Below, piece by piece: positions 1 to 52,300 of a stretch of DNA of 52,300 nucleotides. Source of the stretch: Asterionella formosa. Lineage: Eukaryota. Every line of letters begins with the position of its first letter. Positions within the stretch are counted from its first letter, which is position 1. The stretch is from assembly GCA_002256025.1 (NCBI GenBank), contig NKIB01013746.1, positions 1-52,300 on the forward strand, written 5' to 3'. The notes below the pieces were generated by a model. The model was not told the DNA's origin. It made no database searches and saw only the letters and a program-made list of their open reading frames with translations. The position numbers were made by a program, and so were the translations under genes.

Positions 1-793
1 TGTGGATATCAAAAGATCGTCCATACCTTAGAGGTGATGGCATTAGAGTTACAAAGAAAAGATGCACATTTTCCATTCCTGTAAATGTCCCTTTGTAATT
101 CGGGAATTAATCAATACCAAAACAAATTTGACCACAATTGAGATTGGTGACCTAAAACACACACAAAATAATGTTGTCAAGGATGGCATAAGAAAACGTA
201 TTCACAAATACTATCAGTCTGTGTTAATTACTTCCCTGAATAAATTGAACATGAAACCAGCACGTTACATTGCTGAGTCTAGGGCAAAAGGAATTCCTGG
301 CTGTTGATGAAAAATTGAAAAAGTGCATGAAACGACAACTCACTCGCTTACGCAATAAATCGGTTGGGCTAATAAATGGTCAAGGCAATAACTGGGGAGT
401 AATCGCTGCTGTCCTTGAATTGTATAAGAAGGAAAATATCTTTAATTTCACCCAACATTCGATGTACCTACCTACTTGGCATAGACTGTCGACCAGAAGA
501 CGACTCTTTGGTAGCTGTACTAACAACCGAGAATTTTTTTCGAATGCGTACACACAGCAATTCTGGGGCAATCCAATCTTCTTTGCTGCTGATGCATCTT
601 ACAGACTGACACAAGAAGGAAGCGGCGTTTTTCCACTTATTACAACCAACTTGGCTCAACAAACAAAAACGATTGCATATGGAGTGATAAGCCATGAACA
701 CACCACAAAGGGCAAAGATTCATATTTGCGTCAATTAAGTCTGCCCTGGAAGAACTCGTTAGATATAGGAAAACTAATGATATTCCTATCTAG
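1..793 (+). pseudogene. N-terminal half of a Mutator-like (MULE) transposase, frameshifted, 5' end outside window
   Basis: Joining frames gives KKRCTF..SCKCPFVIRE...GDLKH (WRKY/FLYWCH-like Zn finger), then FFAADASYRLTQEG..FPLITT...IAYGVISHE (first catalytic Asp at 591-593 and the beta1-3/E pattern of MULE DDE). After a 1-nt shift it reads GQRFIFASIKSALEELVRYRKTNDIPI with a stop at 791-793. Confidence 0.7.
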
Positions 794-895
794 TATTGAT
801 AACTTTTATAATCAGCACTACTACTTGTGCTTTTCTAAATTTGTCATCCTTTCATATCTAAGCTACCTCCATGTTATCATCCTTTAATATCTAAG

Positions 896-2380
896 TTACC
901 TCCTCGTTTCGAATTTTGATTTGTCCAGAACCTTTATTCTTAATACTAGGCTTTGGATGCATTGTCTTTCGTAAGGTAGAAATAATTCCACAGTCAAATG
1001 CAAAAGCACATGCATGTTACACCACGCATTTGCTAAATACGCGTGACAATGGCACGATATGAGGCCTTCATTGCCCATTGCTTTCAAGCTATTGATCGAA
1101 ATGGGTCCCAATCCACACCTTCCCAAAATTCCTAAAAAGTATGTTAGAGCAACATCATCGTTTTCACTCTTGGACACAATAGGTTCAATAAGGTGAAACC
1201 TGCGGGTGAGGGAAAGGACATCATCAAATGTGTGGTTAGCATAATACTGTTCAGGATTTCGGAGAAGGCGCTTGTACTCATCATGGATTTTGTTCTTCTT
1301 TATCAATTGCATAACAGTTAGTGCAGTAACTGATTCTGTGTTCCCGATATAAAGATATCTCTTTCTGGATTGGGATAGTTGACTGTGCTGTGAGAATGCA
1401 GTTGCAGTATTCTGGGACTGCATTGTTTGCATAGAGGACATAATATTTAGGTCCACAAATGACGATGTTGCAATCAACAATTAATCCTCTCCGATTCTAA
1501 TTGAATCACACTTGAAATCAAATGTCACTGTGAGAAATGTAGCTTCTCCATTTTGGCTTTCTCAAGAAGCTTATAAATAGACTTGTAGAAATTTATCGAG
1601 TGAACCGATGAGTGTAAGGTGGGGCAAAATGAGCGATAGATCCCCTTTGGAACGATCCTCTAGCATGTACGACATGTTATGAATGAAGTTAGCCGTTAAA
1701 GGCTTCCTGTGGTCAAAGAATGATTTATCGCCACTGTTGATGCCCTCTGAATTGTTGTTGTGTGCAGGCAAACCACCACGAAGTAGATTGGAACTGGTGT
1801 TCAATTCAATTCTGGTGTGAATGGTGGGACCCCATTGTTTTAACCATGCAGATGCAACTTTCTTTTCCTTGTATGTGTTGATCCACTTGAAAATCATCAA
1901 ATCGCGGAGGATTGGAACTAGCTGTATCCAGGGACTTCTTTTATACGCCTCGAAGTCTTCACCCATTCTCTTCTTGTTTTTGTCGTATTTCTTGAACTTT
2001 CCTCTATGCTTCTTTAACCATTCATTCCAGGCATGATAAGAGCACATACCAAATGTAAATTCAGCATTTGGCCAAATCTTCTTGACAGCCTTGCGACAAG
2101 CTAAGGTATAATCAGTCATTGTCTGTATGATAAAGTCTGGTGAGTCCGGTTCCCAGCACCAAGGAGTGTCATCATGGGGAAGAGGAAAATCGTCAGTGCG
2201 TGCTGGAGTGTCGCCTGCAGGTGACAATGGCAGGATGGAAAAGTTAATGGGATCTACCCCTTTTTTCCCAGAAGAGGAAGCACTATCATCTGACGAACTA
2301 TCTCCTGAACTCTGCAAGATGCTATCATCCCCCTCCTCAGAGGAGGATGAATTTTGAGATGAGTTGGAAGAACTAGACAT
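896..2380 (-). pseudogene. C-terminal half of a MULE transposase (second Asp, CxxH, Glu, SWIM finger), frameshifted
   Basis: ORF 2380-1571: Ser/acidic leader, then QTMTDYTLACRKAVKKIWP...MCSYH...HNNNSEGIN (MULE D, CxxH and NNxxE motifs). ORF 1480-896: ISCHCHAYLANAWC(x)H = SWIM CxC-x7-CxH with a 1-nt shift. Confidence 0.8.
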
Positions 2381-3269
2381 TTCGTATTTGTGGAGCGACT
2401 TTTGACAAAAAGTAATTCATGGATACACATGACAATTCCAAATATAATGCCGATATTATGTATTATGTGGACTTTTACTGCCGAGTGGAATGACAGACCT
2501 ACAGGATTACATGTTAATTCGTCCAACTGCTGGTACCACAACATATGTATATAGTGATGTATATTATATATGCTTGGCATGCATAATGAATATGCTTGGC
2601 ATACTTAATACTGGGTACCAGATACCATCAGGTAGTACTTCCATTTGTGTTTGTAGTACAGCTGCCTGTGGTATAGGGTCAATGAGACAGCAATTCCATC
2701 TGGACCATGACGAAATTATGGAGTTGAATATCTTCACGAATATTGACAATGAACAATTCCTATTTAGCATGTGTATTCAGACTAACATAGAAGAGATTAT
2801 CGTTCAATAATAAAAATTTTTGCACTAGTATTGACAACAAAAAGTTAAAATCGGCGCTGGAAGTTGTTTTTGGTCGTCATTTGCTCAGTTTTGAAGATAT
2901 GACCAAAGTAGCGACAGTGTTGAGTCCGCCATGATTAGCTTGTTGATAACTTTGACTAGATAAGGTTTTCTATGTTTTTTAGAAATAGATGAGAAAGCCT
3001 GAGCGACAGTATTCTCGGAGAAGGTACAACATTTCAAGATGCAACAAATTCCTCTACGTCAATTTTGTAGTGAGTTTTATGTACACACTAATTGTCATGG
3101 TTCATATTTCTATGGAATCTTGATAAGTCATTTGACAGCTTACTATGACATACTTTTAGCCATTCAACAATAGACTGCTTGTTCATTACGCGAATAAAAT
3201 CTTCGCATCGCGGAAATGATCACGAACTCCCCTGACTGACGGTGTATATGCAAAAATGTATTCTTTCAG

Positions 3270-3835
3270 CCCATTTCAGTATTCCAATATAACTTGGTAT
3301 AATTTGGTGTCATTTTCATTTAGGAAATCAGTGTCATCAAGTTCAGGATGGAACTGTGGTGGTGCAGGTACATCAAGTTTAGTCTTGAACATTGCTTTGA
3401 GTGGTCCATACTATGTTGCTTCAATGACTGGTATGGCCTTTTCTAGGTAATCCTCAGCAGAGATGAACCAGGCTTCACTCCCGTTATCCAACTGTTGTTT
3501 TCCAATAATAGCTCAAAGTTATCTAGTGGGGGTCCCACATCTTTGAGCCGAGAAAGGAATGGTGTAAAGGAATGGTGGTTCCGCAAATGTGGTGTTGATG
3601 ATTTGTAAGGGATACTCTGAAATGCACAAAATGTCGTCCACATACACTAAGATGTACTTATAATATTCAAAACCATTTGATCTTCTTGCTTCACAGTACC
3701 ACATGTCAGGGTTCAAGTAGTAATGTGGGATAAAGTGCAAGTCCCATAAGGTAGAGGGAAAATGTGTACGCCGTGCTACACCGGCCGGAACTCGTCCTTA
3801 GGCCATATTGGGCCCTAACAATGATGGCGATTTCT
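3270..3835 (-). mobile_element. Ty1/copia (diatom CoDi-like) reverse transcriptase remnant
   Basis: IVRAQYGLRTSS, NPDMWY...YYKYILVYVDDILCIS (YVDD), and downstream PPQFHPELDDTDFL...LYQ; several frameshifts. Confidence 0.85.
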
Positions 3836-4399
3836 GTTTACGCAATATATCATATACCCACCAATTGAAAGCTGGTTGATCATCGATGTGATTGTCAATG
3901 GAATAATTTGCAACTTCGACAGCGTTGGTTTCTTTTAACTCGTTTAGTGCATACGCCGTTTATGGCACTTTTTCGAATTTATATCTACAGTGACGTTAAA
4001 CAAAACCTTATTTCACTTATCGAATAATTATGTGATCATACCAATAATTATGTGTGCTCGTGACAATATATGTTGACCAACTAGCCATCGGGGCAGAATA
4101 AAAGCGAAATTATGCTGCTCCGCTGCAATATGCTGCTGCTTTCAACATATAATGAACGAAAGAGCTGCCAATTCCGATTCACTTATTATTTTTTTCTGCT
4201 CTGACATATTTCTTTGATCTCAACTGGCAAACATCAACACATGTAAGAGGAAGATTCACACAGTAGAATTCAGCACACATAGTAGTAGTTGCTTTTGTAG
4301 ACATATTTTTTAGTCATTGTTGATTGTAGAGTTCACAATAGCCTAACAGATTAGAAATAAAGCACCGTTGGTCCTTGTTGAGAATCGCTGAGCATTGCA

Positions 4400-5790
4400 T
4401 GTCGCCTTAGTGAGGACGTCGAAAGTAAAATGTATAAAAAGAAGCAAAGGATGAGTAGAAATCAACGATGGAATTCGTAAAATTCTTTAGGAATAGTTGT
4501 TGCATATTTGCATGTCGCTGTAGTGAGTGGAAATTGAGATGTGCCACAATGGCCTTCTCCTCTTCGTATCAGCTACAATAGTTTACAGCGATAGCTTGAA
4601 CAAGCACAATATAGAAAAAGAAGCAGAGGAGGAGCAGCTGTCAACGATTGAAATCATAAAATTGCTTAGAAACAGCTGTTGCATATTTTGACATTCAATG
4701 CATGTTTCCATAGTGAGGAGTCAAAATTGAGATGTGCCGCAATGGCCTTCTCCATTTCGGAGCAGCTACAATGAGTCTACAGCGATAACTCTAGCAAGCA
4801 CAATATAGAAAAAGAAGCAAAGGATGAATAGCTGACAGCAATTGAAATCGTAAATTCGTTAAGAAACAGCTATTGCATATTTTAATATTCAATGCATGGT
4901 GTCGCTGTAGTGACTCGAAATTGAGATGTTCCGCAATGGTCGTCTTTTCTGAGCAGCTAAAAATAGTCTACAGCGATAACTTTAACAAGCACAATATAGA
5001 AAAAGAAGCAGAGGAGGAGCAGCTGTCAACGATTGAATTCATAAAATTGTTTATTTACAGCTGTTGCATATTTAACCTTACATGTCGCCGTAGTGAGTCA
5101 AAATTGAGATGTGCCGCGATGGCCTCCTCCATTTCGGAGCAGCTACAAATATTTTACAGCGATAACTCTAGCAAGTACAGCAAAGAAAAAGAAGCAAAGG
5201 ATGAGTAGCTGTCAACGATTGAATTTGTAAAATCATCACTTAGAAACAGCTGTTGCATATTTCAACATTCAATGGCGCTGTTTGTCGCCATAGTGAGTCA
5301 AAATTGAGATGTTCCGCAATGGCCTTCTCAGTTTCGGAGCAGCTACAAATAGTCTACAGCGATAACTTAATCAAGAACAATATAGAAAAAGAAGGAGAGG
5401 AGGAGTAGCTGTCAACGATTGAATTCGTAAAATTGTTGAGGAACAGCTGTTGCATATTTTAACCTTCAATGCATGTCGCCATAGTGAGTCAAAATTGAGA
5501 TGTGCTGCAATGGCCTTCTCCGGTTTGGAGTAGCTAGCAAAAGTCTGAAGCAATAACTTTAGCAAGCACAATATAGAAAAGAAGCAAAGGATGAGTAGCT
5601 GACAACAATTTAATTCGTAAATTCGTTAAGAAACAGCTGTTGCAGCATATTGCAACATTTATTTTATGTCGCTGTAGTGAGTCAAAATTGAGGTGTGCAT
5701 GCCGCAATGGCATTCTCCTTTTCCGATCGGCTAAATTACATCTATATTGATAACTGTAGCAATAACAAATTGGATGTAAAGGCAAGGGCC
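4400..5790 (+). repeat. Tandem satellite A, ~190 bp unit, ~7 copies
   Basis: Anchor TTGAG(A/G)TG recurs at 4534, 4727, 4921, 5104, 5304, 5495 and 5688. Confidence 0.95.
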
Positions 5791-6079
5791 AACGAGATGA
5801 AGACTATCAGCTTCATTGAATTCAACCACTACATAACCTGTATTTTTCGCAATATTTTGCACTTTTCTGCACATCACCAGTCAATACACTCCAAAAATAT
5901 TCGCTGATGTCTGATTTGACCAATAAAACTCTTAGAAAATTAGTAGATGGATGCATTTCGGTAGAGAATAATAACTTTTGAGTTTTGGTGCATTCCTGCT
6001 GATGTAATAACTATCATCACGGGATACTAGCACATCCTATGGTAGTAAATCAAAAATGAGAAATGCCACAATTGCCATC

Positions 6080-7930
6080 TACAAATCCTAATGCCTCCTT
6101 TGATCAATATATGTTCATTATGAGTGTATCGACATTTGCCTTGACGGTATCATTGATTTTGTGTACATCTAATACAATGCTAGAGAGAAATCGGCCTTAA
6201 TTGGATAAGAAAGATTGAGCACTGATGATCAGTCCACCACCACCGAAAATTTACACACCAGCCATCCTGATGACCAATTTGATCAATATATGTTCATTCT
6301 CAGAATATCGACATTCTCCATGACGACATTGATCTCATGTACATCGAATAGTATGCTGGATAGAAATCAGCCTTAAAATGGCGGAGAAAGAGGGTTTGGA
6401 ATTTCTGTTGCTACAGCACTGGTTATGCAGCAGTCCACAGTAGTACCAAAAATTTACACACTATCCTGATGACTTATTTGATCAATTTATGTTCATTCTC
6501 AGAATATCGACATTCGCCATGACGAAATTGATCTTATGTACATCGAATTGTATGCTGGATAGAAATCAGCCTTAATATGGCGGAGAAAGAGGGTTTGGAA
6601 TTTCTGTTGCTACAGCACTGGTCATGCAGCAGTCCACAGCAAGCACCGAAAATTTACACACCATCCTGATGACCAATTTGATCATTATATGTTCGTTCTC
6701 AGAATATCGATATTCTAAGTGACGACACTGATCACATGTACATTGAATACTATGCTGGATAATAACCGGCCTTAAAATGGCGGAGAAAGAGGGTTTCGAA
6801 TTTCTGTTGCTGCCGCAGCACTTGTGATGCAGCAGTCCACAGCAAGCACCAAACAATTACACACCATAATTATGACCAATTTGATCATTATATGTTCGTT
6901 CTGAGAATATCGATATACTGAGTGATGGCACTGATCTCATATACATCGAATACTATGCTGGATAGAAATTGGTCTTAAATTGGTGGAGAAAGAGAATTTG
7001 GAATTTCCGTTGCTACAACACTGATGATCATTCCACAAGCACAGAAAATTTACACATCATAATGTCTCCTTTGATAAATATGTGTTTGTTCTGAGAATAT
7101 CGACATTCGAAATGACAACATTGAGCTTGTGTACATCGAATACTATGCTGGATAAAAATCGGCCTTAAAATGGTGGAGAAATATGGTTTGGAACTTTTGT
7201 TACCACAGCACTGATGTTCAGTCCACAGCAAGTACCAAAAATTTACACGCCATCCTGATGACCAAATTGATTAACATTTGTTCGTTCTCAGAATATCGAC
7301 ATTTGCCATGACGACTTTGATCTTGTGTACATCAAATACTTTGCTGGATAGAAATCAGCCTTAAATTGGTGGAGAAAGATGGTTTGGAATCTCCGCCGCT
7401 GCTACTGGCTGGTCATGCAGCAGTCCACAAACTCCGAAATTTTACACACCATCCTGATGAACAATTTGATCATTATATGTTCGTTCTGAGAATATCGATA
7501 TACTGAGTGATGGCACTGATCTCATGTACATCGAATACTATGCTGGAGAGAAATTGGCCTTAAATTGGTTAAGAAAGATTGTTTGGAATTTTTGTTGCTT
7601 CATCACTGATGATCAGTCCACAAGCACCGAAATTTTACACATCCTAATGACCAATTTGATCAATATATGTTTGTTCTGAGCATATTGATCTTCGGAATGA
7701 CGTCACTGCCCTCGTGTACATCGAATACTATGCTATATAGAAATCGGCCTAAAATCGGTGGAGAAATATGTTTTGGAATTTTGGTTGCTACAGCACTGGT
7801 CATGCATCAGTCCACAGCAAGCACCGAAATTTTACACATTCTGATGCCTCCATTGATCAATATATGTTCGTTCTGACGAGCATATCAATATTTGACATGA
7901 CCGCATTTCATTCGTGAACATCAAATACTA
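6080..7930 (+). repeat. Tandem satellite B, ~191-200 bp unit, ~9 copies
   Basis: Anchor CATCCTGATGACCAATTTGATC (or variant) recurs near 6262, 6461, 6661, 6862, 7056, 7250, 7449, 7639 and 7836. Confidence 0.95.
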
Positions 7931-8460
7931 GTGGAGAAAAGCTACCTCCATTCATTCTTGTGTTCAAGGGAACCAGTGATGCATGGATAAGCAGGCAGTT
8001 AGCCATCAATCCACCAAATGAATGTCGGCTTTCAGTGAAATATTCTTGCCAGGCCAGGGCTTGTTGGGTAGACCAAACTGTCTTTTTAATTGGATTGAGC
8101 AGGTTTGGAAGCCCCGGAACCATGGATTCCTAGGAGAGCCAAGCATACCTGCTAATGGACGACTTTTCGGTTCACAAAGTTGGCAAATATGCAGATGATG
8201 CCATTGAATCTTGTGGCAACAAGGTCGACTAGTACATAACAACCCCTGGCTTCTCATCCCAGCTTCAAGTACTGGATGTGTGAGTCAACAAGCCACTCAA
8301 AGGCTATGATGTGCAGGCTGGCTGCATTGGAGAATTTTATGGTTCAAAACCTAGAAAATGAAAAGATTAAGAGACAATGTTGCCCAACGGGCGGAGGCAG
8401 ACAGCATGCTGGGCCCAGGTAACTGTGTCTTCGATCACAAATAGCTAGGCCAGGTTTGGA
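7931..8460 (+). pseudogene. pogo/CENP-B-like DDE_1 transposase, catalytic-domain remnant
   Basis: Across frameshifts: GEKLPPFILVFKG ... LLMDDFSVHK ... PGFSSQLQVLDV.VNKPLKG, the typical DDE_1 motifs. Confidence 0.8.
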
Positions 8461-9079
8461 TACAAAGCTGGTTTACTTTTGTTATAGTCCATTTGGATAG
8501 CATTTAGTGAAACATCTTTTATTTGTTAAATGTTTTGTTTTCAAACTACAAATCTGACTTGCAAATGGAAAAAATATGATATATTTTGTTGACAGCTAGA
8601 AATTATATCAATCAACCAGTTTCAAGTCTTAAATGTTCAACTACTTTTTAATAAGTATTAAATAAAGCCTTGGTTCTGTTTCCTTTGTCAGCCGTAAGCA
8701 CAGCTATGTACCGTTATGTAACAATACATCATAGGGTCAATTATCTAGAGCTTATGTTGATATAGTGAAGCAAACTTCTACGGAAATACTGGTATAGGCT
8801 ACATGTGATACTGGTTTGATCTCATGATAGCCTATTTGCTCCTTCCGAGGACTCTCCAGTCTTGGGAGCCCGCTACACATGTGGTGGCGCCGTTCCTAGA
8901 AAGTGAAGGCGCCAAATTGGGTTGTTCTTGGACTACTGCATAAGTCTACTAGGTGACGGCACTAGGCTTGCCTTCACCTTTTCTACCTAGATAGAAAGGA
9001 ATACTAGTTTTGAGAGATAGCACTCTTTACAACGTTAGATATTTGCATTCCATGTCCGTTCTAAAGTAGTCCGAATTCA

Positions 9080-10525
9080 CTATGGTGGCCCTTCCCAACG
9101 AAGCGCTCGCATGATGTTTTTGTCGAACGTCTTGCCCATGAAGTCCAAATCTTTCCGTGAAAGAGGACCGAAATCCCGCTGTCTCCCATATTTTATATAC
9201 GCATCAACTAATCCATTTCTATGTTTACTTGGTCCATGCCCTGGTCCCACCTTGGCACTATCAATAACATAATGAAAGATGCCATCATTTTCTTTGGGTG
9301 GATAAAACTTTCCTCCTACGCAGGCACAAATCTTGCGAGACAATTGCTTTGGGTAAAAAATGACGTCTTCGAAGCGCACCATCAACCTCGGATATGTCGC
9401 GTTAAAGTACGCTCCATTCCAATCATTCCACATGTGTGCGATACTTGCATGATGACTATCTCCAGCTCCAAAGTGTGCATCAACCGTATTACCTTCGTAC
9501 AAATTCGGGCAATTAAATCTGGTATGATCCCATTTGGCCGTATATCCATGCCGACACATGCTCATGATCCATTCGTAAGGATGTCGGACTATGGAGAAAA
9601 CCATAATATCTTCTTGCACCATTCTCTCCCAATTGATGCCTTGTTTCTTTGCATGAACTTTGTAGTGAAGGCGTCCAATATACTCAGGAGTATGCTTCCC
9701 CCAAGGCACTTGCCACTCCATGCCATGGCCCCTTCTGCGTCCTTCGATAGCGATTCTTTCAGGAATTCCACAGTTGTGTTGCAAAAGGATAGCAAGGAGG
9801 TTGGTGCCCGTGTTGAACATTCCCGCAACACCGACTCGTCGGCGTTCGGCCGATACTTGATCACGGTATGCTTTGCACGTTTCGAGTCCATAAATGACGG
9901 GTTCGTTCCCATGTACGGCTTGAATCTCATCCCATGTTGGAGCCGCTTTCCAAGTCTCGTCGCCCACTGCTGTAACGTTGAGGTCCATTTCTAAGAGCAT
10001 GCCCAGCAGTTGTTCCTTACCAGTGTACAAATCGGGTCGATCATATACGAATTTATCTATTTTGACACGGACAGAATCATCTACGTCGAGTTCTCGAAAA
10101 ATAATTTCATCTTCTGTTGGAACGCGATCCGTAGTCTTTGGCGTTGTGACTGCGTCGGACCGTACCTTGTCTTCTTTCTTGTTTCCAGTCTTCAGCGCTA
10201 CCGGTAGTCGTTTTGTGCTGGATGGCGTTAATTTCCCCTTTATTCTCCCCGTCCGTTTATTGTTTTTATTTTGTCCCGGAGAATTTCGCGCCGTTAGCTT
10301 CACGTTCGCCTGCATTTTTTCTGCCCCGACTTTGCCGATCGCAGCAGGCTCATCTTGCAGCTGATGCAGATGCAGAGACCGATGCTGATGCTGATGCAAG
10401 AGGAAGAAAGAAACCCAATAAAGCATTACTGTAATCGTAAGTACGCCGACGGCTGTGCCAAGGCGAAGGTGAACTTTGGCTGGTCGTCTTGACCCGGGCC
10501 CTTGTCGCCCTACCACTCGCACCAT
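9080..10525 (-). CDS. Type II membrane sulfotransferase-like protein, 481 aa
   Basis: Intact ORF; N-terminal TM helix; GVAGMFNTGTN (5'-PSB-like), WQVPWGKH, VRHPYEWIMS (3'-PB-like), VRFED; paralogous to 17181-18290. Confidence 0.8.
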   Translation of the reverse strand: MVRVVGRQGPGSRRPAKVHLRLGTAVGVLTITVMLYWVSFFLLHQHQHRSLHLHQLQDEPAAIGKVGAEKMQANVKLTARNSPGQNKNNKRTGRIKGKLTPSSTKRLPVALKTGNKKEDKVRSDAVTTPKTTDRVPTEDEIIFRELDVDDSVRVKIDKFVYDRPDLYTGKEQLLGMLLEMDLNVTAVGDETWKAAPTWDEIQAVHGNEPVIYGLETCKAYRDQVSAERRRVGVAGMFNTGTNLLAILLQHNCGIPERIAIEGRRRGHGMEWQVPWGKHTPEYIGRLHYKVHAKKQGINWERMVQEDIMVFSIVRHPYEWIMSMCRHGYTAKWDHTRFNCPNLYEGNTVDAHFGAGDSHHASIAHMWNDWNGAYFNATYPRLMVRFEDVIFYPKQLSRKICACVGGKFYPPKENDGIFHYVIDSAKVGPGHGPSKHRNGLVDAYIKYGRQRDFGPLSRKDLDFMGKTFDKNIMRALRWEGPP

Positions 10526-10659
10526 GGTCGTCGAAATAGTTTTGAATCGAATCGACTCGGAGGAGGCCGGAATGAGAAAATGACCAGTTTATCGTGTTAC
10601 CAGGAAGGAAGGTCAGTAATCGAGATATTTAGCTTTATCTTTTCCTAAGTAAAAAAGTG

Positions 10660-10900
10660 TTATACCAGACCTTCCAGGAGGTGGGGCACCAGGTACCTGG
10701 TACCTGGTACCTCCGACCTGGGAGGACACCTGGTATGATGCCGTAAAATACTAACTTGTACCAGGAATGTACCTGGTAGCAAGAGGAAACCCTGGCAGGA
10801 AGGATTAAGAGGATTTTGAGCCCCCCCCCCCCCCAAATCATTTGAATTTTCAAATAATCATCCTTTTTAGGTACCAGTAACCACGTACCAAGTACCAGGA
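10660..10900. repeat. CCTGGTA/TACCAGG heptamer field upstream of gene
   Basis: CACCAGGTACCTGGTACCTGGTACC at ~10688-10712 plus scattered copies. Confidence 0.8.
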
Positions 10901-11579
10901 GGTTGGTTGTGCCTCACAGGCAGTATGCATTATAATTATACATACGAACGTGGTACGGCAGAGCATGTCAAATAGGAGTAACCGTACTTACCATCACGAC
11001 CAGCCCAAAACAAAGCGGGAATGAGGTCCGAGAAAGACAGGCGGTTGGCTTTGTTTATCAAGTAATTTCTGAGTATCGTGTACCGTTCATTCGCCGTAAG
11101 CACCATCCCAGTGTAGCCACCAGATTTGGTACATGCACATGCATGAGTGCTACCGGTAGTACTAACAATAGACTCATAACAGCAATAGAATAGTCATGAT
11201 ATTGTAGCTCACAGGTACTCATGATAAGGTTCCCCTCAACAGAGCTACAATATCTGTTCTTTCTCTCTTTGCCCGCACCCTTTCCATTGCAGCTATATTC
11301 GGAGGTTCCATTGCTGAATCGCCACCAGTGCAAATGACCGTTGCTGAATCGCCACCGGTGCAAACAACCATTGCCTTGCGCACCTGTGCATCTACAATTG
11401 CCAGCATTTTCTCCCTTCTTTCCCTTGTGTTCTCCAGCATGGCGACTCCTTTTATTTCTGCTGTCTTTTCTTTCCCTCATCTGCTCCTTATGCCAGTTGA
11501 CAGTAAACCTACAGCCCTCATTGTATCCTGCCTTCGCAAGGAATTATTCACAACTGGCTGCTTGCTCCATGAATTGTAC

Positions 11580-13750
11580 TAGTGCTGGTGATGGCACTAA
11601 AGGATTCCTTGCCATTGCTTGTCATGGCTGCTGCTCCCTCTCTTCTGCATGCTGATGAACCTTTTCAACTGCCCAAACACCCCAGCACACAGCCAACTCA
11701 CAGTGCAAGCGCTACTCAGTCCCAAATCACTGCAGCCACCAACCATCACTACAACACTTCCCTTGATGCATTTCGCCGCTATTCTCAAATTCGCGAAGCT
11801 CTCTGGCAACAAATTTTATTAATGGCTATTCATCCTGCATATTACAATGTTCTTGAGGATGACAAATTTGGGTATGCTGACATCACCATTGTTGCTCTGC
11901 TTGCCCATTTGGAGTCTACCTGGCTATGAACCTTGAGTGCTGATGATTTGGAATTTAATCTCATGCACTTCGCCGATGCTTGGCCACCCAATGAACCCCT
12001 TGAAAACTTGTGGGTCTGCATCAAACATCTCCGGGCCATGGCTTCTACCAGTTGGGAACCCTTATCTGACAGTACTATCATGTAGTTGACCCTTTCTGCT
12101 CTGGAGCAAGCTGGTGTTTATACACATACTCTTCACATATTATGGCGTGACCATTTGGATAACGACCTTACTTGGGCTAATTTTTGTCCCCACTTCATTC
12201 ATGGTGACAAGGAATGATTGGGACTATTAAGTGCCACCAATGCGGGGTATAACAGTGCACATACCGCTGTTCAAACCAGCTCAACCCCCCCCCCTGCAAC
12301 GAGTATTGCTGTTCCCACTGTGTACATTTACATTTACAACAATGTACAATTAGGATACTGTATACTTCAGTGTCCTGGACCCCCCTGCTAGCTATCATGG
12401 TTGCTGGACCCCCTGTACAGTTTTCTTGAGGTGGAACCAAACACCAATAATTTTCTTGTCATAGACCATTTAATGTGCTATAATTCTTTTGTTACTTGTA
12501 GGCACTAGTATATAATTATTTAGCTATCATGATGCAATTCTTTTGTTCATATAAAAAACACGAGAGACGACAGATACTGGTTGTGAGCAGCTGGAGAATC
12601 CCTCATCATGTTGTTGCAACCTTGGCCATGATGAAAATACAAATTATCTCCACGAAAGTTGAGAACAACGCTTGGCTACTTGCTACCTATATTAAGAATG
12701 ACATGGAAAATGCAATTGTAAAAGAAGTAAGTTATAGCACTAATAATGACAACGAAAATTGAGATCACCAATAACAACATGAAATCGCCTTTCTCTTGCA
12801 ACAAGGTCAAGAACTCTCTCATTTTTTAATAACACAGAAATAATTGTAATATTAATAAATCTTAGAAAAATGTGCACTATCCTGTAGAACTAATGAAATT
12901 TACTTAGGTCTAGTAGTGTAAGGGAAATCTCGTCATTGTCCTGGATCCCCCCTTAAATAAAATCAGTCAAATTCAGTCACAGCAGTGTACATTGGGAGTC
13001 CAGGAAAATGAAGTATATGGTTTAGTTAGATTTATGCTGGTTTAACGAAGAACCCGTGGCAAACCAGTGCAAATTGTAATCATCAATCTACTGGCCATCA
13101 AACTACCGCCACACTTGATTGAAGTATGGGTGGCAGCAGCCGTGTGTTCAGCAATGGTACATGTCCCAGCTGTCCATGCTCTCCGACAGTACCAGCACCA
13201 CCTGCCTGACGTGGAGGGGAGCAAGTCGACAGTGATAATCCTAATAACACCAGCTTATCTACTTTGCTTACTTGTCCCATCCCCCATCACGCTTATTGAT
13301 GATTCTGGTACACCTGAGTTCTGGCAATTATGCCACCTCCGATCTACCCATGAGCAACTTATGGCCCACTACAAATTCTGACACCATCCAACTTCCCAAT
13401 GACGACCTTGTCACATCTACGCATGAGGCAGAGTTATCTTCTTACCTGTGCTCTTGCCCACCGCTCATCATGTGCATATCGTCCCCGGATTACACAACTG
13501 TTCTTTGTTAAGCATTGGACAGCCTTGTCACTCAATCTATGAGGTCACATTCTCCAATACTCCCATGTCTGTATGTCCAATGGCCAGTGCACCATCCTAC
13601 ACCAGGGCCACCGGTCTGCATCCACTAAGTTGTGGCATGTCACTACCACTGATGTTGACCTTCCTGTGCCTGACCAACAACACTTTGCTGCTGCCACCAC
13701 CAGCAGTCCCAATGCGCCTGCCCTTGTTGCTTTTCCCCATGCGGACTTGT
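11580..13750 (+). mobile_element. Ty1/copia (CoDi-like) gag-protease remnant interrupted by a MITE
   Basis: gag-like PKHPSTQP..ATQSQI...ALWQQIL..AIHPAYYNVLEDDKFGY...LLAHL...TWANF..HF; GYC..HG knuckle split at 12361-13017; protease-like LIDDSG, IQLPND..TSTHEA, HIVPGLHNCSLLSIGQ, GHRSASTKLW. Confidence 0.75.
12361..13017. mobile_element. Non-autonomous TIR element (MITE) in a TA context
   Basis: Left TATACTTCAGTGTCCTGGACCCCC versus right GGGAGTCCAGGAAAATGAAGTATA (reverse complement TATACTTCATTTTCCTGGACTCCC); no long ORF. Confidence 0.8.
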
Positions 13751-14653
13751 TCTGCATAATGAGAATTTCCTGAAAGTCATAGTCATATGCTGTGTGTTTT
13801 CGTTTTTGCAAATATAAGAATTCTGCTATTTATTTCGCTGAATCATGCTATGAATAGAACATGTTCTTTATATTGAAAAAATTGTCGCTGTCCGGTAACA
13901 CATTGTCCGTTTCAGAAAAATGACCGCAACTTGCAGGTACAACAACCAGAAGCGATCATTTTGCTCAAACAAACAATTTAATATGGGATCAGCTAAATCC
14001 TTAGTTCAGCAAAATTACCGCAAGTTGCAGGTAAGACAATAGTAGTATATCATGTACACAATTACTGGTGTACGGAGTACGACATGATAGCAGTAGTGTC
14101 TACGTAATTCACATGCCATCTACCGGTATTGTACTTAACAAATTCACATGTCATGTATACCGGTACTTCCGGAATATATATTCAATCATGAGTACCAATT
14201 TGGTAGAAGTCTAAATATTATTTTGTATTGGTAGGCATTGTATTTCAATGCATTCACCCCAAACTGATAAAAATATCTAACTCTAGCCACACTCAGATAT
14301 ATTAAGAATACCCTGTACACGCCGTCCCATTAATTGCAGAATCATGCACATAGCTATAATCTTTTATGCATGCATGTTGTAACGTGTTTCCAAATGCCCA
14401 ATTTTTATGCGCTCCTTTCCAGTTTCGACTCCCTCCCAATGATTCATCTCATGTCTGCCAGACGAGATAGGCCAGCTTTCAATGAAAATAATTTTCCTTA
14501 AGTAATTTAGGAAAAAGTTACTTTTATTGACCAATGACGATTTGCAGAATCAGTCTCTGAACACGACTCGGATTTGCTGACTGATGAGCCTGTTCAGCAA
14601 ACCATCTTCTAGCTTCGGAATGCAAATAGGAATCATCTCTTTAATTCTACGTT

Positions 14654-14742
14654 TAGAACTTGATGACAATGAGTAGAATTTGCTGACTTCGACTAGAACT
14701 CGCTGACAACAACTAGAATTTGCTGACAACGACTAGAACTTG
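14654..14742 (+). repeat. 20-bp minisatellite (GACTAGAACTTGCTGACAAC-like), ~4.5 copies
   Basis: Direct reading; related array at 15521-15610. Confidence 0.85.
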
Positions 14743-15520
14743 TGGATACTACGAATACCGGTAGATTTTCTGAAAGACCCTTGTGCCTATGAAGTACATA
14801 CATGAATAGACACAACCAATATCCCCCGTCCTGATACTAGCCTTGCCAATACTATGAACATACGAAACATTAAATCTATATACATGGTCACAGTCATTAT
14901 CACGTCTGATGCAACAGGCCACCGGGATACCACTACCGGTATATTTGCAATATCATACATATCACATATTTTTTGGCTACGCACATAGGATATATGCTCA
15001 GGGTACCCAATGTAGCCCTTGTAGAAGCTCGAATATAATTATTTAGCTTAGATGTTGCGATTTGTTTCTATATATAAAACGCTATAGAGTAGTTCTTCTG
15101 AGCGGCTGGAGAATCCTGCATCATGGAACTCTCTGCCTTGACCATGATGACAGTAGCAAATTTCTTCAAGAAAAATGCGTATGATGCTTTGCTTTTGGGT
15201 ACATATATCTAACACGACATAGATAATAATACAATCAGAAAAATAACACTAATATTGACAACGAAATTGAAGACACCAATGGCGCATCTCTTCATGTACT
15301 TTAGATGATGCACAATTCAAAACGACGAAGTTACGACAAGATGTAACACTTTCACAGTACTAGTATGCAACACTCTACACAACAGCATTCTGTAGGTCAA
15401 ACCAAATTTTGTTGATTCTCTATGTATAACCATGCATATCCAAAAATAGTTCATTGAAATTTTCAAAATGACTCTTTTGTTTATGATTGCTACTGATCCA
15501 GTTGCATGGTGACTACATAT

Positions 15521-15610
15521 GACAAGAAATCTGCTGACAATGACAAGAAGTTGCTGACAATGATTAGAAATTGCTGAAAACGACTAGAAGGTTACTGATT
15601 GATTAGTAAA
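15521..15610 (+). repeat. 20-bp minisatellite related to 14654-14742, ~4 copies
   Basis: GACAAGAAATCTGCTGACAAT GACAAGAAGTTGCTGACAAT GATTAGAAATTGCTGAAAAC GACTAGAAG. Confidence 0.8.
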
Positions 15611-17180
15611 CCGTCTTCCCATTGCTGAATACCATTACCAGTAGTAGTAGGTGAACATGATTTCAATGATCAGAGCACCACTTGGATTTAATGATTGATA
15701 ATTCAATTTATAGAAAGCCAGCCTATCTTGTCCAGTAGGTATGGGACGAGTCATTTAGTGCACTCAAGGAGCGGTAGTACGCGTATGTCCAATAATGATC
15801 ATCGACTGGTACCAGGTACCCGTCGTGGATGTAGGACCGGACTGTCAGTACACCCAAGAAAATGTTACATGTTTATCCAATGTGGCCAGCGTGGGTTTGC
15901 AAGACCTCGCAAACCAGGCCAATCAAACAGAGGAATGTAATTCACGTTCACCAATCATATTATATATGTGGAAGCGGGCACTTACAATGGAACTTTTTGG
16001 ACAGGAGATTTTAGGACTAAAACTTCCGGCACACGACTACCATTCCGATGATGACGTTTTGGCACTTAATAATTCTGATTCCGATATTTTGGCAACCGTA
16101 GAAAAGGCCGATTTTGTCGAGTTTTTGGACGACGATAGCTAAACGTTGGTTGGGTCTGACGGCGATTTAGATACATAGGTAACTTTGAAATAGCATCAGT
16201 ATATAACTTCTGGCGAGAAACTGCAGAAAAGAACTTCGGATTTTTTACTATGCCAAATAAACAGATTTCCCCCGAAATTTCGAGTCTTTTTAGCCTATTG
16301 AAAAAACCGAAGCTCCTTTCTGCAGTTTCTGACCAGATCCTATATACTGACGATGTATAGAGTGGACCTACACCCCTACTTTGTCCGAAGACTGTATGTA
16401 AGCATATGGAAAGGGTGTGCATTGGTGAAAGCTCCGTTGAGCGTTATACATATTTAATTTGTATGTGAAAAGTATGTGTTTGATTAGTCTGACTCAATAT
16501 TATTTTATAAACCCTACCTCGAGTTAGGGGTTCAAATGCAGCAACCTTAATGCTACTACTTCTATTATGTACTGGAGTACCGGTATCATATGTGAACCTG
16601 TCGTGTGAGAGAATCGAATTAATCTTGGTATATATCTGTTAAAGTATTACCTTTTTGTATAGATCTATATCGTTAGACAAAGAAGAGTATAGATAGAGAC
16701 GTTCGTTTCTCTTTCCGTTTCTATATTCTTATTGTGAGTTTACTAATCTAGTTTAGGTTGTTCTGTTTGAATAAAACAAACAAACTATTCTCCAAATGCT
16801 GTTTGCATTTCTAGGAACATACAATCATAGATAGACCCATGTCTATCTCACACTTACTGATCATAGGTTTTTAACCATGATCATTCATTTCAAACTATCG
16901 GTCTTCCGAAATAGCTTATATTGTCCGGCTCATTATAGTCGGAGTAACAAGGTATAATGTGTGGTTGATGAGAGCTTGGTACATCAAAGTTGACTCATTC
17001 GAATCGGTTGACTCGTTTGACTCCGAGTCCTAACTACGGTACGTAGATGAGCTCACTTTAACATATATCATTATTGAATCAATCTGATGCGGGGGTGCAA
17101 AATGTTCGTCAGCGATGTTTGTTTATTACTTTACACTTGCCACACATTGAAGGACAAGGCATACACTCGTCGAAGCGAGA

Positions 17181-18290
17181 ATGGTCTCAATTACACGGCG
17201 GAAGATGCAACGAGCATCGCCCGCAAGCAACAAGCGAGGAGAACGATTGTTGACGCTCATGGGGGCTCTCAACCTCGTAGGTATTTTATGGATTCTTTAC
17301 ACAGAACAACCGAAGCAAAAACAACCTCGTAGCATGGAAACATTCGGAATTTATACTTTCTCAAGAAATTTGCATAATGAATCTATTGATTACCGCCTCG
17401 ATCAAAAAGTTACACTTTCCAAACTCAAAGATTTGGGGGTCGCGATACCAGACAGTGAGACAATCAAACGACTACCTCCGTGGTGGATGATTCAGCAACA
17501 ATACGGCAATGGTCCAAGAATACTGGGCTTGGAAAGATGCTATAAATATCGACAATCAACTCCACGTATGCTTCTAGGGCCTTCTGGTTTGTTCAACACT
17601 GGAACAAACTTGATTTCGCAACTCATGCAAAATAATTGTGCTCTAAAAGGAACACCACATCACTTTGCCTTTCAAGCGCCGTGGGGTAAGCACACACCCC
17701 CGGACTATCGAGGCGTCTATAAAATTCCACATCCTCACTATCAGGCTATGGATACGAAAAGTGTCCTTCCGCTAGTGACGATTCGGCACCCCTTTGATTG
17801 GATGAGGTCGACTTGTCGAGTACCTTACGAAGTCATATGGCGTCATGGTGTCAACGACCACTGTCCGAACTTAGTGGATCCAAAGGAAAACTCAACCATC
17901 GCGGTCACTGTTCACTTTGGGGTTGGCAATCACACCTATCCCACCCTATTGCATCTATGGAACCGATGGTACCGACAATATTATGATAGTGTATCATACC
18001 CAAGACTCATTGTACGTATGGAAGACTTGTTGTTTTATCCAAAAGAAACCATTAGCCTTATTTGTGATTGCGTTGGTGGTGACATGAACTCGAGCACATT
18101 CACAGTTCTAACAGAAAGTGCCAAGACCTATGCCAGGGGCCACGGTACCCACAAGACTGGATTCGTGGATGGATGGATCAAATATGGGAATCAGCGAACT
18201 TACGAACAATTCTCAGCAGTGGATAGGATTGCAGCATATGAAATTGTTGACAAGGACATGATGAGCTACTTTGGCTATGTATTGGTATGA
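17181..18290 (+). CDS. Type II membrane sulfotransferase-like protein, ~369 aa (paralog of 9080-10525)
   Basis: Intact ORF; TM helix; GPSGLFNTGTN, FQAPWGKH, IRHPFDWMRS, HCPNL, YPRLIVRMEDLLFYPK, IKYG shared with the paralog. The exact start Met is uncertain. Confidence 0.8.
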   Translation: MVSITRRKMQRASPASNKRGERLLTLMGALNLVGILWILYTEQPKQKQPRSMETFGIYTFSRNLHNESIDYRLDQKVTLSKLKDLGVAIPDSETIKRLPPWWMIQQQYGNGPRILGLERCYKYRQSTPRMLLGPSGLFNTGTNLISQLMQNNCALKGTPHHFAFQAPWGKHTPPDYRGVYKIPHPHYQAMDTKSVLPLVTIRHPFDWMRSTCRVPYEVIWRHGVNDHCPNLVDPKENSTIAVTVHFGVGNHTYPTLLHLWNRWYRQYYDSVSYPRLIVRMEDLLFYPKETISLICDCVGGDMNSSTFTVLTESAKTYARGHGTHKTGFVDGWIKYGNQRTYEQFSAVDRIAAYEIVDKDMMSYFGYVLV

Positions 18291-18559
18291 TATAGTAGGA
18301 CTCTACTCATGTGACTCAGATTCTCTTGTACCTGATGTGGCTAGCTACAGCTGGTTCAGTCAGAGCCCTATATTCCATTGATTCTTCATGGTGCTGGTAT
18401 TGTCCAGAAAATTTTTGATTGACCCAAATAATCGCTAGTGCACAGAGGTCTGTACAAACTGTATATAATTATATACATAAAACACATCCAAGCAGCAGAG
18501 GTTTTGTGCATTGAGAATATCTAAAGAATTATGAGCAGATAACTAGATATTACTCTGAA

Positions 18560-19000
18560 TTAGCATTATACCTAGATACTAATTCTTACGCTGAGCAATA
18601 CACAATTGTCAACACCAGGTCTTGGGTCTACTGGCATTGATGGTTAATCAAATCATTCTTTTTTGTTAGTACATGAAAAGATGATATCAATTTCTCGAAC
18701 CATCGATTGAAATAGGTACTCCCTCCCTGGTTTGAGTGACAATGATGCATGTTGCAAAGGAGATATTAAAAAACAACAAGCGGCATTTTAGTCTGCCAAC
18801 AAAATGTTGATCACCAGCTTATCAGTACATCACAACAAAGTCCGAGAAGACAGGGACAGAAAACCCTTTGCTCCATTGTTGATATCATCCACGATGCTGT
18901 CCCTAAATTCTCCATTCCCAGCCAACCTCCTATGGAAGCATCTAAATCTTTCAGAACTCCTGCTGTCTTCCCTTGTCCATGATTGTGGCTGTAGCTATAT
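18560..19000 (-). mobile_element. Possible highly decayed LINE RNase H fragment
   Basis: QGKTAGV...LGTASWMI resembles the DGS...GTAAW region of diatom non-LTR RNase H, with a faint CSA..EL..GI downstream; weak. Confidence 0.25.
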
Positions 19001-19179
19001 ACAGGCAAATACAGTATATTCCTTGACAAAGCAATACAAGTACTACCATGAATCATCGAAGCAAGACAAGAATCCCCCCAAAGATACTTCCAAAAGGTGA
19101 AGAGGAACATGCATTTTTTGCAGCATAGATATATCAAACTTGCCCCAACTTTGCCTACATTTTCGCTCCCTTGGCTGGC

Positions 19180-20770
19180 TGCTTGATAGAAAGCAGCGTT
19201 AAATTGGCGAAGAAAGATGGTTTGGAATACAGTTCATGCAGCAGCCCACAAGAACTGAAATTTTACACATCCTGATGACCAATTTGATCAATATATGTTC
19301 ATTCTGAGAATATCTACATTCACCATGACGGCATTGCTCTCGCGGACATTGAATACTATGTTGAATAAAAGTCGGCTTTAAATTGGTGGAGAAAGGTGGT
19401 TGGAATTTTTGTTGCCACAGTACTTATGATCATTGCACAGCAAGCAACGAAAATTTACACACCCTCTTGGCTGATGACCAATTCGATTAATATATGTTCG
19501 TTCTGAGAATATTGATATTCGAAATGACGGCAGTGATCTCCTGTACATCGAAAACTATGCTGGATACTAGAAATCGGCCTTAAATTGGTGGAGACAGATG
19601 GTTTGGAATTTTTGTAACGACAGCACTGCCTAATGATCAGTCCACAAGCACAGTAAATTTACACATCCTGATGTCGCCTTTGATCAATATATGTCCGTTC
19701 TAATCATATCAACATTCTATATGACTGCATTGATTTCTTGTACATCAAATACTATGCTAGATAGAAAGCGGCCTTAAATTGGTTGAGAAGGGTTGTTTGG
19801 AATTCTTGTTGCCACAGCTCTGATGATCAGTCCACAAGCATCCGAGAATTTACACATCCTGATGCCTCCATTGATCAATAGATATGTTTATTCTAAGAAT
19901 ATCGACATTCTCCATGACAGCATTGATCTCGTGTATATCGAAGCCACAGCACTTACAATCAGTCCACAAGCAACGAAAATTTATTTCACATCCTGATGAA
20001 CAATTTGATCAAAATATGTTCGTTCATAGTATATCGACATTCATTACGACGGCATTGATGTCATGTTCATCGAATACTATGATTGATATAAATTTGAATT
20101 AAATTGGTGGAGAAAGATGGATTGGAATTTTTGTTGCCACAGCACTGATGATCAGTCCACAAGCATCCGAAAAATTACACATCCGGATGCCTCCTTTGAT
20201 CAATATATGTTCGTTCTGATCATATCAACATTCGACATGACTGCATTGATTTCGTTTACATCAAATACTATGCTAGATAGAAATCGGCCTTAAATTGGTT
20301 GAGAAGGGTTGTTTGGAATTTTTGTTGCTTCTGCACTGATGATCAAGCCATCCTGATGACCAATTTGATCAATGTATGTTCGTTCTGAGCGAGCATATCT
20401 ACATTCGAAATATCGGCATTGATCTCGTGTAAATGGAATACTATGCTAGATAGAAATTGACAATTAATTGGTAGAGAAAGATGGATTGGAATTTTGGTTG
20501 TTAAAGCACTGGTCATCAGTTACAGCAGACACCTAAAATTTAAACATCCTGATGCCTCCTTTGGACAATATATGCTCGTTCTGAGAATATCGACATTCGA
20601 CCAGGAGCCTTTGATTTCGGGTACATCAAATAATATATTAGATAGAAATCGGCATCAAATTTGTTGAGAAAGAAAATGAATTGGAATTTAGGTTGCTACA
20701 GCACTGGTCATCAGTCCACATCAAGCACCAAAAACTTTTACACATCCTGATGACGAATTTGATCAATACT
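19180..20770 (+). repeat. Stand-alone array of satellite B, ~8 copies
   Basis: Same unit as 6080-7930 (CACATCCTGATGACCAATTTGATCAATATATGTTC...GGTGGAGAAAGATGGTTTGGAATT); no satellite A or terminus adjacent. Confidence 0.95.
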
Positions 20771-20829
20771 GACTAAGCATAGACTGCGCCAGCTTTTTCT
20801 GAAGTACGATATACACAAATTTAGTACAA

Positions 20830-22370
20830 AATGAATGTTGGCAAGGAGGACCATCCGCGTCAGTTTTCTTAATGAAAAAAGCTGCTGGAATGAAAGGAAC
20901 AAAATGTCACATTCATGGTAAAATGAAATTATTGTTCTTGTTGTCGTTTTTGTCGTCTTTTCTGCTATCATGGTTGTGTTCTCGTTGTAGTTATCGCTGT
21001 CCCTGTTGTTTCTGCTGTCATTTCTCTTGTTCTTTTTCTATTGTTCTTTCGTTGTGGTTACTGTGGCTGTATACCCTTCTCTTCCTTGGTATTCCTCGCC
21101 CTGCGTTTGAACTTGAACATGTATTGTTGTTTGATATGGAATGTAAAATGGTCTTGTGTGTTAAAAACCAGCCATCATCTGACTCTGTGAATCTTGTTTT
21201 TCGCTTCCAGATAACAAGGACTCTGTTGTGGGCCGGTTCCTCTGGAAGAAACAGGCTGGCATTTTTTGCTTCTCATTGTCATCACAGAAAGGATGCATCT
21301 GAAAGTTCGAGAAATATATGGTTAGCAGTTACTATTTTGGGAAATGGAAACAGGTCTTTTGTCACATTGTTGTTGTTCTTTTTGTTGTTGCTCTGCACCG
21401 TTGCTCGTTTTTTCGTCTTGAGTTCGGAACTATGTTTGATTGCTGTTGTAGCTCCTTTACCTCCATTTCGTTCTTCGTCTTACTTGTGCCGTTAAAAAGT
21501 GGTCAGTCATGAACTTACTCTGCAAACCTTGTTCTTTTTCTACAGACAATCAATCTGTTTTTGGCAGGGCATGGTTGAAACTTGGGAATAATGAAATGCG
21601 TTGTGCTCTGCCTGTGTCAGGAAGGCTATCCTGGTGTGTCAGGCAGGCTATCAATCATTTTTTATTTGCATTGTTGAAAGGATTCCTCTGAGGCATAGGG
21701 AAAAATGTATACATGGTAAGCAAGTGCAATGTTTTCTTGCCTTCTGCTGATATTGTTTGCTGTTGCTTGTTGTGGGCGGATCTCCTCTTCTATTCTTCTT
21801 CGTCTTTGTTCGGAATTGTTAGCGCAGGCATTGCTTATTTGTAATGAATTAGACGAAAGGCTTGATTGTGTGCTTGTTAATTGTTGATCACGAACTTACT
21901 CTGCAAATGCTGTTCAATGTCTACAAACAATCAATCTGTTGAGCAAGGGATTTGTTGGGAATCAGGCGGCATGGTAAGCACAACGAGAACAATTCCTTTG
22001 TAAAAATTGTTTGTCCATGAACTCACTCTGCGACTGTTGTTCCCTGATTGCAGACAATCAATTTGATGAGGGCTGGGTTGGACATTGGGGAACATGGTAA
22101 GGAGCACAACAGAACCGAAATCATGGCTTCACAACTTTTGTTTTCTCATCAACTCACTCTGCAAATGCTGCACTCTTTCTACAACAGACAATCAATCTGA
22201 GCAATGAGAATGAGCAGCCGGCTCATTTGCTATGAATTGATCTACCGATAGTAGCAACAGGGACTCCTGCAAGCATGAGTAGCCAGGCAATCTTGCGAAT
22301 TGTTACAGCATCCAGCTGCAAGAATGAACATCCATTGCTTGTCGTAGTATTGGTTTGAGAATCACGTTCT
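20830..22370 (+). pseudogene. Decayed multi-exon gene with a repeated intron/micro-exon cassette
   Basis: Unit (ACT(T/C)AC branch-like...YAG|ACAATCAAT...CATG|GTAAG) at 21508, 21889, 22016 and 22147; upstream frame has Cys runs consistent with CGT>TGT decay of Arg runs. Confidence 0.4.
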
Positions 22371-23579
22371 AGAAAAAGTATCAATATAAACTATATAGCG
22401 TTGCGATTAATTTGATTGATTTTGCGATTGTAGCTAGAATTTTTTAAACGTTGATTGGTTACACATATTTATTTGTTTGACTAGCATATATATTTGTTTA
22501 ACCTTGAGGTATTAATGTGATCAAAGTAAAGATAAAATGGGAGCGAACTAACAGAATTAATGGTAGTCAGAGTGAAGAACATTTGTGAATGGAAATGTTG
22601 CGAATTGTAGAGAAAAGTACCGTATTATAGAGATTATTACTGATCAAATTTTTCTTCCTGTTGCCAAAAAATATTGCCAGTTGGCCCCAAAAGTTATGTG
22701 GGTTTCTAAAATAATTATGGAAGTTGTCGAAACTATTTTAGTTCACTCCGTTTATTGTATGATGCATCATATTTTTTATGTGATGTCATACCCTTAAATT
22801 ATGTACATAGCTAAATTCGTCACATTGGGCCACCCAAATAATTAATTTGGGTGATCATATTTGACTAGCGTTTTTTGTGGTGGCTGCACCAGTAATCGGC
22901 GTTGTAGATGTTGGGGGTAGCAGGAAACCAGTCTCAGACTGGACCAAAGTAGCCTTGTAACAGAACAAAGCTGCTAAGAAACAATCAGCAGCCTCCACAA
23001 AAACCACGCAGATGAATATGATTCACAATATTTGATTCAGCGGTGAACAAAAAACGATGGGGAGGGTTTCTTATCTTTAAACTGTTCGGTGACTCCACAG
23101 AATTTCCTCAACTGGACTCAAACCAATCATGATTAACTTCATTTATAAGCGCCTTAAGACTACTCAAGTGTTACTAGTAGGGTAGCCCGCCTGGCGCTTC
23201 CTGGCATTGATAGCCTACTAGGTTGTATAAAAATCTTAACCTACCCAGTATCAAGCCAACAAACATGGTGACTTTGGGCGCTGCAAGGCGGGGAAAGGGT
23301 GGATACACTCTCTCGAATGAGAGCAGCTAAGGGAAATTATGATGTGCTGTAAATGCCATATTCTGGCACTGCTGAGTTAATCTGTCCCCACATCTTGATG
23401 ACTGAGGGGAAGTCAGATGGCTTGGTTTGATCTTTTAATGAGGCATTTATTTGCCTCCCATATGTTTGCCTTTTTTGTTGTATTTATGGCAGACTCTGAT
23501 AATATTGTACAGCTTTAGTATCTGTTTGGATCAAAATGAAACATGGTGACATGATCATCATGACCGACTTTTCTTGAAT

Positions 23580-23885
23580 GAATAATGCATCTTATTCCAG
23601 CCATTTTGTCAAGCTCCTTGAGTTTCTTGCTGTGAGTTTCTTGTTGTTTCTGTTGATTCTTTCATGTGTTTGTAGCTCACAATGGCATATGCTGTAGTTC
23701 TTATTGTGTAGCTCAAAGCACCAGGGCAGTGCAGACCCGATTCCGATGCCAGGACATCGACAAATGCGCTCTTCAATTCAATGATGCATGTTGTTGCATT
23801 CCATTCATTTTCGTCAAGCTCCTTGAGTTTCTTGTTGTTGCTGTTGATTCTTTCATGTGTTTGTAGCTCATTATTGCATACAGTA
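23580..23885 (+). repeat. Partial tandem duplication, ~205 bp period
   Basis: GTCAAGCTCCTTGAGTTTCTTG...CTGTTGATTCTTTCATGTGTTTGTAGCTCA at ~23607 and ~23812. Confidence 0.8.
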
Positions 23886-24181
23886 TAGAGAACACCGACA
23901 ACGTGTGGAGTCAAGGTCCTCCATCCATTATATCTCCACCAACTCATGCAATCTCCTCTGCAACAAGGCAGGGGCAGCTATACAGAGGGGTCAACCACCA
24001 GAAACACACGTCCTTGAGGTAATCATGCAAAAAAGGCCAGGATACATCACCATGGGCAACACAACTCAAGTGGTACTAGTTATGTCAGTGAATTCCTGGT
24101 GTACTTTCAAGAATCAAAACGTCTGTACAACCCCTCCCCCCGCACACACCAGGACCGCAAAACAACCTAACTACAGGTCCA

Positions 24182-24240
24182 TGCCAACTGATGAAGCCCC
24201 TTCAGGCGAAAAGTAAAATTAGTCTCATTACTTTTTGGCA
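24182..24240 (+). ncRNA. Type I hammerhead ribozyme, copy 1
   Basis: Stem I TGCCAA/TTGGCA; core CTGATGA; extra A; stem II GCC-CCTTCA-GGC; GAAA; stem III AGTAA/TTACT; NUH = UUU; predicted cut 24234/24235. Confidence 0.85.
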
Positions 24241-24313
24241 ACTTCAGTAGTCACCTCATTGTCGATGGATAACAGTCATTGTAGCTCTCATCTTCACCTA
24301 ATCCTTTACAAAT

Positions 24314-25500
24314 ATGACCGATGCATCCAATCCACAACCTTTTCTACTTCCAGCATTGAAACGCGCTCGTTTCTCCAATGATACTGAGCCAAATAAGACT
24401 CCAAACGCCGCGGGGCGTTTGGCCTCTTCAATCGGCATTGTGACGCTCCACCCAACATTGAAACAAATCGCAGAGTTTCATCTAAACAAATTCATGAAAC
24501 TTTACGCTCAACAAGTGAAACAAGAAGAAAACATCATAAAGCTGAATACAACAGACTTCTTACCACGCTAAATGAACGGCTGAAACTAATACATTTAAGG
24601 ACCTTTCCTCAGAAACCGACGCCATTGTTGCCTCTTTCTCTACAGCTATCAAAGAAAAAATTAAACTTACTGCAGCACTCGAACTCAAAACCACGAAGAC
24701 TGCAATTGCAACCCACATTCTTGATAGTCTAACTATCTTAGCTCAAGGAAGCATTCTAACAATCACCACAGAAAATACCATCTCTTATGAGATGATATTG
24801 GATGTTATTAATTCCGTCATGTGAAAACCAGCAATTCAAGAACTGGTCAACGCTGAAACAACAAATGCTGCAACCTATCTCTACAATCTCCTTTCCCCAA
24901 CAGGTTATACTCAAGACCAACTAGTGTACTGTCACAATCTGACTCACAAATCAACCTAAAGTCAACAATTAATGAAACAGTCATACCAACGTTCAAACAA
25001 TCAACTCTATAAATGTATGTCAATTCACACAACACGTTTGACAAAACAAACATAACCAATAAACAGAAACTCCGTATGGAATCCTTTGCCAAAATGACAC
25101 TCTTTGACAATACTGCCACACTAGCAACCATGGAATTCGACAAAGAACAAAGTATAGAACCTAATCATCTTTCTAAATCAATCAATGACAAAGTAAACAA
25201 AGCAACATTGTCAATGATGAAAAATTTTGCTAAATGAAGGGAAAAATCAAAAAACAACTCAAGAGGGGCAACTGTAACAATGCTAAAACATGGAAAGAAA
25301 CCTATAGCTAGACAAAACCACCAAGACGACTTCCAGAAAGAAAACCGACCAAAGCGCCTCACTAAAAAAGAAAAAACCAACCAGTCACAACAAAACTGTT
25401 GACTCAAACAAAAACAAAGCCGGTGTTATCGAATACCTCAACAGACAGCAAAAAATCCTCCAAATTATTGACATCATAGAAGAAGAAGAAATAGCCAAGA
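24314..25500 (+). pseudogene. ORF1 of the Penelope-like element (coiled-coil/basic), disrupted
   Basis: Starts MTDASNPQPFLLPALKRARFS 13 nt after the left repeat; same-strand fragments continue (KQKLRMESFAK...SKNNSRG) up to the RT; stops and frameshifts. Confidence 0.55.
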
Positions 25501-25589
25501 AACATCTTCAATGCATAAATTCCACTAAAAACGTATCCATCAGCAACCCAGAAAAATTTATATCCTATAACACAAACAAACTTCTTCAA

Positions 25590-27480
25590 AATTTACCGTC
25601 ATGGCTGTACTTCTCAAGACCAAATAACATTGCATATCACAACCTTACAGCATCTTCAGAAACAGCTCTACTCGGCATCAAATCGCTCCTTGGGCTAGGT
25701 CTAAATTTTTGCATAACGCCAGACATTTACCAAAAAGTCAAGATGTTGCTGTCAAAAGATTCAACTCAGACATATCAACGAAATTCTTCTCTGCAGGCTC
25801 TGAACCATTGCCCCCAACAAAACTCTTTATTCGTTCCAACTGCTGGTCACCTCCTCATAATGAGATTCCAGCCGAATTACGTGTAAGAATCGACACATTC
25901 AAACACACACTCCCAAGAATCTTTCAACAAAAACACCGTTGACCCAACCTCCTACCTTCACAACAAGCAGTACGCACTTGAGTCACTCAAAAACAATGAA
26001 AAACTCATTGTTGTCCGTTGTGATAAAAACCTCGGCCCAGCCATCATCAAATGATCTTGATACATTAACATGGCTGGCTCTCAACAATCACCTCTTGATC
26101 TTAAATAAAGATACTTATCAACTTTCTGAAAGACAAGCTGAAGGGAAGAATAAAGGCAATCACTAAAATGATGACAAATTTCATCCTGAAACACTTCAAA
26201 CCTAAGGAAACAACATCGACATTCCTAAAACGATCCCTACAAATATGACCCATTTGCGTACTTCTACCCTCCTGGCGAAAGTACATAAAACACCACTTAC
26301 AACTTGACCCATCATCAGTGTCAGTGGAAGCATCTGCCACAGTCTAGGTAAATTGGATTGATGTCACCCTTCAAAAAATAACTCAACATTTCCCATTTAC
26401 CCTCTCAAGTTCCTTTGAGCTTGTCCATGATAAATGCTCCATGAATAACGTTTCATCAACTGCAACCTTATTCACTATGGACGCAATTTCTATGTACACT
26501 AACATAGACAGCACAACCCATGCACTGACTGTCCGTCATTAATAAATTTCTACAAATCGACAGACCAGACATTTGCCTTAACGAAAATATAAACATTGAC
26601 ACTCTCATAAATGCGCTCGAAATCATCATGCGACACAATATATTCAATTTTGGCAATACATACTGGATCCAAACATCTGGAACAGCTATGGGAACACTCC
26701 TGGCACACATATGCTACCCTTTACTTTGCAATCCACGAAATACAAACCATCCCACAATTTCATCAAATAATTTTTTATCGAAGATGAAATCGAAGATATA
26801 TATTGACGATTGCTTTATAATCTGGGTCCCTACATCAACTAACCCAATCGAGGATCACAAATCATACAACTCCTTTATCAGTTTGATGAACAAATTTGGC
26901 ACACTCAAATGGAATGCAGAATCAAGAAAACTATCAACAACTTTCCTGGATCTACCATTTCTATCAACCTACACACCCGTTCTATTGATACAACATTATT
27001 CGAAAATCAATGAATCCTTATCTTTACATACTGCCACACAGCGCACACCCCCAGGGATCATCTCAGGTATTATTCAACGAATACGATCATACCACCTCAC
27101 TAAGGTTAAAAAAATATCAACCCTGCAATCCACTACTTTTACAGCCGCCTCCGAGCCAGAGGCTACCTTGCTAAAATCCTTACACCCATCTTTAATAAAT
27201 ACATCAAACAAGTTTACATATTAAAAAATCGGACACTAAAGAAACGGACAAGAATGCAGAACAATGTGTGTTCCCTACACATGCCATTCCCTTAACAACC
27301 CTCCCTCATCTCACAAATAACGTCTATTTCGAGCCACTATATTTTCCCCGAAGAAAGAACCACCGCTTACTTCACTACGGAATTTCTCAGAACACCACTG
27401 TACAATCCAACCGCTGATCATTGCCTATAATCGACCAAAAAATATCGGTAATTATACATCACCACGAAAACTGAGATCAA
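25590..27480 (+). pseudogene. PLE-type reverse transcriptase, disrupted
   Basis: RPNNIAYHNLT, SLLGLGLNFCITP, CDKNLGPAII, PIISVSGS, LFTMDAISMYTNID, NIFNFGNTYWIQTSGTAMGT, YIDDCFIIW, FLDL, HSAHPPG, and terminal IIAYNRPKNIGN. Confidence 0.9.
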
Positions 27481-27676
27481 CAATCACCCCAGTCAGTACT
27501 CACCTACTTACAACCCAAACTGATAGTGAACCGTTAGCATTACCATCAACTCGGTCTGTGCTCCTTTCCTCCACTGTCAACACCACTCAAATTCCAGGTG
27601 CACTTTCAAGACCCAAAATGTCTGTACAAACCCCCGCACACACCAGGACCAACAAAACAACCTTACAACAGATCCA

Positions 27677-27735
27677 TGCCAACTGATGAAGCCCCTTCAG
27701 GCGAAAAGTAAAATTAGTCTCATTACTTTTTGGCA
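27677..27735 (+). ncRNA. Type I hammerhead ribozyme, copy 2
   Basis: 59 nt identical to 24182-24240; predicted cut 27729/27730. Confidence 0.85.
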
Positions 27736-29384
27736 ACTTAAGTAGTCACCTCATCGTCGATGGATAATAGTCAATGTAGCTCTCATCTTCACCTAACAAA
27801 GGACAACACTCAAAATTTCTCCGCCTCAAACATCACTGCAATCAGTGCTCCTAAGTCCCTCCAAGTACTCACTGGACATCATACAACTGAAACAAGACCT
27901 GATTGCCCTTCAAGAACAAACAAAACATTGAGGGGACTAATATGACAACATAAATGAACAATAATAGCTAATACATTTATAATTCCAAGGAAAAATGGCG
28001 ACCCTAAACAACCATCAGTTTAATGGAATAAAACTAATGCAATGCATCATGTTTATGAATTTCGTCGTTGATATCATTGACTGCCCTAAGATTGAACATT
28101 TTTTGACAAAATTCTATGATCTAAGGCGTTCCCAGGCAATTTTCTGTCAAAAATATAAATACTGAAGCATTCATGTATGATCTTTTGTCCTTTCTAAAAA
28201 TGTTTCAGAACCTGTTCAAGAAACTATTCGTAGTCTCTTTTGTATAAATTTCTAGTGTCATATTTACAGTTTGACTATGGAATTCAGGTTTTTGAAAAAT
28301 TGAAAATAATCTCTTCTGCTTTGCCCCTCATTCATTTCCATTTGAATAAATTAACAAAAATAATGCTCCAAAAAATCCTCTCAAAATGCAATAAAATCGA
28401 AGGAAAAATCCAAGATAATTGAAGAATATTGGCTTTGAAAATTCCAAAACATGTTGGGTATTTGCTAATCATGCAATGAAATAAAGCAATCCTTGTACAA
28501 AATGAATCGCAATATATCATGTTGAATGTGGCTTTGTAAAGTCACAGAAAGACCATTAACAAGAAAAGATCAATCATTTTCTTATGTAAAATATATTTTA
28601 TATGTATTCTGTACTAAATTCATAAAATGAATTGGTTTCTTTTACTTTAAACATGATTTTTGGAGGATGAACTTCATACATTTATTGTTCTTAAACAAGC
28701 TAGCTATTTGGAAATACATTTCTTTTCCAATTGTTAAATCTATTTTATGCTTAAATTATGGGTTACACAATCGAATCTGAGAAGTTCACTTTGTGAAGTT
28801 CACACAATTACCTGAGATTATTGATATGTTTTTTAAATTTGCCATTTCTTCTATATATCGTCTCACTGCTAGTTGCCGACATTTTTCTTACATCACGATC
28901 TAGACATACTAGATGTCGGCGGCTGCTTTTCAATTTATCGGAATGATATGATTGCCCTCACTTTAAATGGTTGCCTTCCATCCGTGGTAAATATGTTTTG
29001 GCTCAAGATTTTGTCTTGCTGGAATGAAAAGCAGAACAAGAAGGATTTGAGATTTTTCCAACATACGATTATGACTTCCAGGGAAGTATGATAAGAAACG
29101 CAAGGTTATCTAAATGGCGAAACGACCAGCAATAGCAAGTTTAGTCAACCAAATACTCTAGCTCAAAGTTGCTACTGTCATAGGCCTACTACCTTGTCAG
29201 CAATCAATCAACGATCGATCAACAAGCATGATCAAAGTATGTGAGTGCAATCAATTAACTTAGTTTCTATCGCAGGTGTATTCAAATTAACACTCATACT
29301 AAGTTTTAATTTGTACTTACATATGAATTTAGCTTTGAAATGGCGAAATATCGAGCAATAGCAAGTACAGTCAACCAAATACTC

Positions 29385-29835
29385 TGTTGAAAAGGTCCGT
29401 ACTCCTTCCCGCGGGCTGGGTCTCTCTTAACATGGACTCTTATGTGCTCGTAGTACTACCTAGTACCACTTACTTTCTCTCTCTTCTATGCTTCTAGCCT
29501 TCCTGCTAGATAGACTGATTGACCTTCTTGTCAATTAACAAACTCTTACCTCGATTGATAATCTAAAATTAAATTAAAAGCAAACGAACTGTTTCCTTTC
29601 CATGCATCTTTGCTTCCCACAAAGTCGTTCTAAGACTCTCTTTGAGTTTCCACTTGACATATCCATATAAATCTTCAATCTTTGATCTCGTTAGATAGCT
29701 GATTGACGTGGCAATGCAATAATCGACTCGTTCGATTACAATCGAGTCCACAATCCTTGTGACTCGGGCTAATATTCTTGACAATATATCTTTGAAAGTG
29801 ATTGGGAAAGTAGAGACCTCTCAATTTGGCGACGC
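29385..29835 (+). mobile_element. Probable LTR (TG...CA, ~439 bp) followed by a PBS-like TGGCGAC
   Basis: Begins TGTTGAAAAGGTC and ends GACCTCTCA (imperfect inverted termini); internal TATAAA; followed by ATTTGGCGAC. No TSD or internal domain seen. Confidence 0.4.
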
Positions 29836-32800
29836 AAGAGAAGTGTTATTTGTGGAGTCAATGCATCTTCAGTTTTTATGTTTGTAATGGCATCAAATAT
29901 ACTGTATATGCTTAAGATTGTGATCAATTATAGTGCCATTTTCACCCGTTTGTTTTCTCATGCTATGGTCCAATTCCAGAAATTTCGCACCATCACGAAA
30001 ATAATGCATATGTGCACCCTTAGTGTCTCGTCCAACAATGTAACGAACTCGTTCACATTATCATGATGTGGGCGAATGATTCTATCAAGCGCGCAATTCG
30101 GGGCCTACAATGATGAAAGAAACAACGGTCGCCATCGACATTTTTACAAGACCTGATGAGCTTGATAATATTTACGTAATTGCGTGTTAAGGTTAGGGAT
30201 AAATTCATGGTTTCGGGGGAAGTGACCCGTCCATAGTAAAATTGACTTAAAAGTATAGAAAAAGTTGTTAAGGTGTTTTTTAATTTAGACAGCTGATATC
30301 CACCATAAGTATAAATAACTATTGAATATATACCTCAACCAGATTTTTGAATTTTCCTTCATTTATTAATCATTTTTATAGCGCATTCTTACTATTCTGT
30401 TGTTTCTAGAGTTCCCGTCGTTGCGCGCCATGGCCCATATAAGGTAGGGCGGTGGAAAGGTTTGGGTGGTAGTCACTTCCTCATGTGGAAGTGGTTTAAA
30501 AAATTGTGGTAGCTTTGTTCTTGGTTCAGTTCTCTATGACTGCACTTCTCATGTCACACCAGCCTGAGAATTGGATGGTGAGTGTGGATTGGGTCAAAGT
30601 TTTCCATTTTTGCCCCACTTCTGGTGGTTCAATTTGAAGTACCCATCAATTTTAGTGATTCCAGCCAGGGCTTCCCACCTCATGGTTTTTTGTCTGTGTC
30701 TTCGTTGTCTTTTTCTTTGTTGTTGTCAATGTTTAAAAAGCACATCGCCATTCTTTTTTCTTCTTCTTGCACTGTAATATAGCGCTCCCTGCAGTGAAAA
30801 GGGGGTTAAACTTCTTCTTTTTCTCTTCTTTTGGTCTGTTGCTCTGTCTTTGCCTGGGTTCTTCTTCTGTTTGCGTTGTGTTGAATACCATTGCCATGAA
30901 TTCCCCAACTAGGAGTGTTTGTGGCTTTCATGCCGGTTTATGACACTGCGGACAAGAATGGCAGACGAGGTTCATCTTGATAGCAACGATACTCTTTGAA
31001 ACGGGAACCTTTGCTTGCTATAATGTCCTCTCCAAACATAAAATTGTTTCATAGCTTTAAGTTTTATGGCATCTTTCTTCTTAATCATTTGGACATGCCT
31101 GGCTACAACCAAAACTGGACCCCTGCTCGTCATTACTTTCATGCGCTGTTCAGATCCTCCTCTGTTCCTTCACCTTCCACAATCTTCTTAATACAGTAAA
31201 TATCAAGAACTTCTATCAATCGTCCAAGAGAAACCCACACCCAAAATACGCATTACCCACCCCAAGACAAACCCCCATGGAACCCAAATGACAGCCGTGC
31301 CAAAAAAATGTATTGGTAGTAATTAGAAAGGCATAGTGACTTTCATGCCGGCTTATGACACTGCGGACAACGTCTGCAAATAAAAAGTATCATGCATATA
31401 TGATCAAGGGTATTGTATGCTAAGTGGCACAGGATTTTCGTATTTCTGATAATTTCTGGATCAAAACTATGATCAAGGGTATCCTATAACTATGATGATT
31501 TTATTAATATTTTACGGACCTCCTTGAAGTGTAATGAACATTATCATCACACAATGTATATCAACTGATCAACAACACTTCTCATCAATTTCAAAAACCT
31601 TCTCACATTATTTTCACTTCTCGTGATCGCCAAATGTAAATTATTACTACAACGCATCCTAAAATCAGCTCAATTCTATGCTATCATGTGAATTGTTTCA
31701 TTGTGAATCTATCGTAAACATGATCATAATTCTAATCACAAGCATTGTTCAAAATAGATTGAAATGGATCAAATTTTAATTAACAAAATTTAATGATAGT
31801 ATTTCTGTTTTGACAGCTACCCAAGGAATGTTTCTCTCCTCTCAACTCGTCTCAATGTATATATTCCTGTCTCGCCCTTTTTCCCTCTATTTTGAATCTT
31901 GTGCCAAGTAGTGCCTTACTAATGTTGCATCTCTTTCCCTGCTGTTAGTGTCATTCTGAACTCGCCGACTATTCCATTGTTTGATTGGTTTTATTGTCCT
32001 ATGCAGTTACAGTAACAATGAGAAGGAATGACTTGTTAGCTAGACATGTTACACTGACACAACATCATGCCATTCCATCATATTCCTCTTGCTTGCTTCA
32101 CTTGCCAAAAATCAAAGCAAGTGATGCATAAGTCTGCAATAGTAAATTGTCAGTAAATTCTTGAATAAGTAAGTTTCAGGTATCCAATGTTGTCGAATAA
32201 AACTTACCAATTCATTTTCGTTTGCTTAACTTTGAGAGAAGGTAAACGTGTCTATCAGTTATGTTCCAACTGAAGTGAATAGGTCCAACGACAAGAGCAC
32301 TTATCAATTTTGTTTTGTTTTACATCGGTGCTCCCCAACAAGCGAAACAAGCTATTGAATCAACTGAGAAAAAAGGAAATGTTTGTTTAGTTTACAATTT
32401 GTTGTTGTCCTGCCTCCCAATAATTGTCATCCAAGGACCACATATGATGGCTTCATTATCTTAAACATCTTAAACATACTCCATCCTTCGAAGGCGCAAT
32501 GTGTCGAAGCCACAATGTTTTTCGTTATTGCATAACTTTCCTTTCTTGCCATGTGCTTTACTACGATATTTCTTTTCATGAAGCAGGCATTGTTTGCTAA
32601 CATGACAGAACGATTTCAAATATATTTTGCCATGTATATAGTTATAAAATTTGTAAATATATAAATATATCAAGTGTTGTGCATTTATAAAATTCAAAGA
32701 CACTCTCAATATGGCATGTCCGGTAGTATTGTTGAGATGATCATATTCGCATATAGATAATTCGAAAATTGTGCATTGAATTTCCATGAGTTCGTGTACC

Positions 32801-33048
32801 AGTACTGTTTCTGAAATTTTTTTGCATCAATATTTTCTACATCCGTTGGAACTAATTATTTACCGGCAGACCATTCAATTGGTGTAAGTCATAACCCATT
32901 TGTATCATTATTTATATGCAAGGATTTTGGTAGCTAGTTATTTAAGCCCCTTTTTTGGGCGGGAGTTCTTCATGTCTACATCATATGACAATAACATTTT
33001 ATCATATATATATACAGAGTACCAGTAGCAGGTAGGAAGTGATATACT

Positions 33049-33396
33049 GGGGGTAGTCGGAGTAGTAAGTGATCAACAGAACACCAAATGTTCAGGACTG
33101 TTGCTACTGCAGTGGGACAGTAAATTATCATAGTTTCAGGATTGTATGATCCTAAAATTGAAAAGGGATAGTCGGAGAAGTAAGTGATCAACAGAACACC
33201 AAATGTTCAGGACTGTTGCTACTGCAGTGGGACAGTAAATTATCATAGTTTCAGGATCTTATGATCGTAAAATTGAAAGGGGGTAGTCGGAGTAGTACTA
33301 AGCAAGCAACAGAACACCATATGTTCAGGACTGTTGCTACTACAGTGGGACAGTAAATCCTCATAGTTCAGAATTGTATGATCGTAAAATTGAAAA
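33049..33396 (+). repeat. Tandem repeat, 115 bp x 3
   Basis: TAGTCGGAG at 33054, 33169 and 33284; units near-identical. Confidence 0.95.
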
Positions 33397-34849
33397 CAAG
33401 ATCTGCTATTACTCAAACTCGGTTCTGATTTTGTATATGATAATGTAAATAGCACTGTTGGTCTTATGGTATCATATCTAGACAGCGTAATATATTATTT
33501 GTAGTGCGTGGCTGATGATATTGATGACTTTATTAGGTGGGCGTTCACGCTTTATCGTTTTGCGCAGTCAAAGGACATTGACAGGGGAAGTCAATGATAC
33601 CAAGTCTGGCGTGATGTTCTTGCTCCAGTGTATTTTATAGGCAGGACAAGCTGTGCATGGAGAACCATTTCTAGCAGGAGAAAAATCTGGTTTGACCAAA
33701 TTTCAACTTAGTCTTCGGGCATAGTGTGAATTGCAATCACGTTTTGTTGGCTTGCTGATAAATGATAGTACAGAAGCATTGTGCTTCTTGGTGCTGAAAG
33801 GAAAATCCGATTGCAACAAAAATATTTGGATTTCAATCCACATATCCATGAAATTTCAGAGAACGATATTCGTCATTCTACTGATTTCGTCGACATTGGT
33901 GGGAAACCACTTATCAAAAAGTGTGAGGGAAGAAAGTTCAGTTTCAAATGGTCTCACTGATCAATGGACTGATGATTTACTCGTTTATTATAAGGAAATC
34001 TACACTGGACTTTCACAAAAGAATCGATCTGAATATGAAAAGAGTCCTAGTGGAATTGCTACTTCCACAACAAATATCATCTACCCACACTCATACTTCT
34101 CATTTCCCAACGTAAGTGATTAGGATATGCATCAATATGTTGAACCACTTCAACCAAATGTTCCTGAGAAGAATATTGATTACAATGACCGCTTTAATCA
34201 ACGGGACATTGATTCACGATGTTGATTTTGAATGGATCTAATAGAATCCATTGCATACTTAGTTACATGATAAATATAGTTAGTATGAGGCTTCTACAGC
34301 CAATGCAAACAATATCATAGATGTTAAGAAAACATTGACGCTGCTTTATACTGCTAGTAGTGCCGCCTGTACCATATGTAGTGGCACACCTCCTCCATTT
34401 TTACTACTATGGTGGAGTGATAATTTCACGACTCTGTATTGTGGTCAAGCATAGCATGTTTTTAGTGAAGCCAAATTTATTATTATTTATTCATTTTCAT
34501 CCTATCCTGTTCATATCCTGACTTGGTCATCATTTGAAATTTGCAATGTCTTTGCGGACATTGCAATGGTGTTATCTGTGTGACTACAAATTTCGGAAGA
34601 ACAAATCCCCATCTGAATCTCACAATCGAAATTGTAGCAACCGTATTTTTATGCATATGGTCAGTGTTGACATTGCATGCAAGAACATCGAGTTCCTGGA
34701 ATACATAATGAAACTATGTATTATGTGTCCTTTTTTTGAATCAAGTGGCCATAATCATCCATTTCATGACAACAGCGATGATTCAGTATATAACAATATT
34801 CAGTCACAACCAGACAAACAATTGAGACTAAAAACTCTCCAATGATTGA

Positions 34850-35540
34850 ATGCAGAAACCATGCAAAATTCAGATCTCAACAAGATCACACCGGCTTTCT
34901 CCCTGAAAATGCAATGGAAATGCCCCTTCCTCCTCAATTTCAACTTCCAAATAAACATTCTCTAAGCATGTGCGCATCCAATCGTCTTAGAACTCATGTT
35001 ATTCCTTAACGAGAATTAACTTCCACCAGATTAATTCGATCATCTAATGAAATGGCTGATCAAGGCAAAATCATTGAAATATTTTGATGGAAGGTATCAA
35101 GCTCCATCCTACCAGAATTTGAAGAAACGCATGGATGCTTCATTTCCACCAACTGTTGCTTGACCAAACAAATACAGATTGACAACAATTCAAACATGGT
35201 AATCCCACGCACACTCCATTATTTCGAACCAGTACAGCTCATGGCAGGATTGCCACGCAATTCCGATATCATGCAACATTTTGTAGGTCACCCACAACTG
35301 AAACTTACAACTTGTGGAGAATGCATATATGACGAAGTAACTTCCGCAACTTACCTAATTTGAGCTGAATTCTCAATAAAATTGGCTTGATTGGCAACAA
35401 AATCGGCATCAAAGGAGGGGTCATTGACGCAACCATCTTCCTTTTTCGATGTGTTATCAACATTCTTTTCTCCACCTTTTTTACAGCATCATCACAAGCA
35501 AACTCATATTCAACTTCGCTTGCCTTCTTGTTTGCCTCAT
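34850..35540 (-). pseudogene. Possible decayed N-terminal (HTH/CENP-B-like) part of the pogo-like transposase
   Basis: Directly follows satellite B reading inward; fragments such as SVRG...KQQLVEMK and LRECLF...LRRKGISI faintly resemble pogo HTH domains. Confidence 0.3.
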
Positions 35541-36815
35541 CAGGATGGTTTGTAAATATTCGGTGCTTGCTGTGGACTGCTGCATGACCAGTGCTGTTGC
35601 AAAGGAAATTCCGAACCATCTTGCTCCACCATTTTGAGGCTGATTTCTATCTACTAGTATAGTATTCGATGTACGCGAGATCAATGCCGTCATGTCGAAT
35701 GTCGATGTTCTCAGAATGAACATATATTGATCAAATTGGTCATCAGGATGGTGTGTAAAATTTCGGTGCTTACTGTGAACTTACCATCAGTGCTGTGGCA
35801 ACAAAAATTCCAAACCATCTTTCTAAACCAATATAAGGCCGATTTATATCCAGCGTAGAATTCGATGTACACGAGGTCAGTGCCATCATTTCCATACCTC
35901 CTTTCTCCACAAATTTAAAGCCGACTTTTATCCAACATAGTATTTGATGTACATGAGATCAATGCTGTCATTTTGAACGTCGATATTCTCAGAACAAATA
36001 TATATTGATCAAAGGAGACGTCAGGATGCATGTGTTGATTTGCTGTGCTTGTGGACTGATCATCAGTGCTGTGGCAACAAAAATTCCAAACCACCTTTCT
36101 CCACCAATTTAAGGCCGATTTCAATCCAGCATAGCATTCGATGTACACGAGATCACTGCCGTCATTTCGAATATCGATATTCTCAAAACGAACATACATT
36201 GATCAAATTGGTCATCAGAATGGTGCGTAAAATTTCGGTGTTTGCTGTGCTGGACTGCTGCATGACCAGTGCTGTTCCAACAAAAATTCCAAACCATCTT
36301 GCTCCACCATTTTAAGGCTTATTTCTTTCCAGCATAGATTTTGATGTTCACGAGATCAATGTCGTCATGGCCAATGTCGATATTCTGAAAACGAACATAT
36401 ACTGATCAAAGGAGGCACCCGGATGCGTAAATTTTCGGATGCTTGTGGACTGATCATCAGTGCTGTGGCAACAAAAATTCCAAATCATCTTTCTCCACCA
36501 ATTTAAGGCCCATTTATATCCAGCATAGTATTCGATGTACATGAGATCAATGCCGTTATGGCGACTGTTGATTTTCTGAGAACGAACATAAAAGGAGGTA
36601 TCAAGATGTGTAAATTTTGAAAATTTTCGGTGATGGTTGACTGATATGATCAATGCTGTAGAAACGAAAATTCAAAATCATCTTTCTTTCTCCACCAACT
36701 TAAGGCCGATTTCTATCCAGCATAGTATTCCATGTACAAAGGATCAATGCCATCAAGGCGAATGTAGAAATACTCATAATGAACATATATTGATCAGAGG
36801 AGGCATCAGGATGTG
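35540..36815 (-). repeat. Satellite B, inverted, ~6.5 copies
   Basis: GATCAAATTGGTCATCAGGATG and GATCAAAGGAGGCATCAGGATG units. Confidence 0.95.
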
Positions 36816-37129
36816 TAGATGGCGATTGTGGCACTTCTCATTTTTGATTTACTACCATACTAGGATGTGCTAGTATGCCGTGATGATAGTTAGTACATCA
36901 GCAGGGGCGCACCAAAACTCAAAGCTATTATTTTCTACCAAATTGCATCCATCTACTAAACTGCTAAGAGTTTTATTGGTCAAATCAGACATCAGCAAAT
37001 ATTTTGGGAGTGCATTGACTGGTGGTGTACAGAAAAAGTGCGAAATATTGCAAAAATACAGGTTAGCTATGGAGTGGTTGATTTCAATGAAGTTGATAGC
37101 CCTCATCTCCTTGGCCCTTGCCTTTACGA

Positions 37130-38410
37130 CCAATTTGTTATTGCTACAGTTATCAATATAGATGTAATTTAGCCGATCGGAAAAGGAGAATGTCATGATT
37201 GCGGCACATCTCAATTTTGACTCACTATGGCGGCGACATACAATGAATGTTAAAAATATGCAACAGCTGTTTCTTAACAACTTTACGAATTAAATTGTTG
37301 TCAGCTACTCTTTCTTTGCTTTTTTTACTATATTGTGCTTGCTAAAGTTATCGCTTCAGACTATTGCTATCTGCTCCAAACCGGAGAAGGACATTACGGC
37401 ACATCTCAATATCGACTCACTACGGCGACATGCATTGAATGTTGCAACAGCTGTTCCTAAACAATTTACGAATTCAATCGTTGACAGCTGCTCCTCCTCT
37501 GATTCTTTTTCTATATTGTACTTGTTAGAGTTATCGCTGTAGAATATTTGAAGCCGCTCCGAGAAGGAGACGGCCATTGCGGCACATCTCAATTTCGACT
37601 CACTAGCTACGGCGACATACATTGAATACTAAAAATATGTATAAACGAACTAACAAATTCAATTGTTGTCAGCTACTCATCCTTTTTTAATAATTTTTCT
37701 ATATTGTACTTAAATAATTTTTCTATATTGTACTTGCTAAAGTTATCGCTGTAGACTATTTGTAGCTGCTCCGAAACGGAGAAGGCCAATGAGGCACATC
37801 TCAATTTTTACTCACTACCACGGCGACATGCATTGAATGTTAAAATATGCAACAGCTGTTTCTAAACAATTTCACGAATTCAATCGATGAAAGCTGCTCA
37901 TCCTTTGCTTCTTTTTCTATATTGTACTTGCTAGAGTTATCGCTGTAGACTATTTGTAGCCGCTCCGAAAAGGAGACGGCCATTGCGGCACATCTCAATT
38001 TGACTCACTATGGCAACATGCATTGAATATTAAAAATATGCAACAGCTGTTTCTTAACGAATTTACGTATTCAATTGTTGTCAGCTACTCATACTTTCCT
38101 TCTTTTTCTATATTGTACTTGCTAGAGTTATCGCTGTAGACTATTTGTAGCTGCTCCGAAACGGAGAAGGCCATTGCGGCACATCTCAATTTTGACTCAC
38201 TACGGCGACATGCATTGAATACTAAAAATATGCAACAGCTGTTTCTTAACGAATTTACGAATTCAATTGTTGACAGCTACTCATCCTTTCCTTCTTTTTC
38301 TATATTGCACTTACTAGAGTTATCGCTGTAGACTATTTGTAGCTGCTCCAAAACGGAGAAGGCCATTGTGGCACATCTATATTTCGATTCACTACTACGG
38401 AGACATGCAA
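37130..38410 (-). repeat. Satellite A, inverted, ~7 copies
   Basis: GGCACATCTCAATTTTGACTCACTA recurring every ~185-220 bp. Confidence 0.95.
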
Positions 38411-39463
38411 TGCTCAACGATGCTCAACGAGGACCAACAGTGCCTAATTTCTAATCTGGCAGGCTATTGTAATCTCTACAATCAACAATGACTAAACAAG
38501 GTGTCTACAACATCAACTACTACGACGTGTGCTGAATTCTACTGTGTGAATCTTCCTCTTGCATGTGTTGTTATTTGCCAGCAGTTGAGATCAAAGAAAT
38601 ATGTCGGAGCAGAAAAAATAATAATTGAATCGGAATTGGCAACTCTTTCGTTCATTATATGGTGAAAGCAGCATAATATTGTAGCGGAGCAGCATAATTT
38701 CGCTTTTATACTGTCCCGATGGCTAGTTGGTCAACATATATTGTCATGAACACACATAATTATTGGAGTGATCACAGAATTATTCGATAAGTGAAATACA
38801 TTTTGTTTAACCCGAATAAATTAGGGAAAAAGTAACATAATATTTCAAAAAACCCATAATATTTTAGAAAACTAACATAATATCTAAAAAAGTAGCATAA
38901 ATAAGTCACTTTAGACATAAATTCGAAAAAGTGCCATAAACGGCGTCTTAGATGTACTTCTGATTCGTCAATGACACAATCAACACAAGTAGGGCACGGA
39001 ACATAAGTATATGGAAGAGGATTGGCATTCACTAGTAGGGGCAATCCAACAGAAAACATGGTTGATTGTTGCATTGTTCGACGTTATTTTGTTGCTCAAA
39101 GGATGCCTAGTACACGATATGCTCGAGGTATATAACTAGAATCTATACATGTGTTCTCGTGGGGAGTAAAATTATGTCTAAATTGAGCAATGTAGAAATA
39201 ACATAAATGTCGTCATTCTTCTTGAAATGGAACTCTGTCAATGTGGCGCCATTTTCTACTCAGTTAAAATATTCAAACAGGTACTTGCATCATGGGAATG
39301 CACAGAAACAAATTCCCTGTTCCGCGTCAATTTTACAACCCTAGCGATTTTTTCTTCAAACTAGGGTTACGCCGGGGCCGCAACCTTGATTTGATCATAT
39401 TTCTAAATGACTTCTTGCTGATGTCACGTCTTCGATGCACCATCATAGACCTATTCATATTTC

Positions 39464-39645
39464 TACCTGGTACCCCTGGTACCAGGTACCTGGTACCGGT
39501 AATGTGTAACAGAGTACATGACCTTAGATCCTACATACGTACCGTATATACCAAATGAAGCTTTTAGTGTACCTGGTACCGCTAGCAATTTGCTTTCGCC
39601 CAGAGGAAGGCCAGTACCAGTATCAGGTAGTACCTTGTACCGGTA
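39464..39645. repeat. CCTGGTA/TACCAGG heptamer field upstream of PDX1
   Basis: TACCTGGTACCCCTGGTACCAGGTACCTGGTACCGGTA and further copies. Confidence 0.8.
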
Positions 39646-39850
39646 GTATCACGGCCCAGCCGGAAAATATGAGTCAGGAGGTTTGGTGGACCTGACAAAT
39701 TCTGAAAACCACCTACTAATTCTATCGTATGGATTCTACGCTCGGTTTTCGCAGGCAGGACCACAAATTTGCAAACCTAAGATTCACAAATTATCTTTAT
39801 TCAAAGTGTGACGACAGACAACAAACGATACATCACCTACATTATACAAC

Positions 39851-41130
39851 ATGACTAGCGCAAACGGAAATGGAAATGGAAATGGCTCCAATCCCAAGAT
39901 CGGGACTGATGTTGTCAAGTGTGGACTTGCGCAAATGCTAAAAGGCGGTGTAATTGTAAGTGCACACTTTTATACCCCATGGCGCCTCACTTTTCTTTGT
40001 TTTGATGGTCAAGACGAACCCAAATTTGGTGTCTTGCTGACGCATCACTCTAAAGAATTGATCGCTAAAGTATTCTTGCCTACGTCAACTGTGAAATGTG
40101 ACGCAGCGCAAAGCGAAGTCTTGACATTAATGGGATTCCCAACTCATACGATGAATCACAACACAACAGAAGCTAACAATTATGCCATTTTAAAATAATC
40201 TCATGCCGTTTCCTTTTATCACAGATGGACGTCATGAACGTCGAGCAGGCAATGATTGCAGAGGCGGCAGGAGCTGTCGCTGTTATGGCATTGGAGCGCA
40301 TTCCTGCCGATATCCGACTTGACGGTGGTGTGGCTCGAATGTCTGATCCCGCCATGATTAAGGAGATCAAGAACGCCGTGACTATTCCAGTCATGGCTAA
40401 GGCTCGTATCGGACACTTTGTGGAAGCACAGATCTTGGAGGCGTGTGAGATTGACTTTATTGACGAGTCTGAGGTCCTAACCATGGCTGATGATGTTCAC
40501 CACCTTGACAAGACTGTTTACAAGGTCCCATTCGTTTGTGGTTGTCGCAACCTCGGCGAAGCTCTTCGTCGTATCGCCGAGGGAGCTTCCATGCTTCGTA
40601 CGAAGGGTGAGGCTGGAACCGGAAATGTTGTAGAAGCCGTCCGTCATGCTCGTACTGTCTTGGGTGAGATCAGGAGATTGTCTTCGATGAGCAAGGACGA
40701 GCTATACGTTGCAGCCAAAGAAATGCGCGCCCCCTACGAGCTTGTTAAGTGGGTCGCCGACAACGGAAAGTTGCCTGTTGTCAACTTCGCGGCTGGAGGT
40801 GTCGCCACTCCAGCTGATGCAGCACTTATGATGCAGCTTGGTTTGGATGGTGTCTTTGTTGGATCTGGAATCTTCAAGTCCGCGAATCCCGAGGCACGTG
40901 CTCGTGCTATTGTTCAAGCTGTTACGCACTACAACGATGCCAAGGTCCTTATGGAGGTCAGCACCGGCCTTGGACCTGCCATGGTTGGTATCTCAGATAT
41001 TAATGCCGACCCCGTTAACTTTCGAGACAGAGAAGGTGGAGAATACCAGTACTCCGGAAAGGTCCCACCAAAGAAAGAATTACACGGACACACCGAAACT
41101 CAAATGTACGGATCTTCTTGGGCTAACTAA
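39851..41130 (+). CDS. PDX1: Pyridoxal 5'-phosphate synthase subunit PDX1 (SNZ/PdxS), 336 aa; exons 39851-39955 and 40225-41130
   Basis: [14 protein letters not shown] joined across a phase-0 GTAAG...ACAG intron (39956-40224); [70 protein letters not shown]. Confidence 0.98.
40000..40129 (+). ncRNA. Candidate intronic structured RNA (H/ACA snoRNA-like)
   Basis: Hairpin 40003-40047, ANANNA box AAAGAA 40052-40057, hairpin ~40062-40116, ACA at 40124-40126. Confidence 0.45.
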
Positions 41131-41714
41131 GTTTGCTACTGTAGCGCTGTCGTGCACATTTCACAACCAATGTTTTGATCGTTACTTGGACTACATCCTC
41201 TCGCATATTATTATCCTTTTTAAAATTTACTCTTACAACTTTTGGCAGAAATGATCTAGCTCAATTTGCCAGCAGTATATTTAAGATGCTTGACCATGTC
41301 AAGTTTCATTATACAGTTCTTAGCAAATTCAATAGCATGTCTCCCATTGAAGGATACATACTTTGTTATCAGAAGATTCGTGTCTAGCAAGTCTTTCGCA
41401 CCTCTTGTGCAACCGCCTTGAGGACGGCTTCTGAATATTTACTACAGCTAGTATTAGAGCGAGCGTTCGCGGCTAAAACAAGATTCGGTAGCATCAGGTG
41501 CTCACTGAATTGTGATATCATTCTGTAAGAAATACACATGTCGCTTTCTGGAAACCATTTGTGCATCAGCCTATTGAGTACCACATCGCACAGTGACCTG
41601 ATAATACAATATCGACACGATAGAAAGTTTACATAGGTCTACTATTAAATCAACAACTTCCGAATTTCTCACTGTTCTGTGTTCAACAAAGCGAAATAAT
41701 CCCAAGGAATTCGT

Positions 41715-43313
41715 TCAATCGTCGCGCCTCGGAGAATCAGCGTCAAACAAAGAATATTGCTCAGAGTTGATGCTTGAAATTGTGTTTAATAGAGGACTGG
41801 AAGCGTGGCCACGAGTCGAAAGAAGGTTCCCATACCCCATGCTTCCTTGGCCTGAAGCTACTGGTACTCCATTAATGATCACGTGACTATTTTCTTGGTT
41901 CGGCATCTTCAAAACGTTCGGGCTTGTGCCATTTTCATTACTTGTACATCCATTCCAATATTGGCTTGGTCGGATTCCCTTTGAAGGTATTTTCATTTCT
42001 AGTGCAGACTCCAATGCGTTGTACAAACGCTCCGCTGCTTTCGGCTGCGGAATATAGTTAAGTACTTCTGGCACCTGCACTTTGCGTCCATAGAACTTTG
42101 CGTTGATATCGCTTCTCGTCGTCACCACAGATCCTTCCAACGAAATGCCTACGAAAAGTCCACTAGAATGCGCGTACGCGTAAGCTGGTTGCAGTTTGGC
42201 GGATGAAGATAAATGAGCTCCTCTACCGACAGGCCCCACCGCGACTCCCATTTCAGCTCCAAAAGTCAAACTCGACGAATGTCCCAATGCCTCGACTGCT
42301 TTTGTAGTGGTAAAAACTACTAGATAGTGAGTGAGATCCCCACCGACTTGAGCACCCCACCCAATTCCTACAGTTCCTAAGGCACAGGGCGCGGACCAGC
42401 TCCCATCTGGCTTTCTCGCAAGGATCAACCCGGTCCCCATCTTCCCCGAGACCACCAAACCAGCTTTGAAAACAGTCAGGAAGCAAAGCCCCTTAGCTTG
42501 GTGAAGCAAGTCAAGTGGGATCGACTGGTCGCTCTCATTCCACCCATCCTTACAAATGAGCTGAACCATATGCGTTGCCTGTCGGATCGCTGACCCTAAT
42601 GTGTACGAGAGCGGATTCATCAGTTTCAAAGCAGTCTGAATCGTGGATGCTTCCAAACGAATATCACGGTCACATGGAGCCTTCACTTCCGTGGACAGAA
42701 AGTCTTCTATTTCCACATGTATTTCTCGAGGTAGTATCTTTCGATTGTAACAACCAATAAGGTCAACTAACCATACATCCAATTGAATTTTGCGGTAATT
42801 GACGAGCTCTTCGTGTTGGTGAGGAGCCAATGCCAGCGAAGGAGTCCACTGTCCCATGCGGCCCGCCCAGTGCTTGGTAGGAAAGGACGACTCCAATCTG
42901 ACTGCATGGGTTTTAAGCAGGGCGTTGAGCTTGGCAAACTCTGAGTATCGGTGTTCCACAATAACAGGCTCAGCAAAGCCGGGAAATCCGACAGAAATAA
43001 CAAATACAGTATATGCGGCACCCGACAGATCGTCCCTGGATTCTGCAGCAATGATGCGCACGACGATATCGTGAGATGATTGCGCCCTTCGCTTCTCTTC
43101 TGATAGCTGAGTGAGACCTGATCCATGTTTCCTCCATATCTGACGGGCGTCTTCTGCAGCGTTCACGGAAGGCGGCGTCGCTGGAAGCAACGGATGCCGA
43201 TAACGTTGCAGTGGAGGCACGTTGTCGTGCAGCTCGGCATATCGCTGCTGCTGCGCTCGCAGCTGCGCTTCTTCGAGAAACGACAAGCGGGCCTCTTGCG
43301 AAAGGCGACGCAT
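41715..43313 (-). CDS. PX-domain + SYLF (Ysc84/SH3YL1-type) domain protein, 532 aa
   Basis: PX: YTVFVISV...HRYSEFAKL...FPTK...RKIQLDVWL. SYLF: IPLDLLHQAKGL..KAGLVVSGKMGTGLILAR..GSWSAP..GWGAQVG...AVGPVGR...YAHSSGLFVGISLEG...R.DINAKFYG. Confidence 0.9.
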   Translation of the reverse strand: MRRLSQEARLSFLEEAQLRAQQQRYAELHDNVPPLQRYRHPLLPATPPSVNAAEDARQIWRKHGSGLTQLSEEKRRAQSSHDIVVRIIAAESRDDLSGAAYTVFVISVGFPGFAEPVIVEHRYSEFAKLNALLKTHAVRLESSFPTKHWAGRMGQWTPSLALAPHQHEELVNYRKIQLDVWLVDLIGCYNRKILPREIHVEIEDFLSTEVKAPCDRDIRLEASTIQTALKLMNPLSYTLGSAIRQATHMVQLICKDGWNESDQSIPLDLLHQAKGLCFLTVFKAGLVVSGKMGTGLILARKPDGSWSAPCALGTVGIGWGAQVGGDLTHYLVVFTTTKAVEALGHSSSLTFGAEMGVAVGPVGRGAHLSSSAKLQPAYAYAHSSGLFVGISLEGSVVTTRSDINAKFYGRKVQVPEVLNYIPQPKAAERLYNALESALEMKIPSKGIRPSQYWNGCTSNENGTSPNVLKMPNQENSHVIINGVPVASGQGSMGYGNLLSTRGHASSPLLNTISSINSEQYSLFDADSPRRDD

Positions 43314-43633
43314 CGTGCAGTAATTGTTTCTTGGTTTTTCTCGTCGTTAGACTTTTACTACTACCACACGTACCGGTACAACAGTTGCTCTTCCTTATTT
43401 TATTGCTGACAAGCAATGATCAACCGTGGAATTTGCTCAAGCACATGAAATGTACTGCTGTGTCGTCGTTTCCTGTATCGCGCATTATTTCTACACGACA
43501 ATCGTTATAAACGTGCGTAGGGGTGTTATTATCGATATAAACTGAGTTGCAACAGCATCATCTCACCCCGTAACGGGATACGAACAAACATCAAACAAGG
43601 AAACTCAAATCAAATTGAATTTTTGAATTACGC

Positions 43634-43803
43634 CCGGTACCTGATACTAGGTACCAGGTACCGTACACTGGTACCTGGACCTGGTACCAGGTACCCGGAG
43701 TAACAGGTCACCAGGTACCTGGTACCTGGTACCTGGTACCAAGTACCAAGTACCAGGGTACCTGGTACCTGGTACCTCGCATACCGGTACCTGGTACCAG
43801 GTA
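43634..43803. repeat. Dense CCTGGTA/TACCAGG heptamer array in both orientations
   Basis: ACCAGGTACCTGGTACCTGGTACCTGGTACCAAGTACCAAGTACCAGGGTACCTGGTACCTGGTACC. Confidence 0.9.
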
Positions 43804-43958
43804 GTGGAGTATAATACTCGGTGCGTAACGCCGTGCGCAGCCAAGTTTCAGTGGTACACAACAGAGAACAGAGGGTATCTTCTTGTGGAAAAACAAGAAT
43901 GAAACAGTCGTCAAGTTATATATAAAATACAAAAATTTGGAAATCTAATTGATATGAG

Positions 43959-46900
43959 TTAGTGATACAAGCGGCTAATGGCATTGTGGCAGCCTATAAG
44001 GTGGGAATTCCACGACATTGCATGTTCGTGTTTCGCCAGTTTTGCTTCTTGGAGATCATGGAAGTCGTCCCATTTCAACTCACGGTCTTCCAATAAATAC
44101 ATGTAGGCATTCAAACTCTTTCCCATTACCTCAGATATAGCACTGAACTCATTGATTTTTTCGTCGATATATTCGTTTACAAGTTTGGAAAGCATAGCAG
44201 AGAGAGAGGTAAGTTGTGAAGACTCGCCGTTTCCACAAAAAAAGATCTTCAGGGCTTCTGTCTTCAGGTGTTCAAGTAGAACGACTTCTTGGTCCTTAAA
44301 CGCAGCTAGTCTCTCCTTTTGTTCTTCGACAAAGGCATTCCGATCACCGTCAGTCTTGGCCCCAAGAAAAATCTTCCACTCTACTTCGTACCAGCGACTG
44401 AAATTTTGCCGACGACGATGGGATCCTTGATCGTAATCACAAAGGGTGCTACAATACGTGGCGATCCAGATAAAGGCTCGTGAGGCATCATTGCCATAAA
44501 TTACTCCAGTGGGTAATGCTGATTGGGATTGTGCACTAGCCTCAAAACGGGATTCGGTTCTGCTTTCTGAAATGTCCCCAACCCAAAGAGAGGGAGTTTC
44601 TACGTTTTCAGCAGCGATTGCTTCGTTGTTATGCTCAATATTTTTACTCGTCAACATTGTTCTGGCCATTTTGGGAACAATTGCTTGCTCGACATGCTCA
44701 ATCGTTTGACTCGTTGAAATTGTTTTGGCAATGTTTGGAACAGGTTCTGCTCTGCTTGCACGACCAAGCCCGGTAAACGACGAAGGAAATGCTACATTTG
44801 CAGACTCGCCTTTCATATGTAATGAATCCTCATTGACTTCAAGTTCGTCACCATCTAGATCTGACACATTTTCTTTTGCTGTTCCGGAAGGCCCAATAAG
44901 GCCGTGAATGAAATATGCCGGACGAAGTTTTTTCTTCCTTGCACTTCCCCGCCCAGGGACAAACAATCCACGTACTGGATCCCAGCCCATGCCCGGTGGG
45001 CCTCGACCACGTGGACGGGCAAACGTGCCATCACCCTTTTTCTGAGGATCCCGTGATGGACGGTAGCAACCATCGTCTGTCATTCGCTCCTTGTATGAGT
45101 TTTCCATAATTGGTCTTTTGACTTTCATTGATATCAGATCCTCCTTCAATTGCACACCAACACTAAGTAGCATCTCTGCATCCTCTTGATTCGGTCTGTC
45201 CAATGGCACATTTGCAACTGGAAATGTGGAATTTTCAAAACGGGTGACTTCTTGCCCACGTTCGGAGACCAACGTTGCTTGTTCTGCAGGTATTTTCGTC
45301 GGAAGGCTAATGACGATTGCTTCGCTAGGCACACTGGACTGACTTGGATACTGGTACGTAGCAGCACATATTGATTCTGCTACTGACGGAGGAGCCAGAC
45401 GCTTGCGCTTCTTTAATGGTATGTGACTTTGATCGTCCTCTGTTGAAAATGATTCATCTTCAATAGATTCGCTAGCCAACGGTTCAATAGCGACAAAGTT
45501 TTCCAAGACTTCGTTTTCTTCCCTAGAATGAGACGTGTATTGAGGAATAAGACCAAGCTGACGTCGCCGAAGCCTTTCAATGTAGACTATAATAGCCTTC
45601 TGCTCAGCATTGTTGTTCACAAGGTTATTGATTGCATGATTCGTGAACGACTTATTCTTTCTCCTTGCTGAAATCTTGTGGGCCAGAGCTTGAGATGCGT
45701 TCTTCACAACGACATCCCAATCGACCAGTTTCCATTCAAACGATCTAGTCTTGGTTGTTTTCACGTTTCCCCTGTTCCCCAGAAGTAAAAGCCTAGAAAG
45801 CTCCTTGTGTTCTTCTTTCAAGCCGAGAGCGATTGGGATCGATAATTTTCCCTCGTCAACATCACGAGTGCAAAAGGAGGGACCAAAAATTGGCCCTCCA
45901 TTGCTGTAGCTCTTCGTGGCTTCAGCCAAAAATGTTTCGAAACCATCACGAACATACTTGGACGAGATTAAGTTAGTTAGGGTGATAGTTTCGGTGATTT
46001 TGCTGGTTCGCTTTGAATTGCATAGCATTATGAGGCTCTCCGAAGCACCTGCTCGTTCCAGATGCTCCAATTTGATTTTTCCCCCACGACCAGCAGGAAC
46101 AATGTTGTACACAACCAGAAGTCTTGTCAGCTCAATAAGTTCTTGAGTAAGGTGACAATCGATCATAATGGGTACCTCCAAAGGTTTATTGTACTCGCTC
46201 TCTTTGACCACCAATGAAATTTCCCCGTATCGTCTCCTCCGTCCTGGAGTTTTGTGCGAGATGGAGTTTCCGTCATCGATACTGTCATCCAAAGGAATAT
46301 CCTTCTTCTTCCTTGGTCTTGACTTATAAGCATCTGAGACCCCAAAGCGTTGTTTAGCGATGCTATTTCGATATGCAAGGAAGGCGTCTTTCAGAGTTCC
46401 CTTCGGAATATATTGCCTTAGATGAAAAAGGCTATTCTCCACGAAAGTTTCAGCAAATTTTTTCCTTTTTTCTTTGATGACTTCTTGAAGATGGCCCGTG
46501 GTGTGAGCTTCGATATATTCCCAATCGGCTTTCTTGCTATTGTCTGATTTTGAGGCTACCCATGCTTCAGCTAGTTCTCTTGCCTCTGGACCCAATATAC
46601 TTGTATCCGGGATTTCGTCATTTGAGTACGAGTTACAATCTTCAGTGTTGTCGTCATTGTCGTCGTTGTCTTCTGAATCCCACTCCTCGTAGGACTGCTC
46701 GTCGGCTGCTGCTGCTGATGTTGGTGTATCTTTCGTTTGAAATGCGAACCCCAGGAGAGCAGCAACTGCCGACTGAGTAGCAGTCTCTTGGGTATTCAAT
46801 TTTGTTTCTACACCAGTGCTAAGAATTTTTTCAAAGTTTTTGTTTTGCATTGGTGCGTTCTCCTTGGAATTGGCGCTCGGTTTTCCTATGGCCACTCCTC

Positions 46901-47534
46901 CTTTTAGCCGCTCGTCAGTATTTCGTTGCGGCCATTGATTCGGTAAACAAAGTGAATCTGGCACACTCGGTATGCTATGCTCACGTGGATTTCGAAGAAA
47001 CTGGTTTCCAGCATAGACATGAGTGACCCTGTTTTCTTGGACCAGGTTTGCTCCCTGGTCGATCTTGCCCCTTGCTTCTGGACCAGCTAGTACCCTCTGG
47101 TCAGCCAGATGTAACAAGACTTCTGCAAGCGATGGTTCTGAATTCCGCTCCGCTAAAGCGTCTTCATCCCTGAAGGTTTCCTGCTTCTCGCTGTCGCTGT
47201 TGGAAATTAGGCCATTTGATTCTTTATCTTGTTCCGTAGAGTACTTCACGTGCGAAAAAATGGTGCCGTGAATGCTGGTAGACATGCTAGCCTTGATCGC
47301 AGAATCCACCAAAGCACTCGAGCTCGCTTTTGGTTTCGCCGCACTGATATCGTCGCTTGTGATTACAGAAACAGCCATCTCCCCTTTTTTCGCCGACATT
47401 GTGGTATCGTCGGTTCTCACCGGATCGGAATGGGATATCATTACTTTTGGTGCCGTTACGGTATTTCTAGCATGTATTTGCAATTCCGTCAATTGAGAGT
47501 ATGGTAGCACATTGGCTGCCTTACGGGAGGCCAC
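43959..47534 (-). CDS. Large uncharacterised, probably nuclear protein (~1190+ aa); likely has a short upstream exon
   Basis: 3.5 kb stop-free ORF; acidic tract; basic NLS-like runs; AT-hook-like RPRGR. Branch/acceptor CTCAC...CTACAG at ~47545 and an ATG at 47663 suggest a 5' exon. Confidence 0.8.
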   Translation of the reverse strand: MASRKAANVLPYSQLTELQIHARNTVTAPKVMISHSDPVRTDDTTMSAKKGEMAVSVITSDDISAAKPKASSSALVDSAIKASMSTSIHGTIFSHVKYSTEQDKESNGLISNSDSEKQETFRDEDALAERNSEPSLAEVLLHLADQRVLAGPEARGKIDQGANLVQENRVTHVYAGNQFLRNPREHSIPSVPDSLCLPNQWPQRNTDERLKGGVAIGKPSANSKENAPMQNKNFEKILSTGVETKLNTQETATQSAVAALLGFAFQTKDTPTSAAAADEQSYEEWDSEDNDDNDDNTEDCNSYSNDEIPDTSILGPEARELAEAWVASKSDNSKKADWEYIEAHTTGHLQEVIKEKRKKFAETFVENSLFHLRQYIPKGTLKDAFLAYRNSIAKQRFGVSDAYKSRPRKKKDIPLDDSIDDGNSISHKTPGRRRRYGEISLVVKESEYNKPLEVPIMIDCHLTQELIELTRLLVVYNIVPAGRGGKIKLEHLERAGASESLIMLCNSKRTSKITETITLTNLISSKYVRDGFETFLAEATKSYSNGGPIFGPSFCTRDVDEGKLSIPIALGLKEEHKELSRLLLLGNRGNVKTTKTRSFEWKLVDWDVVVKNASQALAHKISARRKNKSFTNHAINNLVNNNAEQKAIIVYIERLRRRQLGLIPQYTSHSREENEVLENFVAIEPLASESIEDESFSTEDDQSHIPLKKRKRLAPPSVAESICAATYQYPSQSSVPSEAIVISLPTKIPAEQATLVSERGQEVTRFENSTFPVANVPLDRPNQEDAEMLLSVGVQLKEDLISMKVKRPIMENSYKERMTDDGCYRPSRDPQKKGDGTFARPRGRGPPGMGWDPVRGLFVPGRGSARKKKLRPAYFIHGLIGPSGTAKENVSDLDGDELEVNEDSLHMKGESANVAFPSSFTGLGRASRAEPVPNIAKTISTSQTIEHVEQAIVPKMARTMLTSKNIEHNNEAIAAENVETPSLWVGDISESRTESRFEASAQSQSALPTGVIYGNDASRAFIWIATYCSTLCDYDQGSHRRRQNFSRWYEVEWKIFLGAKTDGDRNAFVEEQKERLAAFKDQEVVLLEHLKTEALKIFFCGNGESSQLTSLSAMLSKLVNEYIDEKINEFSAISEVMGKSLNAYMYLLEDRELKWDDFHDLQEAKLAKHEHAMSWNSHLIGCHNAISRLYH

Positions 47535-47714
47535 GAAAAAACAGCTGTAGAAACGTGAGTATGAAGTTGAATATAACTCAAGAGCGTTGCTTATTCACTA
47601 CTGCTCAAAATATTCCTCTCTTCTACTAGTGCGGGAAGTGCGACGACGGAGAGACGGTACCATGTCAAATAGAGCAAACAAGAGTTGTTGTGTAGCTACT
47701 GAACGAAGTCATCA

Positions 47715-48365
47715 TACCGGTACCTGGTACCGTACCCGGTAAAGAATCTTCCTGGTACAGGCTGGTCTTGACTGTCCATCTTTACATAAATCTCTACGAT
47801 TAGCTCTAATATTGATGGATGCATTGTATGGCAATTCTAAATCGAAGGAACAGCCGAGTGCGGCACCTGGTACCTGGTACCAGGTGCCAGTGCTCCGTCC
47901 AAGGAGAGGAACCTATGGTGATGGTACCAGGTACCTGGTACCCGGTACCCGGTACCAGGTACCTGGTGCATGCCGGTATGCGGTATGTACCGGAACTTAC
48001 TACCTGTATGCACGATCCCGGATACCGGTACCTGGTACCGGATTGTCCTTATTTACTGTTAACCGGTACCTGGTACATGATGCAAGTAAAAAAATGCATT
48101 GACCCACTGGGAAATAATTCGAACTCTGAATGATTGACCCACCACTGACGATATAAAAAAACGTTTAGTTAAAAAAAATCATTCATTTTCTATGAGGTAC
48201 TGGTACCAGGTACCGTACCAGGTACCAGGTAAAACATACCGTCATATATATCCCATGCGCAAACAACTGGTAACAGGTACCAGGTTCTAGGTACACTATA
48301 GTATACCAGCTATGGTACTGGTACCTGGTACTGGTATAAACCGGTAGTCTACCAGGAGGTACCGG
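47715..48365. repeat. Extended CCTGGTA/TACCAGG/TACCGGTA field upstream of the large gene
   Basis: Clusters at 47715-47760, 47865-48075 and 48195-48365. Confidence 0.9.
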
Positions 48366-49169
48366 CATTGGTTTAATACTCGAACCATCATGCATTTTTT
48401 GTCTTTTTGCTTTGAACCAAACAAAATATCGTAAGTAATCCGAGTTCACACTAAAGAACGAATATTTGCAGGTATGGTAAAATTTTCAAATGCACTGAAT
48501 TGACCCATTGAGACTGAATCTTACGTCTAGATGAATATAAATACCTTCTGAAGCAGCTGTTTAATTTAACTAGGAACAAGATACTAAAATACCAATGCCT
48601 TCTGACATGAATCCAACAAAACGTATTTCAGAGCGAGAGATGCGATTTAAGGGCTAGTCGAACTAATCAAACAGATGAGAGAAGACAGCGGGTCAATTCA
48701 GTTTATTACTGGTACAGAAACCTGGAAATCTTGCTTACCTTGCATGCCATGAATCATCAGATAAGTCTGATACACACTCTCAATACAAAGCAAGTATTCT
48801 TATACTGGGCGCACTTCGAAATACCATTAATTTGTGTCAAAATTATTTTATCACAAATATTCTTTGGTGATATAATGTATAATATTGTCATTGCACACTC
48901 TCATATACTGGAATTATTTCAGACTACTTTTCTGACCGTAAGTATTAATTTAATTATAATTTATAACAGTTAAATTTTCATACTGATGCAGCCTCTTGTG
49001 TGTTATATAGCAGTGCTACATACGACATTGTGCTGGCAAGCAATTATGCATCCAATTCCAAATTGATACATGTTAATCTTTTTGATATTAATCCAGTTGT
49101 ACCAACATATTATTAGAACAGTACCAGGTAAGTGCAGGTCAAAGCTCAGAGGCAGATCTGAATCCAACA

Positions 49170-49400
49170 GCAGTGCAAGGCAACACTTGGGCTAGTACCA
49201 CAATGATAAATCAATTATGGAAAGTAAGTATTGGAGCATGGAAATATCAAAACGAGGTGCTTCATAACGGGAAAAACAATACAATTTCACAATCGGAACA
49301 TGAAGAAAAAGTTGAAATGTACTACAGTAGAAAAGGGGAAATATCGAGTAGAGATGTTCATCTTTTTGGCATGAAGGTAGAGTTATTGACAGTGCGGAAT
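49170..49400 (+). mobile_element. 3' fragment of a non-LTR (LINE) ORF2
   Basis: GNTWAS..INQLWKVSIGAWKYQNEVLH matches the W...LW...W..RN..LH motif at LINE C-termini. Confidence 0.55.
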
Positions 49401-50387
49401 AGAAAAAATGAGGTTTTTAGGAAGGGCAAAATGTATTTTCTCCGCCTCCAAGGAAGAGCAGAACAGGACAAAACTCGATTCAGGCTTATTTTTCTCCAAA
49501 ATAACAAGGAAAACCACCAACACATCCACAGGGGAACTGCGACAGAAAGGGAGATCTCTTACCCAAACCACCATAAATATCCAATTCTCCAATTGACATG
49601 AGGAGTGCAGCCCCAAAAAAGCTCAAAGAACAATGCTACCATCATGGAAACCGAATGAAATATGTCTCTGTCGTAATAAAATCATGAATAGAAAACAGTT
49701 ATTCCATATGCATTCATGGTAGTTACATTTACATGGGCCATCATACCACCATCTTTTTAATGACTTTGATCATCAAAACAAGCATACTTTTTCATTTTCT
49801 TCCTTTCTGTTATTGCCACTTCTGCGGTTGCACAATCCATAATTGAAGGCAACAAGATGTTCACACTATTCTATTGTAATATTTTTTCCATATGTCCACT
49901 GGTTTCGAGCCCTGGAAGACTCTAGAGGCTGTCAGGGCTCTATGTTACTTGGTAAACATGATTGACCTCCCCCTGGTATAAGATGCATCCTCCCTACCAA
50001 TTTATTGGAATATAGATAAATACTACCACCATCTATGAGTTACTTCATAGTGCGAAGCTGTGAAATTGCAGAAGTCACTGCTATGGCATCAAATGTCAAT
50101 CTTACATGTTTCAATGACTTTACACATACTTCGTTTGACTGCTGCCTGGATGAGTGAGCAGAAGAGCGAACAAAAGAGCTTCTCAATTGCATTGCTCTAA
50201 AGGAAAAATCTTACACTGAGAAAAATACAACCTTGAATGCGGAAATTTGCGATACAATAGATCTCAACCAGATTTTAGCAATCCAGAAACTGAGCTTATG
50301 GCATGGAATCAGCGAGCTCTGAGAAAACATGTTTTGGGTGTCATTCGATCCCTGTTCCTCCTAGCAAGCAATTTTTGATTCATGGCT

Positions 50388-51338
50388 TTATTTGGTGCAT
50401 GAGATGCATCCCTCCTGCTCATGGCAACTTGCTGATGTGTCTACATCAATCGAAGCAACAATAATTTCTTCAGGCTGTTGTTCGCCAGTTGCATCTACAA
50501 TGTCAGGAGCAAGTACGTCACCCTCACAATAACTCGAAGCAACAAGTTTAACCCTGTTTTCGCCAAGTGTGACCAAAGTTGGTGGCAGGAAAATTGCGGA
50601 CTCTATTTTTTCGACAGGTGCCTGTAAGGATAGCATAATTTCTTCCATTTCTAGAGGTTCCTGTAAGGGTGGCATAATTCCTTCCATTTCATCGTTTTCA
50701 TTCCTTAATCCTTGATCAATCGTCGGTAATACAGGTGCATTATGTGTTTCTGTAACATTAGTGTTCACTGATGCACCTGTTCCATTTTCGTCGTGAAGTA
50801 ATATCAGATCATTGCCACTCTTTCTATTGGTACCCACCAAATAGTTTCGTCGACAACATGGGCATGTTTGTTTCTTTTGCAGCCATTCCAATATACAGTC
50901 CTTATGAAATATGTGGCCACAATCTGTGTTTCTAGAAGACGCCACCACGTCACCGATTTCATAGTCCATAATACAGATGTCACAGGTTGATTTCGTTAAT
51001 GAATCCAACAAACGGGTCGCTGCTATAGTGGCAGTACCTGATGGTCCTTCCTGGGGGTCAAATGCCTCATTGTCAACAACGAGTTCTATGTCCAGCATAG
51101 CTTCCATCTGCTCTCGAGTCTTTGGTGGAAACAACAAGAAGCAAAAGATGCAAGAAATAAATAAAAGAAGGAGAAGTAATGGAAGGACGAAAACAATTAG
51201 AAAAATGAGTTTGACAGCTAACGAAATAGCATTGGAAACACGAGAACTTATTGGTCGACCTGCTGGTACATCGTCGTCGAATGGCGATCCAGTTGGAATT
51301 TCTAACGTGACTGTCGATGTAGTGGTAGTAGGGCTCAT
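50388..51338 (-). CDS. Transmembrane RING-H2 E3 ubiquitin ligase (ATL-like), ~316 aa; upstream exon possible
   Basis: TM LIFLIVFVLPLLLLLLFISCIFCFLLF; CDIC..DY..GD...CGHIFHKDCILEWL..KQTCPCCR. Confidence 0.9.
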   Translation of the reverse strand: MSPTTTTSTVTLEIPTGSPFDDDVPAGRPISSRVSNAISLAVKLIFLIVFVLPLLLLLLFISCIFCFLLFPPKTREQMEAMLDIELVVDNEAFDPQEGPSGTATIAATRLLDSLTKSTCDICIMDYEIGDVVASSRNTDCGHIFHKDCILEWLQKKQTCPCCRRNYLVGTNRKSGNDLILLHDENGTGASVNTNVTETHNAPVLPTIDQGLRNENDEMEGIMPPLQEPLEMEEIMLSLQAPVEKIESAIFLPPTLVTLGENRVKLVASSYCEGDVLAPDIVDATGEQQPEEIIVASIDVDTSASCHEQEGCISCTK

Positions 51339-52300
51339 GGCGCTTGCTGGAGATCTCTACGAACCAACTGTGAATACAACCAAAGCCAGTAAGGCTTGGG
51401 TTGGGTTTTTCATGCACAAAAAGATCGAATTCGCTTTGATGTAATCGAGTCGTGCTATGTTCCACCTCAAGCAAGCACAGAGCACTTGTTCGTATATCGG
51501 TAGTAGTAACATCCGAGCAGGAGCAGAACCATGGCAGCAATCTCAACAGTATATACCGGTAGTCCATAGTTGACTACCTGGTGGAGTACCGGGTAACAGT
51601 ACTCCGTAGTGCTGTTTGTATGTACGTATTCCACCAGCGCGGTACCTGCTACCACTTAAAAACTGTAAGCCACCGTTATTTTACTCTATCTTTCGACTAA
51701 AAATATTTATGTAATTCAACGATCAAAACTTGACGCAAGTACAAAGCTTATGTTAGACAATGCTCTCTGCTATACTATTAAGTAATCAGTTTTGATTCTG
51801 TGTATATAGCCATGAAGAAATAATTTTTCCAAAGTCAGTAATATTATTGCATAGCGGTGGCTTACAGTGCACATTTTTCTATTTGTACATGCATATATTT
51901 TCCCCCCAAACCGTGTTTATTTTTACTCCGTTAATACTACAAAAATTATTTTCTTATTACTTTACGTTTTACACTTTTGCAGGGCAGCATCATCGTCGGA
52001 GAATTCTTCTGATGCATTACATAAATCTCGAGCTTCTTTGCATCCAATTACTTGCTGACGGAGTCTCAAACTTCATCATGGAATGGTGGATCCTCGGCAG
52101 TAGCAGTTGTAGAAGGAGAGGGAATAGCAACAGGAGGAGGTGCAGTAACAACAACCACAGCAATAGGAGGTGTATGGAGAGGGAATGGCGGCTGCTGGTC
52201 ACCACGGTGATTGGTGTCGTCGAATCTTGTAATCAGAGCTTGCCTTGTTTGTGGAACCGGCAAATCACCTGATCGTTTGTACCAACGCACCATTAATTTC

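Follow-up and report, generated by a model that had tools for sequence, protein, structure and literature searches.

The DNA analysed here, referred to as the window, is a stretch of 52,300 nucleotides of Asterionella formosa (contig NKIB01013746.1 of assembly GCA_002256025.1). Two convergent genes lie at its left edge, each of which carries one part of a putative transposase: a gene on the + strand, designated as the N gene, and a gene on the - strand, designated as the C gene. Their features are compiled in Table 1.

Table 1. Features of the two convergent half-transposase genes in the window
Feature	Position	Strand	Remarks
N gene, pseudogene, 5' end off the window; predicted product: WRKY-GCM1-like zinc finger, linker, beta1-beta3 and alpha1 of an RNase H-like fold	3-793	+	N-half HMM E 1e-49; 40-51% identity to P0001 residues 82-343
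Zinc-finger ligand region KKRCTF / HSCKCPFVIREL / GDLKHTQNN	54-172	+	corresponds to C, C, H, H, invariant in the family
beta1 with putative first catalytic Asp, FFAADASYRL	579-608	+	Asp invariant in 14/14 N-halves, also in fused forms
GVFPLITTN	624-650	+	
TIAYGVISHEH	669-701	+	
alpha1 helix and 10-residue tail QRFIFASIKSALEELVRYRKTNDIPI	713-790	+	followed by TAG 791-793, the conserved stop
Spacer between the two stop codons, 97 nt	794-890	none	
C gene, pseudogene, ATG 2378-2380, stop TAG 891-893; order: Ser/acidic leader, RTDDFPLP..WCWEP linker motif, beta4/second Asp, CxxH, helical insertion, putative catalytic Glu, SWIM finger, basic tail	891-2380	-	C-half HMM E 6e-121; 47-49% identity to P0004
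SWIM-type zinc finger C-x-C...C-x-H, SCHCHAYLANAWCNMH	1010-1057	-	C, C, C, H invariant in A1 and A5
Putative catalytic-Glu block GGLPAHNNNSEG...DK (NNNSEG)	1724-1777	-	invariant: E253 in A1, E161 in A5
CxxH motif, GMCSYHAW / CSYHAW	2027-2050	-	C and H invariant in A1 and A5
beta4 with putative second catalytic Asp, IIQTMTDY	2108-2131	-	invariant: D132 in A1, D43 in A5
In-frame TGA, 12 codons upstream of the C-gene ATG	2417-2419	-	

Reading of the N-half in the window follows the frames 3, 2, 3, 1, 3 and 2 and meets at least five frameshifts, near 66, 297 (4 extra nt), 465, 541 and 699 (2 extra nt), the first of which breaks the zinc-finger ligand region. Because window position 3 pairs with residue 82 of the relative P0001 in the alignment, about 80-100 N-terminal codons of the gene should lie off the window. 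The motifs placed at 54-790 and the TAG behind them correspond to what a preliminary description of this DNA had read on the + strand, namely a zinc finger followed by beta1-3 and alpha1 of the DDE fold and a stop at 793.

The same description had assigned the missing remainder to the - strand, starting from an ATG of its own at 2380, and the second Asp, the CxxH motif, the Glu and the SWIM finger were indeed all placed on this strand. The literal ORF from 2380 to 1571 encodes 269 aa and the stop-to-stop frame around the ATG 281 aa; the in-frame stop upstream of the ATG, which had been put at a distance of 13 codons, therefore exists, but lies 12 codons away. The C gene is interrupted by frameshifts near 1640, 1557 and 1016 and by a TAA stop at 1481-1483. 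Following its frame led to the TAG at 891-893 and not to 896, so the two 3' ends, expected to meet at about 793-896, enclose a spacer at 794-890, the N stop being where it had been placed. A 27-nt direct duplication (844-870 and 877-903, period 33) lies at this spacer. At the sequence level the window copy, already noticed as frameshifted, is dead and both of its genes are pseudogenes, and the family HMM matches (Table 1) exclude chance as the source of the two halves. The halves are complementary and do not overlap, as had been claimed: in an alignment with P0123, a fused relative, residues 272-325 correspond to the N part of the window and residues 357-529 to the C part.

In the source alga, the unit is a repeat with many variants. 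To window 1-3000 we mapped 7,897 contigs of the sequencing run X1, where contig depth figures are not to be equated with copy numbers. The frameshifts of the window at 297 and 698 are present in most of the depth of this run; the dead copies themselves have therefore been amplified. Frame-restoring indels were found in other copies at 297 (-4), 698 (-2), 1016 (+T) and 1557 (+T), and contigs jumping from 127 to 2031 and from 655 to 1953 represent deletion derivatives in which the two genes are joined. Transcription inward from each end, as had been proposed, is reflected only in the cover of both genes by contigs from RNA libraries, which are strandless and may include DNA. One of them, record 11 of the RNA library X17 from another study, bridges the spacer (666-822 plus 877 to about 970, with 823-876 replaced by 19 other letters) and carries a 2-nt deletion at 698 which restores the N frame. 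In X17 and X18 the cover drops to about 1 or 0 at 2401-2600, where the DNA runs continue; a transcript start near 2400 is weakly hinted at.

MULE elements possess terminal inverted repeats with target-site duplications of 8-11 bp. Neither a second copy nor a terminal-repeat partner was found in the 52-kb window, and window 1-4200 contains no convincing inverted repeat; the left end of the element lies off the window. Loose contig ends at 2656, 2907, 2943 and 2996 resemble variants of a different repeat of higher abundance. The window copy itself sits at the window edge in a repeat-rich region.

The initial search for N-half relatives yielded three proteins, and a profile search of public protein sets 22 matches at E <= 0.001. 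Alignment A4 comprises 14 N-half proteins which are 20-38% identical to its first member. All 14 stop just after alpha1, within seven alignment columns (623-629), and keep a homologous 10-residue tail and the stop codon behind this helix. The putative first catalytic Asp is invariant in A4, as are the zinc ligands C279, C287 and H314, and H311 is conserved to at least 90%. The stop after alpha1, whose recurrence in other copies had been proposed as a check, is thus found in stand-alone N-halves from several sources. Longer members of the N-half clusters vary at the N terminus only, and one extends six residues beyond the stop.

An exhaustive search of public proteins with the C-half gave 154 matches at E <= 0.001. 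At a coverage of 80% or more of the C-half HMM there are 41 representatives, of which two are fused and 39 lack an N-half. The linker preceding beta4 is where the stand-alone C-halves begin; among 38 C-only representatives checked, 35 start with Met, and the leaders are unrelated and variable in size. The Ser/acidic leader, whose recurrence was another of the suggested checks, is shared by the clade of the window and some other clades, whereas many lack it. In the C-halves (17 in A1, 14 in A5), D, C..H, E and C-C-C-H of the SWIM motif are invariant. With N-halves (14/14) and C-halves (39/41) standing alone and three fused clusters only, the earlier proposal that the split transposase is a family trait and no one-off inversion agrees well with the public data.

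The three fused, single-chain clusters are P0073 (859 aa), P0123 (782 aa) and P0223 (865 aa); the last was the one new cluster obtained in a further search for fused or outgroup proteins, which found no Pfam-labelled MULE. These relatives are homologous to both halves, show the same domain order and carry a zinc finger, the motif ..DAS(Y/H)RY.., a REDNDLFP linker, (I/M)KD, C..H, NNALES and the SWIM motif. Unlike the split forms they consist of one polypeptide, with a short linker in place of the stop, spacer and new start of the split forms. The N-half HMM detects P0073 and P0123 with E values of 1e-52 to 1e-55, and since the C-half is present in these proteins too, the two halves derive from one ancestral protein. 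Two different MULE families inserted tail-to-tail, which had been named as a case against a split family, do not fit the finding that both parts of the window match the same fused proteins without overlap. The fused forms show only 22-32% identity to the clade of the window. Trees of N and C proteins, which are unrooted and were rooted at midpoint only, revealed the same three broad groups, and since the fused forms constitute a single clade in both trees (support 99-100), one change explains the split.

MULE transposases normally carry D-D-E in one polypeptide. In the family described here the halves lie on opposite strands in the window and are separate in 14/14 N and 39/41 C relatives, and coding by two proteins is, as far as can be read from the genes, the feature which sets it apart from MULEs. 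Its assignment to the MULE superfamily is backed by several weak but concordant lines. The D-D-E residues of an RNase H-like fold, and C..H following the second Asp, are present as invariant residues and in the topology predicted by AF2, where the N model ends with beta1-beta2-beta3-alpha1 and the C model begins with beta4-alpha2-beta5. The C-terminal SWIM motif C-x-C-xn-C-x-H is present with all four ligands invariant. An N-terminal WRKY-GCM1-type zinc-finger DNA-binding domain, a MULE trait according to an excerpt of PMC1702500, was found with moderate support in a predicted model. The Pfam MULE profile (PF10551) remained below threshold on every member (P0001 E 0.061, P0003 E 0.14, P0123 E 0.012), with a best score of 16.5 bits (P0123) against a cut-off of 27.6, and all of these sub-threshold matches fall within the N-half segment of the profile (positions 3-59 of 99). 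Pfam SWIM likewise matched P0007 below threshold (E 0.014), and Pfam searches with five pieces of the window returned nothing at E <= 1 beyond chance rows. The nearest named ESM Atlas clusters of P0123 are MULE/SWIM proteins (score 0.97, 201/256 shared features), which we take as a lead only. No relative was detected in the PDB by sequence profile search, nor in genome and viral contig scans with the N (A3) and C (A2) alignments.

Structural comparison of the finger model of P0002 (residues 69-157) gave, as the best three of 48,161 chains, the DNA-binding domain of Aft2 (Z 6.4, rmsd 3.0, 75 aligned residues), WRKY33 (Z 5.5) and AtWRKY1 (Z 5.3); more WRKY chains appeared at ranks 10 and 44, and Foldseek reported 4lmg with a probability of 0.96. 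The Aft2 domain presumably has the WRKY-GCM1-type fold. With all Z values under 8, these matches give moderate support to an N-terminal finger of this type. Foldseek matches of the N-half model were mostly noise, and no transposase was among the matches listed for the N-half in structural searches. The best structural match of the C-half model was ISCth4 (PDB 6xgx, 6xg8), which we take to be an IS256-family transposase; Foldseek placed its chains at ranks 1, 2 and 10 with weak E values of 0.33-1.9 (best match: E 0.33, probability 0.94, 102 columns), and VIA aligned residues 30-155 with 225-340 at rank 3 with a Z of 6.3 that is within the range of chance (rmsd 4.5, 113 aligned). ISCth4 differs from the present family in being a single-chain bacterial enzyme.

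Co-folding of the two chains, an assay suggested with the preliminary description, was run on the relative pair P0210 (residues 225-524) and P0008 and predicted an association in which beta1 lies against beta4, with a score of 0.84 versus 0.00 for the best of three controls; halves of a split domain tend to pass such a prediction through their likeness to single-chain folds, and family alignments are not used by the tool. Of 78 solved complexes 51 attained the mark applied to these scores, as against 2 of 108 mismatched pairs; for eukaryotes the figures are 39 of 65 solved and 2 of 126 unrelated pairs. The runs for P0210 and P0008 agree in at least 74% of the contacts, with a partner pLDDT of at least 61. 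On the N side the predicted interface comprises residues 450-457 (beta1, Asp456), 472-482 and 494-518 (alpha1), and on the C side residues 35-43 (beta4, Asp43), 47-56 and 152-163 (Glu161). A MAFFT alignment of the fused forms with both types of halves (A6) misplaced the N-halves and was left out of folding.

For two divergent pairs, the N-half and the C-half seem to come from one and the same contig, as judged by equal length in bp only: a JGI contig of 3710 bp for P0210 (N) with P0008 (C), and a Logan contig of 3009 bp for P0236 (N) with P0017 (C). Each of the two contigs is big enough for both genes, and among about 180 pairs of contigs of at least 2.9 kb roughly 0.02 such size equalities are expected by chance. 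P0049 and P0226, both on 1875 bp, were rejected as a linked pair by chance equality, as 1875 bp cannot hold both genes. For the scan of loci alignment A1 was too diverse, and the closer alignment A2 yielded only five metagenome loci, mostly short; the N-half signal was absent in all five, even at E <= 10. In the relative L001, the C gene is intact and contains a canonical 78-nt intron. An unrelated convergent ORF of 1419 aa (DUF6824) lies 40 bp downstream of this gene, and the N-half signal is absent in the 4.6 kb downstream. The proposed recurrence of the convergent arrangement accordingly holds for other copies of the family in the source genome, the only family in which the order is legible, and for the RNA-library contig across the junction, but not for L001.

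Several known elements share single aspects of this organisation. Transposition of Tn7 needs two element-encoded catalytic polypeptides, TnsA and TnsB. Like the present family, for which a joint need would be our inference only, Tn7 employs two different element-encoded proteins, but it is bacterial, TnsB is a complete DDE enzyme, TnsA is a nuclease resembling restriction enzymes, and no RNase H fold is divided. PIF/Harbinger elements need both of their proteins as well, DNA binding and catalysis being partly separated; in contrast to the case described here, their transposase keeps the whole DDE domain, and the partner is Myb-like. The MuDR genes mudrA and mudrB are convergent. Maize MuDR is described in an excerpt of PMC6446971 as a Mutator-type element with two ORFs, mudrA and mudrB, and shares both properties with the present family. 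The difference lies in the second gene: in MuDR, mudrA already codes for the entire transposase and mudrB for an accessory protein whose function is unknown, whereas in the present family it is the missing catalytic half, with the second Asp, CxxH, Glu and SWIM, that the second gene encodes. Canonical MULE/Mutator elements, exemplified in the parts available of 10.1101/2023.01.02.522487 by a Phaeodactylum MULE and of PMC6446971 by the group 'MULE-Diatoms', share the DDE RNase H-like core with CxxH, the C-terminal SWIM and the N-terminal WRKY-GCM1-type finger; as described there, they have the whole transposase in one Pfam-recognised ORF, in contrast to the present family, which is sub-threshold in Pfam and split between alpha1 and beta4. 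Among the matches listed for the literature on heteromeric or split transposases, no natural split eukaryotic DDE domain was found; the same literature yielded work on Tn7 and an engineered piggyBat heterodimer.

Taken as a whole, window 1-2419 is probably a dead copy of a repeated DNA transposon of a divergent Mutator-like (MULE / IS256-like) lineage, whose transposase would naturally be encoded by two genes with associating products. Gene N would encode a protein with a WRKY-GCM1-type DNA-binding finger, beta1-beta3, alpha1 and the first Asp, ending about 10 residues past alpha1. Gene C would encode a protein which starts from the linker, often behind a Ser/acidic leader, and comprises beta4 with the second Asp, CxxH, a helical insertion, the Glu, SWIM and a basic tail. 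In the family of the source genome the two genes are convergent, with 97 nt between their stop codons. The proteins may then associate by pairing of N beta1 with C beta4, as the predicted interface suggests, and so rebuild one D-D-E active site, and the element would need both products to move. The chances are even, in our estimation, for a more far-reaching reading: an old and widespread eukaryotic cut-and-paste lineage whose RNase H-like active site is formed by two separately encoded proteins, Asp1 on the DNA-binding chain and Asp2 plus Glu on the SWIM chain. It would represent a natural obligate heteromeric DDE transposase with two convergent genes whose 3' ends nearly touch, and its few single-chain members may be secondary re-fusions and not ancestors.

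One can alternatively assume that the half-genes are real but not catalytic partners, being truncated derivatives (regulators or DNA-binding repressors) or domesticated host genes, and that the family is moved in trans by a single-chain transposase encoded elsewhere. The existence of fused relatives, the host-like look of L001 (a C gene with an intron, beside an unrelated large gene and with no N gene nearby) and the amplification of copies which are themselves dead agree with this explanation. We nevertheless consider it unlikely, as the candidate single-chain enzymes found form only three clusters that are distant from the clade of the window, and the catalytic residues, CxxH and both zinc fingers stayed invariant across halves which have drifted to 20-40% identity. 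Conservation of the ends of both proteins and the predicted interface, which would rebuild the beta1-beta4 sheet, also speak against it.

It is less probable still that the halves are joined after the DNA stage by trans-splicing, or by programmed DNA rearrangement or inversion, to give an active enzyme of one chain. Why the stop and the homologous tail should be kept in 14/14 N-halves, and why 35/38 C-only representatives should start with Met behind unrelated, variable leaders, would be difficult to understand in this case. No change of strand between the halves occurs in any of the joints listed for four runs, and the fused forms belong to distant lineages and do not represent isoforms of split ones. 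The arguments in favour are indirect: fused proteins occur in transcript-sized contigs, and the fused clade is nested under midpoint rooting, which is compatible with repeated joining. A one-off event at the locus, whether local inversion, assembly error or two truncated elements lying tail to tail, might be suspected for a heavily mutated copy at the window edge in a repeat-rich region, but is already contradicted and has hardly any probability left: the junction is present in contigs of independent runs and is spanned by one contig from an RNA library, N and C parts are joined in deletion derivatives, and many public sources contain stand-alone halves whose ends agree. Moreover, N and C show about the same divergence from their best relatives (40-51% identity to P0001 and 47-49% to P0004, respectively), and both match the same fused proteins without overlap. 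The two-gene transposase thus remains our preferred interpretation.

To our knowledge, the three catalytic carboxylates of DDE transposases, retroviral integrases and RAG1 are understood to reside on one chain. Eukaryotic transpososomes are built from identical protomers, as stated in an excerpt of 10.64898/2026.07.15.738711. Because Pfam recognises neither half, elements of the present type are unlabelled in algal genomes and plankton metatranscriptomes, a warning to annotators that split elements escape labelling. If the two-gene transposase is real, it would provide a natural template for split, inducible transposase tools. It would also mean that the RNase H-like fold tolerates fission between alpha1 and beta4, with both parts kept intact over deep divergence. 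For the elements themselves, the division would constitute a built-in two-component control of transposition, in which both genes must be expressed and the convergent transcripts might overlap.

The front part of a DDE transposase is spread across several reading frames of the + strand between positions 3 and 793 (the N gene), and the remainder is encoded on the - strand from 2380 to 891 (the C gene). The window opens inside the N gene, position 3 corresponding by alignment to residue 82 of the public relative P0001. The C gene starts with a Ser/acidic leader followed by the linker motif RTDDFPLP..WCWEP, and a gap of 97 nt separates the stop codons of the two genes. The positions of the motifs on both strands, collected in the table, confirm the transposase divided between convergent genes that had been seen in the preliminary description, with slightly corrected coordinates. 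The copy was also rightly described as frameshifted: frameshifts occur near 66, 297, 465, 541 and 699 in the N gene and near 1640, 1557 and 1016 in the C gene, which in addition contains a TAA at 1481-1483, and both genes are dead in this copy. Within the spacer, a 27-nt direct duplication with a period of 33 and 2 mismatches (844-903) extends over the stop codon of the C gene.

Features of the two half-genes and of further genes in the window
Feature	Position	Strand	E value
N gene, zinc-finger ligands	~54-172	+	
N gene, β1 with first catalytic Asp (FFAADASYRL)	579-608	+	
N gene, β2	624-650	+	
N gene, β3	669-701	+	
N gene, α1 and short tail	713-790	+	
N gene, stop codon TAG	791-793	+	
C gene, in-frame TGA upstream of ATG	2417-2419	-	
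C gene, ATG	2378-2380	-	
C gene, β4 with second Asp (MTD)	2108-2131	-	
C gene, CSYHAW	2027-2050	-	
C gene, NNNSEG with Glu	1724-1777	-	
C gene, SWIM motif C-x-C...C-x-H	1010-1057	-	
C gene, stop codon (frame followed)	891-893	-	
PdxS/SNZ-family protein	40177-41130	+	9e-99
PX plus Ysc84 protein	41715-43346	-	
RING-finger protein	50388-51356	-	

Stand-alone relatives were found for both halves. With the N part as query, a word-indexed search returned three proteins of 343-377 aa, all ending where the window frame stops, and a profile search with the N-half returned 22 proteins at E ≤ 0.001. A stop after α1, whose recurrence had been suggested as a check, is present throughout: all 14 aligned N-halves (20-38% identity to the first sequence) end at most seven columns after this helix, with alignable tails (..V(E/D)xVVxxRxxxxxx-stop) and invariant finger ligands and first Asp. 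Longer members of the N-half clusters are extended at the N terminus only, and one runs six residues beyond a lost stop. For the C-gene ORF, 1.84 billion representatives were searched exhaustively with HMMER, which yielded 154 matches at E ≤ 0.001. Among the 41 representatives covering at least 80% of a C-half profile, 39 are without an N-half and two are fused, and 35 of the 38 C-only proteins checked start with Met. In the clade of the window and in some further ones, Asp, Glu and Ser make up a fraction of 0.31-0.76 of the leader, compared to 0.19 overall; this Ser/acidic leader is absent in many other members and is therefore recurrent, not defining. No variation occurs in the aligned C-halves at the second Asp, the C..H motif, the Glu or any of the four SWIM ligands. 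Intron read-through or gene-calling artefacts fit neither the conserved stop with its homologous tail nor the open low-complexity leaders behind the Met. That half-transposase genes form a deep family in which the ends and the catalytic residues are conserved is well supported, in line with the earlier proposal of a split family instead of a one-off inversion.

In three clusters of relatives, P0073 (859 aa), P0123 (782 aa) and P0223 (865 aa), both parts occur in order within a single chain. Where the window has a stop, a spacer and a start, these fused proteins have a short linker (..REDNDLFP..). P0123 is matched by the N part of the window at residues 272-325 and by the C part at 357-529, with no overlap, and the two parts derive from a single ancestral protein. 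The same three broad groups recur in the outgroup-free trees of the C domain (quick search with 40 rows) and of the N domain (careful search with 17 rows). As the fused proteins form one clade in both trees (support 99-100), a single change of state is enough to explain the distribution of fused and split forms. Its direction depends on the root. Midpoint rooting nests the fused clade among split forms in both trees, which makes re-fusion, i.e. a secondary joining of two genes, possible; rooting on the fused branch would point to one ancient fission. The search for further fused or outgroup proteins yielded no outgroup for either tree.

A second copy of the element was not found within the 52-kb window. 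Public runs matching the stretch comprised 20 rows from 12 studies, described as algal or freshwater metagenomes, and four of them (X1, X2, and the RNA libraries X17 and X18) were compared with window positions 1-3000. At 90-100% likeness, X1 contributes 7,897 contigs matching this segment and X2 contributes 323, indicating that the unit has many variants. Some contigs jump from 127 to 2031 or from 655 to 1953 with filler letters and look like internal-deletion derivatives spanning both genes. In other copies 4 nt are missing at 297 and 2 nt at 698, and an extra T is present at 1016 and at 1557, changes which by our reading of the frames would restore the ORFs; the variants at 297, 698 and 1016 are a minority in X1 and mostly the majority in X2, X17 and X18. 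RNA-library contigs match both genes; they carry no strand information and could also contain DNA. One contig of 267 nt, belonging to the metatranscriptome X17 of a different study, extends from 666 over the spacer to ~970; it carries the frame-restoring 2-nt deletion, and 823-876 is exchanged in it for 19 other letters. The convergent junction is thus not peculiar to the window copy or its assembly and, as had been suggested, recurs in the family of the source alga. That the repeated element of this alga carries two half-genes tail to tail is well supported by these contigs. Beside the C gene upstream region, the summed contig depth of the DNA runs at 2650-3000 is about ten times that over the N and C genes, and numerous loose ends fall at 2656, 2907, 2943 and 2996; this region appears to be another, more abundant repeat, and may or may not represent a terminal part of the element that non-autonomous copies have in common with it.

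In relatives, the N protein P0210 (524 aa) and the C protein P0008 (427 aa) both come from JGI contigs 3710 bp long; likewise, the Logan contigs with P0236 (N, 328 aa) and with P0017 (C, 484 aa) are both 3009 bp in length. Either size is big enough for both genes. The equal lengths are indirect evidence of linkage on common contigs, with ~0.02 chance matches expected, by a rough estimate, among ~180 pairs of contigs of at least 2.9 kb. A third size match, at 1875 bp, was assigned to chance, the contig being too small for both genes. A metagenome scan gave five C-gene loci, mostly short, none with an N-half signal even at E ≤ 10. One of them, L001, carries an intact C gene and, 40 bp beyond its end, a convergent, uninterrupted 1419-aa ORF (L001:1695-5954, -) with a DUF6824 domain (E 2.5e-15). 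This unrelated neighbour, together with the missing N-half signal, argues against a universal N/C arrangement. The L001 C gene contains a canonical GT..AG intron of 78 nt (953-1030, between ..HCYSHY and KVYSIV..), which is missing at this site in the window copy; at the locus L004 the HMM match is broken at the same profile position.

Elsewhere in the window, a short ORF (3519-3740, -) without a Pfam match at E ≤ 0.001 encodes ..YILVYVDDIL.., which resembles the reverse-transcriptase YVDD motif of Copia-type retroelements. Tandem-repeat arrays of 190-200-bp units (3953-7900, 19180-20715 and 35570-38946) form two long inverted arms ~28-35 kb apart (e.g. 4009-4194 versus 38613-38798, 93% complementary) with a third array between them. 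A very large element with these arms as its ends is one possible explanation, a palindromic satellite structure another. Past the repeats, the window carries ordinary eukaryotic genes (table).

No family member reached the Pfam threshold. The best MULE matches (E 0.012-0.14, always the N part and profile positions 3-59 of 99) are sub-threshold, as are the ZSWIM1-3 RNaseH-like and SWIM matches. For P0123, all ten top-ranked named clusters of the ESM Atlas consist of MULE/SWIM proteins (0.97, 201/256 features). The top structural match for the C-half, a weak one, was the ISCth4 transposase (Foldseek E 0.33, probability 0.94; VIA Z 6.3, rmsd 4.5, 113 aligned), an enzyme of the IS256 family. Aft2 and WRKY DNA-binding domains were the top three of 48,161 chains for the N-terminal finger model (Z 6.4, 5.5 and 5.3), which matches the WRKY-GCM1 fold assigned to MULE transposases in PMC1702500. 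As these three lines agree on a Mutator/IS256-like origin, we call the family Mutator-like, with Pfam evidence sub-threshold. The single-chain enzyme customary in this superfamily is absent from the split family. A MULE survey (PMC6446971) notes that several MULEs have additional ORFs, among them mudrB, MutB and one for a C2H2 protein, and describes one ORF with SWIM in its diatom group; a Phaeodactylum MULE is likewise described with one transposase ORF carrying Pfam MULE and SWIM, plus an E3-ligase-like ORF (10.1101/2023.01.02.522487). In the literature consulted, no account of a catalytic domain divided between two genes was found. TnsA/TnsB of Tn7 and the two proteins of Harbinger are functional analogies only.

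AF2 models show the expected topology for both halves: the N-half (pLDDT 73) ends in β1, β2, β3 and a long α1, and the C-half (pLDDT 75) begins with β4, α2 and β5, followed by a helical region with a helix starting at the Glu. A profile search found no sequence relative in the PDB. The co-folding proposed earlier gave a score of 0.84 for the probable cognate pair P0210[225-524] and P0008, versus 0.00 for the best of three controls, with contact agreement between runs of at least 74% and partner pLDDT of at least 61. Of 78 solved complexes 51 reach the mark, compared with 2 of 108 mismatched pairs (eukaryotes: 39/65 solved, 2/126 unrelated), and split-domain halves can pass because they resemble single-chain folds. 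The confident interface comprises residues 450-457 (β1, Asp456), 472-482 and 494-518 (α1) on the N side and 35-43 (β4, Asp43), 47-56 and 152-163 (around Glu161) on the C side, a predicted β1-β4 pairing of the RNase H-like sheet. As a prediction, the model supports binding of the N-half to the C-half. The bold reading of a split family holds up as far as sequence data reach, and we infer that the two proteins together form the active enzyme.

Follow-up and report, generated by a model that had tools for sequence, protein, structure and literature searches.

The window, by which we mean the whole 52,300-nt stretch of DNA that was analysed, very probably (about 0.88) carries a Penelope-like retroelement (PLE) of the Athena/Coprina kind from a freshwater microbial eukaryote, a single insertion that is old and dead and belongs to an element with two ORFs and no endonuclease. 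The element is real but ordinary, a known kind of retrotransposon. An earlier note on this DNA had described an endonuclease-less PLE with a hammerhead in each pseudo-LTR, and in this it is judged to be right.

The unit spans positions 24302-27796 (3495 nt) and comprises, in this order, ORF1, a nuclease-less, TERT-like reverse transcriptase (RT), about 130 nt, a monomer-type type I hammerhead and a 67-nt tail with a terminal CACCTAA. The downstream pseudo-LTR (27590..27796, + strand) is the true 3' end of the unit and forms a direct repeat with the upstream pseudo-LTR (24091..24301, + strand). The latter corresponds to the unit's last 211 nt (end of the RT 3' region, hammerhead and 67-nt tail), that is, to the partial upstream tandem copy from which endonuclease-deficient PLEs derive their pseudo-LTRs. 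The core of the direct repeat (24158-24301 against 27653-27796) covers 144 nt with 95% identity, more blocks lead back to 24091 and 27590, respectively, and the spacing between blocks is 3494-3499. Pairwise alignment places the repeat boundaries at AATTCC...CACCTAA. One CACCTAA is the internal junction copy at the unit 3' terminus (24295..24301, + strand) and looks like the remnant of a C-strand telomere-type repeat, and the terminal one (27790..27796, + strand) adjoins the single-copy flank. In a blastn comparison, the two pseudo-LTRs were 90.6% identical over 212 columns, 20 of which differ. As this divergence of 9.4% coincides with at least seven frame changes, the insertion is considered old. 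The read depth of the flanking DNA is near single copy (sequencing run X2), and the element sits in a satellite-rich, Pfam-empty 35-kb stretch of the window. No target-site duplication was found, as the 20 nt on either side have no 4-mer in common, and an empty site was not recovered, since none of the contig joints listed skips the entire element.

Each pseudo-LTR contains one predicted type I hammerhead on the + strand, at 24182..24240 (predicted cut after 24234) and at 27677..27735 (predicted cut after 27729), and the two are the same over all 59 nt. Both were matched by a descriptor consisting of CUGANGA, an optional extra nucleotide, a helix II of at least 3 bp, GAAA, a helix I of at least 4 bp and a helix III of at least 3 bp closed by A15.1-U16.1, with H17 not G. 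In the 52,300-nt window, this descriptor gave two matches on the + strand, with cores starting at 24188 and 27683, and none on the - strand. The conserved type I core (C3 U4 G5 A6 N7 G8 A9, G12 A13 A14, A15.1-U16.1, H17 not G) is present, helix I is open, and helices II and III are closed. Helix I has 6 bp (TGCCAA/TTGGCA), the core reads CUGAUGA with one extra A before helix II, helix II has 3 bp and a 6-nt loop followed by GAAA, and helix III has 6 bp and an 11-nt loop, with U as H17. Sites with a 3-bp helix II, an extra A after CUGAUGA and a UUU cleavage triplet are cleavable but often slow. The direct repeats with complete hammerheads around ORF1 and the RT are thus as the earlier note had them, and the cleavage-to-cleavage RNA that it had calculated (24235-27729, 3495 nt) is correct in arithmetic and coordinates with regard to the predicted cuts. 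A CTGATGA within the consensus of a 199-bp satellite was also considered and is not a hammerhead by the descriptor, the covariance model R1 described below or Rfam.

That the motifs are chance matches within an ordinary terminal repeat is scarcely credible, even though some observations would suit such a reading. Rfam yielded no hammerhead in the whole window at gathering score or in 24000-27900 at E up to 10, leaving the two sites outside the curated hammerhead families, and the single-sequence fold z-scores of the two hammerheads, -1.0 and -0.35, are unremarkable. However, the two descriptor matches are the only ones in 104,600 nt scanned, both lie at homologous places, and the 59-nt motif shows 0 differences between the repeats compared to 20 in the 153 columns elsewhere (Fisher p 0.0013). 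Furthermore, the independent covariance model R1, built from five metagenome relatives with the window left out, picked up both predicted sites (31 bits, E 1.6e-6) and, even at E up to 10, no other place in the window. Run on the window together with 80 relative loci, R1 gave 46 matches at E up to 1, of which 44 lie on the RT-sense strand and two are antisense but overlap sense ones. Matches at E up to 0.01 were obtained in 25 of the 80 loci, five of these being the training set. The descriptor likewise gave 18 sense and 0 antisense matches in the 80 loci, 16 of the 18 with the extra A between A9 and helix II. Rfam hammerhead families were also run on 12 relatives, where none reached E 1.

For the covariation analysis, the MAFFT hammerhead alignments (A3, A4), which were out of register in U and A runs, were replaced by the five-sequence alignment A5 and a model-based realignment. 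Of the pairing cells in the 46 aligned matches (40 distinct), 91.4% were paired versus 65.0% after shuffling, and none of 500 shuffles attained the former value, although the alignment leans towards the structure, having been fitted to the model with the training rows among its sequences. Both sides change in 19 of 21 pairs, and the covariation score is 0.515 versus 0.06-0.10 for slid partners. At the sequence level, the three predicted helices covary across the 40 distinct sequences, which supports the type I helices. Twin hammerheads around ORF1 and the RT also occur in the relatives L029, L057, L076 and L065. Because R1 recovers both sites and the relatives add sense-strand bias, covariation and twin copies, it can be concluded that the predicted hammerhead is real.

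RT remnants cover 25593..27686 (+ strand), and residues 1-629 of the RT of L016, the closest intact relative, align to 25593-27497. The motifs DKNLGP (26022-26039), YIDD (26799-26810) and AYNRPKNIGN (27423-27452) are all found on the + strand, the latter being the last conserved RT motif, in agreement with the RT end assigned to it before. Between 25539 and 27497, the reading frame shifts at least seven times and in-frame stops are found as well, confirming that this copy is decayed, and an open frame at 27321-27686 stops at a UGA within the hammerhead core. The RT family is large, with proteins of 560-830 aa, and the fragment 26529-27221 has 710 homologous proteins at E up to 1e-3. Within DKNLGP, the D, K, N, L and G each reach at least 90% conservation among 44 full-length relatives, and the DKG/DKN motif has been named diagnostic for PLEs (PMC8557442, PMC13159263). 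Pfam RVT_1 matches two of the 44 relatives and no window fragment, while the sole match of the family profile in a PDB sequence search is a group II intron-like RT (E 0.024). The AlphaFold model of the relative P0004 (pLDDT 94.6) has telomerase TERT (6zdq_A, E 2e-9) as its best PDB fold match, with group II intron RTs closely behind; because Foldseek gives TERT, group II RTs and viral RdRps similar E-values, the RT cannot be placed from its fold alone. In the ESM Atlas, the clusters nearest to it consist of eukaryotic proteins of 600-740 aa, commonest in Rotifera.

Upstream of the RT, ORF1 remnants with frameshifts and stops extend over 24315..25402 (+ strand, ATG at 24315), as recognised by tblastn/tblastx to the L016 ORF1. 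The homology covers 24305-24568 and 25013-25219 with 29-36% identity. The remnants and the relatives share the ORF1 motifs DF(I/L)PR and AT..ME..KEQS, and the ORF1 protein of the relatives is helical, with a tail that is basic and disordered. The AlphaFold model of the L016 ORF1 is all-alpha with a disordered basic tail, and a Foldseek search with this model gave no match at E up to 0.001.

Judged from its predicted proteins, the element is without GIY-YIG or any other endonuclease. When the + strand fragments of the window were searched against Pfam at E up to 1, 14 of 15 had no family at all and none had GIY-YIG; the sole match, DUF7054, is at chance level. GIY-YIG is also not among the 25 Pfam families listed for 44 full-length relatives (428-762 aa), and the three unlisted families occur in at most one of the 44 relatives each, with E above 0.35. 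Of 61 ORF1 or downstream ORFs, 60 had no Pfam family, with a PHO4 fragment as the exception. The L016 unit (3648 nt) contains ORF1 (423 aa), the RT (644 aa), which stops shortly past AYSRQPSLGN, and the hammerhead, and nothing more. The lack of GIY-YIG claimed earlier is therefore borne out by the Pfam profile check of the window, the 44 relatives and the L016 unit. One could still imagine an endonuclease-bearing PLE from which GIY-YIG was deleted in this dead copy only, given that the copy is heavily decayed and that just about 130 nt separate the last RT motif from the downstream repeat. This is very improbable, however, as the closest intact relatives are also without the domain, with the L016 RT (644 aa) and P0001 sharing a ...AYNRPKNIGNYTSPRKLRS-type tail, the 44 full-length relatives have no GIY-YIG, and no N-terminal domain precedes the conserved RT start.

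A search for TTAGGGTTAGGG with up to two mismatches gave three matches in the window versus 2.4 expected, none of them near the element, and Tandem Repeats Finder detected no telomere-type array in the window, so the reported lack of telomeric arrays at either junction holds. The broader claim of a non-telomeric site stands within the 52.3-kb window but not beyond it, and the unit end CACCTAA is itself telomere-complement-like. A sister copy, represented by a single contig end (run X7), ends in ACCTAACCCTAA, and L016 carries ACCTAACCC at the corresponding place, approximately 20 nt before the ORF1 ATG. The unit end thereby resembles the known module of hammerhead, spacer and telomere complement, a reading that concerns 5-12 nt in three sequences and likens them to telomere-type repeats that are maybe not the host's. 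Because these three motifs stand at unit ends, the family probably keeps a telomere-annealing 3' module. In the distant subgroup of L029, L065 and L076, the tails end A/T-rich and have no telomere-complement motif. Tandem telomere-type repeats were sought in the 80 loci and found in L006 alone, as (CCCCAA)2, and single CCCTAA-like motifs after the hammerhead are few in these loci.

We propose that in active members a transcript covering more than one unit would be made, that the hammerhead could cut it approximately 80 nt before ORF1 starts, and that ORF1 and the RT would then be translated. As the RT is without a nuclease, it would prime from an already exposed DNA 3' end, either a telomeric overhang or a break, which would anneal to the short telomere complement at the end of the tail. 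Copying of more than one unit via a template jump, a tandem template or possibly a ligated circle would then generate the terminal repeats. The window copy may have inserted at a DNA end with little or no telomeric sequence, or may have been internalised later; it has since gathered many frameshifts and stops.

The earlier note had assigned a more far-reaching role to the hammerheads, whose double cleavage would release a potentially circular, RT-encoding, retrozyme-like replicon. Spelled out, active members would be autonomous "retrozymes": both hammerheads would cut, the unit RNA would be ligated into a circle, and this circle would be translated and would also be copied by the RT in rolling fashion. 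The twin hammerheads one unit apart in the window and in L029, L057, L076 and L065 are in line with this, as are exact terminal overlaps of 35-509 nt in 10 of the 80 relative contigs, which assemble as circles or tandems. In addition, L029 has a further, hammerhead-less 66-nt tail copy starting at the cut site plus two T's, which is the trace to be expected if templates were switched once the 5' end of a cleaved RNA had been reached, and a circular-RNA idea for PLEs has been in print since 2014 (PMC4209133). Nevertheless, we regard the reading as unlikely. The observations made here are all traces in DNA, and pseudo-LTRs or tandem DNA copies of a multi-copy repeat would produce terminal overlaps just as well. 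The tail footprint at the cut site is confined to L029 among the loci with a parsed cut site, and the upstream pseudo-LTR of the window already begins 144 nt before the cut site, which means that the template of the window copy was not cut there. For an endonuclease-bearing PLE, Frangieh et al. 2024 (PMC11167929) report that hammerhead cleavage is dispensable for insertion in vitro and that no RNA-seq reads end at the cut site, and Naiad PLEs thrive without canonical hammerheads. Since a ligated circle recreates the sequence present in each pseudo-LTR, divergent RT-PCR over the 27729/24235 junction cannot separate a circle from read-through.

A bolder combination would see the element as one dead copy from an extensive and as yet unnamed lineage of two-ORF, endonuclease-less PLEs in aquatic protists, with a hammerhead-to-hammerhead unit RNA (circular or template-switched) as intermediate and the tail duplication of L029 as a footprint of in vivo cleavage. 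Its members could use non-telomeric DNA ends with a few nt of telomere-like homology, which would explain the interstitial copy. Taken as a whole, we consider this combination quite unlikely.

The preferred reading, an old and dead Athena/Coprina-like insertion, has ample precedent. According to Cervera and de la Peña 2014 (PMC4209133), long-helix III hammerheads in endonuclease-less elements of fungi and protists were already described together with the idea of a circular-RNA template, and the idea of a circular RT-encoding replicon is hence not new. The endonuclease-less, hammerhead-bearing PLE-X, distributed genome-wide or targeted to rDNA (Craig et al. 2021, PMC8557442), and scattered Coprina copies (PMC13159263) are likewise on record, a point on which the earlier note went too far. 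Taken alone, the present case carries little weight, adding a decayed copy and many intact metagenomic relatives to the known endonuclease-less PLEs. However, its hammerhead variant, which combines an extra A after CUGAUGA and a 3-bp helix II with a long helix III and a UUU cut site, is missed by all Rfam hammerhead models and could be annotated with R1. Members of the family are frequent in contigs from aquatic metagenomes, and their twin hammerheads one unit apart provide material on the role of PLE hammerheads. An interstitial copy with a putative vestigial telomere complement also bears on how nuclease-less elements find DNA ends.

Endonuclease-deficient Athena and Coprina elements were reportedly treated by Gladyshev and Arkhipova in 2007. 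The present element shares with them a TERT-like RT with the DKN/DKG motif, the lack of GIY-YIG, direct terminal repeats and a hammerhead near the 3' end that is followed by a spacer and, in the window copy, by what may be a vestige of the reverse-complement telomeric sequence. An upstream ORF1 with long helices is likewise found in Athena and in Coprina-1_Alen (PMC13159263). Unlike Athena and Coprina, to which it is likened by these features, the window copy has no telomeric array next to it and retains one partial repeat at most. The 5'-truncated upstream copy of the unit's last 211 nt is that of a usual PLE pseudo-LTR. Compared by description with the fungal and protist PLE hammerheads of PMC4209133, the predicted ribozymes agree in being type I, with a long stable helix III (monomer-type), short helices I and II and no recognisable loop-loop contacts, and in being located in the pseudo-LTRs of endonuclease-less PLEs. 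PLE-X, the endonuclease-less elements within Chlamys (Craig et al. 2021), similarly combine the lack of an endonuclease with canonical hammerheads and a non-telomeric (genome-wide or rDNA) distribution, whereas the CxC motif and the N-terminal extension of PLE-X proteins were not seen in the family consensus by inspection. Retrozymes are non-coding, non-autonomous and 170-1000 nt long, unlike the present unit of 3.5 kb, which encodes ORF1 and its own RT. As in the plant LTR-type and animal non-LTR-type retrozymes, hammerheads occupy both flanking repeats one unit apart, and a unit RNA that carries a 5'-OH and a cyclic phosphate at its ends would be suited to ligation.

We are confident that the element is a Penelope-like element lacking its own endonuclease (EN− PLE), and its layout is the usual 'pseudo-LTR' structure of such elements. 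The complete unit covers 24302–27796 (3495 nt) and is preceded by a 5′-truncated copy of its own last 211 nt. Direct repeat blocks were found at 24158–24301 and 27653–27796 (144 nt, 95% identical) and at 24091–24134 and 27590–27633 (86% identical), with a 20-nt block between the latter and the 144-nt blocks and a distance of 3494 to 3499 nt between copies. The pairwise alignment placed the repeat boundaries at AATTCC (24091 and 27590) and CACCTAA (24301 and 27796), while blastn showed the two repeats to be 90.6% identical over 212 columns and the element to be present once in the window. No target-site duplication was found around it when the region was read directly.

Within the repeats, a hammerhead was delineated by hand. 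Helix I is formed by TGCCAA/TTGGCA, an additional A follows the CUGAUGA core, helix II comprises GCC/GGC with a 6-nt loop and is followed by GAAA, and helix III has six pairs, the first being A15.1-U16.1, and an 11-nt closing loop; H17 is a U. A hammerhead descriptor script encoding these features and run on the whole window returned two matches on the plus strand and none on the minus strand, with predicted cuts after 24234 and 27729, in agreement with the cleavage coordinates and the 3495-nt product of the earlier note. Rfam reported no hammerhead, neither at the gathering score in the whole window nor at E up to 10 in 24000–27900, where the sole two rows were chance-level snoRNA matches. 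The single-sequence folding z-scores of −1.0 and −0.35 were unremarkable, and the minimum-energy fold of the 3′ hammerhead copy shows all three helices. The 59-nt motif has no differences between the repeats vs. 20 differing columns in the remaining 153 (Fisher p 0.0013), which suggests that selection on the ribozyme may have persisted as the repeats diverged, e.g., if they were copied from different templates.

The decisive evidence for the hammerhead comes from comparing the sequences of relatives, which were carried by 80 metagenome loci. Here, the descriptor gave 18 matches in 17 loci, all on the RT-sense strand and none antisense, with a common architecture and the extra nucleotide in 16 of the 18. 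The covariance model R1 was trained on five relatives only (alignment A5), the window not being included, and it predicted exactly two sites in the window (31 bits, E 1.6e-6 by rough calibration) and nothing beyond these at E up to 10. Descriptor and independent model agree on both sites, and the complete hammerhead previously proposed for each repeat is borne out. With a cut-off of E 1, R1 gave 46 matches over the 80 loci and the window, 44 on the sense strand and 2 antisense ones that overlapped sense matches; at E up to 0.01, 25 of the 80 loci matched, including the five training loci. The 46 aligned matches represent 40 distinct rows, with 91.4% of cells pairing vs. 65.0% when shuffled (reached in 0 of 500), 19 of 21 pairs changed on both sides and a covariation score of 0.515 vs. 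0.06–0.10 with slid partners, values biased towards the structure as the alignment was fitted to R1 and holds the training rows. Two observations are independent of this model-fitted alignment, namely the strand bias and the recovery of the window sites by a model trained without them. Rfam missed the motif in 12 relatives as well as in the window, indicating a variant outside its models. Many relatives share with the window a hammerhead placed approximately 80–100 nt upstream of the ORF1 start. At the end of contig L006, there is a hammerhead-like motif (4220–4262) whose helix II is 2 bp long and capped by GAAA, and (CCCCAA)2 lies in sense orientation approximately 200 nt upstream (4008–4019). 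As R1 missed this motif, the model underestimates how widespread hammerheads are in the family.

With regards to the reverse transcriptase, the homology to intact relatives shifts among all three frames at least seven times between 25539 and 27497, and in-frame stops are present; the window copy is dead, as its earlier description as decayed had implied. Pfam gave no useful match on the window fragments. The longest open piece (26529–27221) matched nine longer proteins in one database and, in a representative library, 710, 124, and 3 proteins at E-value cut-offs of 1e-3, 1e-10, and 1e-30, respectively. Full-length RT relatives comprise approximately 560–830 aa, have a conserved start (...W(L/Y)YF.RP.N...) and end 10–40 residues past ...AY.RP.NL.N..SPR..., which reads AYNRPKNIGNYTSPRKLRS in the window. 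An open stretch of the RT frame (27321–27686) stops on UGA UGA (27684–27689) within the CUGAUGA box of the hammerhead, and the C-terminal tail of the RT may therefore reach into the pseudo-LTR in the window's sub-family; the RT of L016, the closest intact relative, stops approximately 209 nt earlier, so this ending is not conserved.

The Pfam family RVT_1 matched only weakly, in 2 of 44 aligned relatives, and the sole match of the family profile to PDB sequences was a group II intron-like RT (E 0.024). The AlphaFold model of the full-length relative P0004 was confident (pLDDT 94.6), and its top PDB fold match was the Candida telomerase TERT (E 2e-9), with group II intron RTs and viral RdRps close behind. 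The window reads DKNLGP at 26022–26039, a motif whose D, K, N, L, and G each reach 90% conservation or more across the family, and Craig et al. 2021 (PMC8557442) and an Ascochyta paper (PMC13159263) describe the DKG/DKN motif as PLE-diagnostic. The nearest ESM Atlas clusters hold eukaryotic proteins of 600–740 aa and are commonest in Rotifera. Rotifera are the host group of Athena, and this prevalence is taken as a lead only.

The intact relative L016 is a 4157-nt contig with an exact terminal overlap of 509 nt, which gives a unit of 3648 nt, and it is collinear with the window across ORF1 and RT. Its hammerhead (698–751) is followed by the tail, ORF1 (836–2107, 423 aa), and the RT (2203–4137, 644 aa); apart from overlapping ones, no other sense-strand ORFs of at least 80 aa were found. 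Exact terminal overlaps of 35–509 nt occur in 10 of the 80 contigs (L006, L016, L018, L019, L032, L033, L040, L053, L059, and L069), whose assemblies thus take the form of circles or tandems of unit length. In 48 of the 51 loci whose flanks were long enough, the RT is preceded by an ORF of 120 aa or more. A (F/I)P(R/H)S(A/L)R motif recurs among the ORF1 proteins, which also share long helices and a tail rich in lysine and arginine; recognisable pieces of these features persist in the window. The AlphaFold model of L016 ORF1 (pLDDT 70.5) is all-helical, with helices of approximately 57–59 residues (109–167 and 235–291) and a disordered tail, and it had no match among PDB folds at E up to 0.001. 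GIY-YIG was not among the 25 listed of 28 Pfam families for the 44 aligned RT relatives, the three unlisted families each matching at most one of these relatives, at E above 0.35. Taken together, the RT and ORF1 results place a nuclease fold in neither ORF, and the description 'endonuclease-less' holds for the family and not just for the window copy. No Pfam family was assigned to 60 of 61 ORF1 or downstream ORFs, the exception being a PHO4 fragment in L029. This 127-aa ORF (L029:4841–5221, also in L030) matches the PHO4 phosphate-transporter family (E 4e-29) and, within a 6.9-kb unit, is flanked by the RT on one side and the 3′ hammerhead on the other. It probably represents a piece of a host gene that was captured, and recalls the cargo of giant EN− elements.

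The earlier note had reported no telomeric arrays at the junctions, and none was found anywhere within the 52.3-kb window. The 3′ terminus of the unit is CACCTAA. A contig from sequencing run X7 tracks the tail to 27782, continues with a variant ending ACCTAACCCTAA, and then enters unrelated sequence, and L016 carries ACCTAACCC at the equivalent place, approximately 20 nt upstream of the ORF1 ATG. As outlined by Craig et al. 2021 (PMC8557442), EN− PLEs carry a hammerhead, a spacer, and a reverse-complement telomeric repeat module. The 3′ end of the window element resembles this arrangement, cut down to one partial unit, and the case for such a module in this family is thin, with three sequences of 5–12 nt. 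In the distant subgroup L029, L065, and L076, the tail ends A/T-rich instead.

The most likely mechanism can be drawn from the EN− PLE model as published in PMC8557442 and PMC13159263. The short telomere-complement of the RNA would anneal to a 3′ end of DNA, either an exposed G-rich one or one at a break, from which the TERT-like RT would extend, and copying beyond one unit would give terminal repeats. The hammerhead could serve to shorten read-through or tandem transcripts so that they start at a defined 5′ end near ORF1. For an EN+ PLE, which has its own endonuclease, in vitro data of Frangieh et al. 2024 (PMC11167929) show internal initiation near the template 3′ end that leaves a 'tail'. 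In L029, two tandem copies of the 66-nt post-cleavage tail stand at the 3′ end (6963–7096), the second copy being without a hammerhead and beginning at the cut site with TT in front. Such a pattern would be compatible with template switching upon reaching the 5′ end of a cleaved RNA. It is one case only: of the loci whose cut site could be parsed, L029 alone shows a tail duplication starting at that site. The upstream repeat of the window starts 144 nt before the cut site, so the template of this copy was not cut there.

The immediate flanks of the element have a depth of approximately 770–950 in sequencing run X2 (summed contig depths, which are rough), suggesting near single copy. The element body reached approximately 2–13 times and the hammerhead bins 12–25 times this flank depth. 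The outer flanks (22500–23900 and 29286–29500) lie at hundreds to approximately a thousand times the immediate-flank depth, which suggests that they belong to very high-copy host repeats. The element sits in a 35-kb stretch (approximately 4.0–38.8 kb) enclosed by inverted arms at 4009–7874 and 35656–38798, which are 78–93% complementary in pieces of 165–396 nt and consist of a unique part and two satellite families with units of approximately 191–192 bp and 199 bp. A further satellite array lies at 19242–20768. The 199-bp consensus (6241–7874 and 19242–20768) was considered as a hammerhead and rejected; the order and spacing of its CTGATGA and CGAAAA are unfit to form one, and descriptor, R1, and Rfam gave no hammerhead match. 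The arm-bounded stretch, including the approximately 28-kb interior that holds the retroelement, has no Pfam-recognisable ORFs; it may represent either a giant element bounded by inverted repeats or a block of heterochromatic or subtelomeric nature. From 40 kb on, genes can be recognised (PDX1/SNZ, a PX-Ysc84 protein, and a RING protein). There, arrays of a GGTACC(A/T) heptamer (43636–43803, 47715–47967, and 48202–48231) flank a 1191-aa minus-strand ORF (43959–47534) without a Pfam family. The stretch is contained in sequencing runs from metagenomes of fresh water and algal cultures.

For comparison with known systems, Cervera and de la Pena 2014 (PMC4209133) describe large-helix-III hammerheads in the pseudo-LTRs of fungal and protist EN− PLEs, self-cleavage measured for one fungal example, and a proposed ligation of the cut ends into circular templates. 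A 2026 preprint deals with how PLE pseudo-LTRs relate to animal retrozymes. The idea of a circular-RNA template for PLEs is thus not new, and it is putative for the window family. The junction of a circularised unit would have the same sequence as the pseudo-LTR, which makes simple junction PCR uninformative. Craig et al. 2021 (PMC8557442) cover the EN− PLE-X families, which bear canonical hammerheads and insert genome-wide or with rDNA as target; two-ORF Coprina with LTR-like repeats, along with scattered PLE copies in sister isolates, is covered in PMC13159263. With hammerhead-bearing EN− PLEs, PLE-X, and two-ORF Coprina already in print, the window element adds to a known group.
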